This document shows, in pieces, positions 1 through 45,705 of a DNA stretch of 45,705 bases. Both the position numbers and the translations under genes were made by a program. Below the pieces are notes generated by a model. That model was not told the DNA's origin and ran no database searches. It saw nothing but the letters and a program-made list of their open reading frames with translations. The DNA lies in assembly GCA_029932195.1 (NCBI GenBank), contig JAOZQN010000002.1, positions 1 to 45,705 of the forward strand, read 5' to 3'. This stretch comes from Bacteroidales bacterium (GTDB taxonomy: Bacteria > Bacteroidota > Bacteroidia > Bacteroidales > JAOZQN01). The stretch's first letter is position 1; each line of letters opens with the position of its first letter.

Positions 1-203
1 TAAGTAAAAAAAATGGGGAATTAAATTTGGAAGTTTAAAATGAGAATTACTGCCAAAATAGACTCTTTTGGCTATTTTACAAATGGACACTCAATGGAAA
101 AATTAACTAAAATAGAAATACAAAACGACTCACTATATTTTGATTTTGATTTTTAAAAATCTTAAATTTAGTTAAAAACCCAACACATATCTGATTTTCT
201 ACA

Positions 204-211
204 TATCTTTG
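204..211 (+). promoter_or_regulatory. Bacteroidota-type -7 promoter box (TAtcTTTG)
   Basis: Exact match to the TAnnTTTG consensus, 24 nt upstream of the ATG at 235. Confidence 0.45.
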
Positions 212-234
212 CAAAATATTTAAAATACTAAAAA

Positions 235-708
235 ATGAAGAGAACTATTATTATAACTACCACAATATTTTTTGCTATTTTGTTTTTCTCATTTAAGACT
301 TATGCACAAAGAGATGAACCCGTAAAATGGGAAATTAACCAAGAACAACTCAAAAATAACGAAATAATGCTAACTTTTACTGCAAAAATTGATAAAAGCT
401 GGCATTTATACTCACCATACAACTCAAAAGGAGGAGGACTTCCTCTAACAATAGGACTGGAAGATGAACTTGATAACAAGTTTGAATTGATAGATACAAT
501 TATAGAATCTCGTAAACCAATAGAAGTTTATGATGATATTTTTGAAAAAACAGAAATATTTTTTGATGATAATGTATCGTTTAAACAAAAAATAAAAGTA
601 AAAACAAAAAGTGAATTTATATTAAAAGTAATAATATCAGGACAAGCCTGTAGAGAAGATGGACGATGTGTTCGCATTTACAAAGAATTTGAAATTAAAA
701 TAAACTAA
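235..708 (+). CDS. secreted stand-alone DsbD N-terminal (alpha) domain-like protein
   Basis: 157-aa ORF with an N-terminal signal peptide. Clearly paralogous to the first ~150 aa of the next ORF (PVKW, WHLYSP, EVYDD.FEK.EIFF, FKQKIKV). Carries the Cys pair QACREDGRCV. Confidence 0.7.
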   Translation: MKRTIIITTTIFFAILFFSFKTYAQRDEPVKWEINQEQLKNNEIMLTFTAKIDKSWHLYSPYNSKGGGLPLTIGLEDELDNKFELIDTIIESRKPIEVYDDIFEKTEIFFDDNVSFKQKIKVKTKSEFILKVIISGQACREDGRCVRIYKEFEIKIN

Positions 709-730
709 AATACCCTAATTTAATTTTATT

Positions 731-2875
731 ATGAAAAGAATCTTTAATTTATCCATTTTATTTATTGTGTTATTTAACACAAGTATCTATGCACAAGTGG
801 ATAATCCCGTAAAATGGAAGGTTAGCCAACAAAAAGTTAGCGACAACGAAGTAATGCTTATTTTTAAAGCAACAATAGACGAGGGCTGGCATTTATATTC
901 ACCATTCAATCCACCTGGAGGTTCGGTTGCTTTAGGTATTTATATAGAAGAGGAAGACATCTATAAAAATAAACTCAAATTTTCTGGAAAAATAATAGAA
1001 TCACCAAAACCAAAAGAGGTTTATGATGATGTCTTTGAAAAAATAGAAATATTTTTTGAACACAAAGCCACTTTTAAACAAAAAATAAAAGTTATTTCAG
1101 AAACAGATTTTACTCTCACAATTACAGTGGACGGGCAAACTTGTTTGGAGGATGGACGTTGTGTTGCTTTTTCGGAAGACTTTGATTTTCAGATAAAAGG
1201 AGCACCAAAAGCAGAAGAAATTGAAGAAACACCACCAATAATTGAAGAAAAAACAGATACTTTAGATATTGACACTTTAGATATAGTTAATTTAGATACT
1301 AATATTGTTGAAAAAGAGATTGATACAATACAACGTATAAGTTTAGAACGAGGTAAAACTACTCCAATAATTATATCTGAAAATAATTGGGCAAACAAAG
1401 ACGAAAAAAAATCATTATTCTGGTTTTTCTTTATCGCATTGGGTTTGGGACTTACCGCCTTGCTCACACCCTGCGTATTTCCTATGATTCCTATGACTGT
1501 CTCGTTTTTTATAAAAGGAGAAGGCGAAAAAGCAAAAGGCAGAATGCAAGCAATTATTTATGGAGTATCAATTGTAGCAATTTACACGCTCCCAATCGCA
1601 ATAATTATAGCAATTGCCAATTTGGGAGGCAAAGGAGCAGTCTCGGCAGATTTTGCTAACTTCCTAAGCACTCACTGGTTACCAAATGTATTTTTCTTTT
1701 TGATATTTGTAATATTTGCCGCCTCGTTTTTTGGAATGTTTGAAATTACACTACCAAACTGGATGCTAAATAAATCTGACAAACAAACGTCAAAAGGCGG
1801 ATTAATAGGAATATTTTTTATGGCATTCACACTTGTGCTTGTATCGTTCTCATGCACAGGACCTATTGTTGGCGGGATTATCGCACAATCTACGCAAGGC
1901 GGAGATATGCTAAAACCAATTGTGGGCATGCTCGGATTTTCTATGGGTGTTGCAATACCGTTTACGCTGTTTGCATTTTTCCCATCGCTACTCAAAAACC
2001 TCCCAAAATCAGGCGGTTGGCTCAATTCAGTAAAAGTTGTTCTCGGATTTATAGAACTTGCACTTGGACTAAAATTCCTAAGTATTGCCGACCAAACTTA
2101 CCACTGGGGAATTTTGGACAGAGAGGTTTATATTGCATTTTGGATAGTAATTTTTGCTTTGTTGGGCATGTATTTGCTTGGCAAAATAAAATTCTCTCAC
2201 GACAGCGATATGCCCTACTTAAAAGTTCCACGACTTATGATGGCTATAATAGTTTTTACTTTCGTAATTTATCTCGTTCCAGGAATGTTTGGTGCTCCAC
2301 TAAAAGCCCTTTCGGGATATTTGCCACCAAATTCAACCCACGATTTCAACCTTGCAGGCATGATAAAAGGCGACCAAGAATCTACAATTTGTGAAACACC
2401 AAAATATGAGGACGAACTTCACTTACCTCACGGATTAAGAGGTTATTATGAAGTATATCAAGCACTTAATTGTTCAAAAGAAAATAAGAAACCAGTTTTT
2501 ATTGATTTCACTGGACACGGCTGTGTAAACTGCCGACAAATGGAAGAGAACGTTTGGTCTGATCCAAAAGCTCTTAAAATTCTAAAAGAAGATTACGTTA
2601 TTTTATCACTTTACGTTGATGATAAGAAGGTTAAAGTGCCAGAAAAAGAATGGTTTACTTCTTCTGCCGACGGAAAAGTTAAGAAAACTCTTGGAAAACA
2701 AAACTCTGATATTCAAACAGTTAATTTCAATAAAAATTCGCAGCCATACTACGTATTAATAGACCACAACGGAGTAGTATTGGCAGAACCAACAGAGTTT
2801 AATCCAAAAGTAGAAGATTTTATTGAATTTTTAGAAGAAGGCAAAAAAGAATACGCAAGACTTCACCCATTTTAG
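731..2875 (+). CDS. dsbD: thiol:disulfide interchange protein DsbD (alpha domain + membrane domain + thioredoxin domain)
   Basis: 714 aa. Signal peptide; alpha-domain Cys pair QTCLEDGRCV; multi-TM core with conserved Cys (LTPCVFPMIP, SFSCTGPIVG); C-terminal thioredoxin fold with CVNC active site. Confidence 0.85.
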   Translation: MKRIFNLSILFIVLFNTSIYAQVDNPVKWKVSQQKVSDNEVMLIFKATIDEGWHLYSPFNPPGGSVALGIYIEEEDIYKNKLKFSGKIIESPKPKEVYDDVFEKIEIFFEHKATFKQKIKVISETDFTLTITVDGQTCLEDGRCVAFSEDFDFQIKGAPKAEEIEETPPIIEEKTDTLDIDTLDIVNLDTNIVEKEIDTIQRISLERGKTTPIIISENNWANKDEKKSLFWFFFIALGLGLTALLTPCVFPMIPMTVSFFIKGEGEKAKGRMQAIIYGVSIVAIYTLPIAIIIAIANLGGKGAVSADFANFLSTHWLPNVFFFLIFVIFAASFFGMFEITLPNWMLNKSDKQTSKGGLIGIFFMAFTLVLVSFSCTGPIVGGIIAQSTQGGDMLKPIVGMLGFSMGVAIPFTLFAFFPSLLKNLPKSGGWLNSVKVVLGFIELALGLKFLSIADQTYHWGILDREVYIAFWIVIFALLGMYLLGKIKFSHDSDMPYLKVPRLMMAIIVFTFVIYLVPGMFGAPLKALSGYLPPNSTHDFNLAGMIKGDQESTICETPKYEDELHLPHGLRGYYEVYQALNCSKENKKPVFIDFTGHGCVNCRQMEENVWSDPKALKILKEDYVILSLYVDDKKVKVPEKEWFTSSADGKVKKTLGKQNSDIQTVNFNKNSQPYYVLIDHNGVVLAEPTEFNPKVEDFIEFLEEGKKEYARLHPF
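1256..1300 (+). repeat. 3 x 15-bp imperfect in-frame tandem repeat in the DsbD linker
   Basis: gatactttagatatt / gacactttagatata / gttaatttagatact, encoding DTLDI-DTLDI-VNLDT between the alpha domain and the first TM helix. Confidence 0.8.
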
Positions 2876-2905
2876 AGTTTTGAATTGAACTATTAAACCC
2901 AATTA

Positions 2906-2962
2906 ATGTCTAAATATTTAAAAATAGTAATTTTTTTTTAAATATTTAGACATTTTTATTTG
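2906..2962 (+). terminator. intrinsic terminator-like hairpin after dsbD
   Basis: Perfect 19-bp inverted repeat (atgtctaaatatttaaaaa / tttttaaatatttagacat) with a 10-nt loop, followed by ttttatttg. Lies 30 nt after the stop codon. Confidence 0.6.
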
Positions 2963-3057
2963 TATATAACCTTATATTATTGTTATTTTGTATTTAGGAT
3001 AAAAATAGTTTCTTGATACAATTGTTATAAAAAACAATATTATTATTAAAATTTAAA

Positions 3058-5250
3058 ATGGATAATAAAAAAACACCCGTAAAATTTAATAAAGTATATA
3101 ATCTTTTATTAAATCAAAAAATAGCCGAGTCAATAATTATTTTAAAAGAAATAATAAAAGAAGACAAAAGTGCCGAAAATAAAAATGAATTAGAAAAACA
3201 TACAGAAACTTATAAATATTTATTAGAATATTATAAGCAAGGGATTGAAGACCCCTATCGAAAAAAAATACATTCCGATATTTTAAAATCACTTTTTGAC
3301 CTTACTGATAAAATAAGAGAATCTATTTTGGCACAAAATCTTTCGCTAAAAACTTATGAATGGAAACGTAGAAAAGAAAAATATTCGCTGAAAATTATTA
3401 ACAAAACAAACAAATTAATAAATACAAAATCGGATTTAGAAGACGACAATCAAATGAAAAGTCGTTTACAAATAACAAGAGATATTTTTATATCTTTATG
3501 GTTTACAGATAAATATACAGAATCTGAAAGCATTAGTGCAAAAGAATTTTTCTTATCCGAGAATATTTATTGGGACGAAAAAGCACTTGCAGTAAGTGCA
3601 ATAAACTTAAGTTTGTTCAAAAGTTTTGATGCACGAAAAATAGATTTACTTTTTGATATTTTTCAAGAAAACGAAGATAGAATTTGGCAACGAGCACTGG
3701 TAGGACTAATAATTTCGTTATATATACACGAAGACCGAATACAATTTTATCCAGAACTATCCAAAAAAATTAATAATATATCAGAAATAAGCAAGGCTGA
3801 AGAAAAAATAGAACATGTAATTCTTCAACTAATAAAAACCAAAGAAACAGAAGACATAATTAAAAAATTTCGTGAAGAAATTTTACCAGAAGTAATTAAA
3901 TTTCAACCAAAAATTAATAGTAAATTAGACTTAGACGAAATTATTTCCGAAAGTCTTATTGAAGATGAAAATCCAGATTGGGAAAAGATTTTTGGAGAAG
4001 ATTCTGCTGGTTTTGTAAATAAAATGGAGGAATTTTCCATGATGCAAATGGAAGGTGCAGACGTGCTAATGAGTGCATTTTCTCAACTTAAAGATTTTAA
4101 CTTTTTCTATGATTTAATAAACTGGTTTACACCTTTCTACCAAGAGAATTTAGAAATAAAAAAAGTTTTTAAAAATCATGTAGAAGGAACAGTTAAAGAA
4201 TTTGATTCTGATAAGTTTTTAGAGCAATTAGAAACATCGTCTTATATGTGTAACTCCGATAAATACTCATTTTGTTTGAACTTGGAACGAATGCCAGCAC
4301 AAGAAAAAAATATGGTTCTAAATCTTTTCAACATGCAAATAGATTCCATAAGCGAAGTGGACGAAACAGATAATTTATCAGACGAACTTGGTGGCGAGCA
4401 ACAAATTATAACTCAGTATATACAAGACCTTTATAGGTTTTTCAAACTTTATAAAGATAAGAAAGAATTTGCAGATATTTTTAGTCTGAAATTAGATATT
4501 TATAAAAAAGATTTTTATAAAAAAGTAATAAAAAATGATTATAGTATTCAAAATATAGCAGAATTGTATTTTGAAAAAAAATACTACGACGATGCAATTG
4601 AAGCTTTTAAAAAAATATTAGAAAGCGGAGAAAGTGAATCAGTTTTTTACGAAAAAATAGGGTATTCTTATCAACGATTATTAGATTATGAAAATGCTCT
4701 TGATTATTATCATAAAGCAGAGTTATTTGACGTTAATACTAAGTGGATTAATAAAAAAATTGCATTCTGTAATTTAAAATTAAATAATTATCAGAAAGCA
4801 TTAGAACATTACCAAAAAGTAGAAAAAGAAGACCCAGAAGATCTTCATACTCAAACAAATATTGGGCATTGTTACTTGCACATGAAAAACTATGAAGAGG
4901 CTTTGAAATATTATTTTAAAGTGGAATTTTTTGCACCGTCGAATATCAAAGTAATGAGACCAATAGCCTGGTGCTCGCTAATTGAAGGAAAAATAGAACA
5001 GGCGATAAAATATTATACAAAATTATTAGAAAAAGAAGCTACAAAATATGACTACATGAACCTGGGACATTCATATTTTTGTAAAAATGATAAATTAAAT
5101 GCGATAAAATATTATAGAAAAAGTTTGGAAATATTTAAAAATAATAGTAAATTTGTTACCGAATTTGAAGAAGACCAACATTATATCCAGAAACATGGAA
5201 TTATTGAATTTGATATAAAACTAATGTTAGATTTAATTTTAACCATATAA
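3058..5250 (+). CDS. tetratricopeptide (TPR) repeat protein
   Basis: 730 aa. The C-terminal ~230 aa show repeated 34-aa TPR-like units (AIEAFKKILE, ALDYYHKAEL, ALEHYQKVEK, ALKYYFKVEF, AIKYYTKLLE, AIKYYRKSLE). The N-terminal part is uncharacterised. Confidence 0.7.
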   Translation: MDNKKTPVKFNKVYNLLLNQKIAESIIILKEIIKEDKSAENKNELEKHTETYKYLLEYYKQGIEDPYRKKIHSDILKSLFDLTDKIRESILAQNLSLKTYEWKRRKEKYSLKIINKTNKLINTKSDLEDDNQMKSRLQITRDIFISLWFTDKYTESESISAKEFFLSENIYWDEKALAVSAINLSLFKSFDARKIDLLFDIFQENEDRIWQRALVGLIISLYIHEDRIQFYPELSKKINNISEISKAEEKIEHVILQLIKTKETEDIIKKFREEILPEVIKFQPKINSKLDLDEIISESLIEDENPDWEKIFGEDSAGFVNKMEEFSMMQMEGADVLMSAFSQLKDFNFFYDLINWFTPFYQENLEIKKVFKNHVEGTVKEFDSDKFLEQLETSSYMCNSDKYSFCLNLERMPAQEKNMVLNLFNMQIDSISEVDETDNLSDELGGEQQIITQYIQDLYRFFKLYKDKKEFADIFSLKLDIYKKDFYKKVIKNDYSIQNIAELYFEKKYYDDAIEAFKKILESGESESVFYEKIGYSYQRLLDYENALDYYHKAELFDVNTKWINKKIAFCNLKLNNYQKALEHYQKVEKEDPEDLHTQTNIGHCYLHMKNYEEALKYYFKVEFFAPSNIKVMRPIAWCSLIEGKIEQAIKYYTKLLEKEATKYDYMNLGHSYFCKNDKLNAIKYYRKSLEIFKNNSKFVTEFEEDQHYIQKHGIIEFDIKLMLDLILTI

Positions 5251-5390
5251 TAATAAAATTTTATTTGCTATCATCTGACAACAAATAAGTTAAATTAAAA
5301 GAGTATAATAACTCTTTAATAAACATTAACTATTGAAGAATATTTTTCATAAAAAAGTCATTAATATTTTTGAAAAAAAAAAAAAGATAT

Positions 5391-5398
5391 TAACTTTG
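5391..5398 (+). promoter_or_regulatory. -7 promoter box (TAacTTTG) for rpsU
   Basis: Exact TAnnTTTG match 67 nt upstream of the rpsU ATG, preceded by an A13 tract (5373..5385). Confidence 0.45.
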
Positions 5399-5464
5399 CA
5401 ATCTTAAATAAAAACTCATAATACAATCGGAATTATTAAAATATTTCCATAAAAATTTTATACC

Positions 5465-5662
5465 ATGATAATTGTTGCAGTAAAAGAAAACGAAAACATA
5501 GAAAGAGCTCTCAAAAGATTTAAGAGAAAATTTGAAAAAACCAGAGTAATGAGAGAAATACGTGCAAGAAAAGTATATAAAAAGCCATCGCAAGCTAAAA
5601 GAGAAATGATAAGTAAGGCTGTTTATATTCAAGGACTTAAAAGAGAGAATGACGAGGTGTAA
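5465..5662 (+). CDS. rpsU: 30S ribosomal protein S21
   Basis: 65-aa basic protein; IERALKRFKRKFEKTRVMREIRARKVYKKPS matches the S21 family pattern. Confidence 0.9.
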   Translation: MIIVAVKENENIERALKRFKRKFEKTRVMREIRARKVYKKPSQAKREMISKAVYIQGLKRENDEV

Positions 5663-5709
5663 AACTCAAAATTTAAAATTTGATTTTTGTTTCATAAATT
5701 TTTTTTTGT

Positions 5710-5740
5710 GCCATAATCACTCGTGATTATGGCTTTTTTT
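5710..5740 (+). terminator. rho-independent terminator after rpsU
   Basis: GC-containing hairpin gccataatcac..gtgattatggc immediately followed by T7. Confidence 0.75.
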
Positions 5741-5757
5741 AGTATAACATTTTTTTT

Positions 5758-6081
5758 ATGAATAATCTAAAAATAAATACATTAGAAACAGCAACAAAAG
5801 TTCCATTTAATTTAGATGGTAAAATAATGTTTGGTAATTCTAGTGTAGAAATAATACACCTGACCCTAAAACCCTCCGAAAAATTGGATAAACATACAAA
5901 TCCAGCAGACGCTGTCTTTTATGTTTTGTCGGGGAAAGGCATACTTTTTTATGATGACAAGAAGATCGAAGTTTCTGCTAATTCTTGTTTTGAAATAAAA
6001 AAAGAAATAAAAAGAGGTTGGGAAAATACAAATAACTCGGAGCTTAAACTTCTTGTAGTAAAACAATTAGTCGTTAGTTAA
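5758..6081 (+). CDS. cupin domain protein
   Basis: 107 aa. Size and beta-rich pattern (H.L....L..H..P.D.VFYVLSG.G) are typical of small single-domain cupins. The stop codon lies inside the left target-site duplication of the adjacent MITE. Confidence 0.55.
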   Translation: MNNLKINTLETATKVPFNLDGKIMFGNSSVEIIHLTLKPSEKLDKHTNPADAVFYVLSGKGILFYDDKKIEVSANSCFEIKKEIKRGWENTNNSELKLLVVKQLVVS

Positions 6082-6085
6082 AAGT

Positions 6086-6208
6086 GGCGTTTTTCGCAAG
6101 TGCCAATTTTGTCGTTACTTTTGAAATTTTAAAATACTCATTTACAAATGTAAACTTCAATTCTAAAATTTCAAAAAAGCCTTGAACTTAACACCCGTGA
6201 AAAATGCC
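6086..6208 (+). mobile_element. 123-bp MITE-like palindromic element, copy A (decayed terminal inverted repeats)
   Basis: 111/123 identical, without gaps, to the reverse complement of 17660..17782 (hand alignment). Flanked by a perfect 8-bp direct repeat TTAAAAGT (6078..6085 and 6209..6216). Confidence 0.8.
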
Positions 6209-6245
6209 TTAAAAGTTGATTAATTATATCAAAAACTATATTCTT

Positions 6246-6401
6246 GCGTCCACTCCGAAAAGCATCTTTTTGCCAAACTCGGCGTTGGATACTTATTTTA
6301 AAATACTCATTTACAATAAGTGCAATGAGACATGCTCATTGTATTTTTAAAATTTGTATCCGCCTTTATTTTGAAAAAAATAGACTTATCGGAACGGACT
6401 C
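6246..6401. mobile_element. 156-bp palindromic element related to the MITE family (shares the AAAATACTCATTTACA box)
   Basis: The left arm gcgtccactccgaaaagcatcttttt pairs imperfectly with the right arm ..tagacttatcggaacggactc. Flanked by the direct repeat ATTCTT (6240..6245 and 6402..6407). Confidence 0.55.
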
Positions 6402-6443
6402 ATTCTTTAATAATTTCGTAATTCTAAAAATAATTATTCTGAG

Positions 6444-6695
6444 ATGAAATACATTGGAAAAATAAATATAATGCCACTAAAAGCATTATTAGACCCACAA
6501 GGGAAAGCAGTAAATCAAAACATGGAGAACATTGGTTTTAAGACAGTTTCAGATGTTAGAATAGGCAAACATATAGAAATAAAACTTGAAGCAGATGACA
6601 AAAAACATGCAGAAGAATTAGTAAATGAGGCTTGTAAGAAAATATTGTCAAATGTAGTAATGGAAAGTTACGAATTTACAATAGAAGAAATTTAA
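6444..6695 (+). CDS. purS: phosphoribosylformylglycinamidine synthase subunit PurS
   Basis: 83 aa. LDPQGKAV...GF..V.DVRIGK.IEI and the C-terminal SN.VMESYEF match the PurS family. Confidence 0.8.
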   Translation: MKYIGKINIMPLKALLDPQGKAVNQNMENIGFKTVSDVRIGKHIEIKLEADDKKHAEELVNEACKKILSNVVMESYEFTIEEI

Positions 6696-7703
6696 ATGAA
6701 GAAGAAACTTTTAAATATTTTAAAAATAACAATTTTTATATCAATTGGTGTATTTTTATTTTGGCTTGTTTATAGAAAACAAGATATTGGTGAAATAAAA
6801 GAAGCACTGTTACAAGCTGATTTAAAATGGATTATACTTTCTCTGTTTTTCGGATTGCTCAGTCATTTGAGTAGAGCAATACGCTGGAAAATACTAATAA
6901 AACCTTTGGGTTACAATCCTAAAATCAAGAATTTATTTTTTTCAGTAATGGTAATGTATCTTACCAACCATGCAATACCTCGCTCTGGCGAATTTGTGCG
7001 TTGTGGAATTGTGGATAGATATGAAAAAATACCTTTCTCTAAATTACTTGGAACGGTTATAGCAGAGCGAGTTATAGATGTATTAATGCTTGCAATTCTA
7101 ACTCTGATTGTCTTTGCAACACAATATTCTGTAATATTAGATTTTGTAAATAATAATCCTGGAATAATTGAAAATATATCAAATATTTTCAACTCAATAC
7201 CATTAATTATTGGAGTTTCTCTTTTTGGAATTATTATTTTAGTCATTTTATTTATTTTCAGAAAGAAAATAGTAAAAACAACTATTTATAAAAAAATAGA
7301 AGAGACTTTAAAAAATTTCGCTACTGGTTTTAAAACAGTTATTTCGTTAAAAGAAAATAAACTTGCCTTTTTATTACACACAATATTTATTTGGGCAATG
7401 TATTTTGTAATGATATATACTGTATTTCTTTGTTTTGAAGACACACGTAACTTACCAGTCATGACTGGACTAACCATCTTTGTTCTAACGGCTTACGGAA
7501 TTGTAATTCCTTCACCGGGAGGTATTGGGACTTGGCATTTTATTGCAATTGAAACTCTATTTATTTATGGTGTGCCAAAAGACCCAACGGGAAATACTTT
7601 TGCTATTGTAGCCCATGAGTCTCAAATGATTATGCTTGTAGTAGTAGGATTTATTTCACTTATTTTACTTCCTATTTTAAATAATAAAATTCAAAAAAAA
7701 TAA
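6696..7703 (+). CDS. LPG-synthase-TM / flippase-like (UPF0104) integral membrane protein
   Basis: 335 aa with ~8 predicted TM helices; RA.RW motif (LSRAIRWKILI) and the PSPGGIG motif typical of this family. ATG directly abuts the purS stop. Confidence 0.55.
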   Translation: MKKKLLNILKITIFISIGVFLFWLVYRKQDIGEIKEALLQADLKWIILSLFFGLLSHLSRAIRWKILIKPLGYNPKIKNLFFSVMVMYLTNHAIPRSGEFVRCGIVDRYEKIPFSKLLGTVIAERVIDVLMLAILTLIVFATQYSVILDFVNNNPGIIENISNIFNSIPLIIGVSLFGIIILVILFIFRKKIVKTTIYKKIEETLKNFATGFKTVISLKENKLAFLLHTIFIWAMYFVMIYTVFLCFEDTRNLPVMTGLTIFVLTAYGIVIPSPGGIGTWHFIAIETLFIYGVPKDPTGNTFAIVAHESQMIMLVVVGFISLILLPILNNKIQKK

Positions 7704-7732
7704 AATTTTCAATCTAAATTATTATCAAAAAA

Positions 7733-8380
7733 ATGAATGACACAATGAAAAAAGCATCTCTAATTTTAAACATAATTCTTGTTGCAGCAGTAATTCTACT
7801 ATATGTAGATAGATTTGCAAACACTGGAGAAGAAAACAAAAATGCAAAAAAGAACAATCATACAGAAATAGAGTCATCGGGCTATCCAGAAGTTGTTTAC
7901 ATAAACATGGACTCACTTGTTAGTGGATACGACCTTTATAATGTTCTTAGTTTAGAATTAATGCAAAAACAACAGGGCTTTGAAACTCAGCTTAATTCAA
8001 AAATGCTTTCTTATCAAAATAGAACAATGAAATTGCAAGCAGACTACGAAAAACATGTTATCACAAGTGCAAATTATCAGAAAAAAGCAGAAGCAATGAT
8101 GTATGAACAACAACAAATTGCTGGTTGGCAAGAAGAAAAAAGTATGGAATTAATGGAAGACGAGCAAAATTTAACACTCAGAATATTAGATAGCATAATT
8201 ACTGTTGTAAACGAATATAACAAAGACGAAAAACATAAATTAATTGTAAATAACTCTTTTGGCGGAGTATTACTATATGGAGACACAGGTCTAAATATCA
8301 CAGACACAATACTTTCCTCTCTTAATTCAAAAGTAGAACAAGCAAAATTATTAGCACCAAAAGAAGACAACGCACAATAA
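7733..8380 (+). CDS. OmpH/Skp-like periplasmic chaperone family protein
   Basis: 215 aa. N-terminal anchor or signal followed by a long Q/E/K-rich coiled-coil region, as in Bacteroidota OmpH family proteins. The start could instead be the Met at 7745. Confidence 0.5.
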   Translation: MNDTMKKASLILNIILVAAVILLYVDRFANTGEENKNAKKNNHTEIESSGYPEVVYINMDSLVSGYDLYNVLSLELMQKQQGFETQLNSKMLSYQNRTMKLQADYEKHVITSANYQKKAEAMMYEQQQIAGWQEEKSMELMEDEQNLTLRILDSIITVVNEYNKDEKHKLIVNNSFGGVLLYGDTGLNITDTILSSLNSKVEQAKLLAPKEDNAQ

Positions 8381-8430
8381 ATTATCAATATAGCTCCCCT
8401 TCACTTCAAAGTGAGAGTGGATAATAACAT

Positions 8431-8460
8431 TCACCCCCTCACTTCAAAATGAGGGGGTGA
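8431..8460 (+). terminator. GC-rich hairpin (terminator-like), with a degenerate upstream copy at 8396..8420
   Basis: Perfect 11-bp stem tcaccccctca/tgagggggtga with an 8-nt loop, in otherwise AT-rich DNA. The upstream copy ccccttcacttcaaagtgagagtgg shares the CACTTCAAA(A/G)TGAG core. Confidence 0.55.
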
Positions 8461-8480
8461 ATGTTTATAATCTAAAATTT

Positions 8481-9734
8481 ATGAATTTTGCAACACAATA
8501 TTTTAATCGATTTAATGTTCTACTGGCTCAAATAAAAACGAAGCCAGACGTGAACTTAAATATTATTATTGTAATTCCTGTATTTAATGAAAATAATCTT
8601 GTAAAAAGTTTAAAATCAATATCTAATAATACTAATTTTAGCGAAAGAATTGAAGTAATAATTGTTATAAACTCTTCAGAAAATAGTTCGGAAGAGATAA
8701 AAAACAGAAATAAACAAACACTTATTGAAGTTGATAATTTCATAAAAGAAGATAAATCTGATATAAAATTTTATACGATTTATAAGCCTAATCTTCCACA
8801 AAAAACAGCTGGAGTTGGACTTGCTCGTAAGATAGGAATGGACGAAGCTATTCACCGATTTTCTCAAAATAATAATCCAAATGGTATCATCGTGAATTTT
8901 GATGCAGATACTTTATGCCAAGAAAACTACATTCAATCAATTGAAAATCAGTTCAAAAACAATCCAAAAACAAATGCTTGCTCAATTCATTACGAACATA
9001 TTATTGAGGGTGATGACTATGATAATAATATATATGAAGCAATAATTTTATACGAACTCTATTTGCATTATTATATTCAGGCATTGCGTTATATAAAATT
9101 TCCATATTCCTATCATACAATAGGTTCTGCCTTTGCAGTGCGTGCAAATGTGTATGCAAAACAAGGTGGAATGAACACACGTAGGGCTGGTGAAGATTTT
9201 TATTTCTTACATAAAATTATCCCTCTTGGAAATTTTCATGAAATAAAAAATACCACAATTTATCCGTCGCCACGCCCTTCCGACAGAGTGCCTTTTGGAA
9301 CTGGACGTGCTGTAAATAATATAATTGACCAAAAAGATACACAATATTTAACTTATAATTTTAACAGTTTTTTAGCTCTGAAAAAGTTTTTTGCTCAATT
9401 AAATATTCTATTTAAGGAAAACAAAATAAACAATTTAAAAATTGATAAAATATTATTAGATTTCTTACTCAAGAATAATTTTGAAAACGATTTAATAAAA
9501 ATAAATAAAAATAGTCCGAATATAACTATCTTTACAAAACGCTTTTACGACTGGTTTAATGCTTTTAGAATACTCAAATTTTTAAACTATTCACACGAAA
9601 ATTATTTTACAAAAACACCTATAAAAACAGAAGCAAAAAAGTTATATAATTTACTAAATAACAATAATTTAAGTAGCAATATTAATGCAAAAGGATTATT
9701 GAAATTGTATATAAAGCTACATCTTAAAAAATAA
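8481..9734 (+). CDS. family 2 glycosyltransferase
   Basis: N-terminal IIIVIPVFNE GT-A motif and a DAD (NFDADT) motif. The ORF track begins at a GTG (8457) inside the hairpin, so I prefer the ATG at 8481. Confidence 0.65.
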   Translation: MNFATQYFNRFNVLLAQIKTKPDVNLNIIIVIPVFNENNLVKSLKSISNNTNFSERIEVIIVINSSENSSEEIKNRNKQTLIEVDNFIKEDKSDIKFYTIYKPNLPQKTAGVGLARKIGMDEAIHRFSQNNNPNGIIVNFDADTLCQENYIQSIENQFKNNPKTNACSIHYEHIIEGDDYDNNIYEAIILYELYLHYYIQALRYIKFPYSYHTIGSAFAVRANVYAKQGGMNTRRAGEDFYFLHKIIPLGNFHEIKNTTIYPSPRPSDRVPFGTGRAVNNIIDQKDTQYLTYNFNSFLALKKFFAQLNILFKENKINNLKIDKILLDFLLKNNFENDLIKINKNSPNITIFTKRFYDWFNAFRILKFLNYSHENYFTKTPIKTEAKKLYNLLNNNNLSSNINAKGLLKLYIKLHLKK

Positions 9735-9740
9735 AATTTT

Positions 9741-10400
9741 ATGCTAAAACACATTATTTGGGACTGGAACGGAACACTTTTAGATGACGCTTGGCTTTGC
9801 GTTGATGTTATGAATAACATATTAAAAAAATATAATATGTCAGAAGTAACACTCGAAACTTACAGAGAATTATTTGATTTTCCTGTAAAAAACTATTATG
9901 CTAAAATAGGTTTTGATTTTGATAAGATTTCATTTGAAAAAGTTGGGACTGAATTTATAGAAAATTATAATAACAGAGTTTCGGAATGCAAATTGCAAAA
10001 AGATGCAAAACATGTTATAGATCATTTTCACTCACACGGAGTAGAGCAATCAATTTTATCGGCACGAGACAAAGTACAGTTAAACTTAGATCTAGATCAT
10101 TATGATATAAAAAGATATTTCACACATATTTCTGGTTTAGATAATCATTATGCTTCAGGAAAATTAGAAAATGCAAAACTATTATTAGATAAAATAGATG
10201 CAAAACCATCTGAAATATTGATGATTGGCGATACAACTCATGATTTTGAGATTGCCAAAAAACTTCGTTTGAACAGAATAATTTTAGATATAGGGCATCA
10301 ATCTACTAAAAAATTGAAAAAGCTTGATGCTATAATCGATAATAATTTATATGAAGTGGCTCACCCTAAAGTTTCAATTAATACAAAAGAGTTTTTTTAG
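9741..10400 (+). CDS. HAD superfamily hydrolase (phosphoglycolate-phosphatase-like)
   Basis: Motif I is IIWDWNGTLLDD (note D-x-N, not D-x-D). Motif II is ILSAR; motif IV is MIGDTTHD. Confidence 0.7.
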   Translation: MLKHIIWDWNGTLLDDAWLCVDVMNNILKKYNMSEVTLETYRELFDFPVKNYYAKIGFDFDKISFEKVGTEFIENYNNRVSECKLQKDAKHVIDHFHSHGVEQSILSARDKVQLNLDLDHYDIKRYFTHISGLDNHYASGKLENAKLLLDKIDAKPSEILMIGDTTHDFEIAKKLRLNRIILDIGHQSTKKLKKLDAIIDNNLYEVAHPKVSINTKEFF

Positions 10401-10405
10401 AAAAT

Positions 10406-12304
10406 ATGGAAAATAAATTCAAAATAACTCTATTTTTAGAAAAATTACACTATTTTTCTACACTTGCCTTGGTATTTTCGTTTCCATTTAGCATTTATAT
10501 TGTAAAAATTGTTATTTTTTTATGGCTTTTCACTTGGCTTTTACAACTAAAAAAATCACTGTTTACAAAACCTACTAATAAATTATATCTATTATCAATA
10601 GTTGTTTTTTTTATTTTACATTTAATTAGTTATTGGTATTCGGAAAATGGAGAAGAATCGCTAAAAAATACATTTAAGTTAATTTATTTTCTTATTTTCC
10701 CTTTTATAATCCTATTTAACAGTAGTTTATATAAGAAAAACTTTAAAAATATTCTATCATTTTTTGTTCTCGGAAATATTACTGTCTCTCTTATTTGCCT
10801 TATAAATGCTTTTTATAATTCATTTAATTTTAGTGAAGGAAAAATAATATTTCAAGCATCGGTAGAGAAACAATTACCTTTTTTTCAATCTATTAGCGAT
10901 ACTGGAAATTATTTTTTTTACGATAGCTTTTCTTTATTTCAGCATCCCAGTTATTTTGCAATGTTTGTCGTTTTTTCTATCCTTATTTTATTTTTTCTTA
11001 AAATAAATAATAATAATAATAACGAAGATAAAAACAAATTGGTTAAACTCCTTTCAAACAAATATATACTCCCCACACTTATAATTTTTCTAATATTAAT
11101 AGTTTTTTTACTATCGTCTAAAATAAATGTATTTGCTATTTTTATTGTTTCTATATTTTTTGTTTTAACATTAAAAATAAAATATAAATATATAATGTTT
11201 TTAAGTCTTATTACTTTTTCAACAATTTTTATAGTCTCTAATCCTCGTTTTTTTGGCTTTTTTAAAAATATTTCTGGAAATGCTGAAAATAAAGAGGTAA
11301 AAATACAATCGGCAACAAGTAGGCTGTTTATATGGGAGTCCGCAATGGAAATAGCAAGTAAAAATATACTTTTTGGAGTTGGTGCAGGTGATGTTAAAAG
11401 TTCTTTAATAGAAAATTTTGAGATAAAAAAATATGATAAACTTATTAAAAAGAAATATAATACTCATAACGAATTTATAGAAACTTTTGTAAAATTAGGA
11501 TTAATTGGTTTATTAATATTTATTTCTACTTTTGTCTTTGCTTTTAAAAATGCCATAAAACAGAAAAAACCGCTTTTAAGTTGGTTTTTAATAATAATTA
11601 TTCTTAATTTTTTGGTAGAAAGTATGCTTTATAGAATTGCAGGAGTCTATTTTTTCGCTTTTTTTATTAATCTTCTCATTTTTACAGATTATAAAACAAT
11701 AAAATTAAATAAATATAAAATTAATTTAAAAAGTCTATTATCATTTAAAAATATTATAAAAACAATTACTGTTTTATTAATTATCTCATCAATTATTAGT
11801 ATTAAAATTTTAACGAAAAAAGAAGAAATTACTACTGTTTACAAAGAATACCCATTTTTGGATAAACCAATTGTAAGAATATTTACAAATAAAATGTATA
11901 AATTGGTAGATAAAAATAATCTTTGGGAACAAAAAATGTATTGGAATTTACCTGAAACAGATAAAAATACAGCAATTCCTTTTAAAAATAAAATAAATGA
12001 ACATGGAAACTACAAATTATATTCCTTAATAAAATTTTATGATAATGATAGCACAGTAAACCCTAGAATAACAATAAAAGTCAATTATACAGATAGTTCT
12101 TTTGAATATAAAAGCAATAATTTTATAATTAAAAATGGAAAGTGGAATTATTATGAAGTTCAAATACAAACAGATACATCTAAAATATTAAAAAATATTT
12201 CGGGTTGGATATTAGACCACAGTAAGGTTGATGGTGAAAAACATATAGAGGTCAAATATATTGGACTAATAAAAAAACATGATAAATATTTAATGAATGA
12301 ATAA
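10406..12304 (+). CDS. O-antigen ligase/polymerase (Wzy_C) family membrane protein with a C-terminal soluble extension
   Basis: 632 aa. Over 10 TM helices, with a large loop containing RLFIWESAMEI....GVGAGD and the YNTHNEF motif typical of Wzy_C. A C-terminal ~170-aa non-membrane domain follows the last TM. (AAT)n run encodes N6 at ~11000..11020. Confidence 0.6.
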   Translation: MENKFKITLFLEKLHYFSTLALVFSFPFSIYIVKIVIFLWLFTWLLQLKKSLFTKPTNKLYLLSIVVFFILHLISYWYSENGEESLKNTFKLIYFLIFPFIILFNSSLYKKNFKNILSFFVLGNITVSLICLINAFYNSFNFSEGKIIFQASVEKQLPFFQSISDTGNYFFYDSFSLFQHPSYFAMFVVFSILILFFLKINNNNNNEDKNKLVKLLSNKYILPTLIIFLILIVFLLSSKINVFAIFIVSIFFVLTLKIKYKYIMFLSLITFSTIFIVSNPRFFGFFKNISGNAENKEVKIQSATSRLFIWESAMEIASKNILFGVGAGDVKSSLIENFEIKKYDKLIKKKYNTHNEFIETFVKLGLIGLLIFISTFVFAFKNAIKQKKPLLSWFLIIIILNFLVESMLYRIAGVYFFAFFINLLIFTDYKTIKLNKYKINLKSLLSFKNIIKTITVLLIISSIISIKILTKKEEITTVYKEYPFLDKPIVRIFTNKMYKLVDKNNLWEQKMYWNLPETDKNTAIPFKNKINEHGNYKLYSLIKFYDNDSTVNPRITIKVNYTDSSFEYKSNNFIIKNGKWNYYEVQIQTDTSKILKNISGWILDHSKVDGEKHIEVKYIGLIKKHDKYLMNE

Positions 12305-13970
12305 ATCAAAAAAGATAATAGGAGGCTCTATTGCTAACTGTGTGCATGTTAGTGGTGTTTACGAATTTTTGAGAATTGCCGAACAACAACAAAATACAAT
12401 TAATTTTTTGGGAGCAGCAGTAGATGTAAATAAATTTGTAACAGAAATCATAAAATTTAAACCAGACATTGTTTGCATAAGCTATCGTCTGACAGCAAGT
12501 GGATTAGATGCTGTTTTAACTCATTTTTTCAATAAATTAAAAACTGAAAAATTAATTGAAAATAAAATATTTTATTTTGGAGGAACACCTGAATGTATTA
12601 AAGTTGCTAAAAAATTTAACTATTTTACACATTTTTTTAAAGGAGAAGAGAATTTTGAAGTGATAAATAATTCCTTAAACTTCTCAAATAGATTAGAAGA
12701 GTCATTAAATGAAAATAAAGTTTTTAGAGCTTCATTATTTGATATTCAGATAAATAAAAAAAGCATACAACAAAATAATGAATATATTTTACCAATGATT
12801 AGGCATCATTTTGGCTTACCAACCTTAGAAAAAACAATTCAAGGTATAGAAAAAATAGCAAAAGCAGAAGTTGTAGATGTTATTTCGCTGGCAACCGACC
12901 AAAATGCTCAGGAGTTCTTTTTTGAACCTCAAAAAATGGATGAAAATTTATCTGGTGCAGGAGGAGTTCCTGTAAGAACAGAAGACGACTTAATAAAAAT
13001 ATATCAAGCAAGTCAAATGGGTAATTATCCAAGACTACGAATTTACTCAGGAACACAAAATTTGTTAAAATGGGCAGAAATGAGCCTCCGAACCATAAAT
13101 AATGCCTGGGGAGCAATTCCATTATTTTGGTATAGTGAGCTTGATGGACGTTCCAAACGAAATTTAAAAACAGCAATATATGAAAACATGCAGACCATAA
13201 AATGGTATGCCAAACAAAATATCCCCGTAGAAATAAATGACTCCCATCAATGGAGCTTGCGAGAAACAGCAGACGTAATGGCAGTTTTTGACGCTTATCT
13301 TGTTGCTTATAATGCTAAAAAATTAGGAGTAAAAACATATATTTCGCAGCTAATGCTAAATACTCCACGTCTTACTTCACCAAATATGGATATTGCTAAA
13401 ATGCTTGCTAAGAGTGAATTAATAGGAGAATTGGAAGACGAAAATTTTACAGTATTAAAACAAATTAGAGCTGGTTTAACTCATTTTTCTACAGATATAG
13501 ATGTTGCAAAAGGGCAACTTGCCGCTTCAACTGTTTTGGCTATTGCTCTTAAACCTCAAATAATTCATGTTGTAAGTTACTCAGAGGCAAGCCATGCAGC
13601 GACTCCTGAAAATGTAATTGAAAGCTGTAAAATAGTAAAAGGAGTTATTAGAAATATGTGGAAAGATCTACCAGACCTTTCTCAAGACAAAAAAATTATT
13701 AAGCGAAAAAATTATTTAATAAAAGAAGCTAAAATATTAAAAGAAATATTTTTAAATATTTTCCAAAATAAAACAACTGACGTTTTGTCATCACCAGAAT
13801 GTTTATCAAAATTTGTTAAATTAGGTTTTCTTGATGCTCCACAACTGCGAGGAAACCCTGTTGCACTTGGCAAAGTAAAAACAAGACCAAATAACGGAGG
13901 CTACGATTTAGTAAACGACAATGGAAAAGTAATCTCTATTTCTGAATATTCTAAAAAATTGATACAATAA
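12297..13970 (+). CDS. putative cobalamin-dependent mutase: B12-binding domain fused to a GlmE-like (methylaspartate mutase E-like) TIM barrel
   Basis: Residues 1-130 align by eye with GlmS-type B12-binding domains (IIGGSIANCVHVSG..DIVCIS..FYFGG), with C-x-H-x-x-G in place of D-x-H-x-x-G. The remainder aligns in blocks with GlmE (MIRHHFG, DVISLATDQNA, LRIYSGTQNLLKWAEM, GVKTYISQLMLNT). There is no CxxxCxxC motif. Confidence 0.5.
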   Translation: MNKSKKIIGGSIANCVHVSGVYEFLRIAEQQQNTINFLGAAVDVNKFVTEIIKFKPDIVCISYRLTASGLDAVLTHFFNKLKTEKLIENKIFYFGGTPECIKVAKKFNYFTHFFKGEENFEVINNSLNFSNRLEESLNENKVFRASLFDIQINKKSIQQNNEYILPMIRHHFGLPTLEKTIQGIEKIAKAEVVDVISLATDQNAQEFFFEPQKMDENLSGAGGVPVRTEDDLIKIYQASQMGNYPRLRIYSGTQNLLKWAEMSLRTINNAWGAIPLFWYSELDGRSKRNLKTAIYENMQTIKWYAKQNIPVEINDSHQWSLRETADVMAVFDAYLVAYNAKKLGVKTYISQLMLNTPRLTSPNMDIAKMLAKSELIGELEDENFTVLKQIRAGLTHFSTDIDVAKGQLAASTVLAIALKPQIIHVVSYSEASHAATPENVIESCKIVKGVIRNMWKDLPDLSQDKKIIKRKNYLIKEAKILKEIFLNIFQNKTTDVLSSPECLSKFVKLGFLDAPQLRGNPVALGKVKTRPNNGGYDLVNDNGKVISISEYSKKLIQ

Positions 13971-13971
13971 T

Positions 13972-15009
13972 ATGTCTAAAAAAATAGCAATAATTGGAGC
14001 TGGAAATAGTGGCTTGACAATGGCAGCATATCTATCTAAACACAAACACGATGTAAGCATTTGGAACAGAAGCAGTAATAACATTTCAGAATTAATAAAA
14101 AACAAAACTATTAAAATTTCTGGGATAATTAATGGTGAATTTGCTATATCGGAAGTTGGTTTAAGTTTAGAAAAAACAGTTAAAAATGCTAAGTGGATTT
14201 TTATCACAACACCTGCCAATTCTCATAAAGAAATTTTGATAAAACTGTCAAAATATGTTGAACCACAATCAATTGTAATTTTATCGCCTGGACGAACCTT
14301 CGGAATTATTGAGGCAGAAAAAATATTTTCAAAAAATAATAAGAATAATATTATAGCAGAATCACAAACAATTGTTTTTACTTGTAGAAAAATTACTGAA
14401 AGAAATGTAAATTTGATAAAAATAAAAAATAATGTTCTGCTTTCTACTAAAAAAATTGAAGATACTCATCAAATTATCAATGACTTACCAGACTGTTTGA
14501 AAAACTCTTTTAAAATAGCAAATTCATTTTTAGAGACTTCACTTGGTAATGTGGGAATGATTTTGCATGTTGCACCATTATTATTGAATATTGGTTGGGT
14601 AGAAAGCGATAACACAAAATTCAAATATTATTATGAAGGTATAACTCCTTCTGTAGCAAGACTATTACAAAAATTAGATGACGAAAGATTAGAAGTAGCA
14701 AAAAAATTAAATTTTAATATAATTTCGTTAATAGATTGGTTTGCTGAATCTTATAATGTAAAAGCAAATAATATTTATGATTGTATAAAAAAAACAGATG
14801 CTTACAACGACATTGATGCACCTAAAACACTTCAACACAGGTATCTATACGAAGATGTTTCTACGGGATTAGTCCCTTTGGCATATATTGGCAAACAACT
14901 TGGATTAGACTTAAAAATAACAAATTTAATTATAGATTTGGCATCAGAAGTATTAAATTATAATTTTCGACAAAACGGTAGAAAAATTAACTTAACAGAT
15001 TTATTTTGA
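13972..15009 (+). CDS. NAD(P)-dependent octopine/nopaline (opine) dehydrogenase family protein
   Basis: N-terminal Rossmann motif IAIIGAGNSGLTMAAYL. The C-terminal helical domain pattern NVGMILHVAPLLLNIGWVE...YYYEGITPSVARLLQKLDDERL is typical of the Octopine_DH family. Confidence 0.75.
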   Translation: MSKKIAIIGAGNSGLTMAAYLSKHKHDVSIWNRSSNNISELIKNKTIKISGIINGEFAISEVGLSLEKTVKNAKWIFITTPANSHKEILIKLSKYVEPQSIVILSPGRTFGIIEAEKIFSKNNKNNIIAESQTIVFTCRKITERNVNLIKIKNNVLLSTKKIEDTHQIINDLPDCLKNSFKIANSFLETSLGNVGMILHVAPLLLNIGWVESDNTKFKYYYEGITPSVARLLQKLDDERLEVAKKLNFNIISLIDWFAESYNVKANNIYDCIKKTDAYNDIDAPKTLQHRYLYEDVSTGLVPLAYIGKQLGLDLKITNLIIDLASEVLNYNFRQNGRKINLTDLF

Positions 15010-16205
15010 AAAACAAAAACATATTAAATTCAGATAGTTACGTTCCTGTAATTCTTGGCAGTGGCATAAATTCACTTGGAATAGTGAGAAGTTTTGCCGA
15101 GCAAAAAATAAAAAGTGTAGTATTAGACCACGTAAAATCTCATGCCTTCTATTCAAAATATTCCTACGGAGAACTTGTTGCGAATCCAATAACAGAAACA
15201 GATAATTTTATAAAAGATTTAATTTTATTTGGGAAAAAATTAAAAAATAAAGGATTTATTATTGCAACAAATGATGAGTGGTTGCTACCTATAAGTAGGA
15301 ATCAGAAACAATTAGAAGCATATTATTATTTCCCAATGTCAGAAAATAAAGTTATAGAAATATGTTCGGATAAAGAAAAACTTTATAGCTTTGCAGAAGA
15401 AAATAAAATACCATATCCTAAAACTTTTTTCTTGAAAAACATTCATGGAATAGAAAAAATAGAAGCAGAAATTATTTATCCTTGCATATTAAAACCTACA
15501 ATAACAGTGGGTTTTACCGAGAAGTTAAAAACAAGAGGAAGAGTATTTCGTTTGGAAAATAAAAAAGAATTAATAAAAATAATTGATAAAATAAAAAAAG
15601 CAGATTTATCAAATATTCCTTACGTATTACAAGAATATATTTATGGAGGAATAGAATCTCTTTATACAATCACCACATATTCAAATAAATACGGTAACAT
15701 TATCGCATATTCAACAGGGCATAAAATAAGGCAAAATCCTCCCGATGCAGGAACAATTGTTTCGGGAAAAGTAACACCACAACCAGAATTATACGAATAT
15801 GCAAAAAAATTAATAAAAAATGTAGGATTTTATGGTATTGCAAATACCGAATTTAAAAAAGATAGCAAAAACGGAGAATTTAAACTGATAGAAATAAATC
15901 CAAGACCAGGAAAATGGAACTACTCTGTTACTGCTTCTGGAATAAATATGCCAATTATTGCATTAAAAGAAGCAGAGGGTGAAAAATATAATAAAATTCA
16001 AACATCTGATAACGAGTTAATTTGGCTTGTTTTTATAGAAGATTTTTTACTCTCTCTATTTTTATTTAAGAAAAAAGGTTATCCTGAATTTAATATTTCT
16101 TTTAGTCAATGGAGAAAATCGATAAAAGGCAAAAAAGTATTTCCTATTTTTTCAATAAAAGATATATTGCCTTATTTTCATTATTTAATAACATTGATAC
16201 GATAA
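15006..16205 (+). CDS. ATP-grasp carboxylate-amine ligase (COG3919-like)
   Basis: 399 aa. The TTG start overlaps the upstream TGA (TTGA). The N-terminal PVILGSGINSLGIVRSF and the central CILKP / LQEYI / EFKLIEINPRPG motifs are characteristic of ATP-grasp enzymes. Confidence 0.7.
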   Translation: MKNKNILNSDSYVPVILGSGINSLGIVRSFAEQKIKSVVLDHVKSHAFYSKYSYGELVANPITETDNFIKDLILFGKKLKNKGFIIATNDEWLLPISRNQKQLEAYYYFPMSENKVIEICSDKEKLYSFAEENKIPYPKTFFLKNIHGIEKIEAEIIYPCILKPTITVGFTEKLKTRGRVFRLENKKELIKIIDKIKKADLSNIPYVLQEYIYGGIESLYTITTYSNKYGNIIAYSTGHKIRQNPPDAGTIVSGKVTPQPELYEYAKKLIKNVGFYGIANTEFKKDSKNGEFKLIEINPRPGKWNYSVTASGINMPIIALKEAEGEKYNKIQTSDNELIWLVFIEDFLLSLFLFKKKGYPEFNISFSQWRKSIKGKKVFPIFSIKDILPYFHYLITLIR

Positions 16206-16217
16206 AAAAACTTCTTA

Positions 16218-17660
16218 ATGTCATATAAAAACAAAACAGTTTTTGCATTAAAATGGGTTTCTGGAATGCAGGCTTATATTTTTTTAAGCAGGTTTATTAT
16301 AAATCTTATTCTTGCAAAATTATTGCTACCAGAAGATTTTGGACTTGTGGCAATTGTGGTTATTATTACCGAAGTGCTTACAGCCGTTGCCGATTTAGGA
16401 TTTAATGCTGCAATCATTCAAAAAAAAGAAATTTCAAAAGGCGACATCAACACCGCTTTTTTGTTAAATACTGTGCTTTCGCTGTTTTTAACAATAGCAG
16501 TATTCTTTTCAGCTAGCTTAATTTCAGGATTTTATAACGACATTAGGTTAGAACCATTAATTCAATTATTGTCAATAATATTATTTGTTAGAGCCATAAC
16601 TTCGGTGCAAATAGCAATAGCAGACAGAAATTTAAACTTCAAAAAAGTAGTTTTAATCACAGGAATTGCAATAACGGTGAGTTCTATTGTCAAAGTTGTG
16701 TTAGCATTTTTAGATTTTGAAGCTAAAAGTATTGTGATTGGAGAAATAGTAAACCATTCAATAATTTCTATATTATTCTGGATAACAACAACTTGGAAAC
16801 CATCTTTAAAATTTGTAAATAAAGACAGTTTTAAAAAATTATTTTCATTTGGCTCAAAAATAATGCTAACAAACACTCTTAGTTTGATAAGTCAAAAAAT
16901 TGATATACTGTTAATTGGAAAACTCGTATCAGCATCTCTTGTAGGCATCTATTCTTTTTCATTTATGCTTTCTACTGTTTTAGCGGCTTTTATTAATGCA
17001 ATTGTCCGGCGAGTAATTTTCCCAAGTTTTTCAAGAATACAAGAAAATGATAAAAATATCCAAACCTTATATTTAGATGCTGTTAAATTTATTTCCATAA
17101 TTAGTGTGCCTGCTTCGGTAGGATTATTTTTTATTGCTCCCGAATTTGTGAAATTATTTCTCAAAACAGAATGGAACGAGGCAGTTATTATTATTCAAAT
17201 TTTAAGTATTTTTGGAATATCAAACTCATTGGGAGGTGTGCTTTGGGGACAAGTATTAAAAGCTAAAGGACGACCAGCTATGGTGCTGATAATGACAATA
17301 ATACGATTGATTTCTTTAACTATTTTTATCTTTATTGGCTCAAATTGGGGCATAATTGGAATTGCCACTTCTGTTGCAATTTATGGTTGGATTTTCAGAT
17401 TTGTTTACCAACACATAATAAATAAAATAATAAAAATATCAATGTTAGACTATCTTAAAGCTCTAAAAAACACTACATTAGCCTCAATAACAATGGCAAC
17501 AGTTTTGTTTTTTATTAGACTTTTGAATAATTCTATTTTTATTAATGATATTTTTCTTTTTGTAATAATTATTGTTGCAGGAATTTTAAGTTATGGTTTT
17601 ATACATTGGACTTTTTTTAAATCTGACATAAAAAAAATAATTTCTACAATAAAAAAATAG
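16218..17660 (+). CDS. wzx: Wzx-type oligosaccharide flippase (polysaccharide biosynthesis protein, MOP superfamily)
   Basis: 480 aa with ~12-14 TM helices; N-terminal pattern W......Q...F....IL.R.L.P.DFG is typical of Wzx. The last base of the TAG stop codon is the first base of MITE copy B. Confidence 0.8.
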   Translation: MSYKNKTVFALKWVSGMQAYIFLSRFIINLILAKLLLPEDFGLVAIVVIITEVLTAVADLGFNAAIIQKKEISKGDINTAFLLNTVLSLFLTIAVFFSASLISGFYNDIRLEPLIQLLSIILFVRAITSVQIAIADRNLNFKKVVLITGIAITVSSIVKVVLAFLDFEAKSIVIGEIVNHSIISILFWITTTWKPSLKFVNKDSFKKLFSFGSKIMLTNTLSLISQKIDILLIGKLVSASLVGIYSFSFMLSTVLAAFINAIVRRVIFPSFSRIQENDKNIQTLYLDAVKFISIISVPASVGLFFIAPEFVKLFLKTEWNEAVIIIQILSIFGISNSLGGVLWGQVLKAKGRPAMVLIMTIIRLISLTIFIFIGSNWGIIGIATSVAIYGWIFRFVYQHIINKIIKISMLDYLKALKNTTLASITMATVLFFIRLLNNSIFINDIFLFVIIIVAGILSYGFIHWTFFKSDIKKIISTIKK

Positions 17661-17782
17661 GCGTTTTTCACGGGTGCCAATTTCAAGGCTTTTTTGTAAT
17701 TTTAGAATTGAAGTTTACCCTTGTAAATGAGCATTTTAAAATTTCAAAAGTAACGCCGAAATTGGCACTCGTGAAAAACGCC
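17660..17782 (-). mobile_element. 123-bp MITE-like element, copy B (near-perfect 24-bp terminal inverted repeats)
   Basis: TIRs ggcgtttttcacgggtgccaattt / aaattggcactcgtgaaaaacgcc match at 23/24 positions. Perfect 8-bp direct repeat AAAAAATA at 17652..17659 and 17783..17790. Inverted relative to copy A. Confidence 0.8.
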
Positions 17783-17806
17783 AAAAAATAAAATGATTTA
17801 TTTATA

Positions 17807-19144
17807 ATGCAAGTTTTTATCCCAAACAACTTTCTCCCAGAAAGAAAATATATAATTGAGATTTTAATTCATAATTTTCTTGGATTAAAATATGAGATAA
17901 GTTTTCATAACAAAAAATCGTATGTTTTTTTATTAGAAAATAAAAATAAATTAGTTTTTAAAGATGCTTTTTTTTCTAATTTTGAAGAAAGAAACGGTTA
18001 TTTATCTGGAAATAATTTGCCTGAAAAAGTAAAATTTTCGGAAAATAAATTTACATTAGAAAATGATATTCCAATTATTTTTGGCAACAAAAAAACAGAT
18101 ATTTCTGATACCGAAATAATTTGTGAAAATGATATTTTTGCCAGTTCATTTTTTATGCTAACTCGTTGGGAGGAACTGGTTATTAAAGATAAAGATAACC
18201 ATAATAGATTTCCAGAAGAACTATCTTTTTCTATAAAAAATAAAATCCATTTCCGACCAATTGTAAACGAATACGTAGAAATGCTTTGGAATATGCTCAA
18301 ATTTTTAGGCATATCTCAAAAAAGGAAGGAGAAGAAATATGAAGCCATTATTACTCACGATATTGACTTTATAAAAAGATATGATAAATTTTCAAAATTA
18401 ATAAAAGCAATTGGTGGAGATATTCTTTTAAGAAAAAATCCTTTTTTGATACCAAAAACTAAAAAAAATTATATAGATATAAAAAAAGGAAAAGAGAATG
18501 ATTTATACGATACTTTTGATTATTTGATGGATATTTCGGAAAAAAATAAAATAAAATCTCGCTTTTATTTTATTCCTGGAATGCTTGGAGAAAAAGATGT
18601 TAGATATAATATTACCAATAATTTTGTATCAGAAATTACAAAAAAAATATTAGACAGGGGACATATTGTGGGTTTGCATGGAACTTACGATAGTTATAAT
18701 TTACCCGAAAAATTTACGACTGAATTAGAGCGATTAAAAAAAATAACACCCGAAATAACAGAAGGTAGGCAACACTATTTAAGATTTGAAAATCCTACAA
18801 CTTGGCAAATTTGGGAGCAAAACAACTTACTATACGACAGCACAATAGGGTATTCAAAAGATGGGGGGTTTAGAGCAGGAATTTGCTACGAATATCCAAT
18901 TTTTGATCTAATTGAACGAAAACGATTAAACTTAATAGAACGTCCATTAATTGTTATGGAAGGAGCAATAAAATCATCTTATCCAGAACCAAAACTTTTT
19001 TATGATAAAATAATTGAATTAAAGAATATTGTAAAAAAATATAATGGTAAATTTGTCTTCCTTTGGCACAATAGTAATTTTAATACAGAGGAATGGCTTA
19101 CTTATAAAAAAAAATATTCACAAATAATTGCAGAAATAGTATGA
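17807..19144 (+). CDS. polysaccharide deacetylase-like (NodB-fold-like) protein with an uncharacterised N-terminal domain
   Basis: 445 aa. ITHDIDF and GLHGTYDSY motifs resemble divergent carbohydrate-esterase/deacetylase family members found in capsule loci. The assignment is tentative. Confidence 0.4.
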   Translation: MQVFIPNNFLPERKYIIEILIHNFLGLKYEISFHNKKSYVFLLENKNKLVFKDAFFSNFEERNGYLSGNNLPEKVKFSENKFTLENDIPIIFGNKKTDISDTEIICENDIFASSFFMLTRWEELVIKDKDNHNRFPEELSFSIKNKIHFRPIVNEYVEMLWNMLKFLGISQKRKEKKYEAIITHDIDFIKRYDKFSKLIKAIGGDILLRKNPFLIPKTKKNYIDIKKGKENDLYDTFDYLMDISEKNKIKSRFYFIPGMLGEKDVRYNITNNFVSEITKKILDRGHIVGLHGTYDSYNLPEKFTTELERLKKITPEITEGRQHYLRFENPTTWQIWEQNNLLYDSTIGYSKDGGFRAGICYEYPIFDLIERKRLNLIERPLIVMEGAIKSSYPEPKLFYDKIIELKNIVKKYNGKFVFLWHNSNFNTEEWLTYKKKYSQIIAEIV

Positions 19145-20349
19145 TCGTTTTTATTTATATTTTATTTCTATATTCTGGGCTGTTAAAATCAGTATTTTTA
19201 TTCTACAACATAGAATTACCTATTGATATTACTCTTATAACAGCTTGTTTATTAGTTATTTCCTTTTTTATTGATGTTTGGAAAAATAATTTTAAAGTTA
19301 AATTGAATAAAACAACTTTATTTGTTATTAGCTCAATATTGTTATTCTTTTTTTGGATTTTATTTACATTAATATATAGTCCTTCTGAAAAATATAGTTT
19401 TATTAAATCATTTTATTTTACTACTAATATTTTAACACTATTTTTCCCTTTATTAATTAGTAATTTTAATGTTAAAAAATTTATTAAATTTAGTCTTTTT
19501 TCTTCTCTATCCATTGCCATTTGGTATTTTTGGGTAGATTTTAATTCCAGTTCTTATATTTATAAATCTATTCAATATCAAATATATAGCTCACTTTATT
19601 TAACTATTTCAGGAGTATTAGGTGTAAATTTTCTAATTTTATTAACCACTAAATCTATTCTTTTTAACAAAAAAATATATGATACTATTTTAATTATTAT
19701 TACCCTATCTTTTATGTTGTTGATAAGAGGTAGAGGTCCTTTGTTGTTTGCAATTATTATTGCATTTATCTATTTTTCATATAAATTATTATCAGCAAAA
19801 AAAATTAATCTGAAAATTAATCTGAACAGAGTTATTTTTGCACTGTTTTTAATTGTTGGCTTCTCTATAATTATAACTATCTTATTATTACAGTTTAATG
19901 AACAAATATTAGCAATGCTAAATAAAACATTTTACAGATTTGCTGTTATTTTTTCAGGACTAGGAACTAGTGACATGGGAAACTCTGTAAATACAAGGGT
20001 GGATCATATTTATTTTTCCAAAGAATTGATATTAGACAATTTTACTAATTTTATTGGAGGCTATGGTATAGGGAGTTATGGAATATTATATTTAGGTATA
20101 GACCAAAGAACTTATCCACATAATATTATTTTAGAAATAATGGTAGAATTAGGAATAATTGGTTTAATATTATTTAGTATATACCTGTTTTTTAACCTTT
20201 TTTATCGGAAACAAAAAAACCAATATATTTCATCTTTTGTAATATTTTATTTAATCTTAAATATGTTAAAATCAAGTTCTTTGGTTGATTTAAGAATGTA
20301 TTTTGCTATATTTGCAATGTTCTTAATTATTAATACTAAGGCAAATTAA
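19141..20349 (+). CDS. O-antigen polymerase (Wzy)-like membrane protein
   Basis: 402 aa, ~10 TM helices, low-complexity hydrophobic sequence. The periplasmic-loop motif R..H.....E......GYGIGSY......YPHN..LE is typical of Wzy/O-antigen ligase proteins. Its ATGA overlaps the upstream gene. Confidence 0.6.
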   Translation: MIVFIYILFLYSGLLKSVFLFYNIELPIDITLITACLLVISFFIDVWKNNFKVKLNKTTLFVISSILLFFFWILFTLIYSPSEKYSFIKSFYFTTNILTLFFPLLISNFNVKKFIKFSLFSSLSIAIWYFWVDFNSSSYIYKSIQYQIYSSLYLTISGVLGVNFLILLTTKSILFNKKIYDTILIIITLSFMLLIRGRGPLLFAIIIAFIYFSYKLLSAKKINLKINLNRVIFALFLIVGFSIIITILLLQFNEQILAMLNKTFYRFAVIFSGLGTSDMGNSVNTRVDHIYFSKELILDNFTNFIGGYGIGSYGILYLGIDQRTYPHNIILEIMVELGIIGLILFSIYLFFNLFYRKQKNQYISSFVIFYLILNMLKSSSLVDLRMYFAIFAMFLIINTKAN

Positions 20350-20490
20350 AACTAATAATTAGCCATTTAAACTTGTTCTTTTTCCATTTAACTGCTTCAA
20401 AAAAAGATTAAATATTCCCGATATTCTCATATTCTTTTGAATTGTTAAAGAAAAAAATAACTTCGTTTAAATTGGCTAATTATTAATTTT
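20348..20490. repeat. 143-bp palindromic intergenic element
   Basis: Arms aaaactaataattagccatttaaac (20348..20372) and gtttaaattggctaattattaatttt (20465..20490) are complementary apart from one mismatch and one indel. The interior is also partly self-complementary. Confidence 0.7.
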
Positions 20491-20516
20491 AGTTTGCCTA
20501 AAAAAACATCTTATTT

Positions 20517-21614
20517 ATGAAAAAAATATGTCATCTCACATCAGTTCACCCACGTTACGATACTCGTATTTTTATAAAAGAATGCCAAAGTTTGCAAAAA
20601 GCAGGCTTTGATGTAAGCCTAATTGTGGCAGATAATAAAGGTGATGAGACTAAAAATAATATAAAAATTTATGATGTAGGAACTGAACCTACAAGAGGAA
20701 AAAGAATGCTCAAAACTCCAAAAAAAGTATATGAAAAAGCATTAGAAATTGATGCAGATATTTATCATTTTCACGACCCAGAACTAATTAATACAGGTGT
20801 AAAACTATTAAATTTAGGAAAAAAAGTAATTTACGATGTTCACGAAGACGTGCCTCGTCAGATTTTGAGCAAACCTTATTTAAAATCATTTATGAAACCA
20901 CTTGTCTCAAATGGTTTTGAAAAATATGAAAATAAAAATGCAAAAAAATTCTCACATATAATAACTGCAACAGATTTTATTACAGACAGGTTCTTGAAAG
21001 TAAATAAAAACTCATCTTCAATAAAAAATTATCCAAAAATAGACGAACTAAAATTAGATATTTCGTGGAAAGATAAAAAAAATAGAGCTTGTTATATTGG
21101 TTCAATATCTAAAGTTAGAGGTATTTCTGAAATAGTGCAAGCAATGCAATATTCTGATTATCAGATAAATCTTGCAGGAAAATTTAATGATAAAAATTTA
21201 GAAAATGAAACAAAAATTTTACCTTCGTGGGAAAAAATAATTGAACATGGATTTGCTAACAGAGAACAAATAAAACAAATATTACAAGAATCAAAAGTTG
21301 GACTTGTAACATTATATCCTACAATTAGTTATAAAGATGCCTTACCCGTAAAAATGTTTGAATATATGCTTGCAGGAATTCCTGTAATTTCTTCAAACAT
21401 AGAACTTTGGAGGCAAATTGTGGACGATGCCAATTGTGGAATATGTGTAAACCCATACGAGCCAAAAGAAATAGCAGAAGCAATAAATAAAATAATTGAA
21501 GACGATAAACTCTCAGAAGAAATGGGAAGAAATGGACAAAAAGCAGTTTTAGAAAAATATAATTGGAAAAATGAAGAGCAAAAACTAATAGAAATATATA
21601 CTAATTTAATTTAA
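20517..21614 (+). CDS. family 4 glycosyltransferase (GT-B)
   Basis: 365 aa. N-terminal KICHLTSVHPRYDTRIF and the C-terminal E-x7-E region (PVKMFEYMLAGIPVISS) are typical of GT4. Confidence 0.8.
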   Translation: MKKICHLTSVHPRYDTRIFIKECQSLQKAGFDVSLIVADNKGDETKNNIKIYDVGTEPTRGKRMLKTPKKVYEKALEIDADIYHFHDPELINTGVKLLNLGKKVIYDVHEDVPRQILSKPYLKSFMKPLVSNGFEKYENKNAKKFSHIITATDFITDRFLKVNKNSSSIKNYPKIDELKLDISWKDKKNRACYIGSISKVRGISEIVQAMQYSDYQINLAGKFNDKNLENETKILPSWEKIIEHGFANREQIKQILQESKVGLVTLYPTISYKDALPVKMFEYMLAGIPVISSNIELWRQIVDDANCGICVNPYEPKEIAEAINKIIEDDKLSEEMGRNGQKAVLEKYNWKNEEQKLIEIYTNLI

Positions 21615-21676
21615 AATTCAAAAAAATTAAAACTTCTTTAAATAATTAAATTTTTGGTTATTTTATAGAGTTAATT

Positions 21677-21684
21677 TACATTTG
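21677..21684 (+). promoter_or_regulatory. -7 promoter box (TAcaTTTG)
   Basis: Exact TAnnTTTG match 29 nt upstream of the ATG at 21713. Confidence 0.45.
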
Positions 21685-21712
21685 CAAAATAAGAAATTTG
21701 ATTAAAAATAAA

Positions 21713-22267
21713 ATGCAAAATAAAACAGACCTTTCTAAATACAACAACAGCTCTTACAATCCTGGTAAAAATGTGATTGTTAGAATTTTATGGTATTATA
21801 TAAATATAATATTTTTCAAAAACTCGTTTAATACTTTAAATTTTACCAAAGTTTTTTTGCTAAAATTATTTGGAGCAAAAATAGGACAAGGAGTTGTTAT
21901 TAAACCTTCTGTAAATATTAAATATCCTTGGCGATTGCAAATAGGCAACCACGTCTGGATAGGCGAAAATGCTTGGATAGATAATCTTGCAGATGTAAAA
22001 ATTGGCGACAATTGTTGTATTTCGCAAGGTGCAATGTTGCTCACAGGTAGCCATGATTATTCTAAAACAACTTTTGATGTAATCACTGGTGAAATTATTT
22101 TAGAAGATGGAGTTTGGATAGGAGCAAAAAGCATTGTTTATCCAGATATTATTTGTAAATCACACTCCCTTTTGGGAGTAAATTCTGTTGCAACTAAAAA
22201 ATTAGACCCATATTTTATTTATCACGGAAATCCTGCTGTTAAAATTTCAAAACGAACTGTAAAATGA
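21713..22267 (+). CDS. WcaF-like hexapeptide-repeat O-acetyltransferase
   Basis: N-terminus (LSKYNNS.YNPGK...R.LWY..N..FF) is like colanic-acid WcaF. Left-handed beta-helix hexapeptide repeats (IGNHVWIGENAWIDNLADVKIGDNCCIS). The ORF track starts at a TTG (21698); the ATG at 21713 is preferred. Confidence 0.8.
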   Translation: MQNKTDLSKYNNSSYNPGKNVIVRILWYYINIIFFKNSFNTLNFTKVFLLKLFGAKIGQGVVIKPSVNIKYPWRLQIGNHVWIGENAWIDNLADVKIGDNCCISQGAMLLTGSHDYSKTTFDVITGEIILEDGVWIGAKSIVYPDIICKSHSLLGVNSVATKKLDPYFIYHGNPAVKISKRTVK

Positions 22268-22947
22268 AACAAAAAATAAGAAATTTTGTATTTAAGAACT
22301 CTCATTTAATTGGAAGTAAGCTATCTGCAAAATTTATTAGATTAGGATATTTAATAGAATGTTCTAAATGGTATAAAAAATATAACGCACCTGTTTTTGC
22401 AGAAAGAAAAGAAATGTATAATTTTCTAATTGAAAAAGAAAGCTTAATTTCTAACGAAATATGTTATATGGAATTTGGGGTTTCAAAAGGTTGGGGATTT
22501 CATTTTTGGTATCAAACAAATAAGCATAAAAGTTCGCAATTCTTTGGTTTTGATACATTTGAAGGAATACCAGAAGACTGGGGTAGTGTTAAAAAAGGAG
22601 CTTATACTGCCGAAGGAAAAATTCCAACAGTTGCAGACCCCCGTTGTAAATTTATTGTAGGACTTTTTCAAGATACAATAGATGAATTCATCAAAAATAA
22701 TGAGCTAAACAAACGTAATGTAATACTTTTTGATGCAGGTTTATATAATGCCACTTTATTTGTTCTTCTTAAACTTCAAAATAATTTAAAAGCAGGAGAT
22801 ATTATTATTTTTGATGAATTCTTCTCTGTTTCAAAAGCCGACCATGAAATGAGAGCTTTTATCGATTTTCTTTCATTATATAAAATTAATTTTGAAGTGA
22901 TAGCAAAAACACTGACTCAAATTACAATAAAAATAAAAGATGAATAA
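22264..22947 (+). CDS. TylF/MycF-like class I SAM-dependent methyltransferase
   Basis: MEFGVSKGWG, FGFDTFEGIPEDW, VGLFQDT and ILFDAGLYNAT...GDIIIFDEF follow the macrocin-O-methyltransferase family block order. Confidence 0.6.
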   Translation: MKQKIRNFVFKNSHLIGSKLSAKFIRLGYLIECSKWYKKYNAPVFAERKEMYNFLIEKESLISNEICYMEFGVSKGWGFHFWYQTNKHKSSQFFGFDTFEGIPEDWGSVKKGAYTAEGKIPTVADPRCKFIVGLFQDTIDEFIKNNELNKRNVILFDAGLYNATLFVLLKLQNNLKAGDIIIFDEFFSVSKADHEMRAFIDFLSLYKINFEVIAKTLTQITIKIKDE

Positions 22948-24871
22948 ATCTGAACAATTATATTATCAAGCACTTTTAATCCGCCAAGTAGAAAATAAAT
23001 TTCTGCAACTTTTTTCGGAAGGAAAACTTAATGGAACAGTTCATACATCTGTTGGACAGGAGTTTACGGCAGTCGCTTTTGCAGGACAATTAGAAAAATC
23101 GGATTTTATTTTTTCCAATCATCGCTGTCATGGACATTATATTTCGTTTACAGATGACATTAAAGGACTTTTAGCAGAACTAATGGGCAAGGAACAAGGG
23201 ACTTGCGGAGGTGTTGGAAGTAGTCAGCATTTGTGCGAAGGCAATTTTTTTTCAAATGGTATTCAGGGAGGAATTGTGCCAGTTGCAGCAGGTTTTGCTC
23301 TTGCTAACAAGCTGAAAGACAATGGCAATATTGGCATTGTTTTTATTGGAGACGGCACGCTTGGAGAAGGGGTGCTTTATGAAACGATGAATATTATTTC
23401 TAAATGGAAAATTCCAGTTATGATTGTTTGCGAAAATAATTTGTATGCACAATCTACACATCAATCGACAAACTTGGCTGGTGATATTCTAAAACGTGCA
23501 GAAGCATTTGATATTAAGACTTTTAAATCGGATACTTGGCAAGTTGAAGATTTAATGAAAAATGCAAAACAGTCAATTGATTTTGTTCGAAAAAATCAAA
23601 AACCAGCATTTCATCTTGTTGATACTTACAGACTTAACGCACATTCAAAAGGAGACGATGATAGAGAACAATCTGAAATTAATAAATATCAAGAAATTGA
23701 CCCAATAAATATTTTTTCAAAAACGAATCCAGAATTATTTAATAATTATTTAAAGGAAATAAATCAAAAAATAAATCAAATTGTTAAAAATTTAGAAGAA
23801 CTTCCAGAATTAAGTATTGATAATTATTATACAAAAGAAACAGAACAAAAAGAATACGAATGGACTAATTTAGAGGAAATAAACAAGCGTCAGGTTCAAT
23901 TGCTGAACGAGTTTTTTAAGGAAAAAATGAGCCAAGATAAAAAATTGGTTTTTATTGGTGAAGACATTTTAAGTCCTTATGGTGGAGCGTTTAAAGTTGC
24001 AAAAGATTTATCTTTTGAATTTCCTAAAAATGTATTTTCTACGCCAATTAGTGAGGCGGCAATTACAGGCATTGGCAACGGATTAGCACTCGCAGGCACA
24101 AAACCGTTTGTGGAAATTATGTTTGGCGATTTTATAACACTTGCCTTAGACCAGATAATTAATCATGCCTCCAAGTTTTATCATATGTATAACAAGCAAA
24201 TAGCTTGCCCTGTGGTAATTAGAACTCCAATGGGAGGAGGACGTGGCTACGGTCCTACGCATTCGCAAACTTTGGATAAATTGCTAATAGGTATTGATAA
24301 TGTGAAAACTATCGCATTAAATACACTCACGAATCCAAAAGAAATTTACAACTCCATTTATACCGAAAATCACCCAGTTATTGTTATTGAAAATAAAATT
24401 GATTACGGTAAAAAAATCAATAAAAATAAAATTGCTAATTATAAATATTTAAAATCTTCTCATAAATATCCTATAATTAAGGCTTTACCTGTTGTTTCTG
24501 AACCTACTGCTACAATTGTAACCTACGGAGGTATGGCAAATGTTGTTTTAAATAGTGTCAAAAATATTTTTAAAGAAACAGAGTTAAAACCTGAAATCTT
24601 AATTTTATCAAAAATTAATCCTATTGATTATCTACCAATTATAGCATCGGTAAACAAAACAGGACGTTTATATGTTGTAGAAGAAGGTAGCACTACGGGA
24701 GGTATTGGTAGTGAGATAATTGCAAAAATATCTGAAGTAGTAGAAAGAAAAATTATTTGTAGAAGAATTGGAGCAATGCCTGTTCCTATTCCAGCCGTTA
24801 AATCATTAGAAACAGAAGTTTTACCATCAGAAAAATTAATTCTTTCGGAAATAAAAAAAACAATAAAATGA
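22940..24871 (+). CDS. TPP-dependent 2-oxoacid dehydrogenase E1 component, fused alpha/beta subunits
   Basis: 643 aa. The alpha part carries the TPP motif GDG-x26-NN (GDGTLGEG...VCENN). The beta part has the transketolase-like pyrimidine-binding pattern (FIGEDI..PYGGAFKV...FSTPISEAAITGIGNGLA). Confidence 0.85.
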   Translation: MNKSEQLYYQALLIRQVENKFLQLFSEGKLNGTVHTSVGQEFTAVAFAGQLEKSDFIFSNHRCHGHYISFTDDIKGLLAELMGKEQGTCGGVGSSQHLCEGNFFSNGIQGGIVPVAAGFALANKLKDNGNIGIVFIGDGTLGEGVLYETMNIISKWKIPVMIVCENNLYAQSTHQSTNLAGDILKRAEAFDIKTFKSDTWQVEDLMKNAKQSIDFVRKNQKPAFHLVDTYRLNAHSKGDDDREQSEINKYQEIDPINIFSKTNPELFNNYLKEINQKINQIVKNLEELPELSIDNYYTKETEQKEYEWTNLEEINKRQVQLLNEFFKEKMSQDKKLVFIGEDILSPYGGAFKVAKDLSFEFPKNVFSTPISEAAITGIGNGLALAGTKPFVEIMFGDFITLALDQIINHASKFYHMYNKQIACPVVIRTPMGGGRGYGPTHSQTLDKLLIGIDNVKTIALNTLTNPKEIYNSIYTENHPVIVIENKIDYGKKINKNKIANYKYLKSSHKYPIIKALPVVSEPTATIVTYGGMANVVLNSVKNIFKETELKPEILILSKINPIDYLPIIASVNKTGRLYVVEEGSTTGGIGSEIIAKISEVVERKIICRRIGAMPVPIPAVKSLETEVLPSEKLILSEIKKTIK

Positions 24872-26139
24872 AAATTTTACAAGAAATAAAAGTCCCTCAA
24901 GAATCGGTAAACGACGAATTTATTTCGATTGTAGATATTCTTTTTAATGATGGAGAATTTGTTGAAGAGGGCGATATTTTAATTGAATTAGAAACCTCAA
25001 AAGCAGTATTTACTATTGAAAGTGAGGTAGATGGATACGTTCATTATCTTTGTAAAAATGAAGACGAAGTTGCCGTAAACTCAATTATTATCAAAATCTT
25101 TGATGAGTATGACGCTAAAGAACTATCAGAAATCTCAAATGTATCTGACAGTTTTGAAATTTCTAATATTTCGGAAACATTTTTTTCTGAAAAAGCAAAT
25201 CAGTATATTATTGAAAATAAGATTGATAAATCAAAATTTCTTCATCTTGATTTTGTTAACACAGCCGATATTTTTAATATTTTAGGAATAAATAAAAAAG
25301 AAAAAACTGTAGTTCCAATTCAAAAAAGAGAAGACAAAACTGAAATAGTTGATGAAAGCAAAGTTATTCTTGAAAATTTATCTAAAAATAAAAAAAGAGA
25401 AATAGAATATCTAAAAGCTGTTCAAAAAGAGAACCTTAACAGCACCGTAAATATAAATATTGATACAAAAAATATTTTTGTGAAGATAAATCCTCATCTT
25501 AAATATTTTAAAAATTCGCTTCTGCCAATAATCATTTTTGAAACAGCTCGATTATTAAAAAAACATCCAGAATTTAATTCTTATTTTGTTAATAATCAGA
25601 TTGCTATTTACAACGAAATAAATATTGGACTTGCGATTGATATGGATTTAGGTTTAAAAACAGTAAAGATTCCAGATACTATTTCAAAAACAATTCAAGA
25701 AACGGAGCAACTAATTTTTGATTTATCAAACAAATATATTGATAATAAATTACAAATAACCGACCTAACAGATATTACGTTCACAATCACCGACTTATCT
25801 TCGGAAGGAGTAGATTTTTTTGTTCCACTTATCAATAAAAATAATGCTGCAATACTTGGAATTTCGGCAGATGACAAAAAATTAAATCGCACAACTTTGA
25901 GCCTCACTTTTGATCACAGAATTACTGCCGGAAAAAAAGCTACCATATTTTTGAGAGAACTAAAAAAGAGAATAGAAAGTTACAAACAACAAAATATCAA
26001 CGAAATAGATACATCAATAAAATGTTTTAAATGTATGAAATCGTTGAAAGATGATTTTAATGAAGTTGGTTTTTTAAAAACAACTATTAAAAGTGGTGAG
26101 GAAAAATATATTTGTCAAACTTGTTTTACAGGATTTTAA
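24868..26139 (+). CDS. 2-oxoacid dehydrogenase E2 acyltransferase (lipoyl domain + catalytic domain) with a C-terminal Cys4 tail
   Basis: Lipoyl-lysine motif ELETSKAVFTIES. Catalytic motif LTFDHRITAGKKA (family consensus DHR..DG). The extra tail is CFKC-x27-CQTC. Its ATGA overlaps E1. Confidence 0.75.
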   Translation: MKILQEIKVPQESVNDEFISIVDILFNDGEFVEEGDILIELETSKAVFTIESEVDGYVHYLCKNEDEVAVNSIIIKIFDEYDAKELSEISNVSDSFEISNISETFFSEKANQYIIENKIDKSKFLHLDFVNTADIFNILGINKKEKTVVPIQKREDKTEIVDESKVILENLSKNKKREIEYLKAVQKENLNSTVNINIDTKNIFVKINPHLKYFKNSLLPIIIFETARLLKKHPEFNSYFVNNQIAIYNEINIGLAIDMDLGLKTVKIPDTISKTIQETEQLIFDLSNKYIDNKLQITDLTDITFTITDLSSEGVDFFVPLINKNNAAILGISADDKKLNRTTLSLTFDHRITAGKKATIFLRELKKRIESYKQQNINEIDTSIKCFKCMKSLKDDFNEVGFLKTTIKSGEEKYICQTCFTGF

Positions 26140-26150
26140 AATTTCAACAA

Positions 26151-26876
26151 ATGAAAAACGAATACACTGATATAAAGAATATTATATCTGCATTTATAAA
26201 AAAAACAGCAGAGCAAATCACAGAAAATACAGTTATTGATAAAACTGTTGTTCAAGGCTCAATTCTTATACACAGAATGTATGCAGAAATTGCAGATATT
26301 GGCTATAGTATTGATAATTATAATGATATAAAAACTTATGCTGACTTATTACAAAAAATAAATCCAGAAAATAATATTATAATTCAAAAAAATATTACTG
26401 TAAATTTAGAAGATAAAAACACCTCAAGTAATAATTCTGTAGGTATTGATATTGAGCAAGTATCAAATTTTAAAGAAGTAAATGATTATCGTGAAGATAA
26501 TTTTTACAAACAAAATTTTACAGAACAAGAAATAGCTCATTGCTTATTACAGCCAAGTATGTTACAGAGTTTTACAGGGAAATTTGCAGCAAAAGAAGCA
26601 ATTGTTAAAGCAGATAATTCTTATAAAAAATTATCTTTTAATCAAATTGAAATTTCAAATGATACCGAAGGAAAACCATTATTCCACGATTTTCATATTT
26701 CCATAAGCCATACCAACGACTTGGCAATAGCGGTAGCAATTCAAATAAAAGAACCTGAAAAAACTGAAACAGTTATAACTCAAACAAATAACAACTCTGT
26801 AAGTAAATATTTATCAATAGGAGCTTTTATTGTTTCAATTATTGCGTTGGGGCTAACTGTTTCTCAGCTATTTTAA
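26151..26876 (+). CDS. carrier-protein-like domain fused to an AcpS-type 4'-phosphopantetheinyl transferase, with a C-terminal TM anchor
   Basis: The N-terminal ~75 aa have an ACP/PCP-like helix pattern with a candidate Ser in VVQGSILIHRMYAEI. The middle has AcpS motifs (VGIDIEQV, FTEQEIAHC, FAAKEAIVKA, ISISHT). The C-terminus is hydrophobic (YLSIGAFIVSIIALGLTV). The ATG at 26151 is preferred over the TTG at 26112. Confidence 0.6.
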   Translation: MKNEYTDIKNIISAFIKKTAEQITENTVIDKTVVQGSILIHRMYAEIADIGYSIDNYNDIKTYADLLQKINPENNIIIQKNITVNLEDKNTSSNNSVGIDIEQVSNFKEVNDYREDNFYKQNFTEQEIAHCLLQPSMLQSFTGKFAAKEAIVKADNSYKKLSFNQIEISNDTEGKPLFHDFHISISHTNDLAIAVAIQIKEPEKTETVITQTNNNSVSKYLSIGAFIVSIIALGLTVSQLF

Positions 26877-26879
26877 AAC

Positions 26880-27617
26880 ATGAAAATCTCAATAATAACT
26901 GCCACCTACAACAACGAAAAAACTATTGCAGATACCTTATATGCAGTTAGTTCGCAAACTTATGCCAATATTGAACACATTATTATTGATGGAAAATCTA
27001 CCGACAATACTCTCAAAATAATTAACGAAAACAATCCTAAATTAAAAATTTTCAGCGAAAAAGATAATGGAATTTATGATGCTCTAAATAAGGGGATTAA
27101 ACATGCAACTGGTGATATTATTGGTTTTCTACATGCCGACGATATCTATGCAAATAATACAACAATTGAAAATATTGCAAAAGTTTTTGCAACAAAAAAT
27201 CCTGATTCTATTTACTCTGATTTACATTATGTTGCACAAATAGATGTGAATAAAATAATTCGTAATTGGCAATCTGGAGAATTTGAATATTTTAAGTTGA
27301 AAAAAGGTTGGATGCCACCCCACCCTACTTTTTTTGTGAAAAAAGAAATTTACAATAAATTCGGAAATTTTAACACCAACTACAAAATTGCTGCCGACTA
27401 CGATTTAATGATGAGATTTCTTGGAAAACATAAAATATCAGTTGCCTATCTACCAGAAGTTACTGTAAAGATGAGAGTTGGAGGCGAAAGTAACAAAAGC
27501 CTCAAAAATATTATCAAAAAAATGAAAGAGGACTATAAAGTTGTAAAAACTAACAAAATTGGTGGAATTTTTACTCTATTAAAAAAAAATACTTCTAAAA
27601 TTTCGCAGTTTTTCTAA
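26880..27617 (+). CDS. family 2 glycosyltransferase (WcaE-like)
   Basis: ISIITATYNNEKTI...SQTY.NIEHIIIDG.STDNT and the HADD motif are classic short GT2 features. Confidence 0.8.
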   Translation: MKISIITATYNNEKTIADTLYAVSSQTYANIEHIIIDGKSTDNTLKIINENNPKLKIFSEKDNGIYDALNKGIKHATGDIIGFLHADDIYANNTTIENIAKVFATKNPDSIYSDLHYVAQIDVNKIIRNWQSGEFEYFKLKKGWMPPHPTFFVKKEIYNKFGNFNTNYKIAADYDLMMRFLGKHKISVAYLPEVTVKMRVGGESNKSLKNIIKKMKEDYKVVKTNKIGGIFTLLKKNTSKISQFF

Positions 27618-27840
27618 CAGTTATGGTAAAATAAATAATGTAGATAAATTAAAATAATAACTTATATTAGATTTATAAAAGCGAACTTACTGTTAAAAAA
27701 TACTAAAATAAACAAACCAGCCTTCCTTTAAAACAATAATTTACAGTCTTTTAAATACACAAAAAAAATATTAAGCTTTTAAGACAATAAACAGTAGAGA
27801 CAAAAATATCTTTTTTATTTAAAATTTCATAAAAATTAAT

Positions 27841-27848
27841 TACATTTG
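27841..27848 (+). promoter_or_regulatory. -7 promoter box (TAcaTTTG) upstream of the R-M gene
   Basis: Exact TAnnTTTG match in the 384-bp AT-rich spacer, ~150 nt upstream of the ATG at 28002. Confidence 0.35.
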
Positions 27849-28001
27849 CAGATTGTAGAATTAGAAATATGATTATGTTTTCTTTATTCTATATTACTAA
27901 CAATAAAACTATTAAACATTAGTAAGGTTTAATCTAATTTGTGAAAATATATTCTAAATTTAGAAATATAGGAAAACTTAAAACATTAACACTTCCTTAT
28001 T

Positions 28002-31000
28002 ATGAAAAACATCAACCTAATAAAAAAATTGAATTTCTTGCCAAAAGAAAATTCAACAGGGATATATACTAAAACATATTCTAATTGTGGTAATTATATA
28101 ATTGAGGTAGATTTTGAAAACGAAAATTTTAATTACGGCAATTTAATTTCTTCCGAAAGCAAAACTACGCAAAATTTTTCGCAAGCAGAAAACTGGGTTG
28201 TATTTGAATGTGTTGATAGACTTCTTGAAAAAGGATACAAACCTAACGATATTACACTCGAAAAAACCTTTCCTTCTGGACACGGACATTCGGGCAGATT
28301 AGATATTTTAGTAGAAAAAGAAGGCAAAGCATTTTTGATGATAGAATGCAAAACGTATGGAAAAGAATTTGACAAAGGATTAAAAAACATACACAAAAAC
28401 GGAGGTCAGCTTTTTACTTATTTTCAGCAAGATACAAATACAGATATTCTGATGCTTTACACATCTGAGCTTCAAGATGGTAAGTTAGAATTTAAAAATG
28501 AAATTATAAAAGTTGAAGAACATTACAAAAAAGCTACTAATGTTGAAGATTTTCATGATCGCTGGAATAAAATTAGTAACCAAACAGGAATTTTCGACGA
28601 ATGGGTTTCTGCTTATCAGTTTAAAAATCAACTTTTAAGAAAAAAAGATTTAACACCAATTTCAGAAAAAGATAGTGGGTTTATTTTTCATCAATTTGCA
28701 GCCATTTTACGTAAACATTCCGTTTCAGATAAACCAAATGCGTTTAATAAAATTTTTAATCTTTTTTTAGCAAAAATATTTGATGAAAAAAAGAAAGACA
28801 ACGATGTTCTTGAATTTCAATGGAAGGAAAATGAAGATGACGATGTCGATTTTCAAGTTCGTTTAATAAACTTGCATAAAAAAGGAATGCAAGCTTTTCT
28901 ACAAAAGGAAGTAGAAGGTATTGACGATGAAGATTTCAACTATAAAACAGTAGAAAAATTAAAAGCATTACGAAAGAAAATATTAAAATTTAATAATGTT
29001 TTTGCAATAAAGGAAGTTATTGATGATGAGTCTTTTGAAGATAATGCAAAAGTTTTAAAAGAGGTTGTTGAATTACTTAAAAAATATCAAATACGCTATC
29101 CAAGACGACAGCAACATTTGAGCAATTTCTTTGAAAGACTGCTAACAACTGGTTTAAAACAAGAGTCTGGACAATTTTTTACGCCCATACCAATTGCTAA
29201 ATTTATCATAAAGTCTTTGCCCATAAAAAATACAATAGAAAAAATACTTTCGGAAAATGAAATACCAGAACTCCCTACATTTATTGATTATGCCGCAGGA
29301 AGTGGTCATTTCCTTACCGAAACAATGGAAGAAATCCAAAATATTATTGATAATACTAATACAGCAGATTTTTATCCTGATGTGCAGCAACAAGTTGAAA
29401 TTTGGAAAATACAAAAATACAACTGGGCTGCAAAATATATTTATGGTATAGAAAAAGATTACCGTTTGGTAAAAGTAGCAAAAGTTGGTTGTTATTTTTA
29501 CGGCGACGGTTTAGCACAAGTTATTCATGGCGACGGACTGGATAGTTTTTATAACTCAAATTCATACAGAGGTTTACTAAAACAACAAAAACAAAACAAC
29601 GAACTTAAAAAGTTTGATTTTATTATTTCAAACCCACCTTACTCTGTTCAAAATTTTAAGGGAGATATTAAAAATAATAATGTAAAAGATGAATTTAAAA
29701 TTTATAAATATCTAACCGATAAAAGTAAAGAAATTGAAAGCCTGTTTATTGAAAGAACAACGCAATTGCTTAAAATTGGCGGAATTGCAGGAATTGTTTT
29801 ACCAAGCAGTATATTAAGCAATGGAGGAATTTATCAAAAAGCAAGAGAACTAATTTTAATTGATTTTGAAATTATAGCCATAACAAAACTTGGTTCAAGT
29901 ACCTTTATGGCTACTGGAACAAATACCGTTGTTTTATTTTTAAAAAAGCGAAAACCACAAATTTCAGTAGATACAAAAGAGTCGGTAGATATAATTTTTG
30001 ACACACTGAAAAACAATACTGTAAATGGAATTGAAACTCCTGTAAGCAAATACCTTACACACGTTTGGGAAAGCATTAGTTTTGATGATTACAAAACATT
30101 GATACAAAAAAATGCAAACGATTCAATTACACAACACGAAATTTATCAAGATTATATAAAAAAAATAAAAGCCAAAAATACAAAAGAAAAATTACAAAAA
30201 ATTATAGATTTAGAAAAAGAGAAACTCTTTTATTTTATTCTTGCTTATCCGCAAAAGGTAGTTTTGATAAATACAGGAGATAAAAAAGCAGAAAAACAAT
30301 TTTTGGGTTACGAATTTAGCAATCGACGAGGAAGCGAAGGCATACACCCCATACAAAGGGGCAAATTAATAGAAGAATGCACACAATTATTTGATGCCAA
30401 CAAATTTGAAAACCCTGAAAAAGCAAGCACATATATTTATCAAGCGTTTAACGGAAAATTAGACTCTGAAATACCCGAGAACTTACAAAAAAATATTTCT
30501 CGCATTGATTTAGTAGATATGCTCACTTTTGACAGAGTGGATTTTGATAAAGACATTTCACTTTCTGCTAAAAAAAAAATAAAAATTGAAAGTAAATGGG
30601 AATTAGTTAGATTAGGTGAATTCATATTTGAACAAGCAAAATCTAAAATAAAAGTTGGGACTGCCAAAGACTCAATAAATGGGAATTATCTATTTTTCAC
30701 AAGTGGAGAAAATATTTTAAAATATACAGATTACTTAGTTGATAAAGAGAACATTTATTTATCAACAGGAGGAAATGCAATTGTAAAATATTATAATGGT
30801 AAAGCATCATACTCTACTGATACTTTTGCTATTAAAAGTAATAATGAATTAAAATTAAAAACAAAATTTCTATATTATTTCATAGAAAATATCATTCATT
30901 TAGTTAATGAATTTTATTTTAAAGGTGTTGGATTAAAACATTTACAAAAAACAGATCTTAGAAATATAAAAATTCCTCTACCTCCCAAAAAAATACAAGA

Positions 31001-31619
31001 AAAAATAGTTTCCGAAATTGAAGTTTTGGAAATAGAAGAAGGAAAGGCGAGAACTAAAGCAGAGAAGTTAAAAAGTGAAATTTCAGAAATAGTTGCAACT
31101 GTTTCTGAAAATGATAAAATAAAAAAGCTAAGAGAAGTATGTGAAATGAGAGCTGGTAAATTTGTTTCTGCTTCAAATATTATTGATAAAAACAACAATG
31201 AACTATACCCTTGTTATGGAGGTAATGGACTTCGAGGTTATACTGAAACATATACACATGAAGGTAATTTTTCCCTTATTGGACGGCAGGGTGCATTAAG
31301 TGGAAATATTCATTTAGTATCTGGTAAATTTCATGCAACAGAACATGCAGTAGTTGTAACTACTGTTGATGAGGTCAATGTAAATTGGTTAAATTATCAG
31401 TTAATAAAAATGAATTTGAATCAATATGCAAAAGGAACTGCACAACCTGGTCTTACAGTTTCTCATTTAAAAACTTTGTCTATTTCTGTTCCTCCTCTTC
31501 CCGAACAGCAAAAAATAGTTTCCAAAATAGAAACTATCGAAGCCAAAATTGAAAAATTAGAAAACGAAACTGCTCAAATACCAAAAGAGAAAGAAGCAAT
31601 TTTGAAAAAATACTTATAA
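28002..31619 (+). CDS. single-polypeptide restriction-modification-specificity enzyme (Type IIB/IIG-like; AloI/CjeI-type architecture)
   Basis: 1205 aa. N-terminal PD-(D/E)xK nuclease motif (GRLDILVE...FLMIECK). Gamma-class N6-adenine methyltransferase motifs (IDYAAGSGHF; IISNPPYS). Two HsdS-like target recognition domains separated by conserved helices (LPPKKIQEKIVSEIE; VPPLPEQQKIVSKIE). Confidence 0.85.
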   Translation: MKNINLIKKLNFLPKENSTGIYTKTYSNCGNYIIEVDFENENFNYGNLISSESKTTQNFSQAENWVVFECVDRLLEKGYKPNDITLEKTFPSGHGHSGRLDILVEKEGKAFLMIECKTYGKEFDKGLKNIHKNGGQLFTYFQQDTNTDILMLYTSELQDGKLEFKNEIIKVEEHYKKATNVEDFHDRWNKISNQTGIFDEWVSAYQFKNQLLRKKDLTPISEKDSGFIFHQFAAILRKHSVSDKPNAFNKIFNLFLAKIFDEKKKDNDVLEFQWKENEDDDVDFQVRLINLHKKGMQAFLQKEVEGIDDEDFNYKTVEKLKALRKKILKFNNVFAIKEVIDDESFEDNAKVLKEVVELLKKYQIRYPRRQQHLSNFFERLLTTGLKQESGQFFTPIPIAKFIIKSLPIKNTIEKILSENEIPELPTFIDYAAGSGHFLTETMEEIQNIIDNTNTADFYPDVQQQVEIWKIQKYNWAAKYIYGIEKDYRLVKVAKVGCYFYGDGLAQVIHGDGLDSFYNSNSYRGLLKQQKQNNELKKFDFIISNPPYSVQNFKGDIKNNNVKDEFKIYKYLTDKSKEIESLFIERTTQLLKIGGIAGIVLPSSILSNGGIYQKARELILIDFEIIAITKLGSSTFMATGTNTVVLFLKKRKPQISVDTKESVDIIFDTLKNNTVNGIETPVSKYLTHVWESISFDDYKTLIQKNANDSITQHEIYQDYIKKIKAKNTKEKLQKIIDLEKEKLFYFILAYPQKVVLINTGDKKAEKQFLGYEFSNRRGSEGIHPIQRGKLIEECTQLFDANKFENPEKASTYIYQAFNGKLDSEIPENLQKNISRIDLVDMLTFDRVDFDKDISLSAKKKIKIESKWELVRLGEFIFEQAKSKIKVGTAKDSINGNYLFFTSGENILKYTDYLVDKENIYLSTGGNAIVKYYNGKASYSTDTFAIKSNNELKLKTKFLYYFIENIIHLVNEFYFKGVGLKHLQKTDLRNIKIPLPPKKIQEKIVSEIEVLEIEEGKARTKAEKLKSEISEIVATVSENDKIKKLREVCEMRAGKFVSASNIIDKNNNELYPCYGGNGLRGYTETYTHEGNFSLIGRQGALSGNIHLVSGKFHATEHAVVVTTVDEVNVNWLNYQLIKMNLNQYAKGTAQPGLTVSHLKTLSISVPPLPEQQKIVSKIETIEAKIEKLENETAQIPKEKEAILKKYL

Positions 31620-31662
31620 AAACTAATAAACAACTAAACTAATAAACTAATAAACCAACATA

Positions 31663-33714
31663 ATGCCAGAAAAAGAAAAAAAACAACTCGCAAAACCTTC
31701 TGAAAATAAAAAAACAGAAAAAAAACGACCAAAACGTAAAAAAAATAGCAATTACAATATATTTTGGATATACGGAATTATCATTCTCGGAATTATAGGA
31801 CTGCAATTTTGGGATTTTGGAGGAAAACCAGAAGACATCTATTGGAACGACCTCAGCCAAAAAATCAAAAATAAAGAAATTCTAAAAATTACGGTTGTAA
31901 ACAAAGAAAAAGCAGAAATAGTTTTAAAACCAGAAGTTTTTAGAGATACTGCATACAAAAAACTTGTAGAAAAAAAGATAACTGAAAAAGGACCTCATTT
32001 TATATTTCAAATATCATCGCCAGAAGTATTTCACGAGCAACTTCAGAAAATACAAGAAGACTTGCCCGTAAGTGAAAAGATTTTTTATGCCAGCGAAAGC
32101 CGTAAAGATATTATGGGCGAGGCACTTGGATGGATAATTCCTATCGGGATTCTCGTTTTAATATGGGTTCTTATTTTTAGAAAAATGGGAGGCTCTGGAG
32201 GAATGGGTGGCGGAATTTTTAATATGGGACGCTCAAAAGCCAAAATATTTGACGACAATACTACCACAAAAAGCACATTCAAAGACGTTGCAGGACTTGA
32301 AGAAGCAAAACAAGAAATTACCGAAATTGTAGATTTTCTTAAAAATTCGGAAAAATACACAAAACTTGGTGGAAAAATTCCAAAAGGAGCATTGCTCGTA
32401 GGACCTCCGGGAACAGGTAAAACATTGCTTGCCAAAGCTGTTGCAGGCGAAGCAGAAGTGCCATTTTTCTCAATGTCGGGTTCAGATTTTGTAGAAATGT
32501 TTGTTGGTGTGGGAGCTTCACGGGTGAGAGATTTATTTGCACAAGCAAAAGCACAAGCCCCTTGCATAATTTTTATCGACGAAATTGATGCAATAGGACG
32601 TTCAAGAGGGTCTAAAAACAGTTTCAACTCAAACGACGAAAGAGAAAGCACTCTTAATCAACTCCTTACAGAGATGGACGGTTTTGAAACCAATACAGGA
32701 GTAATTATTATTGCTGCAACAAATAGAGCCGAAATTTTAGACACAGCACTCCTTCGTGCTGGTCGTTTTGACCGTCAAATTGTGCTTGACTTGCCAGATT
32801 TGAACGAAAGAGAAGAGATTTTTGAAGTTCATTTGAAACCTATTAAATCAAGTGAAAAACTCAATAAAAGATCGCTTGCACGACAAACTCCTGGATTTTC
32901 GGGAGCAGATATTGCAAACGTATGTAACGAGGCTGCACTTATAGCTGCTCGTAAAGGCAAAGAAGTTGTTGAAGGTCAGGATTTTATAGATGCTATTGAT
33001 AGAATTGTTGGTGGTTTGGAAAAAAAGAAAAAAATTATTACTCCAGAAGAGCGAAAAACAATTGCTTATCACGAAGCGGGACACGCAACTGTAAGTTGGC
33101 TTTTGGAAAATTCGCAACCGTTAATAAAAGTTACAATTGTTCCTCGTGGCAAGGCATTGGGAGCTGCATGGTATTTGCCAGAAGAACGACAACTGACAAC
33201 CGAAGAACAATTTTTAGATGAAATTTGTGCAACTCTCGGTGGACGTGCAGCAGAAGAAGTTGTTTTTAATAAAATATCATCTGGTGCGTTAAACGACTTA
33301 GAACGAGTTACTAAACAAGCATATTCTATGGTCTCATTTCTTGGAATGAGTAAAGAAGTAGGAAATCTAAGTTTCTATGATTCAAGTGGTCAAGAATTTC
33401 AGTTTAGCAAGCCATATAGCGAAAAAACAGCTGAACTTATAGACTCAGAGGTCAGAAAAATAATTGAAAAAGAATATATTAGAGCTAAAAAAACTCTTAC
33501 AAATAACATGGCTAAATTTACAGAACTCGCTGAAAGCCTACAACAAAAAGAAGTTATTTTTACCGACGATGTAGAAGAAATACTAGGAAAAAGAACTTTT
33601 AAAAATCCACATACCGAGGACGCTATAAATGGACTAAAAAAAGATAGAGAAAACATAAGAAAAGAGAATGAGAACAAACCTAAAAATAATAAAGAAAAAC
33701 CGGAAATTAGATGA
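31663..33714 (+). CDS. ftsH: ATP-dependent zinc metalloprotease FtsH
   Basis: Two N-terminal TM segments, AAA+ Walker A GPPGTGKT, Walker [12 protein letters not shown] region, and the zinc motif HEAGHA. Confidence 0.95.
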
Positions 33715-33723
33715 AAAAAGTTG

Positions 33724-33731
33724 TATCTTTG
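33724..33731 (+). promoter_or_regulatory. -7 promoter box (TAtcTTTG)
   Basis: Exact TAnnTTTG match 17 nt upstream of the ATG at 33748. Confidence 0.45.
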
Positions 33732-33747
33732 TAGAAATTAAATTATT

Positions 33748-34392
33748 ATGGAAAAAAACATAAAAATACCAGATACATCGGGTTTAACTTTTGAAAAAGT
33801 ATGGTTAATGTTTCAGGAAAGCCGAATAGAAGCAGAAAAAAGATCGCAAGAAGCAGAAAAAAGGTCAGCAGATTTGGAGAATAAGGCAAAAGAAAGGTCT
33901 CTAAAATTAGACCGTATGATGCAAGAGACCGACCGTAAAATTAAAAAACTATCTGATTTATATGGTGGAGTTAGTGAAGGAATTGGATACGTAGCTGAAG
34001 ATTATTTTTACAATGCTTTAAAATATGAAAAAAAATTGGATAATATTCAATATGATACTATTGAACGAAATAATAGTGCGTCTCGAGGAAAAATAGAGCA
34101 AGAATTTGATATAATTTTATACAATAGTAATAAAATTGCAATTGTGGAAGTAAAACAAAATTATCACCTAAAAGATGTAGATAAATTTGCAGAAAAAATA
34201 TTACCAAAATTTAGAATTTTATACCCACAATACGATAATTTTACAATAACTGGAGCTATTGCAGGCATGACAATGCAACCAGAAACAAAAGAAAGAGCAA
34301 AAGAACTTGGATTGTATATTTTAACACAAAATCAAAAAACAGACAGTATTCAATTATTAAACGAAAAGAACTTTAAACCAACATACTACTAA
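33748..34392 (+). CDS. coiled-coil + PD-(D/E)xK nuclease-fold protein (DUF3782-like architecture)
   Basis: N-terminal charged coiled coil. The C-terminal E..FDIILYN...IAIVEVK pattern fits D...E-x-K. The family assignment is from memory. Confidence 0.45.
   Translation: MEKNIKIPDTSGLTFEKVWLMFQESRIEAEKRSQEAEKRSADLENKAKERSLKLDRMMQETDRKIKKLSDLYGGVSEGIGYVAEDYFYNALKYEKKLDNIQYDTIERNNSASRGKIEQEFDIILYNSNKIAIVEVKQNYHLKDVDKFAEKILPKFRILYPQYDNFTITGAIAGMTMQPETKERAKELGLYILTQNQKTDSIQLLNEKNFKPTYY
33829..33870 (+). repeat. 21-bp in-frame tandem duplication
   Basis: gaagcagaaaaaagatcgcaa / gaagcagaaaaaaggtcagca, encoding EAEKRSQ-EAEKRSA in the coiled coil. Confidence 0.85.
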
Positions 34393-34396
34393 GTAA

Positions 34397-34960
34397 ATGT
34401 TAGAAATAGATAATACAATATTAAGTTTAAATCTTTTTGAGAAAAATTTTGTCTGTGATTTAGGCGAATGCAAAGGTGAATGCTGTATTGAGGGCGACTC
34501 TGGTGCTCCTTTAGAAAGCAATGAAGTTGATGAGGTAAAAAAAGCTTTTCCTATAATTAAAAAATATTTAGATAAAAAATACTTGGATATTATTGAAAAA
34601 GAGGGGATTTATATTGTAGATGAAGACGGCGATAATGTAACTCCTTGCTACAAAAACAACGAATGCGTATATACTATTTTTGAAGATGGCATTGCAAAAT
34701 GTGCTTTTGAAATTGCATTTAATAAAGGTGATATTGGCTTCAAAAAACCAATATCTTGTCATTTATATCCGATAAGAATTACCGAATACAAAAAATTTGA
34801 TGCAATAAATTACGAAAAACGGAAAATTTGTAAAGCCGCCAGAATTTACGGAACAAAACTTCAAGTTCCTGTTTATAAGTTCTTAAAAGAGCCACTCACT
34901 CGCAAATATGGAGAAGAATGGTATAAAAAAGTAGAAATTGCTGCAAAAGAATTATTTTAA
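34397..34960 (+). CDS. cysteine-cluster protein (DUF3109 / CxxCxxCC-like family)
   Basis: 187 aa. The N-terminal CDLGECKGECCIEGD cluster plus further conserved Cys (TPCY, NECV, AKCAFE, ISCHLYP) resembles the Bacteroidota DUF3109 family. Confidence 0.5.
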   Translation: MLEIDNTILSLNLFEKNFVCDLGECKGECCIEGDSGAPLESNEVDEVKKAFPIIKKYLDKKYLDIIEKEGIYIVDEDGDNVTPCYKNNECVYTIFEDGIAKCAFEIAFNKGDIGFKKPISCHLYPIRITEYKKFDAINYEKRKICKAARIYGTKLQVPVYKFLKEPLTRKYGEEWYKKVEIAAKELF

Positions 34961-34989
34961 AAAGCCGCTCATTAATAAAAAACATAAAA

Positions 34990-35481
34990 TTGGTTTACTC
35001 TCCCAAATATTATCTTTTTTTTATGATAATAATTCCTTTTTTTATTATCGCAACTTCTTATAACCTAGATAGTAATACCTACACAAGAAATTTTTCCAAA
35101 AATAAATTATCCGAAATAAATTCGCCGTGGAGTGGCTGGAAAAAAGCAGATTGCTACAACGGATTAATGTATAAAACCAGAATTTTAAGCATAAATAATC
35201 ACGACTGTAAGGTTCAAATAGCTTTTTATAATTTTTACTCTGATAAAATAACTGTATATTTTAGAGTTACTGAATATTACTTCAAAAAAGAAAAAATTTG
35301 TAGCAAATCGGTAGAATTAGAACCAAAAAAAATGATTAATGGTGGCGAATGGTATTTAAAAAATTGTTACCACGAAGGGATTTGTCGTTTCAAAGTCTGG
35401 ATTTGCGAAGACCAATCTACATTTACCAATAAAAAAGGTAAATTTCCACTACCTTGCGACAGAAAAATAAAAATTAAGTAG
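34990..35481 (+). CDS. hypothetical Cys-rich membrane-anchored/secreted protein
   Basis: An ORF only, with an N-terminal hydrophobic segment and a TTG start (alternative ATG at 35023). No recognisable motif. Confidence 0.3.
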   Translation: MVYSPKYYLFFMIIIPFFIIATSYNLDSNTYTRNFSKNKLSEINSPWSGWKKADCYNGLMYKTRILSINNHDCKVQIAFYNFYSDKITVYFRVTEYYFKKEKICSKSVELEPKKMINGGEWYLKNCYHEGICRFKVWICEDQSTFTNKKGKFPLPCDRKIKIK

Positions 35482-35697
35482 ATTTTTGATTTACGATTTA
35501 CGATTGGTTTACACCTTATTTTAGGCTACTTGCGTAAGATTAGAAAGCTTAGTTTTTTCACTTATAAATTATTTTTTTCATTCTTTAAGTAGCTGAACAA
35601 ATAAAAATGACACTCCTATATTTCGTATAGCCTTGGGTTGCAAGCGTCCGCAAAATTATTCATTATTCATTATTCATTGTTAATTTTTAAAAAACTT

Positions 35698-36390
35698 ATG
35701 CCTTTAATATTAAATATAGAAACATCTACAAATGTTTGCTCGGTTACTCTTGCCAAAGGCAACAAAATAATTGCAAATAAAGTTAGCTACGAAGATAAAT
35801 CTCATTCCGAATTGCTCACTGTTTTTATTGAACAAATAATTAAAGAACAAGAAATTAGCTTAAAAAATTTAGATGCCGTTGCAGTAAGTAAAGGGCCAGG
35901 TTCATATACAGGTTTGCGAATTGGAGTTTCGGCAGCCAAAGGAATTGCTTATGGAATAGACAAACCATTAATTTCGGTAAGCACCTTACAAACAATGGCT
36001 TACCATGTATTGTTGGAGCAAAAAATTGAGGGTAAAAACACTCTACTTTGTCCCATGATTGATGCCCGACGAATGGAAGTCTATAATGCTTTTTTCAATT
36101 TAGAGGGCGAGCAAGTTAGAGAAATAAAAGCAGAAATAATTGACGAAAATTCGTATAAAGATATTTTAGATAATCAAAAAATTATCTTTTTTGGAGACGG
36201 TTCGGATAAATGTAAAAATACAATTATCCATAAAAATGCCATTTTCTTAGAAAACATTACACCTTTGAGCAATTATATGATAAATTTATCCATAAAAGCG
36301 TATCAAAAACAACAATTTGAAGATATTGCATATTTTGAACCTTTTTATCTCAAAAATTTTATCGCAACAAAACCAAAGAAAATATTTTAA
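35698..36390 (+). CDS. tsaB: tRNA threonylcarbamoyladenosine (t6A) biosynthesis protein TsaB
   Basis: ILNIETSTNVCSV and VSKGPGSYTGLRIGVSAAKG are TsaB/YeaZ signatures. The start is set at the ATG at 35698, because the longer ORF extension runs through repeat-like non-coding sequence. Confidence 0.8.
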   Translation: MPLILNIETSTNVCSVTLAKGNKIIANKVSYEDKSHSELLTVFIEQIIKEQEISLKNLDAVAVSKGPGSYTGLRIGVSAAKGIAYGIDKPLISVSTLQTMAYHVLLEQKIEGKNTLLCPMIDARRMEVYNAFFNLEGEQVREIKAEIIDENSYKDILDNQKIIFFGDGSDKCKNTIIHKNAIFLENITPLSNYMINLSIKAYQKQQFEDIAYFEPFYLKNFIATKPKKIF

Positions 36391-36431
36391 TTAACCATAG
36401 ATTCACTTCAGGTGAACCGATAGTTATTTTT

Positions 36432-36920
36432 TTAGAACAACAAACTATCCAATTTGGGGACTAATAGTCTTATTTCTTGAGCAAAACTTCTCACTTCACC
36501 TTCCAAGTCTCCAAAATCTGTGCCTCCACAGTGATAAACATAGCCATAAAAGATCTTTTCGTCTCCGTTAAAATAAGAAATAGACTCCGACGTGCCACCT
36601 GTGCAACCACGATTTTGTTTATTTTTCTGATTTTTGATTTTATATTTGTCAATATTTGCAACAATGCTATCAAATTGTAAACTGTCTAACTGATAACTTG
36701 CTTTGGCTAAAATATCTCCATAACTATTTACTACAATATTTAGGCTATCTTTGTTTAGTTCAACCGTATAACTCCTATGATATGGCGGAGGCACAGAAGC
36801 ATCGCCAAAATGATATATTATTTTTGTTATTTCCACGTCGTTTTTTGTTTGGTTAATTAAAGTTACTGGACTTGCTAATAAAAAGACAATTAGCAAGTTA
36901 AAAATAAAAGCTGTTTTCAT
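36432..36920 (-). CDS. hypothetical secreted protein
   Basis: 162 aa with a signal peptide (MKTAFIFNLLIVFLLASPV). No recognisable family. One of only two convincing minus-strand genes. Confidence 0.4.
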   Translation of the reverse strand: MKTAFIFNLLIVFLLASPVTLINQTKNDVEITKIIYHFGDASVPPPYHRSYTVELNKDSLNIVVNSYGDILAKASYQLDSLQFDSIVANIDKYKIKNQKNKQNRGCTGGTSESISYFNGDEKIFYGYVYHCGGTDFGDLEGEVRSFAQEIRLLVPKLDSLLF

Positions 36921-37166
36921 ATTTTATAAGTTTACGATTTTTAAATTTCTGTTTTTTATACCTTTTTAATTAAAACTCATTATTTACAAAAAAATTGTAA
37001 AAAATTTAAGGCTATAATTTAGAGTTACTGAGATTATTTTGATTTTTTGTAAATTTTGTAATCCCTATAAATTAAAATGATGTGATGTCTTTTTTATACC
37101 AACAGGTTGTTTGCAACGCTAGTTGAAAAATCAATCTCTTTTTTTGATTATTCTAATTAATATTAT

Positions 37167-37799
37167 TCATTTTTTTCTTAAAATCATAAGTCCATCGCGA
37201 ATTGGTAATGTTATTTTATCTACTCTGCTGTCTGTTTTTATAAAATTATTTAATTCTACAACACCTTTAGTATATAGGTCGTTTTTCTTTATCTCTTCCA
37301 AAACTTTACCATTCCAAAAAATATTGTCTATAATAATATATCCACCATCTGTAACCTTATCAAACACAGCATTGTAGTATTGCAAATAAGAACGTTTGTC
37401 TGCATCAATAAAAATTAAATCAAATTTTATATCTAATTTTGGAACTATTTGCAAGGCATCACCAATATAATATTTTATTTTATCTTCTAAATTAGATTTT
37501 TTTATATTTTTTTTAATATAAATTTCTAATTCTTCATTATATTCAATAGTATGTAATTTTCCGTTGTTTTTTAAGCCTTTAGCCAAACATATTGCCGAAT
37601 AGCCAGTAAAAGTTCCAAGTTCTAAAATTTTTTCAGGATTAATCATCTTGCTAATCATTTCTAACAAAACTCCCTGAAAATGACCTGATAACATGCGAGG
37701 CATTAAAATTTTCAAATTCGTTTCTCTTCTGATTTCTTGTAAAATCAAATCCTCGTTATTTGTGAGGCTAATAGAATAATCTTCTATTAATTTTTTCAT
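37167..37799 (-). CDS. class I SAM-dependent O-methyltransferase (caffeoyl-CoA OMT-like, Methyltransf_3)
   Basis: ILELGTFTGYSAICLA (SAM motif I), LIFIDADK, GGYIIIDN and LPIRDGL are typical of this family. Confidence 0.8.
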   Translation of the reverse strand: MKKLIEDYSISLTNNEDLILQEIRRETNLKILMPRMLSGHFQGVLLEMISKMINPEKILELGTFTGYSAICLAKGLKNNGKLHTIEYNEELEIYIKKNIKKSNLEDKIKYYIGDALQIVPKLDIKFDLIFIDADKRSYLQYYNAVFDKVTDGGYIIIDNIFWNGKVLEEIKKNDLYTKGVVELNNFIKTDSRVDKITLPIRDGLMILRKK

Positions 37800-37849
37800 T
37801 ATACGGTATAAAATTTGTTATTTAGATATTACTTCTTAAATTTACAGTT

Positions 37850-37857
37850 CAAAATTA
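37850..37857 (-). promoter_or_regulatory. -7 promoter box (TAatTTTG on the minus strand)
   Basis: The + strand reads CAAAATTA, which is the reverse complement of TAnnTTTG. Lies ~50 nt upstream of the minus-strand ATG at 37799. Confidence 0.35.
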
Positions 37858-37963
37858 ATATTTTTTTTGAGAAAGACCAAAAATTAAAATTGTTTTTATT
37901 GCAATATTGTTAATGCCCTTCAATTTAACAATTCAATAATTCAACAATTTAACAATATAAAAA

Positions 37964-39421
37964 ATGGCAGAAAAAGAACTAATATATCGCGTTAATAAAT
38001 TAATGCACGAAAATAAAGACCTTAATAGTCAGATAACTAAACTGGATAAGTCTAATAATAAATTAACAAAAAAAATAGAGACGTTGGAGAATCTTATTGC
38101 CTCTCTACCTCCAGACATTATCCCAAAAGGCTCTAAAGCAAAGATAGGAAAAAAGAAATTAAAGTTTAAAATGGCAACCATCATGTTTATAGAAATGTTT
38201 GGTTTTAAAGAAATTTCGGAAGGGCAAAGCACGCAAGATGTTATTGACGAGCTTGATAGAATTATTCTTGAATTTAATGTTGTTGCACGAAAATATAAAC
38301 TTCAAAAAATAAAGACAATTGGCGACACATATATGTGTGCTGGTGGAGTTCCTGTAAAAAACAGCACCAACCCGCTTGACGTTGTTCTAGCTGCATTAGA
38401 AATGGCCGATTATGTAAAAAAATTAGCAAAAGAATACAAAGATAAGGGACGAGAATTTTGGGATATACGAATAGGACTAAATACGGGAGTAGTTAAGGCT
38501 CAGGCTTCTGGAAAGAAAAAAATATCTTATGACCTAAAAGGTGAAACCGTAAATATTGCCACAAGAATGGCGACTTCTGCCGACTCGGGAAAAATAAATA
38601 TTTCGGCAAATACTTACGTGCTTGTTGCTGAATATTTTATTTGCAAAATGCACGGCAGATTACCCGTAAAATACGAAGGCATGATAGAAATGTATCATGT
38701 TAAAAAACTGAAACCAGCTTACGCATTGGAAAGAAAAATAGGTTTATTTCCTAATGAAATTTTCCAAGTAAAATATGCCATGCGTCAATTTACTGATTTA
38801 CAGGAAATTATACTTGACAAATTAGAAAAAGAACTACCAGAGAATTTATTTTATCATAATTATAAACACACAATTGATGTTATAAATCAGGCAGAATTAA
38901 TAGGCTACGGAGAGGGAGTTGGCGACGAGGATATTTTGCTGCTAAGAACTGCCGCACTTTTTCACGATGCAGGACATATAATAAATTATCAAGACCATGA
39001 ATATTATGGAACTCAAATTGTTAGGGAGATGTTACCAAAATATAACTACACACAAAAACAAATAGATGCTATTTGTGATATAATAATGTCAACAAAATTA
39101 CCTCCCAAACCTACCACACTTTTAGAACGAATAATTTGCGACTCAGATCTTGATTATCTTGGCAGAGCCGATTTTGTGCCAGTTTCAAATACACTTTTTG
39201 ACGAACTGCAAGCTCAAAATATGCTTACAGACTTAAATTTGTGGAACAAAATACAAGTCAAATTTCTTACCGCACACTCTTATTTTACTGCAACAGCAAA
39301 TAATTTGAGAGACGTAAATAAAGAAAAACAAATTGAACGAATAAAAGAACTTATCGTTTGGAACGACTTTGAAGAAAAAGAGACTTTTGATAAAGAAATT
39401 GAAGGAATTAAAAATAAGTAA
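37964..39421 (+). CDS. class III adenylate/guanylate cyclase domain fused to a C-terminal HD phosphohydrolase domain
   Basis: N-terminal coiled coil. Cyclase blocks ATIMFIEMFGF, KIKTIGDTYMCAGG, RIGLNTG and YDLKGETVNIATRM. HD blocks HNYKHT, AALFHDAGH and CDSDLDYLG. Confidence 0.75.
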   Translation: MAEKELIYRVNKLMHENKDLNSQITKLDKSNNKLTKKIETLENLIASLPPDIIPKGSKAKIGKKKLKFKMATIMFIEMFGFKEISEGQSTQDVIDELDRIILEFNVVARKYKLQKIKTIGDTYMCAGGVPVKNSTNPLDVVLAALEMADYVKKLAKEYKDKGREFWDIRIGLNTGVVKAQASGKKKISYDLKGETVNIATRMATSADSGKINISANTYVLVAEYFICKMHGRLPVKYEGMIEMYHVKKLKPAYALERKIGLFPNEIFQVKYAMRQFTDLQEIILDKLEKELPENLFYHNYKHTIDVINQAELIGYGEGVGDEDILLLRTAALFHDAGHIINYQDHEYYGTQIVREMLPKYNYTQKQIDAICDIIMSTKLPPKPTTLLERIICDSDLDYLGRADFVPVSNTLFDELQAQNMLTDLNLWNKIQVKFLTAHSYFTATANNLRDVNKEKQIERIKELIVWNDFEEKETFDKEIEGIKNK

Positions 39422-39443
39422 CTTGATATATTAATGAACAATG

Positions 39444-39596
39444 AATAATTGGGCTACCCACGTAAAGTTGAACAGCAATTGCACTCGTCAGGTGTTTTTC
39501 ACCTGACGCTTTATAGGCGGTCAGGTGAAAAACACCTGACCGAGGCAATATGTTGAAATTTAGCTTTGTCCAACTTTACGTGGGTAGCCAATAATT
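39444..39596. mobile_element. 139-bp nested palindromic MITE-like element flanked by the 7-bp direct repeat AATAATT
   Basis: Terminal arms gggctacccacgtaaagttg.aca / tgt.caactttacgtgggtagcc. Two inner perfect hairpins gtcaggtgTTTTTcacctgac (39487..39507) and gtcaggtgAAAAAcacctgac (39520..39540). AATAATT directly abuts both ends. Confidence 0.65.
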
Positions 39597-39739
39597 GGTT
39601 TACACTTAATTATCAGAATATTATTTTTTTATTGTTAATAAACTTTTGTCATACTACTTATATTGGTTTATTGATACTTACAGCAAATAAACCAATAAAC
39701 TATTAAACCAATTTACCAATAAACTAATACACCAACCCA

Positions 39740-40510
39740 ATGGAATACAAAATTTTAAAATTAGCGATAGAAAAAAATGTTGCAACAGTAACAATCAGTC
39801 GCCCCAAAGCGATGAATGCACTTAATACTGCTTTTTTTTCGGAAATGGATAGTATGCTTAACGAACTTAGTTCAAATAAAAATGTTAGAGCATTAATAAT
39901 TACAGGTGAAGGTAAAGCATTTGTAGCAGGAGCAGATATTGCAGAAATGTCGGATATGAACTCCGAGCAAGGAACGGAATTTTCTAAAATAGGACAAAAT
40001 GTTTTTGATAAAATAGAAGCAATGCCATTTCCGACAATTGCAGCAATAAATGGTTTCGCACTTGGCGGAGGCTTAGAACTCACACTTGCCTGCGATATTC
40101 GTATTGCAAGCACAAAAGCACTCATGGGACAGCCAGAAGTGAATCTCGGACTTATTCCAGGATATGCAGGAACTCAACGACTTGCACGCCTCGTTGGAAT
40201 GGGAGACGCTCTATATCTCCTCTACACCGCAGACATGATTTCGGCAGAAGAAGCTCTACGGATAAAACTTGTGCAAAAAGTCACCGAACCTGAAGCACTT
40301 TTGGAAACAGCAAATAAAATTGCTAAAAAAATAAGCCAGAAAGGACAAAATGCTATCAAACAAGTAAAAATAGTAACAAGAAGCGGAATAAATATGAACT
40401 TTAATGACGGACAAAATTTGGAAGCAAAAGTTTTCGGTTCACTATTTGACACACAAGAAACAAAAGAAGGCATGAATGCTTTTTTGGAAAAAAGAAGACC
40501 AAAATGGTAA
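39740..40510 (+). CDS. enoyl-CoA hydratase (crotonase family)
   Basis: ITGEGKAFVAGADI and AAINGFALGGGLELTLACDIRIAS are crotonase signatures. At 256 aa it is typical of short-chain enoyl-CoA hydratases. Confidence 0.9.
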   Translation: MEYKILKLAIEKNVATVTISRPKAMNALNTAFFSEMDSMLNELSSNKNVRALIITGEGKAFVAGADIAEMSDMNSEQGTEFSKIGQNVFDKIEAMPFPTIAAINGFALGGGLELTLACDIRIASTKALMGQPEVNLGLIPGYAGTQRLARLVGMGDALYLLYTADMISAEEALRIKLVQKVTEPEALLETANKIAKKISQKGQNAIKQVKIVTRSGINMNFNDGQNLEAKVFGSLFDTQETKEGMNAFLEKRRPKW

Positions 40511-40649
40511 AATAATTTGAGTGTGTAATATTTGGGGGCTTTTTAGCTCTTGGAAGTTGGCTTTTGGCTTCGCAAAGCGACAAAAAACTAAACCAATAGC
40601 CAATACCTAAAAGCCAATAGCTCTCAATATGTTACACACTCAAATAATT
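40511..40649. repeat. 139-bp palindromic intergenic element
   Basis: Arms aataatttgagtgtgtaatat (40511..40531) and atatgttacacactcaaataatt (40627..40649) are complementary with minor mismatches. A central tcgcaaagcga hairpin is present. Starts immediately after the stop codon. Confidence 0.7.
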
Positions 40650-40673
40650 TTTAGTCTGTAGTTGCAACTACAT

Positions 40674-40792
40674 GGCACTCCTAAAAACCCAAAACTCTGC
40701 GTTATACAAAATTATTAAAACACTCATTTACAGGAGTAAACTCAAATTTTAAGAATTTTGAAAGCCTTAATTTTTGAGTTTTTAGGAATGCC
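40674..40792 (+). repeat. 119-bp palindromic element sharing the MITE A/B core with a flipped terminal stem
   Basis: The core ttaaaacactcatttacaggagtaaactcaaatt...gaaagcctta parallels copy A (ttaaaatactcatttacaaatgtaaacttcaatt...aaaagccttg). Terminal arms ggcactcctaaaaac / gtttttaggaatgcc are self-complementary. Confidence 0.65.
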
Positions 40793-40854
40793 CTACAGAA
40801 AATAGCCAACTTTGTAGGAGTCCCCAGTAGATGCACACAATTATAACTAAAAAT

Positions 40855-42675
40855 ATGAAGAAAAAAATACAAGAAAAAATAAAACCTTCTGTTGTTTTTA
40901 TAGCACAGAAACGTTTTATTTTTATAATTATAGCTACCCTATTTTTTCAAAATATAAGTTTTTCGCAAACAAAAATAGACTCTACTAAAATTAATGATAG
41001 AGAACAAGCTATAAATCAAATAACTGTAATAAAGAACAATAAAGTTCTACCAATTTATTCTTTAGAACAAAATATTTCATACCATAAAATACAAAACAAT
41101 CCAAACATTTTTTTCTTAGATTTTCTGAAAAGATATGCCCCAGTTAGTAAAGTATCGGATAATTCTAACACCATAATTATTTCTATTTTTGATGATAACA
41201 AAACTGAAATTAAAAAATTAGAACCTTTATTTGAAAAAGAAACTATAATTCTCTGCCTATTTGACAATTTAGAACTTCTAAATAAATATGCTTTTTTGGA
41301 TAATGCAAAAGGAATTATTATTTCTAAAAATAAAAAAGAGTTGTCGCAAGATATTGTTTCGCAAATAATTTTTGGAGGAATTTCGGCACAAGGAAAATTG
41401 TATAAAACTATAAATACAAAATATAAAAAAAACTTGTGCATAAAAACCAAAGGACAAATTAGATTTGAATACACAATCCCCGAAACGGTTGGCTTTGACT
41501 CTACCTTTCTTTACACAAAAATAGACTCTATTGCAAACTATGGAATTTCGCAAAATGGTTATCCAGGATGTCAGGTTTTTTTGGCAAAAAACGGAAAAGT
41601 TTTTTTTAATAAATCTTACGGTTACCATACCTACGACAGCATAAAAACAGTTCAAAACACTGATTTATATGACATTGCATCGGTTACAAAAATAACTGCT
41701 CCCCTACCCTGCCTGATGAAACTGAACGAAGAAGGCAAATTTAACTTAGACGAAAAATTTAGTAAATATTGGAAACCTTTTCGCCATTCCAACAAAAAAA
41801 ACTTGATAGTAAGAGATATTTTATGTCATCAAGGGCAACTTGTTGCGTGGATTCCTTTTTGGAAAATGGCTCTAAAAAAAGATAAAACATGGAAATGGAG
41901 AACATTTAGGCAAGATTCTAATCGCTACTATAATATAAAGGTGTCGGAAAATTTATATTTACACCGTAAATTTTATAAAAAAGTATATAAGAAAATTAAA
42001 AAATCGGATTTACAAGAAGAAAAAAAATACAAATATTCGGATATGTCATTTTATTTGTATCCTAAAATAATAGAAAAGATTACTGGCGAAAATTACGAGA
42101 CCTATCTTTACGAAAACTTTTATACTCCGCTTGGAGCAAGTTCTGTAACTTACAATCCGTTAGAAAAATATTCTAAAAATGAGATTGTGCCAACAGAAAA
42201 CGACCGTTTTTTTAGAAAGGAGCAAATTCACGGGAGAGTTCACGACGAAGGAGCAGTTCTTTTGGGAGGAATTTCAGGACATGCAGGAATTTTCGCAAAC
42301 GCCAATGATCTTGCAAAAGTTATACAAATGTATCTCAATTACGGTGAATATGGTGGCAAAAGATATTTGCAAGAAGAAACCCTAAAAGAGTGGACAAGTT
42401 ACCAATTTGAAGAAAATGAAAATAGGCGAGGCATTGGTTTTGACAAGCTCATGCTAAAAGACAAACACAAAGGCACACCTTCGCCAGATGCAAGTGATGC
42501 GAGTTTTGGACATACAGGCTTCACAGGAACTTTTGTTTGGGCAGACCCAGAAAATGGGATTTTAATTGTATTTCTCTCAAACAGAGTATTTCCCTCACGA
42601 GAAAATAAAAATCTGTGGCGAAAAAATATCCGAACAGCAATTCATCAAGAACTTTATAATCAGTTAACAGATTAA
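40855..42675 (+). CDS. serine hydrolase (beta-lactamase/PBP4*-like family) with an N-terminal accessory domain
   Basis: S-x-x-K motif ASVTK, a Y-x-N-like region and the HTGFTG motif. A signal-like segment follows the Met at 40855, which I prefer to the ATG at 40831. Confidence 0.75.
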   Translation: MKKKIQEKIKPSVVFIAQKRFIFIIIATLFFQNISFSQTKIDSTKINDREQAINQITVIKNNKVLPIYSLEQNISYHKIQNNPNIFFLDFLKRYAPVSKVSDNSNTIIISIFDDNKTEIKKLEPLFEKETIILCLFDNLELLNKYAFLDNAKGIIISKNKKELSQDIVSQIIFGGISAQGKLYKTINTKYKKNLCIKTKGQIRFEYTIPETVGFDSTFLYTKIDSIANYGISQNGYPGCQVFLAKNGKVFFNKSYGYHTYDSIKTVQNTDLYDIASVTKITAPLPCLMKLNEEGKFNLDEKFSKYWKPFRHSNKKNLIVRDILCHQGQLVAWIPFWKMALKKDKTWKWRTFRQDSNRYYNIKVSENLYLHRKFYKKVYKKIKKSDLQEEKKYKYSDMSFYLYPKIIEKITGENYETYLYENFYTPLGASSVTYNPLEKYSKNEIVPTENDRFFRKEQIHGRVHDEGAVLLGGISGHAGIFANANDLAKVIQMYLNYGEYGGKRYLQEETLKEWTSYQFEENENRRGIGFDKLMLKDKHKGTPSPDASDASFGHTGFTGTFVWADPENGILIVFLSNRVFPSRENKNLWRKNIRTAIHQELYNQLTD

Positions 42676-43018
42676 AATGAAATCACCTCGAATAAAAAGA
42701 ATAAAATCGCCACTAAAACCAACGAGCAAAAATTTGCAGATTCTGCAGGCATAAATTTGAAGCTGTATCATAATAACTTATAGGATTGTTGCTAACATAA
42801 ACATACTTTTCACATACCAATAATTTAATAATATTTTTGTATGTTCAAGTTGTCTTAAAATTGATGCTTTATCTTTTTTATGGAAAACATATTTTTTGTT
42901 ATAAAATTCTCGCTACGGACTTTCGTCTTTAATAATTTTCAAAATACTGATAATAACAAAATTGCTTCAAAAGATAAAAAATAATCATTAATATTTTTTG
43001 TTATTTTAAAAAAAACTT

Positions 43019-43026
43019 TAAATTTG
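43019..43026 (+). promoter_or_regulatory. -7 promoter box (TAaaTTTG)
   Basis: Exact TAnnTTTG match 41 nt upstream of the ATG at 43067. Confidence 0.4.
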
Positions 43027-43066
43027 TTGTTTAGTAAAATCTAATTTTAACCATGAAAATTACTTA

Positions 43067-44218
43067 ATGATACGCTCTAAACTACCCAGTGTGGGAACTA
43101 CAATATTTTCTATAATGTCGGAAATGGCAAATGAGTATAATGCGATAAACTTATCGCAGGGATTTCCTGATTTTGATATATCACACAAGCTAATTAACCT
43201 TGTAAGTGATTATATGAAAAAGGGTTACAATCAATATTCGCCAATGCCTGGAGTGATGCCTTTACGGGAAATAATAGCTCAAAAAACAGAAGAATTATAT
43301 GGTGCAATTTATAATCCAGAAACAGAAATAACTGTTACAGCTGGAGCAACACAAGCACTCTATTCAATAATTTCTGCCCTAATACGAGAGAACGACGAGG
43401 TAATTGTCTTTGAACCTGCATACGATAGTTATGTGCCTGCTATAAAGATGAATGGAGGGCGTGCAGTCCAAATAAAACTCAAAGCACCAGATTATAGAAT
43501 AGACTGGAGTGAGGTAAATAGGTTTGTTAATTCAAATACTAAGATGATGATACTCAACACTCCTCATAATCCAACAGGAACTATTTTATCCAACGATGAT
43601 ATTGAAAAATTGAAAAAAGTAATAACTGGAACAAATATAACTATACTTAGCGATGAGGTTTACGAACATATTATTTTTGATGGAAATCAACATAATAGTA
43701 TTGCTAAATACCCAGAATTAGCAAAAAGAAGTGTTATTGTTTCTTCTTTTGGAAAAACATTCCACGCTACTGGTTGGAAGTTAGGATATTGTCTTGCTCC
43801 AGAGCAAATAATGAAAGAGGTTAGAAAAATACATCAATTTATGGTTTATTGTGCCAACACTCCTATCCAATACGCTGTTGCAGAATTTTTACAAAATAAA
43901 GAAGAGTATCTTGGACTTGGCGATTTATACCAAGAAAAAAGAGATCTTTTTAACAATATGCTTAAAGGTAGCAAATATGAAATAATACCATCTAAAGGCA
44001 CTTATTTTCAGGCTATTGATTATAGTAAAATAACAGATATGCAAGATAAAGATTTTGCAATAGAACTTACCCAAAAACATGGAATTGCCTCAATTCCTAT
44101 GTCTGTTTTTTATCATGATAAAATAAAGTCAAATACTTTACGATTCTGTTTTGCAAAATCAAGAGATACATTAGAAAAAGCAGCAGAAAGACTACTTAAA
44201 GCGGAAAAAAGTTATTAA
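43067..44218 (+). CDS. PLP-dependent methionine aminotransferase (YbdL-like, class I aminotransferase)
   Basis: SKLP.VGTTIFS.MS..A....AINLSQGFPDF N-terminus as in YbdL; LNTPHNPTG; PLP-lysine motif SFGKTFHATGWKLGY. Confidence 0.8.
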   Translation: MIRSKLPSVGTTIFSIMSEMANEYNAINLSQGFPDFDISHKLINLVSDYMKKGYNQYSPMPGVMPLREIIAQKTEELYGAIYNPETEITVTAGATQALYSIISALIRENDEVIVFEPAYDSYVPAIKMNGGRAVQIKLKAPDYRIDWSEVNRFVNSNTKMMILNTPHNPTGTILSNDDIEKLKKVITGTNITILSDEVYEHIIFDGNQHNSIAKYPELAKRSVIVSSFGKTFHATGWKLGYCLAPEQIMKEVRKIHQFMVYCANTPIQYAVAEFLQNKEEYLGLGDLYQEKRDLFNNMLKGSKYEIIPSKGTYFQAIDYSKITDMQDKDFAIELTQKHGIASIPMSVFYHDKIKSNTLRFCFAKSRDTLEKAAERLLKAEKSY

Positions 44219-44354
44219 GTAAGATACAGATACAATATTGGTATCAAAACATGTAAAAACTTATGTACAACTTCTTAGTTGTTGGTTACACAAAGCGTTG
44301 TAGAACCAAACCCCAGAAACTAACAACAAATAACCAAAAACCAACAACAAAAAA

Positions 44355-45705
44355 ATGGCAACAAAAGATACTTTAAAAAAAATAATAGCACACTCAAAAG
44401 AATATGGTTTTATATTCCAGTCAAGCGAAATTTACGATGGGCTTAGTGCCGTTTACGATTATGGACAAAATGGAGTAGAACTCAAAAAAAACATCCGAGA
44501 TTATTGGTGGAAATCAATGGTTTATCTGCACGAAAACATTGTAGGACTTGATGCTGCAATATTTATGCACCCAAAAATATGGGAAGCATCTGGACACGTA
44601 GGTGCTTTTAACGACCCGCTTATTGATAACAAAGATAGTAAAAAACGCTACCGAGCAGATGTTCTGATAGAGGAATATCGTGAAAAAATTCAGAAAAAAA
44701 TAGAAAAAGAAGTTAAAAAAGCAAAGAAAAAATTTAAAGACGATTTTAATGAAGCTGAATTTTTGACTACAAATAAAAATGTTCTCAGAAATCAGAAAAA
44801 AATAGACGAACTAAATCATCGTTTTCAAACTGCATTGGAGGCTGATAACCTTGACGAAATTCGCCAAATAATTATTGATAGCGGAATTGCTTGTCCTGTT
44901 TCTGGTTCAAAAAACTGGACAGAAGTTAGACAATTCAACCTAATGTTCGACACCAAACTTGGCTCTGTTACCGATGATGCCAACAAAATTTATCTTCGCC
45001 CCGAAACAGCACAAGGAATATTTGTAAACTATTTGAATGTTCAAAAAACTGGTCGTATGAAAATTCCTTTTGGAATAGCACAAACGGGTAAAGCTTTTAG
45101 AAATGAGATAGTTGCAAGACAATTTGTATTCCGTATGCGAGAATTTGAACAAATGGAAATGCAATTTTTTGTCCGTCCAGGAGAAGAGATGAAATGGTAT
45201 GATTACTGGCGAGAATTTAGATTAAAATGGCACAAAGTTCTCGAACTTGGCGACGAAAAATATCGTTTCCACAAACACGATAAACTTGCACACTACGCAA
45301 ACGCAGCAATGGACATTGAATTTGATTTTCCAATGGGCTTTAAAGAAGTGGAAGGCATACATTCACGGACGGATTTTGACTTATCGCAACATCAAAAATT
45401 CTCTGGAAAAAAACTACAATACTACGACCCAGAATTAGAAAAATCCTATGTCCCTTATGTTGTGGAAACTTCAATAGGGCTTGATAGAATGTTTATGACC
45501 ATATTATCAGGAGCTTACAACGAGGAGAAAATTAAAGATAAAAATGGAGAAACAAGCGAAAGGGTTGTTTTGAATCTGCCACCAGAGCTTGCTCCAATAA
45601 AAGTAGCAGTGCTTCCGCTTACAAAAAAAGATGGTCTGCCAGAACTTGCCCGTAAAATTATGGACAAATTAAAACTCCGACACAACGCACAATACGAAGA
45701 GAAGG
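44355..45705 (+). CDS. glyQS: glycine--tRNA ligase (dimeric class II GlyRS), 5' partial, running off the window end
   Basis: Own translation from the ATG at 44355: MATKDTLKKIIAHSKEYGFIFQSSEIYDGLSAVYDYGQNGVELKKNIRDYWW...RPETAQGIFVN...FRNEI..R.F.FRMREFEQMEMQFF. The frame stays open to base 45705, so it is absent from the ORF track. Confidence 0.9.
   Translation, partial: MATKDTLKKIIAHSKEYGFIFQSSEIYDGLSAVYDYGQNGVELKKNIRDYWWKSMVYLHENIVGLDAAIFMHPKIWEASGHVGAFNDPLIDNKDSKKRYRADVLIEEYREKIQKKIEKEVKKAKKKFKDDFNEAEFLTTNKNVLRNQKKIDELNHRFQTALEADNLDEIRQIIIDSGIACPVSGSKNWTEVRQFNLMFDTKLGSVTDDANKIYLRPETAQGIFVNYLNVQKTGRMKIPFGIAQTGKAFRNEIVARQFVFRMREFEQMEMQFFVRPGEEMKWYDYWREFRLKWHKVLELGDEKYRFHKHDKLAHYANAAMDIEFDFPMGFKEVEGIHSRTDFDLSQHQKFSGKKLQYYDPELEKSYVPYVVETSIGLDRMFMTILSGAYNEEKIKDKNGETSERVVLNLPPELAPIKVAVLPLTKKDGLPELARKIMDKLKLRHNAQYEEK

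What the first reader, a model, noticed from the sequence alone, without database searches (positions are those of the whole stretch)
6078..6216. 123-bp MITE with perfect 8-bp target-site duplications, present in two inverted copies 11.5 kb apart
Seen: 6086..6208 and the reverse complement of 17660..17782 are both exactly 123 bp. They match at 111/123 positions without gaps (hand alignment). Copy B has 24-bp terminal inverted repeats with one mismatch (ggcgtttttcacgggtgccaattt / aaattggcactcgtgaaaaacgcc). The arms of copy A are decayed by about 7 mismatches, so it is probably older. Copy A is flanked by TTAAAAGT at 6078..6085 and 6209..6216, and the cupin stop codon TAA lies inside the left copy. 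Copy B is flanked by AAAAAATA at 17652..17659 and 17783..17790. TIRs, fixed-length direct duplications and the absence of coding capacity are the hallmarks of non-autonomous transposable elements. No transposase is present in the window. The two copies are inverted and bracket purS through wzx, so they are also a potential substrate for inversion by homologous recombination.
Basis: seen in the sequence. Interest (0 to 1): 0.6.

Follow-up and report, generated by a model that had tools for sequence, protein, structure and literature searches.

The report
High-copy 123-bp MITE, 8-bp duplications
The two 123-bp repeats are genuine copies of a small non-coding jumping element (a MITE) present about a hundred times in this uncultured Bacteroidales genome; this is an ordinary kind of mobile DNA, except that its central hairpin is shared with other MITE families that have different ends.

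Summary
6086-6208 (+) and 17660-17782 (-) are 123-bp copies that match at 111/123 positions, and each has its own perfect 8-bp flanking duplication.

The MITE reading is supported.
- The draft genome (6.73 Mb, 944 contigs) holds 85 full-length copies and 233 termini.
- 52 of 83 testable copies have a perfect 8-bp duplication, against 0.2% in shuffled controls. None extends to 9 bp.
- Insertions share a target motif, are almost always intergenic, and are sometimes nested.
- 18 copies have a twin that is at least 99% identical.
- The only congener has about 425 termini. Its cupin-purS junction is a 24-bp spacer with no element.

No autonomous partner was found. The ISL3, IS1595, IS1-like and ISAs1-like elements present have other ends.

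One result goes beyond the finding. The inner ~80 bp is a hairpin "chassis" shared with two other MITE families in this genome, which have different ends and make 4-bp and 6-bp duplications. A model of that hairpin hits 42 of 151 sampled Bacteroidales genomes. The scan had already noted copy B and the shared core on this same window.

Verdict: a new member of a known kind, of moderate interest.

The parts
6078..6085 (.). Left target-site duplication of copy A (TTAAAAGT). It contains the cupin stop codon TAA at 6079-6081.
6086..6208 (+). Family-1 MITE copy A, 123 bp. It is the older copy: arms mismatch at 7/24 positions, it is 92.7% identical to the family consensus, and its nearest copy is 95% identical.
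   Evidence: core hairpin model R1 hit at 6107-6192
6209..6216 (.). Right target-site duplication of copy A (TTAAAAGT).
17652..17659 (.). Left (+ strand) target-site duplication of copy B (AAAAAATA), overlapping the last codons of the flippase gene.
17660..17782 (-). Family-1 MITE copy B, 123 bp. It belongs to a young subfamily: 99.2% identical to copies on contigs C118 and C106, with a 24/25 terminal inverted repeat. As RNA it folds into a near-perfect hairpin (-51 to -60 kcal/mol, z about -9 to -10).
17783..17790 (.). Right target-site duplication of copy B (AAAAAATA).
6246..6401 (+). Family-3 MITE (156 bp; ends GCGTCCACTCCGA...CGGAACGGACTC) with a perfect 6-bp duplication ATTCTT at 6240-6245 and 6402-6407. 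It shares the central hairpin core with copies A and B and lies 30 bp from copy A's right duplication.
40673..40793 (+). Family-2 MITE (121 bp; ends TGGCACTCCTAAAAAC...GTTTTTAGGAATGCCC) with a 4-bp duplication TACA on both sides. It has the same central hairpin core.

Best explanation
[quoted passage not shown] The element is 123 bp and non-coding. It has 21-25-bp terminal inverted repeats (GGCGTTTTTCACGAGTGYCAA) and is nearly palindromic over its whole length. It is most likely moved in trans by a DDE-type transposase that binds the two ends and makes cuts staggered by 8 bp in the target. Repair of those cuts produces the 8-bp direct duplication. Insertion prefers AT-rich intergenic sites fitting T-N2-[N W W W W T T N]-N2-A. 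Shown here: copy number, exact duplication length, the target motif, intergenic bias, nested insertions, near-identical young copies, presence in only one genus among those sampled, and an orthologous junction without the element in the congener. Inferred: the type of enzyme, and that transposition still occurs. The encoding element was not found in either fragmented assembly.
For: There are 85 full-length copies on 75 contigs and 409 related places, and 233 termini within 2 mismatches. Perfect 8-bp duplications flank 52/83 copies and 64/83 match at 7 or more of 8; the shuffled control gives 0.2%, and none extends to 9 bp. The boundary scan peaks at exactly 8 bp. The target logo has T at -3 (33/52) and A at +3 (41/52). 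Only 1/83 copies lies inside a long ORF, against 70% of random sites. Nested insertions occur: family 1 inside family 1 at C646, and family 2 inside family 1 at C117. Eighteen copies have a twin at least 99% identical. The congener has 425 termini, and 25/53 of its copies examined have perfect 8-bp duplications, 36/53 at 7 or more of 8. The congener's cupin-purS junction is 24 bp with no element. Among 401 genomes of the order, the terminus occurs as a repeat only in these two; four other single hits lie in coding sequence. There is no Rfam match.
Against: No autonomous element carrying these ends was found. Searches covered this genome, about 380 kb of the congener, viral contigs and JGI metagenome contigs. 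The transposases that are present have other ends: ISL3 GGCTCACTTGAAA, IS1595 GGGTATAAAGCATTC, an IS1-like element GGTAGTCTATGC, and an ISAs1-like element CAGGGTTTGTTC. No strain-level empty site with identical flanks was available. The congener is only 71-80% identical in the flanking genes, so its locus shows absence of the element, not a precise empty site.
Confidence: 0.92

Rival explanations
1. The element spreads by transposition, but what persists is a host-useful or element-useful structured hairpin (for example a bidirectional terminator or insulator, an RNA, or a protein-binding cruciform). On this view the central core is under selection. This reading adds to the MITE reading and does not exclude it.
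For: The central hairpin (TTTTAAAAT-GCTCA-TTTAC-loop-GTAAA-CTCCGC-TTTTAAAA) is shared by three families in this genome with different ends and different duplication lengths. It recurs with yet other outer arms in 22 metagenome contigs and in 42/151 sampled genomes of the order. Six outer-stem pairs change on both sides while the internal loop stays fixed. Copies lie closer to gene 3' ends (median 52 bp) than to 5' ends (131 bp).
Against: There is no orientation bias relative to neighbouring genes: 20 vs 26 for family 1 and 74 vs 80 for all core elements. There is no excess between convergent genes. Within family 1, conservation is flat across ends, stems and core, so there is no sign of selection on inserted copies. 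Palindromes can stay symmetrical through their origin or through arm-to-arm correction, without any function. No transcript data could be examined.
Confidence: 0.3
2. The two inverted copies are the ends of an 11.7-kb composite transposon carrying purS through the flippase gene, which arrived as one unit.
For: Two inverted copies bracket the segment. Two MITE ends could in principle be used together.
Against: Each copy has its own complete pair of 8-bp duplications. The sequences outside the pair (TTAAAAGT and AAAAAATA) differ, which a single composite insertion would not give. The copies are 10% diverged and belong to different subfamilies. The congener has cupin directly next to purS, so the left junction is ancestral gene order.
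Confidence: 0.02
3. These are REP/BIME-type palindromic units spread by a RAYT (IS200/IS605-like, HUH) enzyme, not by a DDE transposase.
For: They are whole-length palindromes, high in copy number and intergenic.
Against: There is a fixed 8-bp target duplication and a defined terminal inverted repeat in most copies. By established knowledge, REP elements and IS200/IS605 relatives make no target duplication. At 123 bp the element is well above the usual REP size.
Confidence: 0.01

Closest known systems
Bacterial MITEs derived from insertion sequences, e.g. MITEAba12 of Acinetobacter (PMC6382973) and those covered in the prokaryotic MITE review PMC10969869
   Same: Small, non-coding, with terminal inverted repeats and a fixed-length target duplication. 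Multi-copy, mostly intergenic, and dependent on a transposase supplied in trans.
   Different: No sequence relation. No parental insertion sequence could be named here. The inner part is shared with MITE families that have other ends.
   Same: Same genome. ISL3 elements also make 8-bp duplications (established knowledge of the family).
   Different: The ISL3 end here is GGCTCACTTGAAAWAGTTGAGGG, unrelated to GGCGTTTTTCACGAGTGCCAA. It is therefore a different family and probably uses a different enzyme.
MITECca01 of the Cardinium endosymbiont (Bacteroidota), an IS982-derived MITE of about 240 bp (PMC9769881)
   Same: A MITE in a repeat-rich Bacteroidota genome.
   Different: That element's ends match a resident IS (ISCca4). 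Here no resident IS shares the ends.
Correia elements of Neisseria (own knowledge, not tested here)
   Same: About 100-150 bp, long inverted repeats that fold as hairpins, hundreds of intergenic copies, no known resident transposase.
   Different: Correia elements duplicate TA, not 8 bp. There is no sequence similarity.
Mosaic non-autonomous elements built from Tn3-derived TIMEs (PMC4133298)
   Same: A precedent for non-autonomous elements recombining into mosaics.
   Different: Here the mosaicism runs the other way: one inner module combined with at least three kinds of ends that give 8-, 4- and 6-bp duplications.

Membership tests
MITE (non-autonomous, IS-like DNA transposon) | Short, with no coding capacity | tested here: met
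   123 bp. The longest stop-free stretch is 34-41 codons, which is the element's own length. No Pfam-scale ORF is possible.
MITE (non-autonomous, IS-like DNA transposon) | Terminal inverted repeats | tested here: met
   24/25 in copy B. The consensus GGCGTTTTTCACGAGTGYCAA is present at both ends of 85 copies.
MITE (non-autonomous, IS-like DNA transposon) | Target-site duplication of one fixed length | tested here: met
   Exactly 8 bp: 52/83 perfect, none of 9 bp, control 0.2%. Repeated in the congener: 25/53 perfect.
MITE (non-autonomous, IS-like DNA transposon) | Many dispersed copies with signs of recent movement | tested here: met
   85 full-length copies on 75 contigs. 18 copies have a twin at least 99% identical. 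Nested insertions occur.
MITE (non-autonomous, IS-like DNA transposon) | Sites lacking the element in relatives | tested here: inconclusive
   The congener's cupin-purS junction is 24 bp and lacks the element. The flanks are too diverged for a base-exact empty site. Upstream of the ortholog of the 17807 gene the congener has a decayed ~50-bp family-1-like remnant.
MITE (non-autonomous, IS-like DNA transposon) | An autonomous insertion sequence with the same ends | tested here: inconclusive
   None found in either fragmented assembly, in viral contigs or in metagenome contigs. Repeats are badly assembled in both bins.
ISL3-derived MITE | Ends matching the resident ISL3 element | tested here: not met
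   The ISL3 end is GGCTCACTTGAAAWAGTTGAGGG, which differs from the family-1 ends.
IS1595-derived MITE | Ends matching resident IS1595-family elements | tested here: not met
   The congener's IS1595-like element has ends GGGTATAAAGCATTCAGCAATC. The copy on C263 shows no family-1 ends.
REP/BIME (RAYT-mobilised palindromic units) | No target duplication; short (20-40 nt) imperfect palindromes | tested here: not met
   An 8-bp duplication is present and the unit is 123 bp.
Any Rfam RNA family | Match to a curated covariance model | tested here: not met
   No hit at gathering score in the window. Only chance-level hits (E 0.09-0.8) in 5900-6500.

The most novel reading that the evidence does not exclude
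The 123-bp element is one 'shell' of a modular MITE superfamily. A conserved central hairpin of about 60-80 nt has fixed internal-loop sequences (GCTCA / CTCCGC) and a fixed TTTAC/GTAAA apical stem, while its outer stems covary. This hairpin is combined with interchangeable ends recognised by different transposases, giving 8-, 4- and 6-bp duplications in this one genome. It recurs with still other ends in about 28% of the sampled Bacteroidales genomes (roughly one genome per family). If the core is kept by selection, it would be a new functional module of bacterial MITEs. Possible roles are a transposition-promoting structure, a host-factor site, or an RNA.
Probability: 0.3. Interest if true: 0.65.

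Novelty: new member of a known kind. Interest (0 to 1): 0.38.

Why it matters
For this genome the family explains part of the assembly fragmentation: 21 contig ends stop inside a copy. It marks recent mobile-DNA activity, and it places long hairpins at the 3' ends of genes, including inside a surface-glycan gene cluster. More generally, large surveys report that MITEs are mostly genus-specific (PMC11602168). An inner module conserved across many Bacteroidales families while the ends are swapped would be an exception. It gives a concrete, testable question: what does the core do for the element or for the host?

Tried and rejected
**Autonomous partner**
- I listed all 287 termini (up to 4 mismatches) and examined every unpaired one and every pair 500-5000 bp apart. 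All were separate MITEs or solo ends next to ordinary genes.
- Pfam searches of this genome and the congener covered ISL3, IS1595, IS256, IS6/IS240, IS1 and IS4/IS5-type transposases. Every element found has different ends.
- High-coverage contigs of the congener that carry a terminus hold no transposase.
It returned only the congener plus one stray hit in an Algimonas bin that I did not inspect.
- Viral contigs and JGI metagenomes gave no match.
- Single hits in four other Bacteroidales genomes lie in coding sequence and are chance matches.

**Function of the hairpin**
- There is no orientation bias relative to genes.
- Conservation along the element is flat.
- There is no Rfam match.
- A literature search for the core strings found only unrelated primers.

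**Other readings**
- The composite-transposon and REP/BIME readings were rejected on the duplication pattern.

**Not possible**
I could not test insertion polymorphism, the inverted isomer or transcription.

Full report
**Observation**

Copy A (6086-6208, + strand) and the reverse complement of copy B (17660-17782) are each 123 bp and match at 111/123 positions without gaps. They are the top inverted pair in the window (I1).

Copy A is flanked by TTAAAAGT (6078-6085 and 6209-6216). Copy B is flanked by AAAAAATA (17652-17659 and 17783-17790). Copy B's arms match at 24/25 positions. Copy A's arms differ at 7 of 24.

Gene calls were confirmed with Pfam. The upstream ORF is a Cupin_2 protein whose TAA stop lies in the left duplication. 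The next gene is PurS. The 480-aa ORF ending at 17660 is a Polysacc_synt_3 flippase, and its TAG stop uses the first base of copy B.

**It is a repeat family, and the duplications are real**

The window is contig C882 of a 6.73-Mb, 944-contig, 29.7% GC bin. BLASTN of the 123-mer finds 409 distinct places. Of these, 85 are full-length copies at 81-100% identity, spread over 75 contigs. Within 2 mismatches there are 233 termini, and 21 contig ends stop inside a copy.

Of 83 copies with both flanks available:
- 52 have a perfect 8-bp direct repeat, and 64 match at 7 or more of 8 positions.
- Flanks paired at random are perfect in 0.2% of cases.
- No duplication extends to 9 bp, and a boundary scan peaks at exactly 8 bp.

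Reconstructed target sites share a motif: T three bases before the duplication (33/52), A three bases after it (41/52), and N-W-W-W-W-T-T-N inside it. This is what one enzyme with one target preference would produce.

Only 1 of 83 copies lies inside a long ORF, against 70% of random positions. Copies sit nearer to gene 3' ends (median 52 bp) than to 5' ends (131 bp), and show no orientation preference (20 vs 26).

Nested insertions exist. One family-1 copy sits inside another at C646, with a 7/8 duplication. A family-2 element sits inside a family-1 copy at C117, with a CTTT duplication.

Eighteen copies have a twin at least 99% identical. Copy B is 99.2% identical to copies on C118 and C106. 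Copy A's closest relative is 95% identical.

**Relatives**

The genus has one other species representative. Its record is titled "MAG: Bacteroidales bacterium isolate GMC8.concoct.158". It carries 425 termini. In the roughly 380 kb fetched from it, 53 paired copies were found, 43 of them exactly 123 bp. Of the 53, 25 have perfect 8-bp duplications and 36 match at 7 or more of 8.

Its copies are about 89-91% identical to copy B. Copies within the window's genome reach 99-100% identity to each other. This suggests separate bursts in each lineage.

In the congener, the cupin and purS genes are separated by 24 bp (...CAATTATAAATAACTAAATTTAATAAAACCATG...). There is no element and no pre-existing repeat. 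In the window the same junction is 362 bp and holds two MITEs.

Upstream of the ortholog of the gene at 17807, the congener has a different neighbouring gene and a decayed ~50-bp remnant that resembles the family-1 left end.

Among 401 genomes of the order, the terminus occurs as a repeat only in these two. Four single hits in other genomes lie in coding sequence and are chance matches. Viral contigs and JGI metagenome contigs hold no exact terminus.

**Mechanism**

Terminal inverted repeats, a fixed 8-bp duplication, a target motif, dispersed near-identical copies and nesting together are the signature of a non-autonomous DNA transposon. Such an element is moved in trans by a DDE-type transposase that makes 8-bp staggered cuts in the target. 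The enzyme type is inferred, because the enzyme itself was not found.

Each of the following was checked, and none revealed a transposase:
- every unpaired terminus;
- every pair of termini 0.5-5 kb apart;
- the high-coverage contigs of the congener.

The transposases that are present have other ends:
- ISL3 on C361: GGCTCACTTGAAAWAGTTGAGGG;
- IS1595-like elements: GGGTATAAAGCATTCAGCAATC;
- an IS1-like element: GGTAGTCTATGCTAAGCAGTG;
- an ISAs1-like element on C234: CAGGGTTTGTTCATAAAA;
- no IS256 or IS6 element was found.

Both bins break at repeats, so absence from the assemblies does not show absence from the cells. By established knowledge, the families that make 8-bp duplications and have GG-initial ends are ISL3, IS1595, IS256, IS1 and IS6. 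The evidence does not let me choose among them.

**Rival readings**

- *Composite transposon (purS to flippase).* This is excluded. Each copy has its own pair of duplications, and the outer flanks differ. The congener also keeps cupin next to purS.
- *REP/BIME-type elements.* These make no duplications, so this reading is excluded.
- *Inversion by recombination.* This remains only a possibility. The longest identical run between the copies is 23 bp. The assembled left junction matches the congener's gene order.

**What lies beyond the finding**

The inner ~80 bp of the element is not specific to this family. A search for the core AAAATRCTCATTTACA found 375 places in the genome, and only 105 of them have family-1 ends. 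Two other families carry the same core:

| Family | Ends | Length | Duplication |
|---|---|---|---|
| 1 (the finding) | GGCGTTTTTCACGAGTG... | 123 or 130 bp | 8 bp, 53/92 perfect |
| 2 | GGGCACTCCTAAAAAC... | 121 or 128 bp | 4 bp, 67/88 perfect |
| 3 | GAGTCCACTCCGA... | 142 or 156 bp | 6 bp, 62/111 perfect |

The window holds one copy of each of the other two. Family 3 is at 6246-6401 with duplication ATTCTT, 30 bp from copy A's right duplication. Family 2 is at 40673-40793 with duplication TACA.

Several observations point to exchange of modules between families:
- A 14-nt allele (GTGCCTAACGGCAT) between the end and the core occurs in both family 1 and family 2.
- A chimera with a family-1 left end and a family-3 right end exists on C32.
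- Family 2's left arm (GGCACTCCTAAAAAC) resembles family 1's right arm (GGCACTCGTGAAAAAC), as if the stem had been turned over. I have no mechanism for this.

The core is also widespread. The exact 20-mer TTTTAAAATRCTCATTTACA occurs in 57 metagenome contigs. In 22 of them it is followed by the partner GTAAAC (often GTAAACTCCGC...TTTTAAAA) or the conserved GCCTTGA motif. The 18 with the hairpin partner mostly lie inside palindromes with still other outer arms.

An alignment of 16 such elements gives a consensus hairpin with these features:
- an invariant apical stem (TTTAC/GTAAA);
- an invariant 7-nt internal loop on each side;
- an A/T stem;
- an outer stem in which 6 pairs change on both sides.

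A covariance model built from this alignment hits 42 of 151 sampled genomes of the order, roughly one genome per family.

The core is therefore more widely conserved than the ends, which is the reverse of the usual MITE pattern. I found no sign of a strand-specific host function:
- orientation relative to genes is balanced (74 vs 80);
- there is no excess between convergent genes;
- conservation is flat within family 1;
- there is no Rfam match.

Whether the core is selected, or is simply the inherited chassis of an old MITE lineage whose ends keep being replaced, remains open.

**Comparison with known elements, and verdict**

MITEs are common in bacteria and especially in Bacteroidota, and are reported to be mostly genus-specific (PMC11602168; review PMC10969869). 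Another Bacteroidota example derives from IS982 (PMC9769881). The 123-bp family fits this picture: it is a new, genus-restricted member of a known kind.

The shared, order-wide hairpin core is the only unusual aspect. The scan had already noted copy B's position (e1-3346684) and the shared core (e1-3346685) on this same window. I confirmed both here and quantified the shared core.

Noticed in passing
window 6246-6401 (duplications 6240-6245 and 6402-6407): A second, different MITE (family 3, 156 bp, ends GAGTCCACTCCGA-type, perfect 6-bp duplication ATTCTT) lies 30 bp from copy A's right duplication. The cupin-purS spacer therefore holds two independent insertions. The genome has 111 paired copies, 62 of them with perfect 6-bp duplications.
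   Followed up: yes
window 40673-40793: A third MITE family (family 2, 121 bp, ends GGGCACTCCTAAAAAC-type, 4-bp duplication TACA). The genome has 88 paired copies, 67 of them with perfect 4-bp duplications. It has the same central core as copies A and B.
   Followed up: yes
G000 genome-wide; 42 of 151 sampled genomes of the order; loci L104-L172: The central hairpin core (TTTTAAAAT-GCTCA-TTTAC-N4-GTAAA-CTCCGC-TTTTAAAA) is conserved across MITE-like palindromes that have many different outer arms, both in other Bacteroidales families and in metagenome contigs. It is more conserved than the ends.
   Followed up: partly
54 contig ends of G000, e.g. C361:1-50, C263:1-48, C640:1-60: Another very high-copy element ends ...CATGCCGTTTTTGTAATRTRTTCACAACCAGCTAATTACAACTCCGAAACTTCAG. 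It is always cut by a contig edge and its interior is not assembled. It is probably an insertion sequence and a main cause of the fragmented assembly.
   Followed up: no
G000 C832:6411-8777: A truncated family-1 arm abuts an ISL3-type end (GGCTCACATTGAAAAGTTGAGGG). It is followed by a 414-aa ATPase-like ORF and a 218-aa ORF, and then by a full family-1 copy. This may be an ISL3-bounded cargo unit resembling a defence gene pair.
   Followed up: no
G000 C32:2275-2600 and C858:119-210: A chimeric element with a family-1 left end, two copies of yet another ~68-bp dispersed repeat (CCTAAGCAAGACAAGCTGGAAAAGTTTTGAAG...; dozens of copies genome-wide), the core, and a family-3 right end. This shows that repeat modules are being shuffled.
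   Followed up: partly
L017 (G001 C115:4880-4960): Upstream of the ortholog of the gene at window 17807, the congener has a decayed ~50-bp remnant resembling the family-1 left end (AGCGTATTTCACAAATGCAAATTTTTGTGTTC...). This intergenic position was hit independently, or the insertion is old.
   Followed up: partly
L044 (G001, JAOZTW010000823.1:1762-1884): A family-1 copy appears to split a gene whose two halves (115 aa and 213 aa) look like a YhgA/Rpn-type PD-(D/E)XK protein. This was judged by eye and not checked with Pfam.
   Followed up: no
window 39478-39549, 40509-40651 and 20339-20499: Further inverted repeats in the window: 30-nt arms at 87% with a 12-nt loop; 62-nt arms at 73%; and 33-nt arms at 88% that are 95 nt apart. 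These may be additional small palindromic elements.
   Followed up: no
window 31620-31682 and 39681-39751: Short arrays with an 8-nt period (AAACTAAT / AAACCAAT units) just upstream of ATG codons at two places in the window.
   Followed up: no

Follow-up and report, generated by a model that had tools for sequence, protein, structure and literature searches.

Three consecutive genes in a glycan locus of a Bacteroidales bacterium (GCA_029932195.1 JAOZQN010000002.1:1-45705; the whole 45,705 nt stretch analysed is referred to here as the window) encode what we read, with moderate confidence, as a self-contained acyl-loading machine for a carrier protein, serving glycan decoration. Sequence, structural models and analogy with known systems suggest that the E1/E2 pair probably acylates its own membrane-anchored carrier instead of CoA. 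A route from an E1 and a lipoyl-bearing E2 to an acyl carrier protein (ACP) has so far been demonstrated only in antibiotic biosynthesis; such transfer has not previously been described in glycan pathways, and the architecture found here is unlike that of the Qnc system. The genes and domains are as follows.

20517..21614, plus strand: GT4 glycosyltransferase, context (Pfam Glycos_transf_1, Glyco_transf_4)
21698..22267, plus strand: WcaF-family left-handed beta-helix (hexapeptide) acyltransferase (NF007797), proposed user of the acyl-carrier
22264..22947, plus strand: TylF-like methyltransferase between the acyltransferase and E1 (Pfam TylF, Methyltransf_24)
22940..24871, plus strand: single-chain, TPP-dependent E1 (alpha-beta fusion), 643 aa ORF (Pfam E1_dh, Transket_pyr, Transketolase_C)
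about 22970-23725, plus strand: E1 alpha part
23348-23440, plus strand: E1 GDG...NN motif
23642-23644, plus strand: E1 active-site-loop His235
about 23900-24835, plus strand: E1 beta part
24868..26139, plus strand: E2, 423 aa ORF (Pfam Biotin_lipoyl, 2-oxoacid_dh)
24883-25098, plus strand: E2 lipoyl domain, Lys45 at 25000-25002
about aa 102-139 of E2, plus strand: conserved linker segment
25375-25986, plus strand: E2 acyltransferase domain, Thr308 at 25789-25791 and His350 at 25915-25917
26017-26136, plus strand: E2 C-terminal 4-Cys tail (Cys386, Cys389, Cys416, Cys419)
26151..26876, plus strand: carrier::PPTase::membrane-anchor protein, 241 aa (ACPS Pfam, TIGR00556, AF2 model)
26151-26375, plus strand: carrier domain, Ser37 at 26259-26261, followed by a disordered linker
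26436-26744, plus strand: AcpS-type phosphopantetheinyl transferase (PPTase) domain (Asp100, Glu102, Lys148, Glu149, Lys153, His187)
26796-26870, plus strand: transmembrane helix of the carrier::PPTase protein
26880..27617, plus strand: small GT2 glycosyltransferase, WcaE-like, 245 aa (Pfam Glycos_transf_2)

The first-pass annotation of this DNA had described tightly packed genes with recognisable catalytic motifs, and these particulars hold. The E1 ATG at 22940 lies inside the methyltransferase gene, giving an 8 nt overlap with its stop (22945-22947), and E1 and E2 share an ATGA overlap at 24868-24871. For the third protein an ATG at 26151, which is 12 nt past the E2 stop and yields the 241-aa database form P0001, is likelier than a TTG at 26112; on the TTG-started ORF the Pfam ACPS match spans residues 109-208. 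The GDG-x26-NN motif of E1 falls at residues 137-167, the lipoyl lysine of ELETSKAV in E2 is K45, and the catalytic histidine of FDHRITAG is H350.

Pfam matches to E1 are strong (E1_dh 9e-44, Transket_pyr 1e-25, Transketolase_C 3e-17), and among NCBIfam models it comes nearest to PDH E1 alpha, at 221 bits (cutoff 394), and to PDH E1 beta, at 186 bits (cutoff 321), reaching neither cutoff. PDH E1 likewise ranks above BCKDH E1 among the best PDB relatives, and relatives of the protein, including some from other phyla, share 61-82% identity with it. E2 matches Biotin_lipoyl (5e-12) and 2-oxoacid_dh (1e-35) and scores at best 105 bits against an NCBIfam cutoff of 722. The lysine of E[TS]SK (K45), the FDHR histidine (H350) and all four cysteines of a conserved C-terminal CxxC...CxxC tail, which the first-pass annotation does not mention, are invariant in 17 E2 sequences. 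Downstream of the catalytic histidine the motif varies, being DHR-x-T-A/E/S-G versus DHR-x-x-D-G. Pfam E3_binding finds no match in E2 even at E<=10; a conserved segment of about 38 residues occupies the expected position of the peripheral domain (PSBD), and its profile lines up in register with the PSBD of Thermus OGDH (2eq7_C), at E=1.7 only. Speculatively, the 4-Cys tail might serve to dock the carrier protein.

The third protein had been described as joining an ACP-like domain to an AcpS-type PPTase, and both halves are borne out, the second by its ACPS Pfam domain and the first by profile and model. Residues 1-100, which contain the carrier domain, match no Pfam family, PP-binding included. 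The three best matches of the carrier alignment profile in the PDB are nevertheless all ACPs, aligned over their full length with the Ser against the ACP DSL serine, at marginal E values of 0.5-0.8. The AlphaFold (AF2) model of the third protein (pLDDT 87; 86 for the carrier domain) places carrier helices at 6-16, 37-49 and 63-70, with Ser37 opening helix 2, and when the carrier domain model was compared with PDB folds the top 50 of 50 were ACPs (TM 0.55-0.74). The serine, in the context S-I-x-x-H-R-M-Y, is present in 114/120 homologues, the GIDIE motif in 119/120 and a C-terminal hydrophobic helix in 115/120; the corresponding transmembrane helix of the window protein is a further feature absent from the first-pass annotation. 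Helix 2 carries the invariant H-R-M-Y and the family has a median pI of 6.6, versus about 4 for acidic fatty-acid ACPs, which fits dedicated partners for the carrier. The PPTase motifs (GIDIE, FAAKEA..K, ISHT) are intact, with D100, E102, K148, E149, K153 and H187 invariant; the domain scores 53 bits with PF01648 (cutoff 25) and 64 bits with TIGR00556 (cutoff 45), and in fold comparisons it most resembles the fungal FAS PPT domain (2wat, E 1.4e-8) and bacterial AcpS. Sequence and model together suggest that Ser37 would receive phosphopantetheine from the protein's own PPTase. The carrier-domain family is small, only 259 cluster representatives matching among 1.84 billion proteins, and nearly all of the full-length representatives are the same carrier::PPTase fusion.

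Co-occurrence of the three genes across loci, a check that the first-pass annotation had proposed, proved to be without exception. The order E1-E2-carrier::PPTase, with overlaps or very short gaps, is kept in 19/19 genome or long-contig loci with room for all three genes. In a set of 80 metagenome loci, E2 adjoins the carrier gene in 49/49 and E1 is present in 31/31 of those whose contigs had room for the gene in question. The trio also occurs in Desulfobacteraceae and Sulfuricurvum MAGs. In one natural protein, P0348, E2, carrier and PPTase form a single polypeptide with neither Cys tail nor membrane helix, flanked by genes for E1 (upstream) and a hexapeptide transferase (downstream). In the Sulfuricurvum MAG, overlapping genes for a lipoyl synthase (270 bits, cutoff 203) and a lipoate-ligase-like protein lie ahead of the cassette; this lipoyl synthase and the invariant lipoyl Lys and FDHR His indicate, at the level of sequence, that the lipoyl chemistry is real.

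In the window itself no E3, LplA, LipB or LipA domain was found among ORFs of at least 100 aa, in keeping with the earlier statement that E3 and lipoate-attachment genes are absent there. A tblastn search with an E. coli Lpd query returned no homologue at E<=1e-4 in the window and 105 related loci (1.09 Mb). The distribution expected of an ordinary dehydrogenase, mainly outside glycan loci with an adjacent E3, was not what we observed: E3 is adjacent in 0 of 106 cassettes, the window counted.

We propose the following sequence of events. First, the AcpS-type domain, whose fold and catalytic residues are recognisable in silico as is the acceptor serine, would move phosphopantetheine from CoA to Ser37 of its own carrier domain. 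Second, the fused E1 with TPP, identified by its domains and motifs, would draw a short unit out of a common metabolite for the reductive acylation of lipoyl-Lys45 in E2; this would most likely be a C2 unit, with pyruvate, hydroxypyruvate or a ketose phosphate as its source, a C2-type substrate being suggested because E1 is closer to PDH E1 than to BCKDH E1. Third, the His350 domain of E2 would pass on the acyl group carried by dihydrolipoamide, with the phosphopantetheine thiol of the carrier and not free CoA as acceptor. Fourth, the C-terminal helix would keep the acyl-S-carrier on the cytoplasmic side of the membrane, where the WcaF-family hexapeptide enzyme could use it as donor for a sugar in the lipid-linked repeat unit, in between the flanking glycosyltransferase steps. 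Fifth, a housekeeping E3 would re-oxidise the reduced lipoyl arm, such an enzyme being invoked because the cassette encodes none.

Acyl transfer from E2 to the carrier, in place of CoA or alongside it, as the first-pass annotation had suggested, is partly supported by the co-occurrence, by the glycan loci without adjacent E3, by the ACP fold with its invariant Ser and by the E2::carrier::PPTase fusion. The 2-oxo acid that the same annotation named as donor is not established, because the Qnc precedent draws its C2 unit from a ketose phosphate, and no evidence emerged for the "unusual" (non-acetyl) acyl group that it had envisaged. Several points count against the carrier-loading reading: the E2 domain has an ordinary 2-oxoacid_dh fold and may use CoA; without E3 the lipoyl cycle needs an outside oxidant; the DHR-x-T-A/E/S-G motif is variable; and the sequence matches of the carrier are marginal. 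WcaF-family enzymes are known as acetyl-CoA users, and it is gene linkage that suggests use of an acyl-carrier by this subgroup.

The cassette shares with the PDH, acetoin and branched-chain dehydrogenase complexes (E1 alpha2-beta2, E2, E3) a TPP motif, the E1 alpha and beta folds, a lipoyl-Lys domain and a CAT-like E2 with the DHR His. It differs from them in its single-chain E1 scoring far under the NCBIfam equivalog cutoffs, in an E2 that gives no Pfam match to an E3-binding domain and has the Cys tail at the position of the usual C-terminus, and in the absence of E3 (window and 105 loci), the carrier::PPTase gene always attached and the glycan locus setting. One alternative would make E1 and E2 an E3-sharing mini-dehydrogenase that generates acetyl-CoA or another short acyl-CoA locally for the WcaF-type transferase, the carrier::PPTase protein having some other role, such as scaffold, membrane anchor or regulator. 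The standard catalytic and lipoyl domains of E2, the closeness of E1 to PDH E1 and the acetyl-CoA-dependent annotation of the WcaF family all fit this proposal. We nonetheless consider it unlikely, because it leaves unexplained both an invariant-Ser ACP fold with an intact PPTase beside E2 in 49/49 loci and the fusion of these domains to E2 in P0348, because E1 and E2 fall far under every PDH, OGDH and BCKDH equivalog cutoff, because E3 is never adjacent, and because a local source would bring little benefit to cells with acetyl-CoA production of their own.

If the carrier is loaded by E2, as we favour, the question of the final acceptor turns on the genomic neighbours. These were earlier named as a WcaF-like acetyltransferase, a TylF-like methyltransferase and GT2 and GT4 enzymes, and the Pfam and NCBIfam assignments agree. 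The hexapeptide protein scores 232 bits with NF007797 (cutoff 192) and 133 bits with the colanic-acid WcaF equivalog, under its cutoff of 326; the GT2 at 26880..27617 has weak WcaE similarity (75 bits versus cutoff 369). Upstream of the cassette a WcaF-type gene occurs in 17/22 first-round loci, several of which are truncated, and in 28/31 of the metagenome loci with room. Downstream, a small GT2 gene occurs in 41/49 metagenome loci with room as well as in most genome loci. The Desulfobacteraceae cassette sits in a glycan locus with a WecA-like initiating transferase and has a hexapeptide gene downstream. The link with glycan genes does not hold everywhere, since at the Sulfuricurvum locus neither a hexapeptide nor a glycosyltransferase gene adjoins the cassette.

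It is conceivable that E2 loads the carrier and that the acyl group goes on to a lipid, small molecule or protein instead of a sugar, the glycan locus and hexapeptide gene being merely frequent company. The Sulfuricurvum cassette, whose neighbours include an AhpD-like gene as well as the lipoylation genes, points this way, as does the fused cassette of locus L088, which is located on a conjugative, defence-carrying element; a membrane anchor would suit a lipid target equally well. We hold this to be quite unlikely given the recurrence of the WcaF-type and GT2 genes at the frequencies above, the repetition of the pairing in the Desulfobacteraceae glycan locus, and the retention beside the L088 cassette of a following GlmU-C-like hexapeptide protein, a sugar-type transferase that differs in type from WcaF.

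Deoxysugar pathways do include PDH-like E1 genes, and the PDH-E1-like AviB1/AviB2 of avilamycin has been proposed to add a two-carbon branch from pyruvate to a keto-sugar. That the cassette E1, which also sits amid sugar-modifying genes, is a non-oxidative carboligase of this kind with E2 and carrier as accessories is very improbable, since the lipoyl Lys, E2 catalytic His and carrier Ser are all invariant and one lineage has a cassette-borne lipoyl synthase, which indicates oxidative acyl transfer via lipoamide, and since the module shows no conserved association with any of the usual keto-sugar-forming genes across the compared loci.

The first-pass annotation named no characterised case of direct E2-to-ACP coupling in a polysaccharide pathway. 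Such coupling is known in principle from QncN/QncL/QncM and from SclQ1-4 with SclP (PMC6335953, PMC13249901), and it is in glycan pathways that it is undescribed. Quinocarcin biosynthesis makes glycolicacyl-S-ACP by means of QncN/QncL/QncM, which comprise an E1-like ThDP enzyme, a protein with lipoyl and acyltransferase domains, and an ACP (Peng et al. 2012, via PMC6335953, PMC7570522, PMC13249901). The C2 unit derives from a ketose phosphate. Counterparts are NapB/NapD in naphthyridinomycin and SclQ1-4 plus SclP in scleric acid (PMC6335953, PMC7570522, PMC13249901); the scl cluster, a homologous one, also contains a dedicated PPTase, SclP (PMC6335953, PMC13249901), and no E3 is named among the Qnc, Nap and Scl cluster genes as described in PMC6335953, PMC7570522 and PMC13249901. 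Going by these descriptions, the Qnc system and the window cassette both encode together a PDH-like ThDP E1 (as the literature says of QncN/QncL), a lipoyl and 2-oxoacid_dh-type acyltransferase and a dedicated carrier, and a dedicated PPTase is common to the scl cluster and the cassette. In the Qnc system the acyl group leaves lipoamide for a phosphopantetheine arm, bypassing CoA, and by analogy the same would hold for the window cassette. The two differ in their fusions: in the Qnc system as described, the lipoyl and acyltransferase domains share a chain with E1 beta, whereas in the cassette it is E1 alpha that is joined to E1 beta, E2 being a protein of its own. The cassette carrier, moreover, is fused to an AcpS-type PPTase with a membrane helix, and the cassette E2 has the 4-Cys tail. 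The settings also differ: Qnc serves an actinomycete NRPS, while the cassette belongs to glycan loci of Bacteroidota and further Gram-negative phyla, where a hexapeptide acyltransferase is the likely consumer. No NRPS or PKS genes were found in the window or the related loci examined, where the neighbours are glycosyltransferases, Wzx, Wzy and hexapeptide acyltransferase.

Phosphopantetheinylated carriers also feed acyl or aminoacyl groups to surface glycopolymers in teichoic acid D-alanylation (DltA/DltC) and in the tetronate side chain of Vibrio cholerae O1 (RfbK ACP), and a dedicated carrier for surface-polymer decoration is what we propose for the cassette. Carriers of the DltC/RfbK type depend on adenylating enzymes or ligases for loading, not on a lipoyl E2 as proposed for the cassette carrier. 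They are small, free-standing proteins that the housekeeping AcpS modifies, with neither a PPTase of their own in the chain nor a membrane anchor. The fungal type I FAS alpha subunit resembles the third protein in joining a carrier domain and an AcpS-type PPTase in one chain, but is a huge multidomain synthase, whereas the cassette protein has 241 residues with a membrane helix and no synthase domains.

Other genes of the locus are less constant. GT4 genes lie upstream of the hexapeptide gene in L001, L002 and L004, where tblastn with the window GT4 gave no match at E<=1e-8. The TylF-like methyltransferase occurs in the window, in L007 and in 2/31 metagenome loci, and is an accessory gene outside the conserved module.

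The E1, lipoyl E2 and carrier::PPTase genes (the cassette, window positions 22940-26876, + strand) lie in a glycan operon on the + strand. Its genes follow one another closely, overlapping or separated by short gaps, from 16218 or earlier to 27617.

Genes of the glycan operon around the cassette (window coordinates)
from 16218, + strand: Wzx flippase
17807-19144, + strand: VimE-like deacetylase (DUF7033 and polysaccharide-deacetylase domains)
19141-20349, + strand: Wzy, a membrane protein of the Wzy_C/O-antigen-ligase family
from 20517, + strand: GT4 glycosyltransferase
21698-22267, + strand: WcaF-family hexapeptide acyltransferase
22264-22947, + strand: TylF-like methyltransferase
22940-24871, + strand: E1
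24868-26139, + strand: E2
26151-26876, + strand: carrier::PPTase (protein 3, 241 aa; database form P0001)
26880-27617, + strand: GT2 glycosyltransferase (245 aa)

The gene overlaps reported in the first-pass annotation are present: the methyltransferase gene contains the E1 ATG by 8 nt, and an ATGA is common to E1 and E2. For protein 3 the most likely start codon is the ATG at 26151, 12 nt 3' of the E2 stop codon; this start gives the 241 aa database form P0001 and the same spacing as in relatives. A TTG at 26112 was considered as the start and dropped in its favor. A promoter and terminator scan of positions 16000-28200 returned counts equal to the shuffled expectation, so that it carries no information in this AT-rich DNA. 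GC content is low, at about 27%; the cassette proteins are most similar to metagenome sequences, and their nearest named relatives are found in Bacteroidota MAGs.

The VimE-like protein scores 146 bits against the VimE model (UDP-2,3-diacetamido-2,3-dideoxy-glucuronate deacetylase), below its cutoff of 440; this likeness may point to a diamino-uronic acid undergoing de-N-acetylation and then re-acylation. Positions 12297-16205 of the same operon encode a 557-aa protein with a weak B12-binding-domain match, an enzyme of the octopine/nopaline-dehydrogenase family and an ATP-grasp ligase, products that together could provide an opine-type substituent (an N-carboxyalkyl amino acid) joined to a sugar through an amide. 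The locus also has two membrane proteins of the Wzy_C/O-antigen-ligase family (10406-12304 and 19141-20349), one of them unusually long at 632 aa.

Homologs of protein 3 occur almost exclusively as the carrier::PPTase fusion, and a profile of the carrier domain, run against 1.84 billion proteins, matched no more than 259 cluster representatives. A full-length-alignment scan of genome contigs returned mostly ordinary AcpS genes and about 17 true relatives; metagenome contigs were queried with the carrier domain only, which excluded the ordinary AcpS genes. The order E1, E2, carrier::PPTase was found in all 19 of the genome or long-contig loci with enough flanking DNA, and among 80 metagenome loci E2 and E1 were present wherever the contig has room for them (49/49 and 31/31, respectively); a check of the co-occurrence of the three genes had been suggested earlier. 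The metagenome loci with room also carry a WcaF-type gene upstream (28/31) and a small GT2 gene downstream (41/49), and the methyltransferase gene is only occasional at cassette loci. Hosts are chiefly Bacteroidota (Chitinophagaceae including Niastella, with the culturable Niastella caeni among the carriers, Cyclobacteriaceae, a MAG labeled Draconibacterium, and Bacteroidales), and one Fibrobacterota MAG has the cassette as well.

An alignment of 27 homologs divides protein 3 into three modules joined by variable linkers, and motifs and helices were counted over 120 homologs. The first module, about 70 residues long, resembles a carrier domain and has Ser37 as an invariant residue within S-I-x-x-H-R-M-Y, a motif found in 114 of 120 homologs. 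The second is an AcpS-type PPTase whose catalytic motifs are all invariant (GIDIE, in 119 of 120; FAAKEA..K; ISHT), and the third is a C-terminal hydrophobic helix found in 115 of 120. The AlphaFold model of the whole protein is confident (pLDDT 87) with disordered linkers, and its PPTase part matches the PPT domain of fungal FAS and bacterial AcpS in structure. When the N-terminal domain was modeled alone (pLDDT 86) its 50 best PDB matches were all ACPs (TM 0.55-0.74). The three best PDB matches to the sequence profile of this domain were also ACPs, aligned over their full length with Ser37 on the serine of the ACP DSL motif, at marginal E values of 0.5-0.8. The carrier domain is an atypical one: it has no Pfam PP-binding match, its recognition helix is basic (H-R), and the family has a median pI of 6.6 compared with about 4 for fatty-acid ACPs. 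We read these features as those of a carrier set apart from fatty-acid synthesis and fitted to its own partners.

E1 is a single chain of E1_dh, Transket_pyr and Transketolase_C domains with the TPP motif GDG-x26-NN. By sequence it is nearer to the E1 of pyruvate dehydrogenase (PDH) than to that of BCKDH: NCBIfam models gave 221 bits for PDH E1 alpha and 186 bits for PDH E1 beta, among PDB entries the beta part scored 130 bits with human PDH E1 beta versus about 96-98 with human and Pseudomonas BCKDH beta (Thermus, 122), and the alpha part scored 113 bits versus 54-75 for BCKDH alpha, all of these scores lying well under every curated equivalog cutoff. The best 120 E1 homologs are all at least 62% identical and reach into other phyla. 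Among relatives of the cassette, identity is far higher for E1 (61-82%) than for E2 (35-66%) or the carrier protein (35-53%), which suggests one fixed, common substrate, and the PDH-like character of E1 suggests that the unit carried is short.

The lipoyl domain of E2 carries Lys45 in E-T-S-K-A, and the catalytic domain carries Thr308 and, in F-D-H-R, His350. Two further features go beyond the first-pass annotation. At the position expected for the peripheral-subunit-binding domain (PSBD) there is a conserved 38-residue segment, which has no Pfam match to an E3-binding domain even at E<=10; its profile reached, among solved structures, a Thermus PSBD at a weak E of 1.7. The C-terminus of canonical E2 cores mediates trimer-trimer contacts. 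Here the usual short C-terminus is replaced by a tail with an invariant CxxC...CxxC (residues 384-423 of the product of 24868-26139), so the cassette E2 may be a free trimer, and as such it may match the trimeric AcpS fold of its carrier::PPTase partner.

Three differences set the cassette apart from an ordinary PDH, BCKDH or acetoin complex: it falls under all equivalog cutoffs, it has no recognizable E3-binding domain, and E3 (dihydrolipoyl dehydrogenase, Lpd) is never adjacent. In line with the first-pass annotation, which listed no E3 in the window, a tblastn search detected no E3 homolog there or in 105 related loci (1.09 Mb in total); the query was an E. coli Lpd sequence, and as a test this search is a little weaker than the Pfam scans of the window. 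Over the same 106 loci tblastn found no LipA or LplA near the cassette, with the exception of L087.

This exception, a locus in a Sulfuricurvum sp. MAG (GCA_049305995.1, L087:3596-9523), has its own lipoyl synthase (270 bits, cutoff 203) and a lipoate-ligase/octanoyltransferase-like gene, and both lipoylation genes overlap each other and E1. Downstream of E1 come E2, carrier::PPTase and then a 106-aa AhpD-family protein. AhpD re-oxidizes the mycobacterial E2, and in this lineage an AhpD-type thiol oxidoreductase might replace E3 in re-oxidizing the dihydrolipoyl arm. On the short contig L106 an AhpD-like fragment (1200-1313) lies 3' of the carrier gene. In a Desulfobacteraceae MAG the order is GT4, E1, E2, carrier::PPTase, WcaF-family transferase, GT4 and WecA-like transferase. 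Neither the Desulfobacteraceae nor the Sulfuricurvum cassette has lost the carrier Ser motif, the membrane tail or the Cys tail of E2. In a further variant, the 625-aa protein P0348, a single polypeptide comprises E2, carrier and PPTase and has neither the Cys tail nor the membrane helix; its locus is L088:6067-11115, on a Logan SRR22388066 contig, with E1 upstream and a GlmU-C-like hexapeptide transferase downstream. The L088 element is conjugative, carrying TraH/TraF conjugation genes as well as Lamassu-type (LmuB_C) defense genes.

Coupling of an E2 to an ACP had been thought uncharacterized; in antibiotic biosynthesis such coupling is already described (QncN/QncL/QncM; PMC6335953). As outlined in PMC6335953, PMC7570522 and PMC13249901, the quinocarcin system consists of the ThDP-binding QncN, the ACP QncM, and QncL, which combines pyrimidine-binding, transketolase C-terminal, lipoyl and acyltransferase domains. 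The C2 glycolicacyl unit that these proteins attach comes from a ketose phosphate, and in the homologous scleric-acid cluster a dedicated PPTase is listed alongside their counterparts. Judged by these published descriptions, the window cassette differs from Qnc in its domain fusions, in the carrier::AcpS::membrane-helix protein, in the Cys tail of its E2, in its hosts, and in that its partner is not an NRPS but a glycan-locus hexapeptide acyltransferase. A full-text literature search found no description of such a cassette in polysaccharide loci.

The simplest account of the cassette, in our reading of its sequences, would be an acyl relay. The PPTase domain would arm its own carrier domain, E1 would load the lipoyl arm of E2, and E2 would hand the acyl group to the phosphopantetheine thiol of the carrier, with a housekeeping E3 re-oxidizing the lipoyl arm. 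The membrane-tethered acyl-carrier would then serve as donor for the co-conserved hexapeptide acyltransferase, and the flanking glycosyltransferases would assemble the acylated unit. LpxA and LpxD, related left-handed beta-helix enzymes, use acyl-ACP. The in silico basis of the relay consists of the domains, invariant residues, folds, strict linkage, the fusion and, in one lineage, lipoylation genes that belong to the cassette; we infer from it the relay chemistry, the donor metabolite, the nature of the acyl group, that the WcaF-like enzyme uses the carrier, and that the housekeeping E3 carries out the re-oxidation. In view of the Qnc system, the acyl group could be either acetyl or glycolyl.

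The first-pass observation is borne out and enlarged, and the earlier proposal of E2-to-carrier transfer stands in part: the comparative evidence strongly favors a functional E2-carrier unit linked to glycan acylation, and the principle itself is precedented. It is possible, if somewhat doubtful, that the cassette represents an undescribed and widespread glycan decoration, in which a PDH-like E1 and E2 turn a central metabolite directly into a non-acetyl acyl-S-carrier (e.g. glycolyl) on a tethered, self-arming carrier, and a subgroup of WcaF-type enzymes takes acyl-carrier instead of acyl-CoA. If true, secondary metabolism would no longer be the only setting of a lipoamide-to-carrier acyl relay, and the cassette would be a candidate for the genes behind those hydroxyacyl groups of Bacteroidota glycans whose origin is so far unexplained. 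N-glyceroyl and possible N-glycolyl groups on such glycans are discussed in PMC5378307, for organisms that are not known carriers of the cassette, and several N- and O-acyl groups, including those, have as yet no known genetic basis. If the relay works, lipoamide-dependent acyl transfer to a carrier would extend beyond a handful of actinomycete antibiotic pathways to the synthesis of surface glycans in several Gram-negative phyla; a protein-bound thioester would be the acyl source of at least some WcaF-type "acetyltransferases"; and unusually acylated glycans could be recognized simply from genomes by an AcpS fusion with the S-I-x-x-H-R-M-Y carrier. The small self-contained parts and the natural single-chain E2::carrier::PPTase make for easy in vitro testing, and the cassette may find use in making acyl-carrier thioesters straight from central metabolites.

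Three further features of the window lie outside the cassette. Directly after the glycan operon and before ftsH, positions 28002-31619 encode a 1205-aa single-chain restriction-modification protein with an HSDR_N-like nuclease N-terminus, an N6 adenine methylase (Eco57I-like) and two Methylase_S (type I specificity) domains. The 485-aa product of 37964-39421 joins an adenylate/guanylate cyclase catalytic domain to an HD domain. Finally, at 235-2875 a small ORF of 157 aa, comprising DsbD_N only, immediately precedes the gene for a complete DsbD-like protein (DsbD_N, transmembrane and thioredoxin domains).
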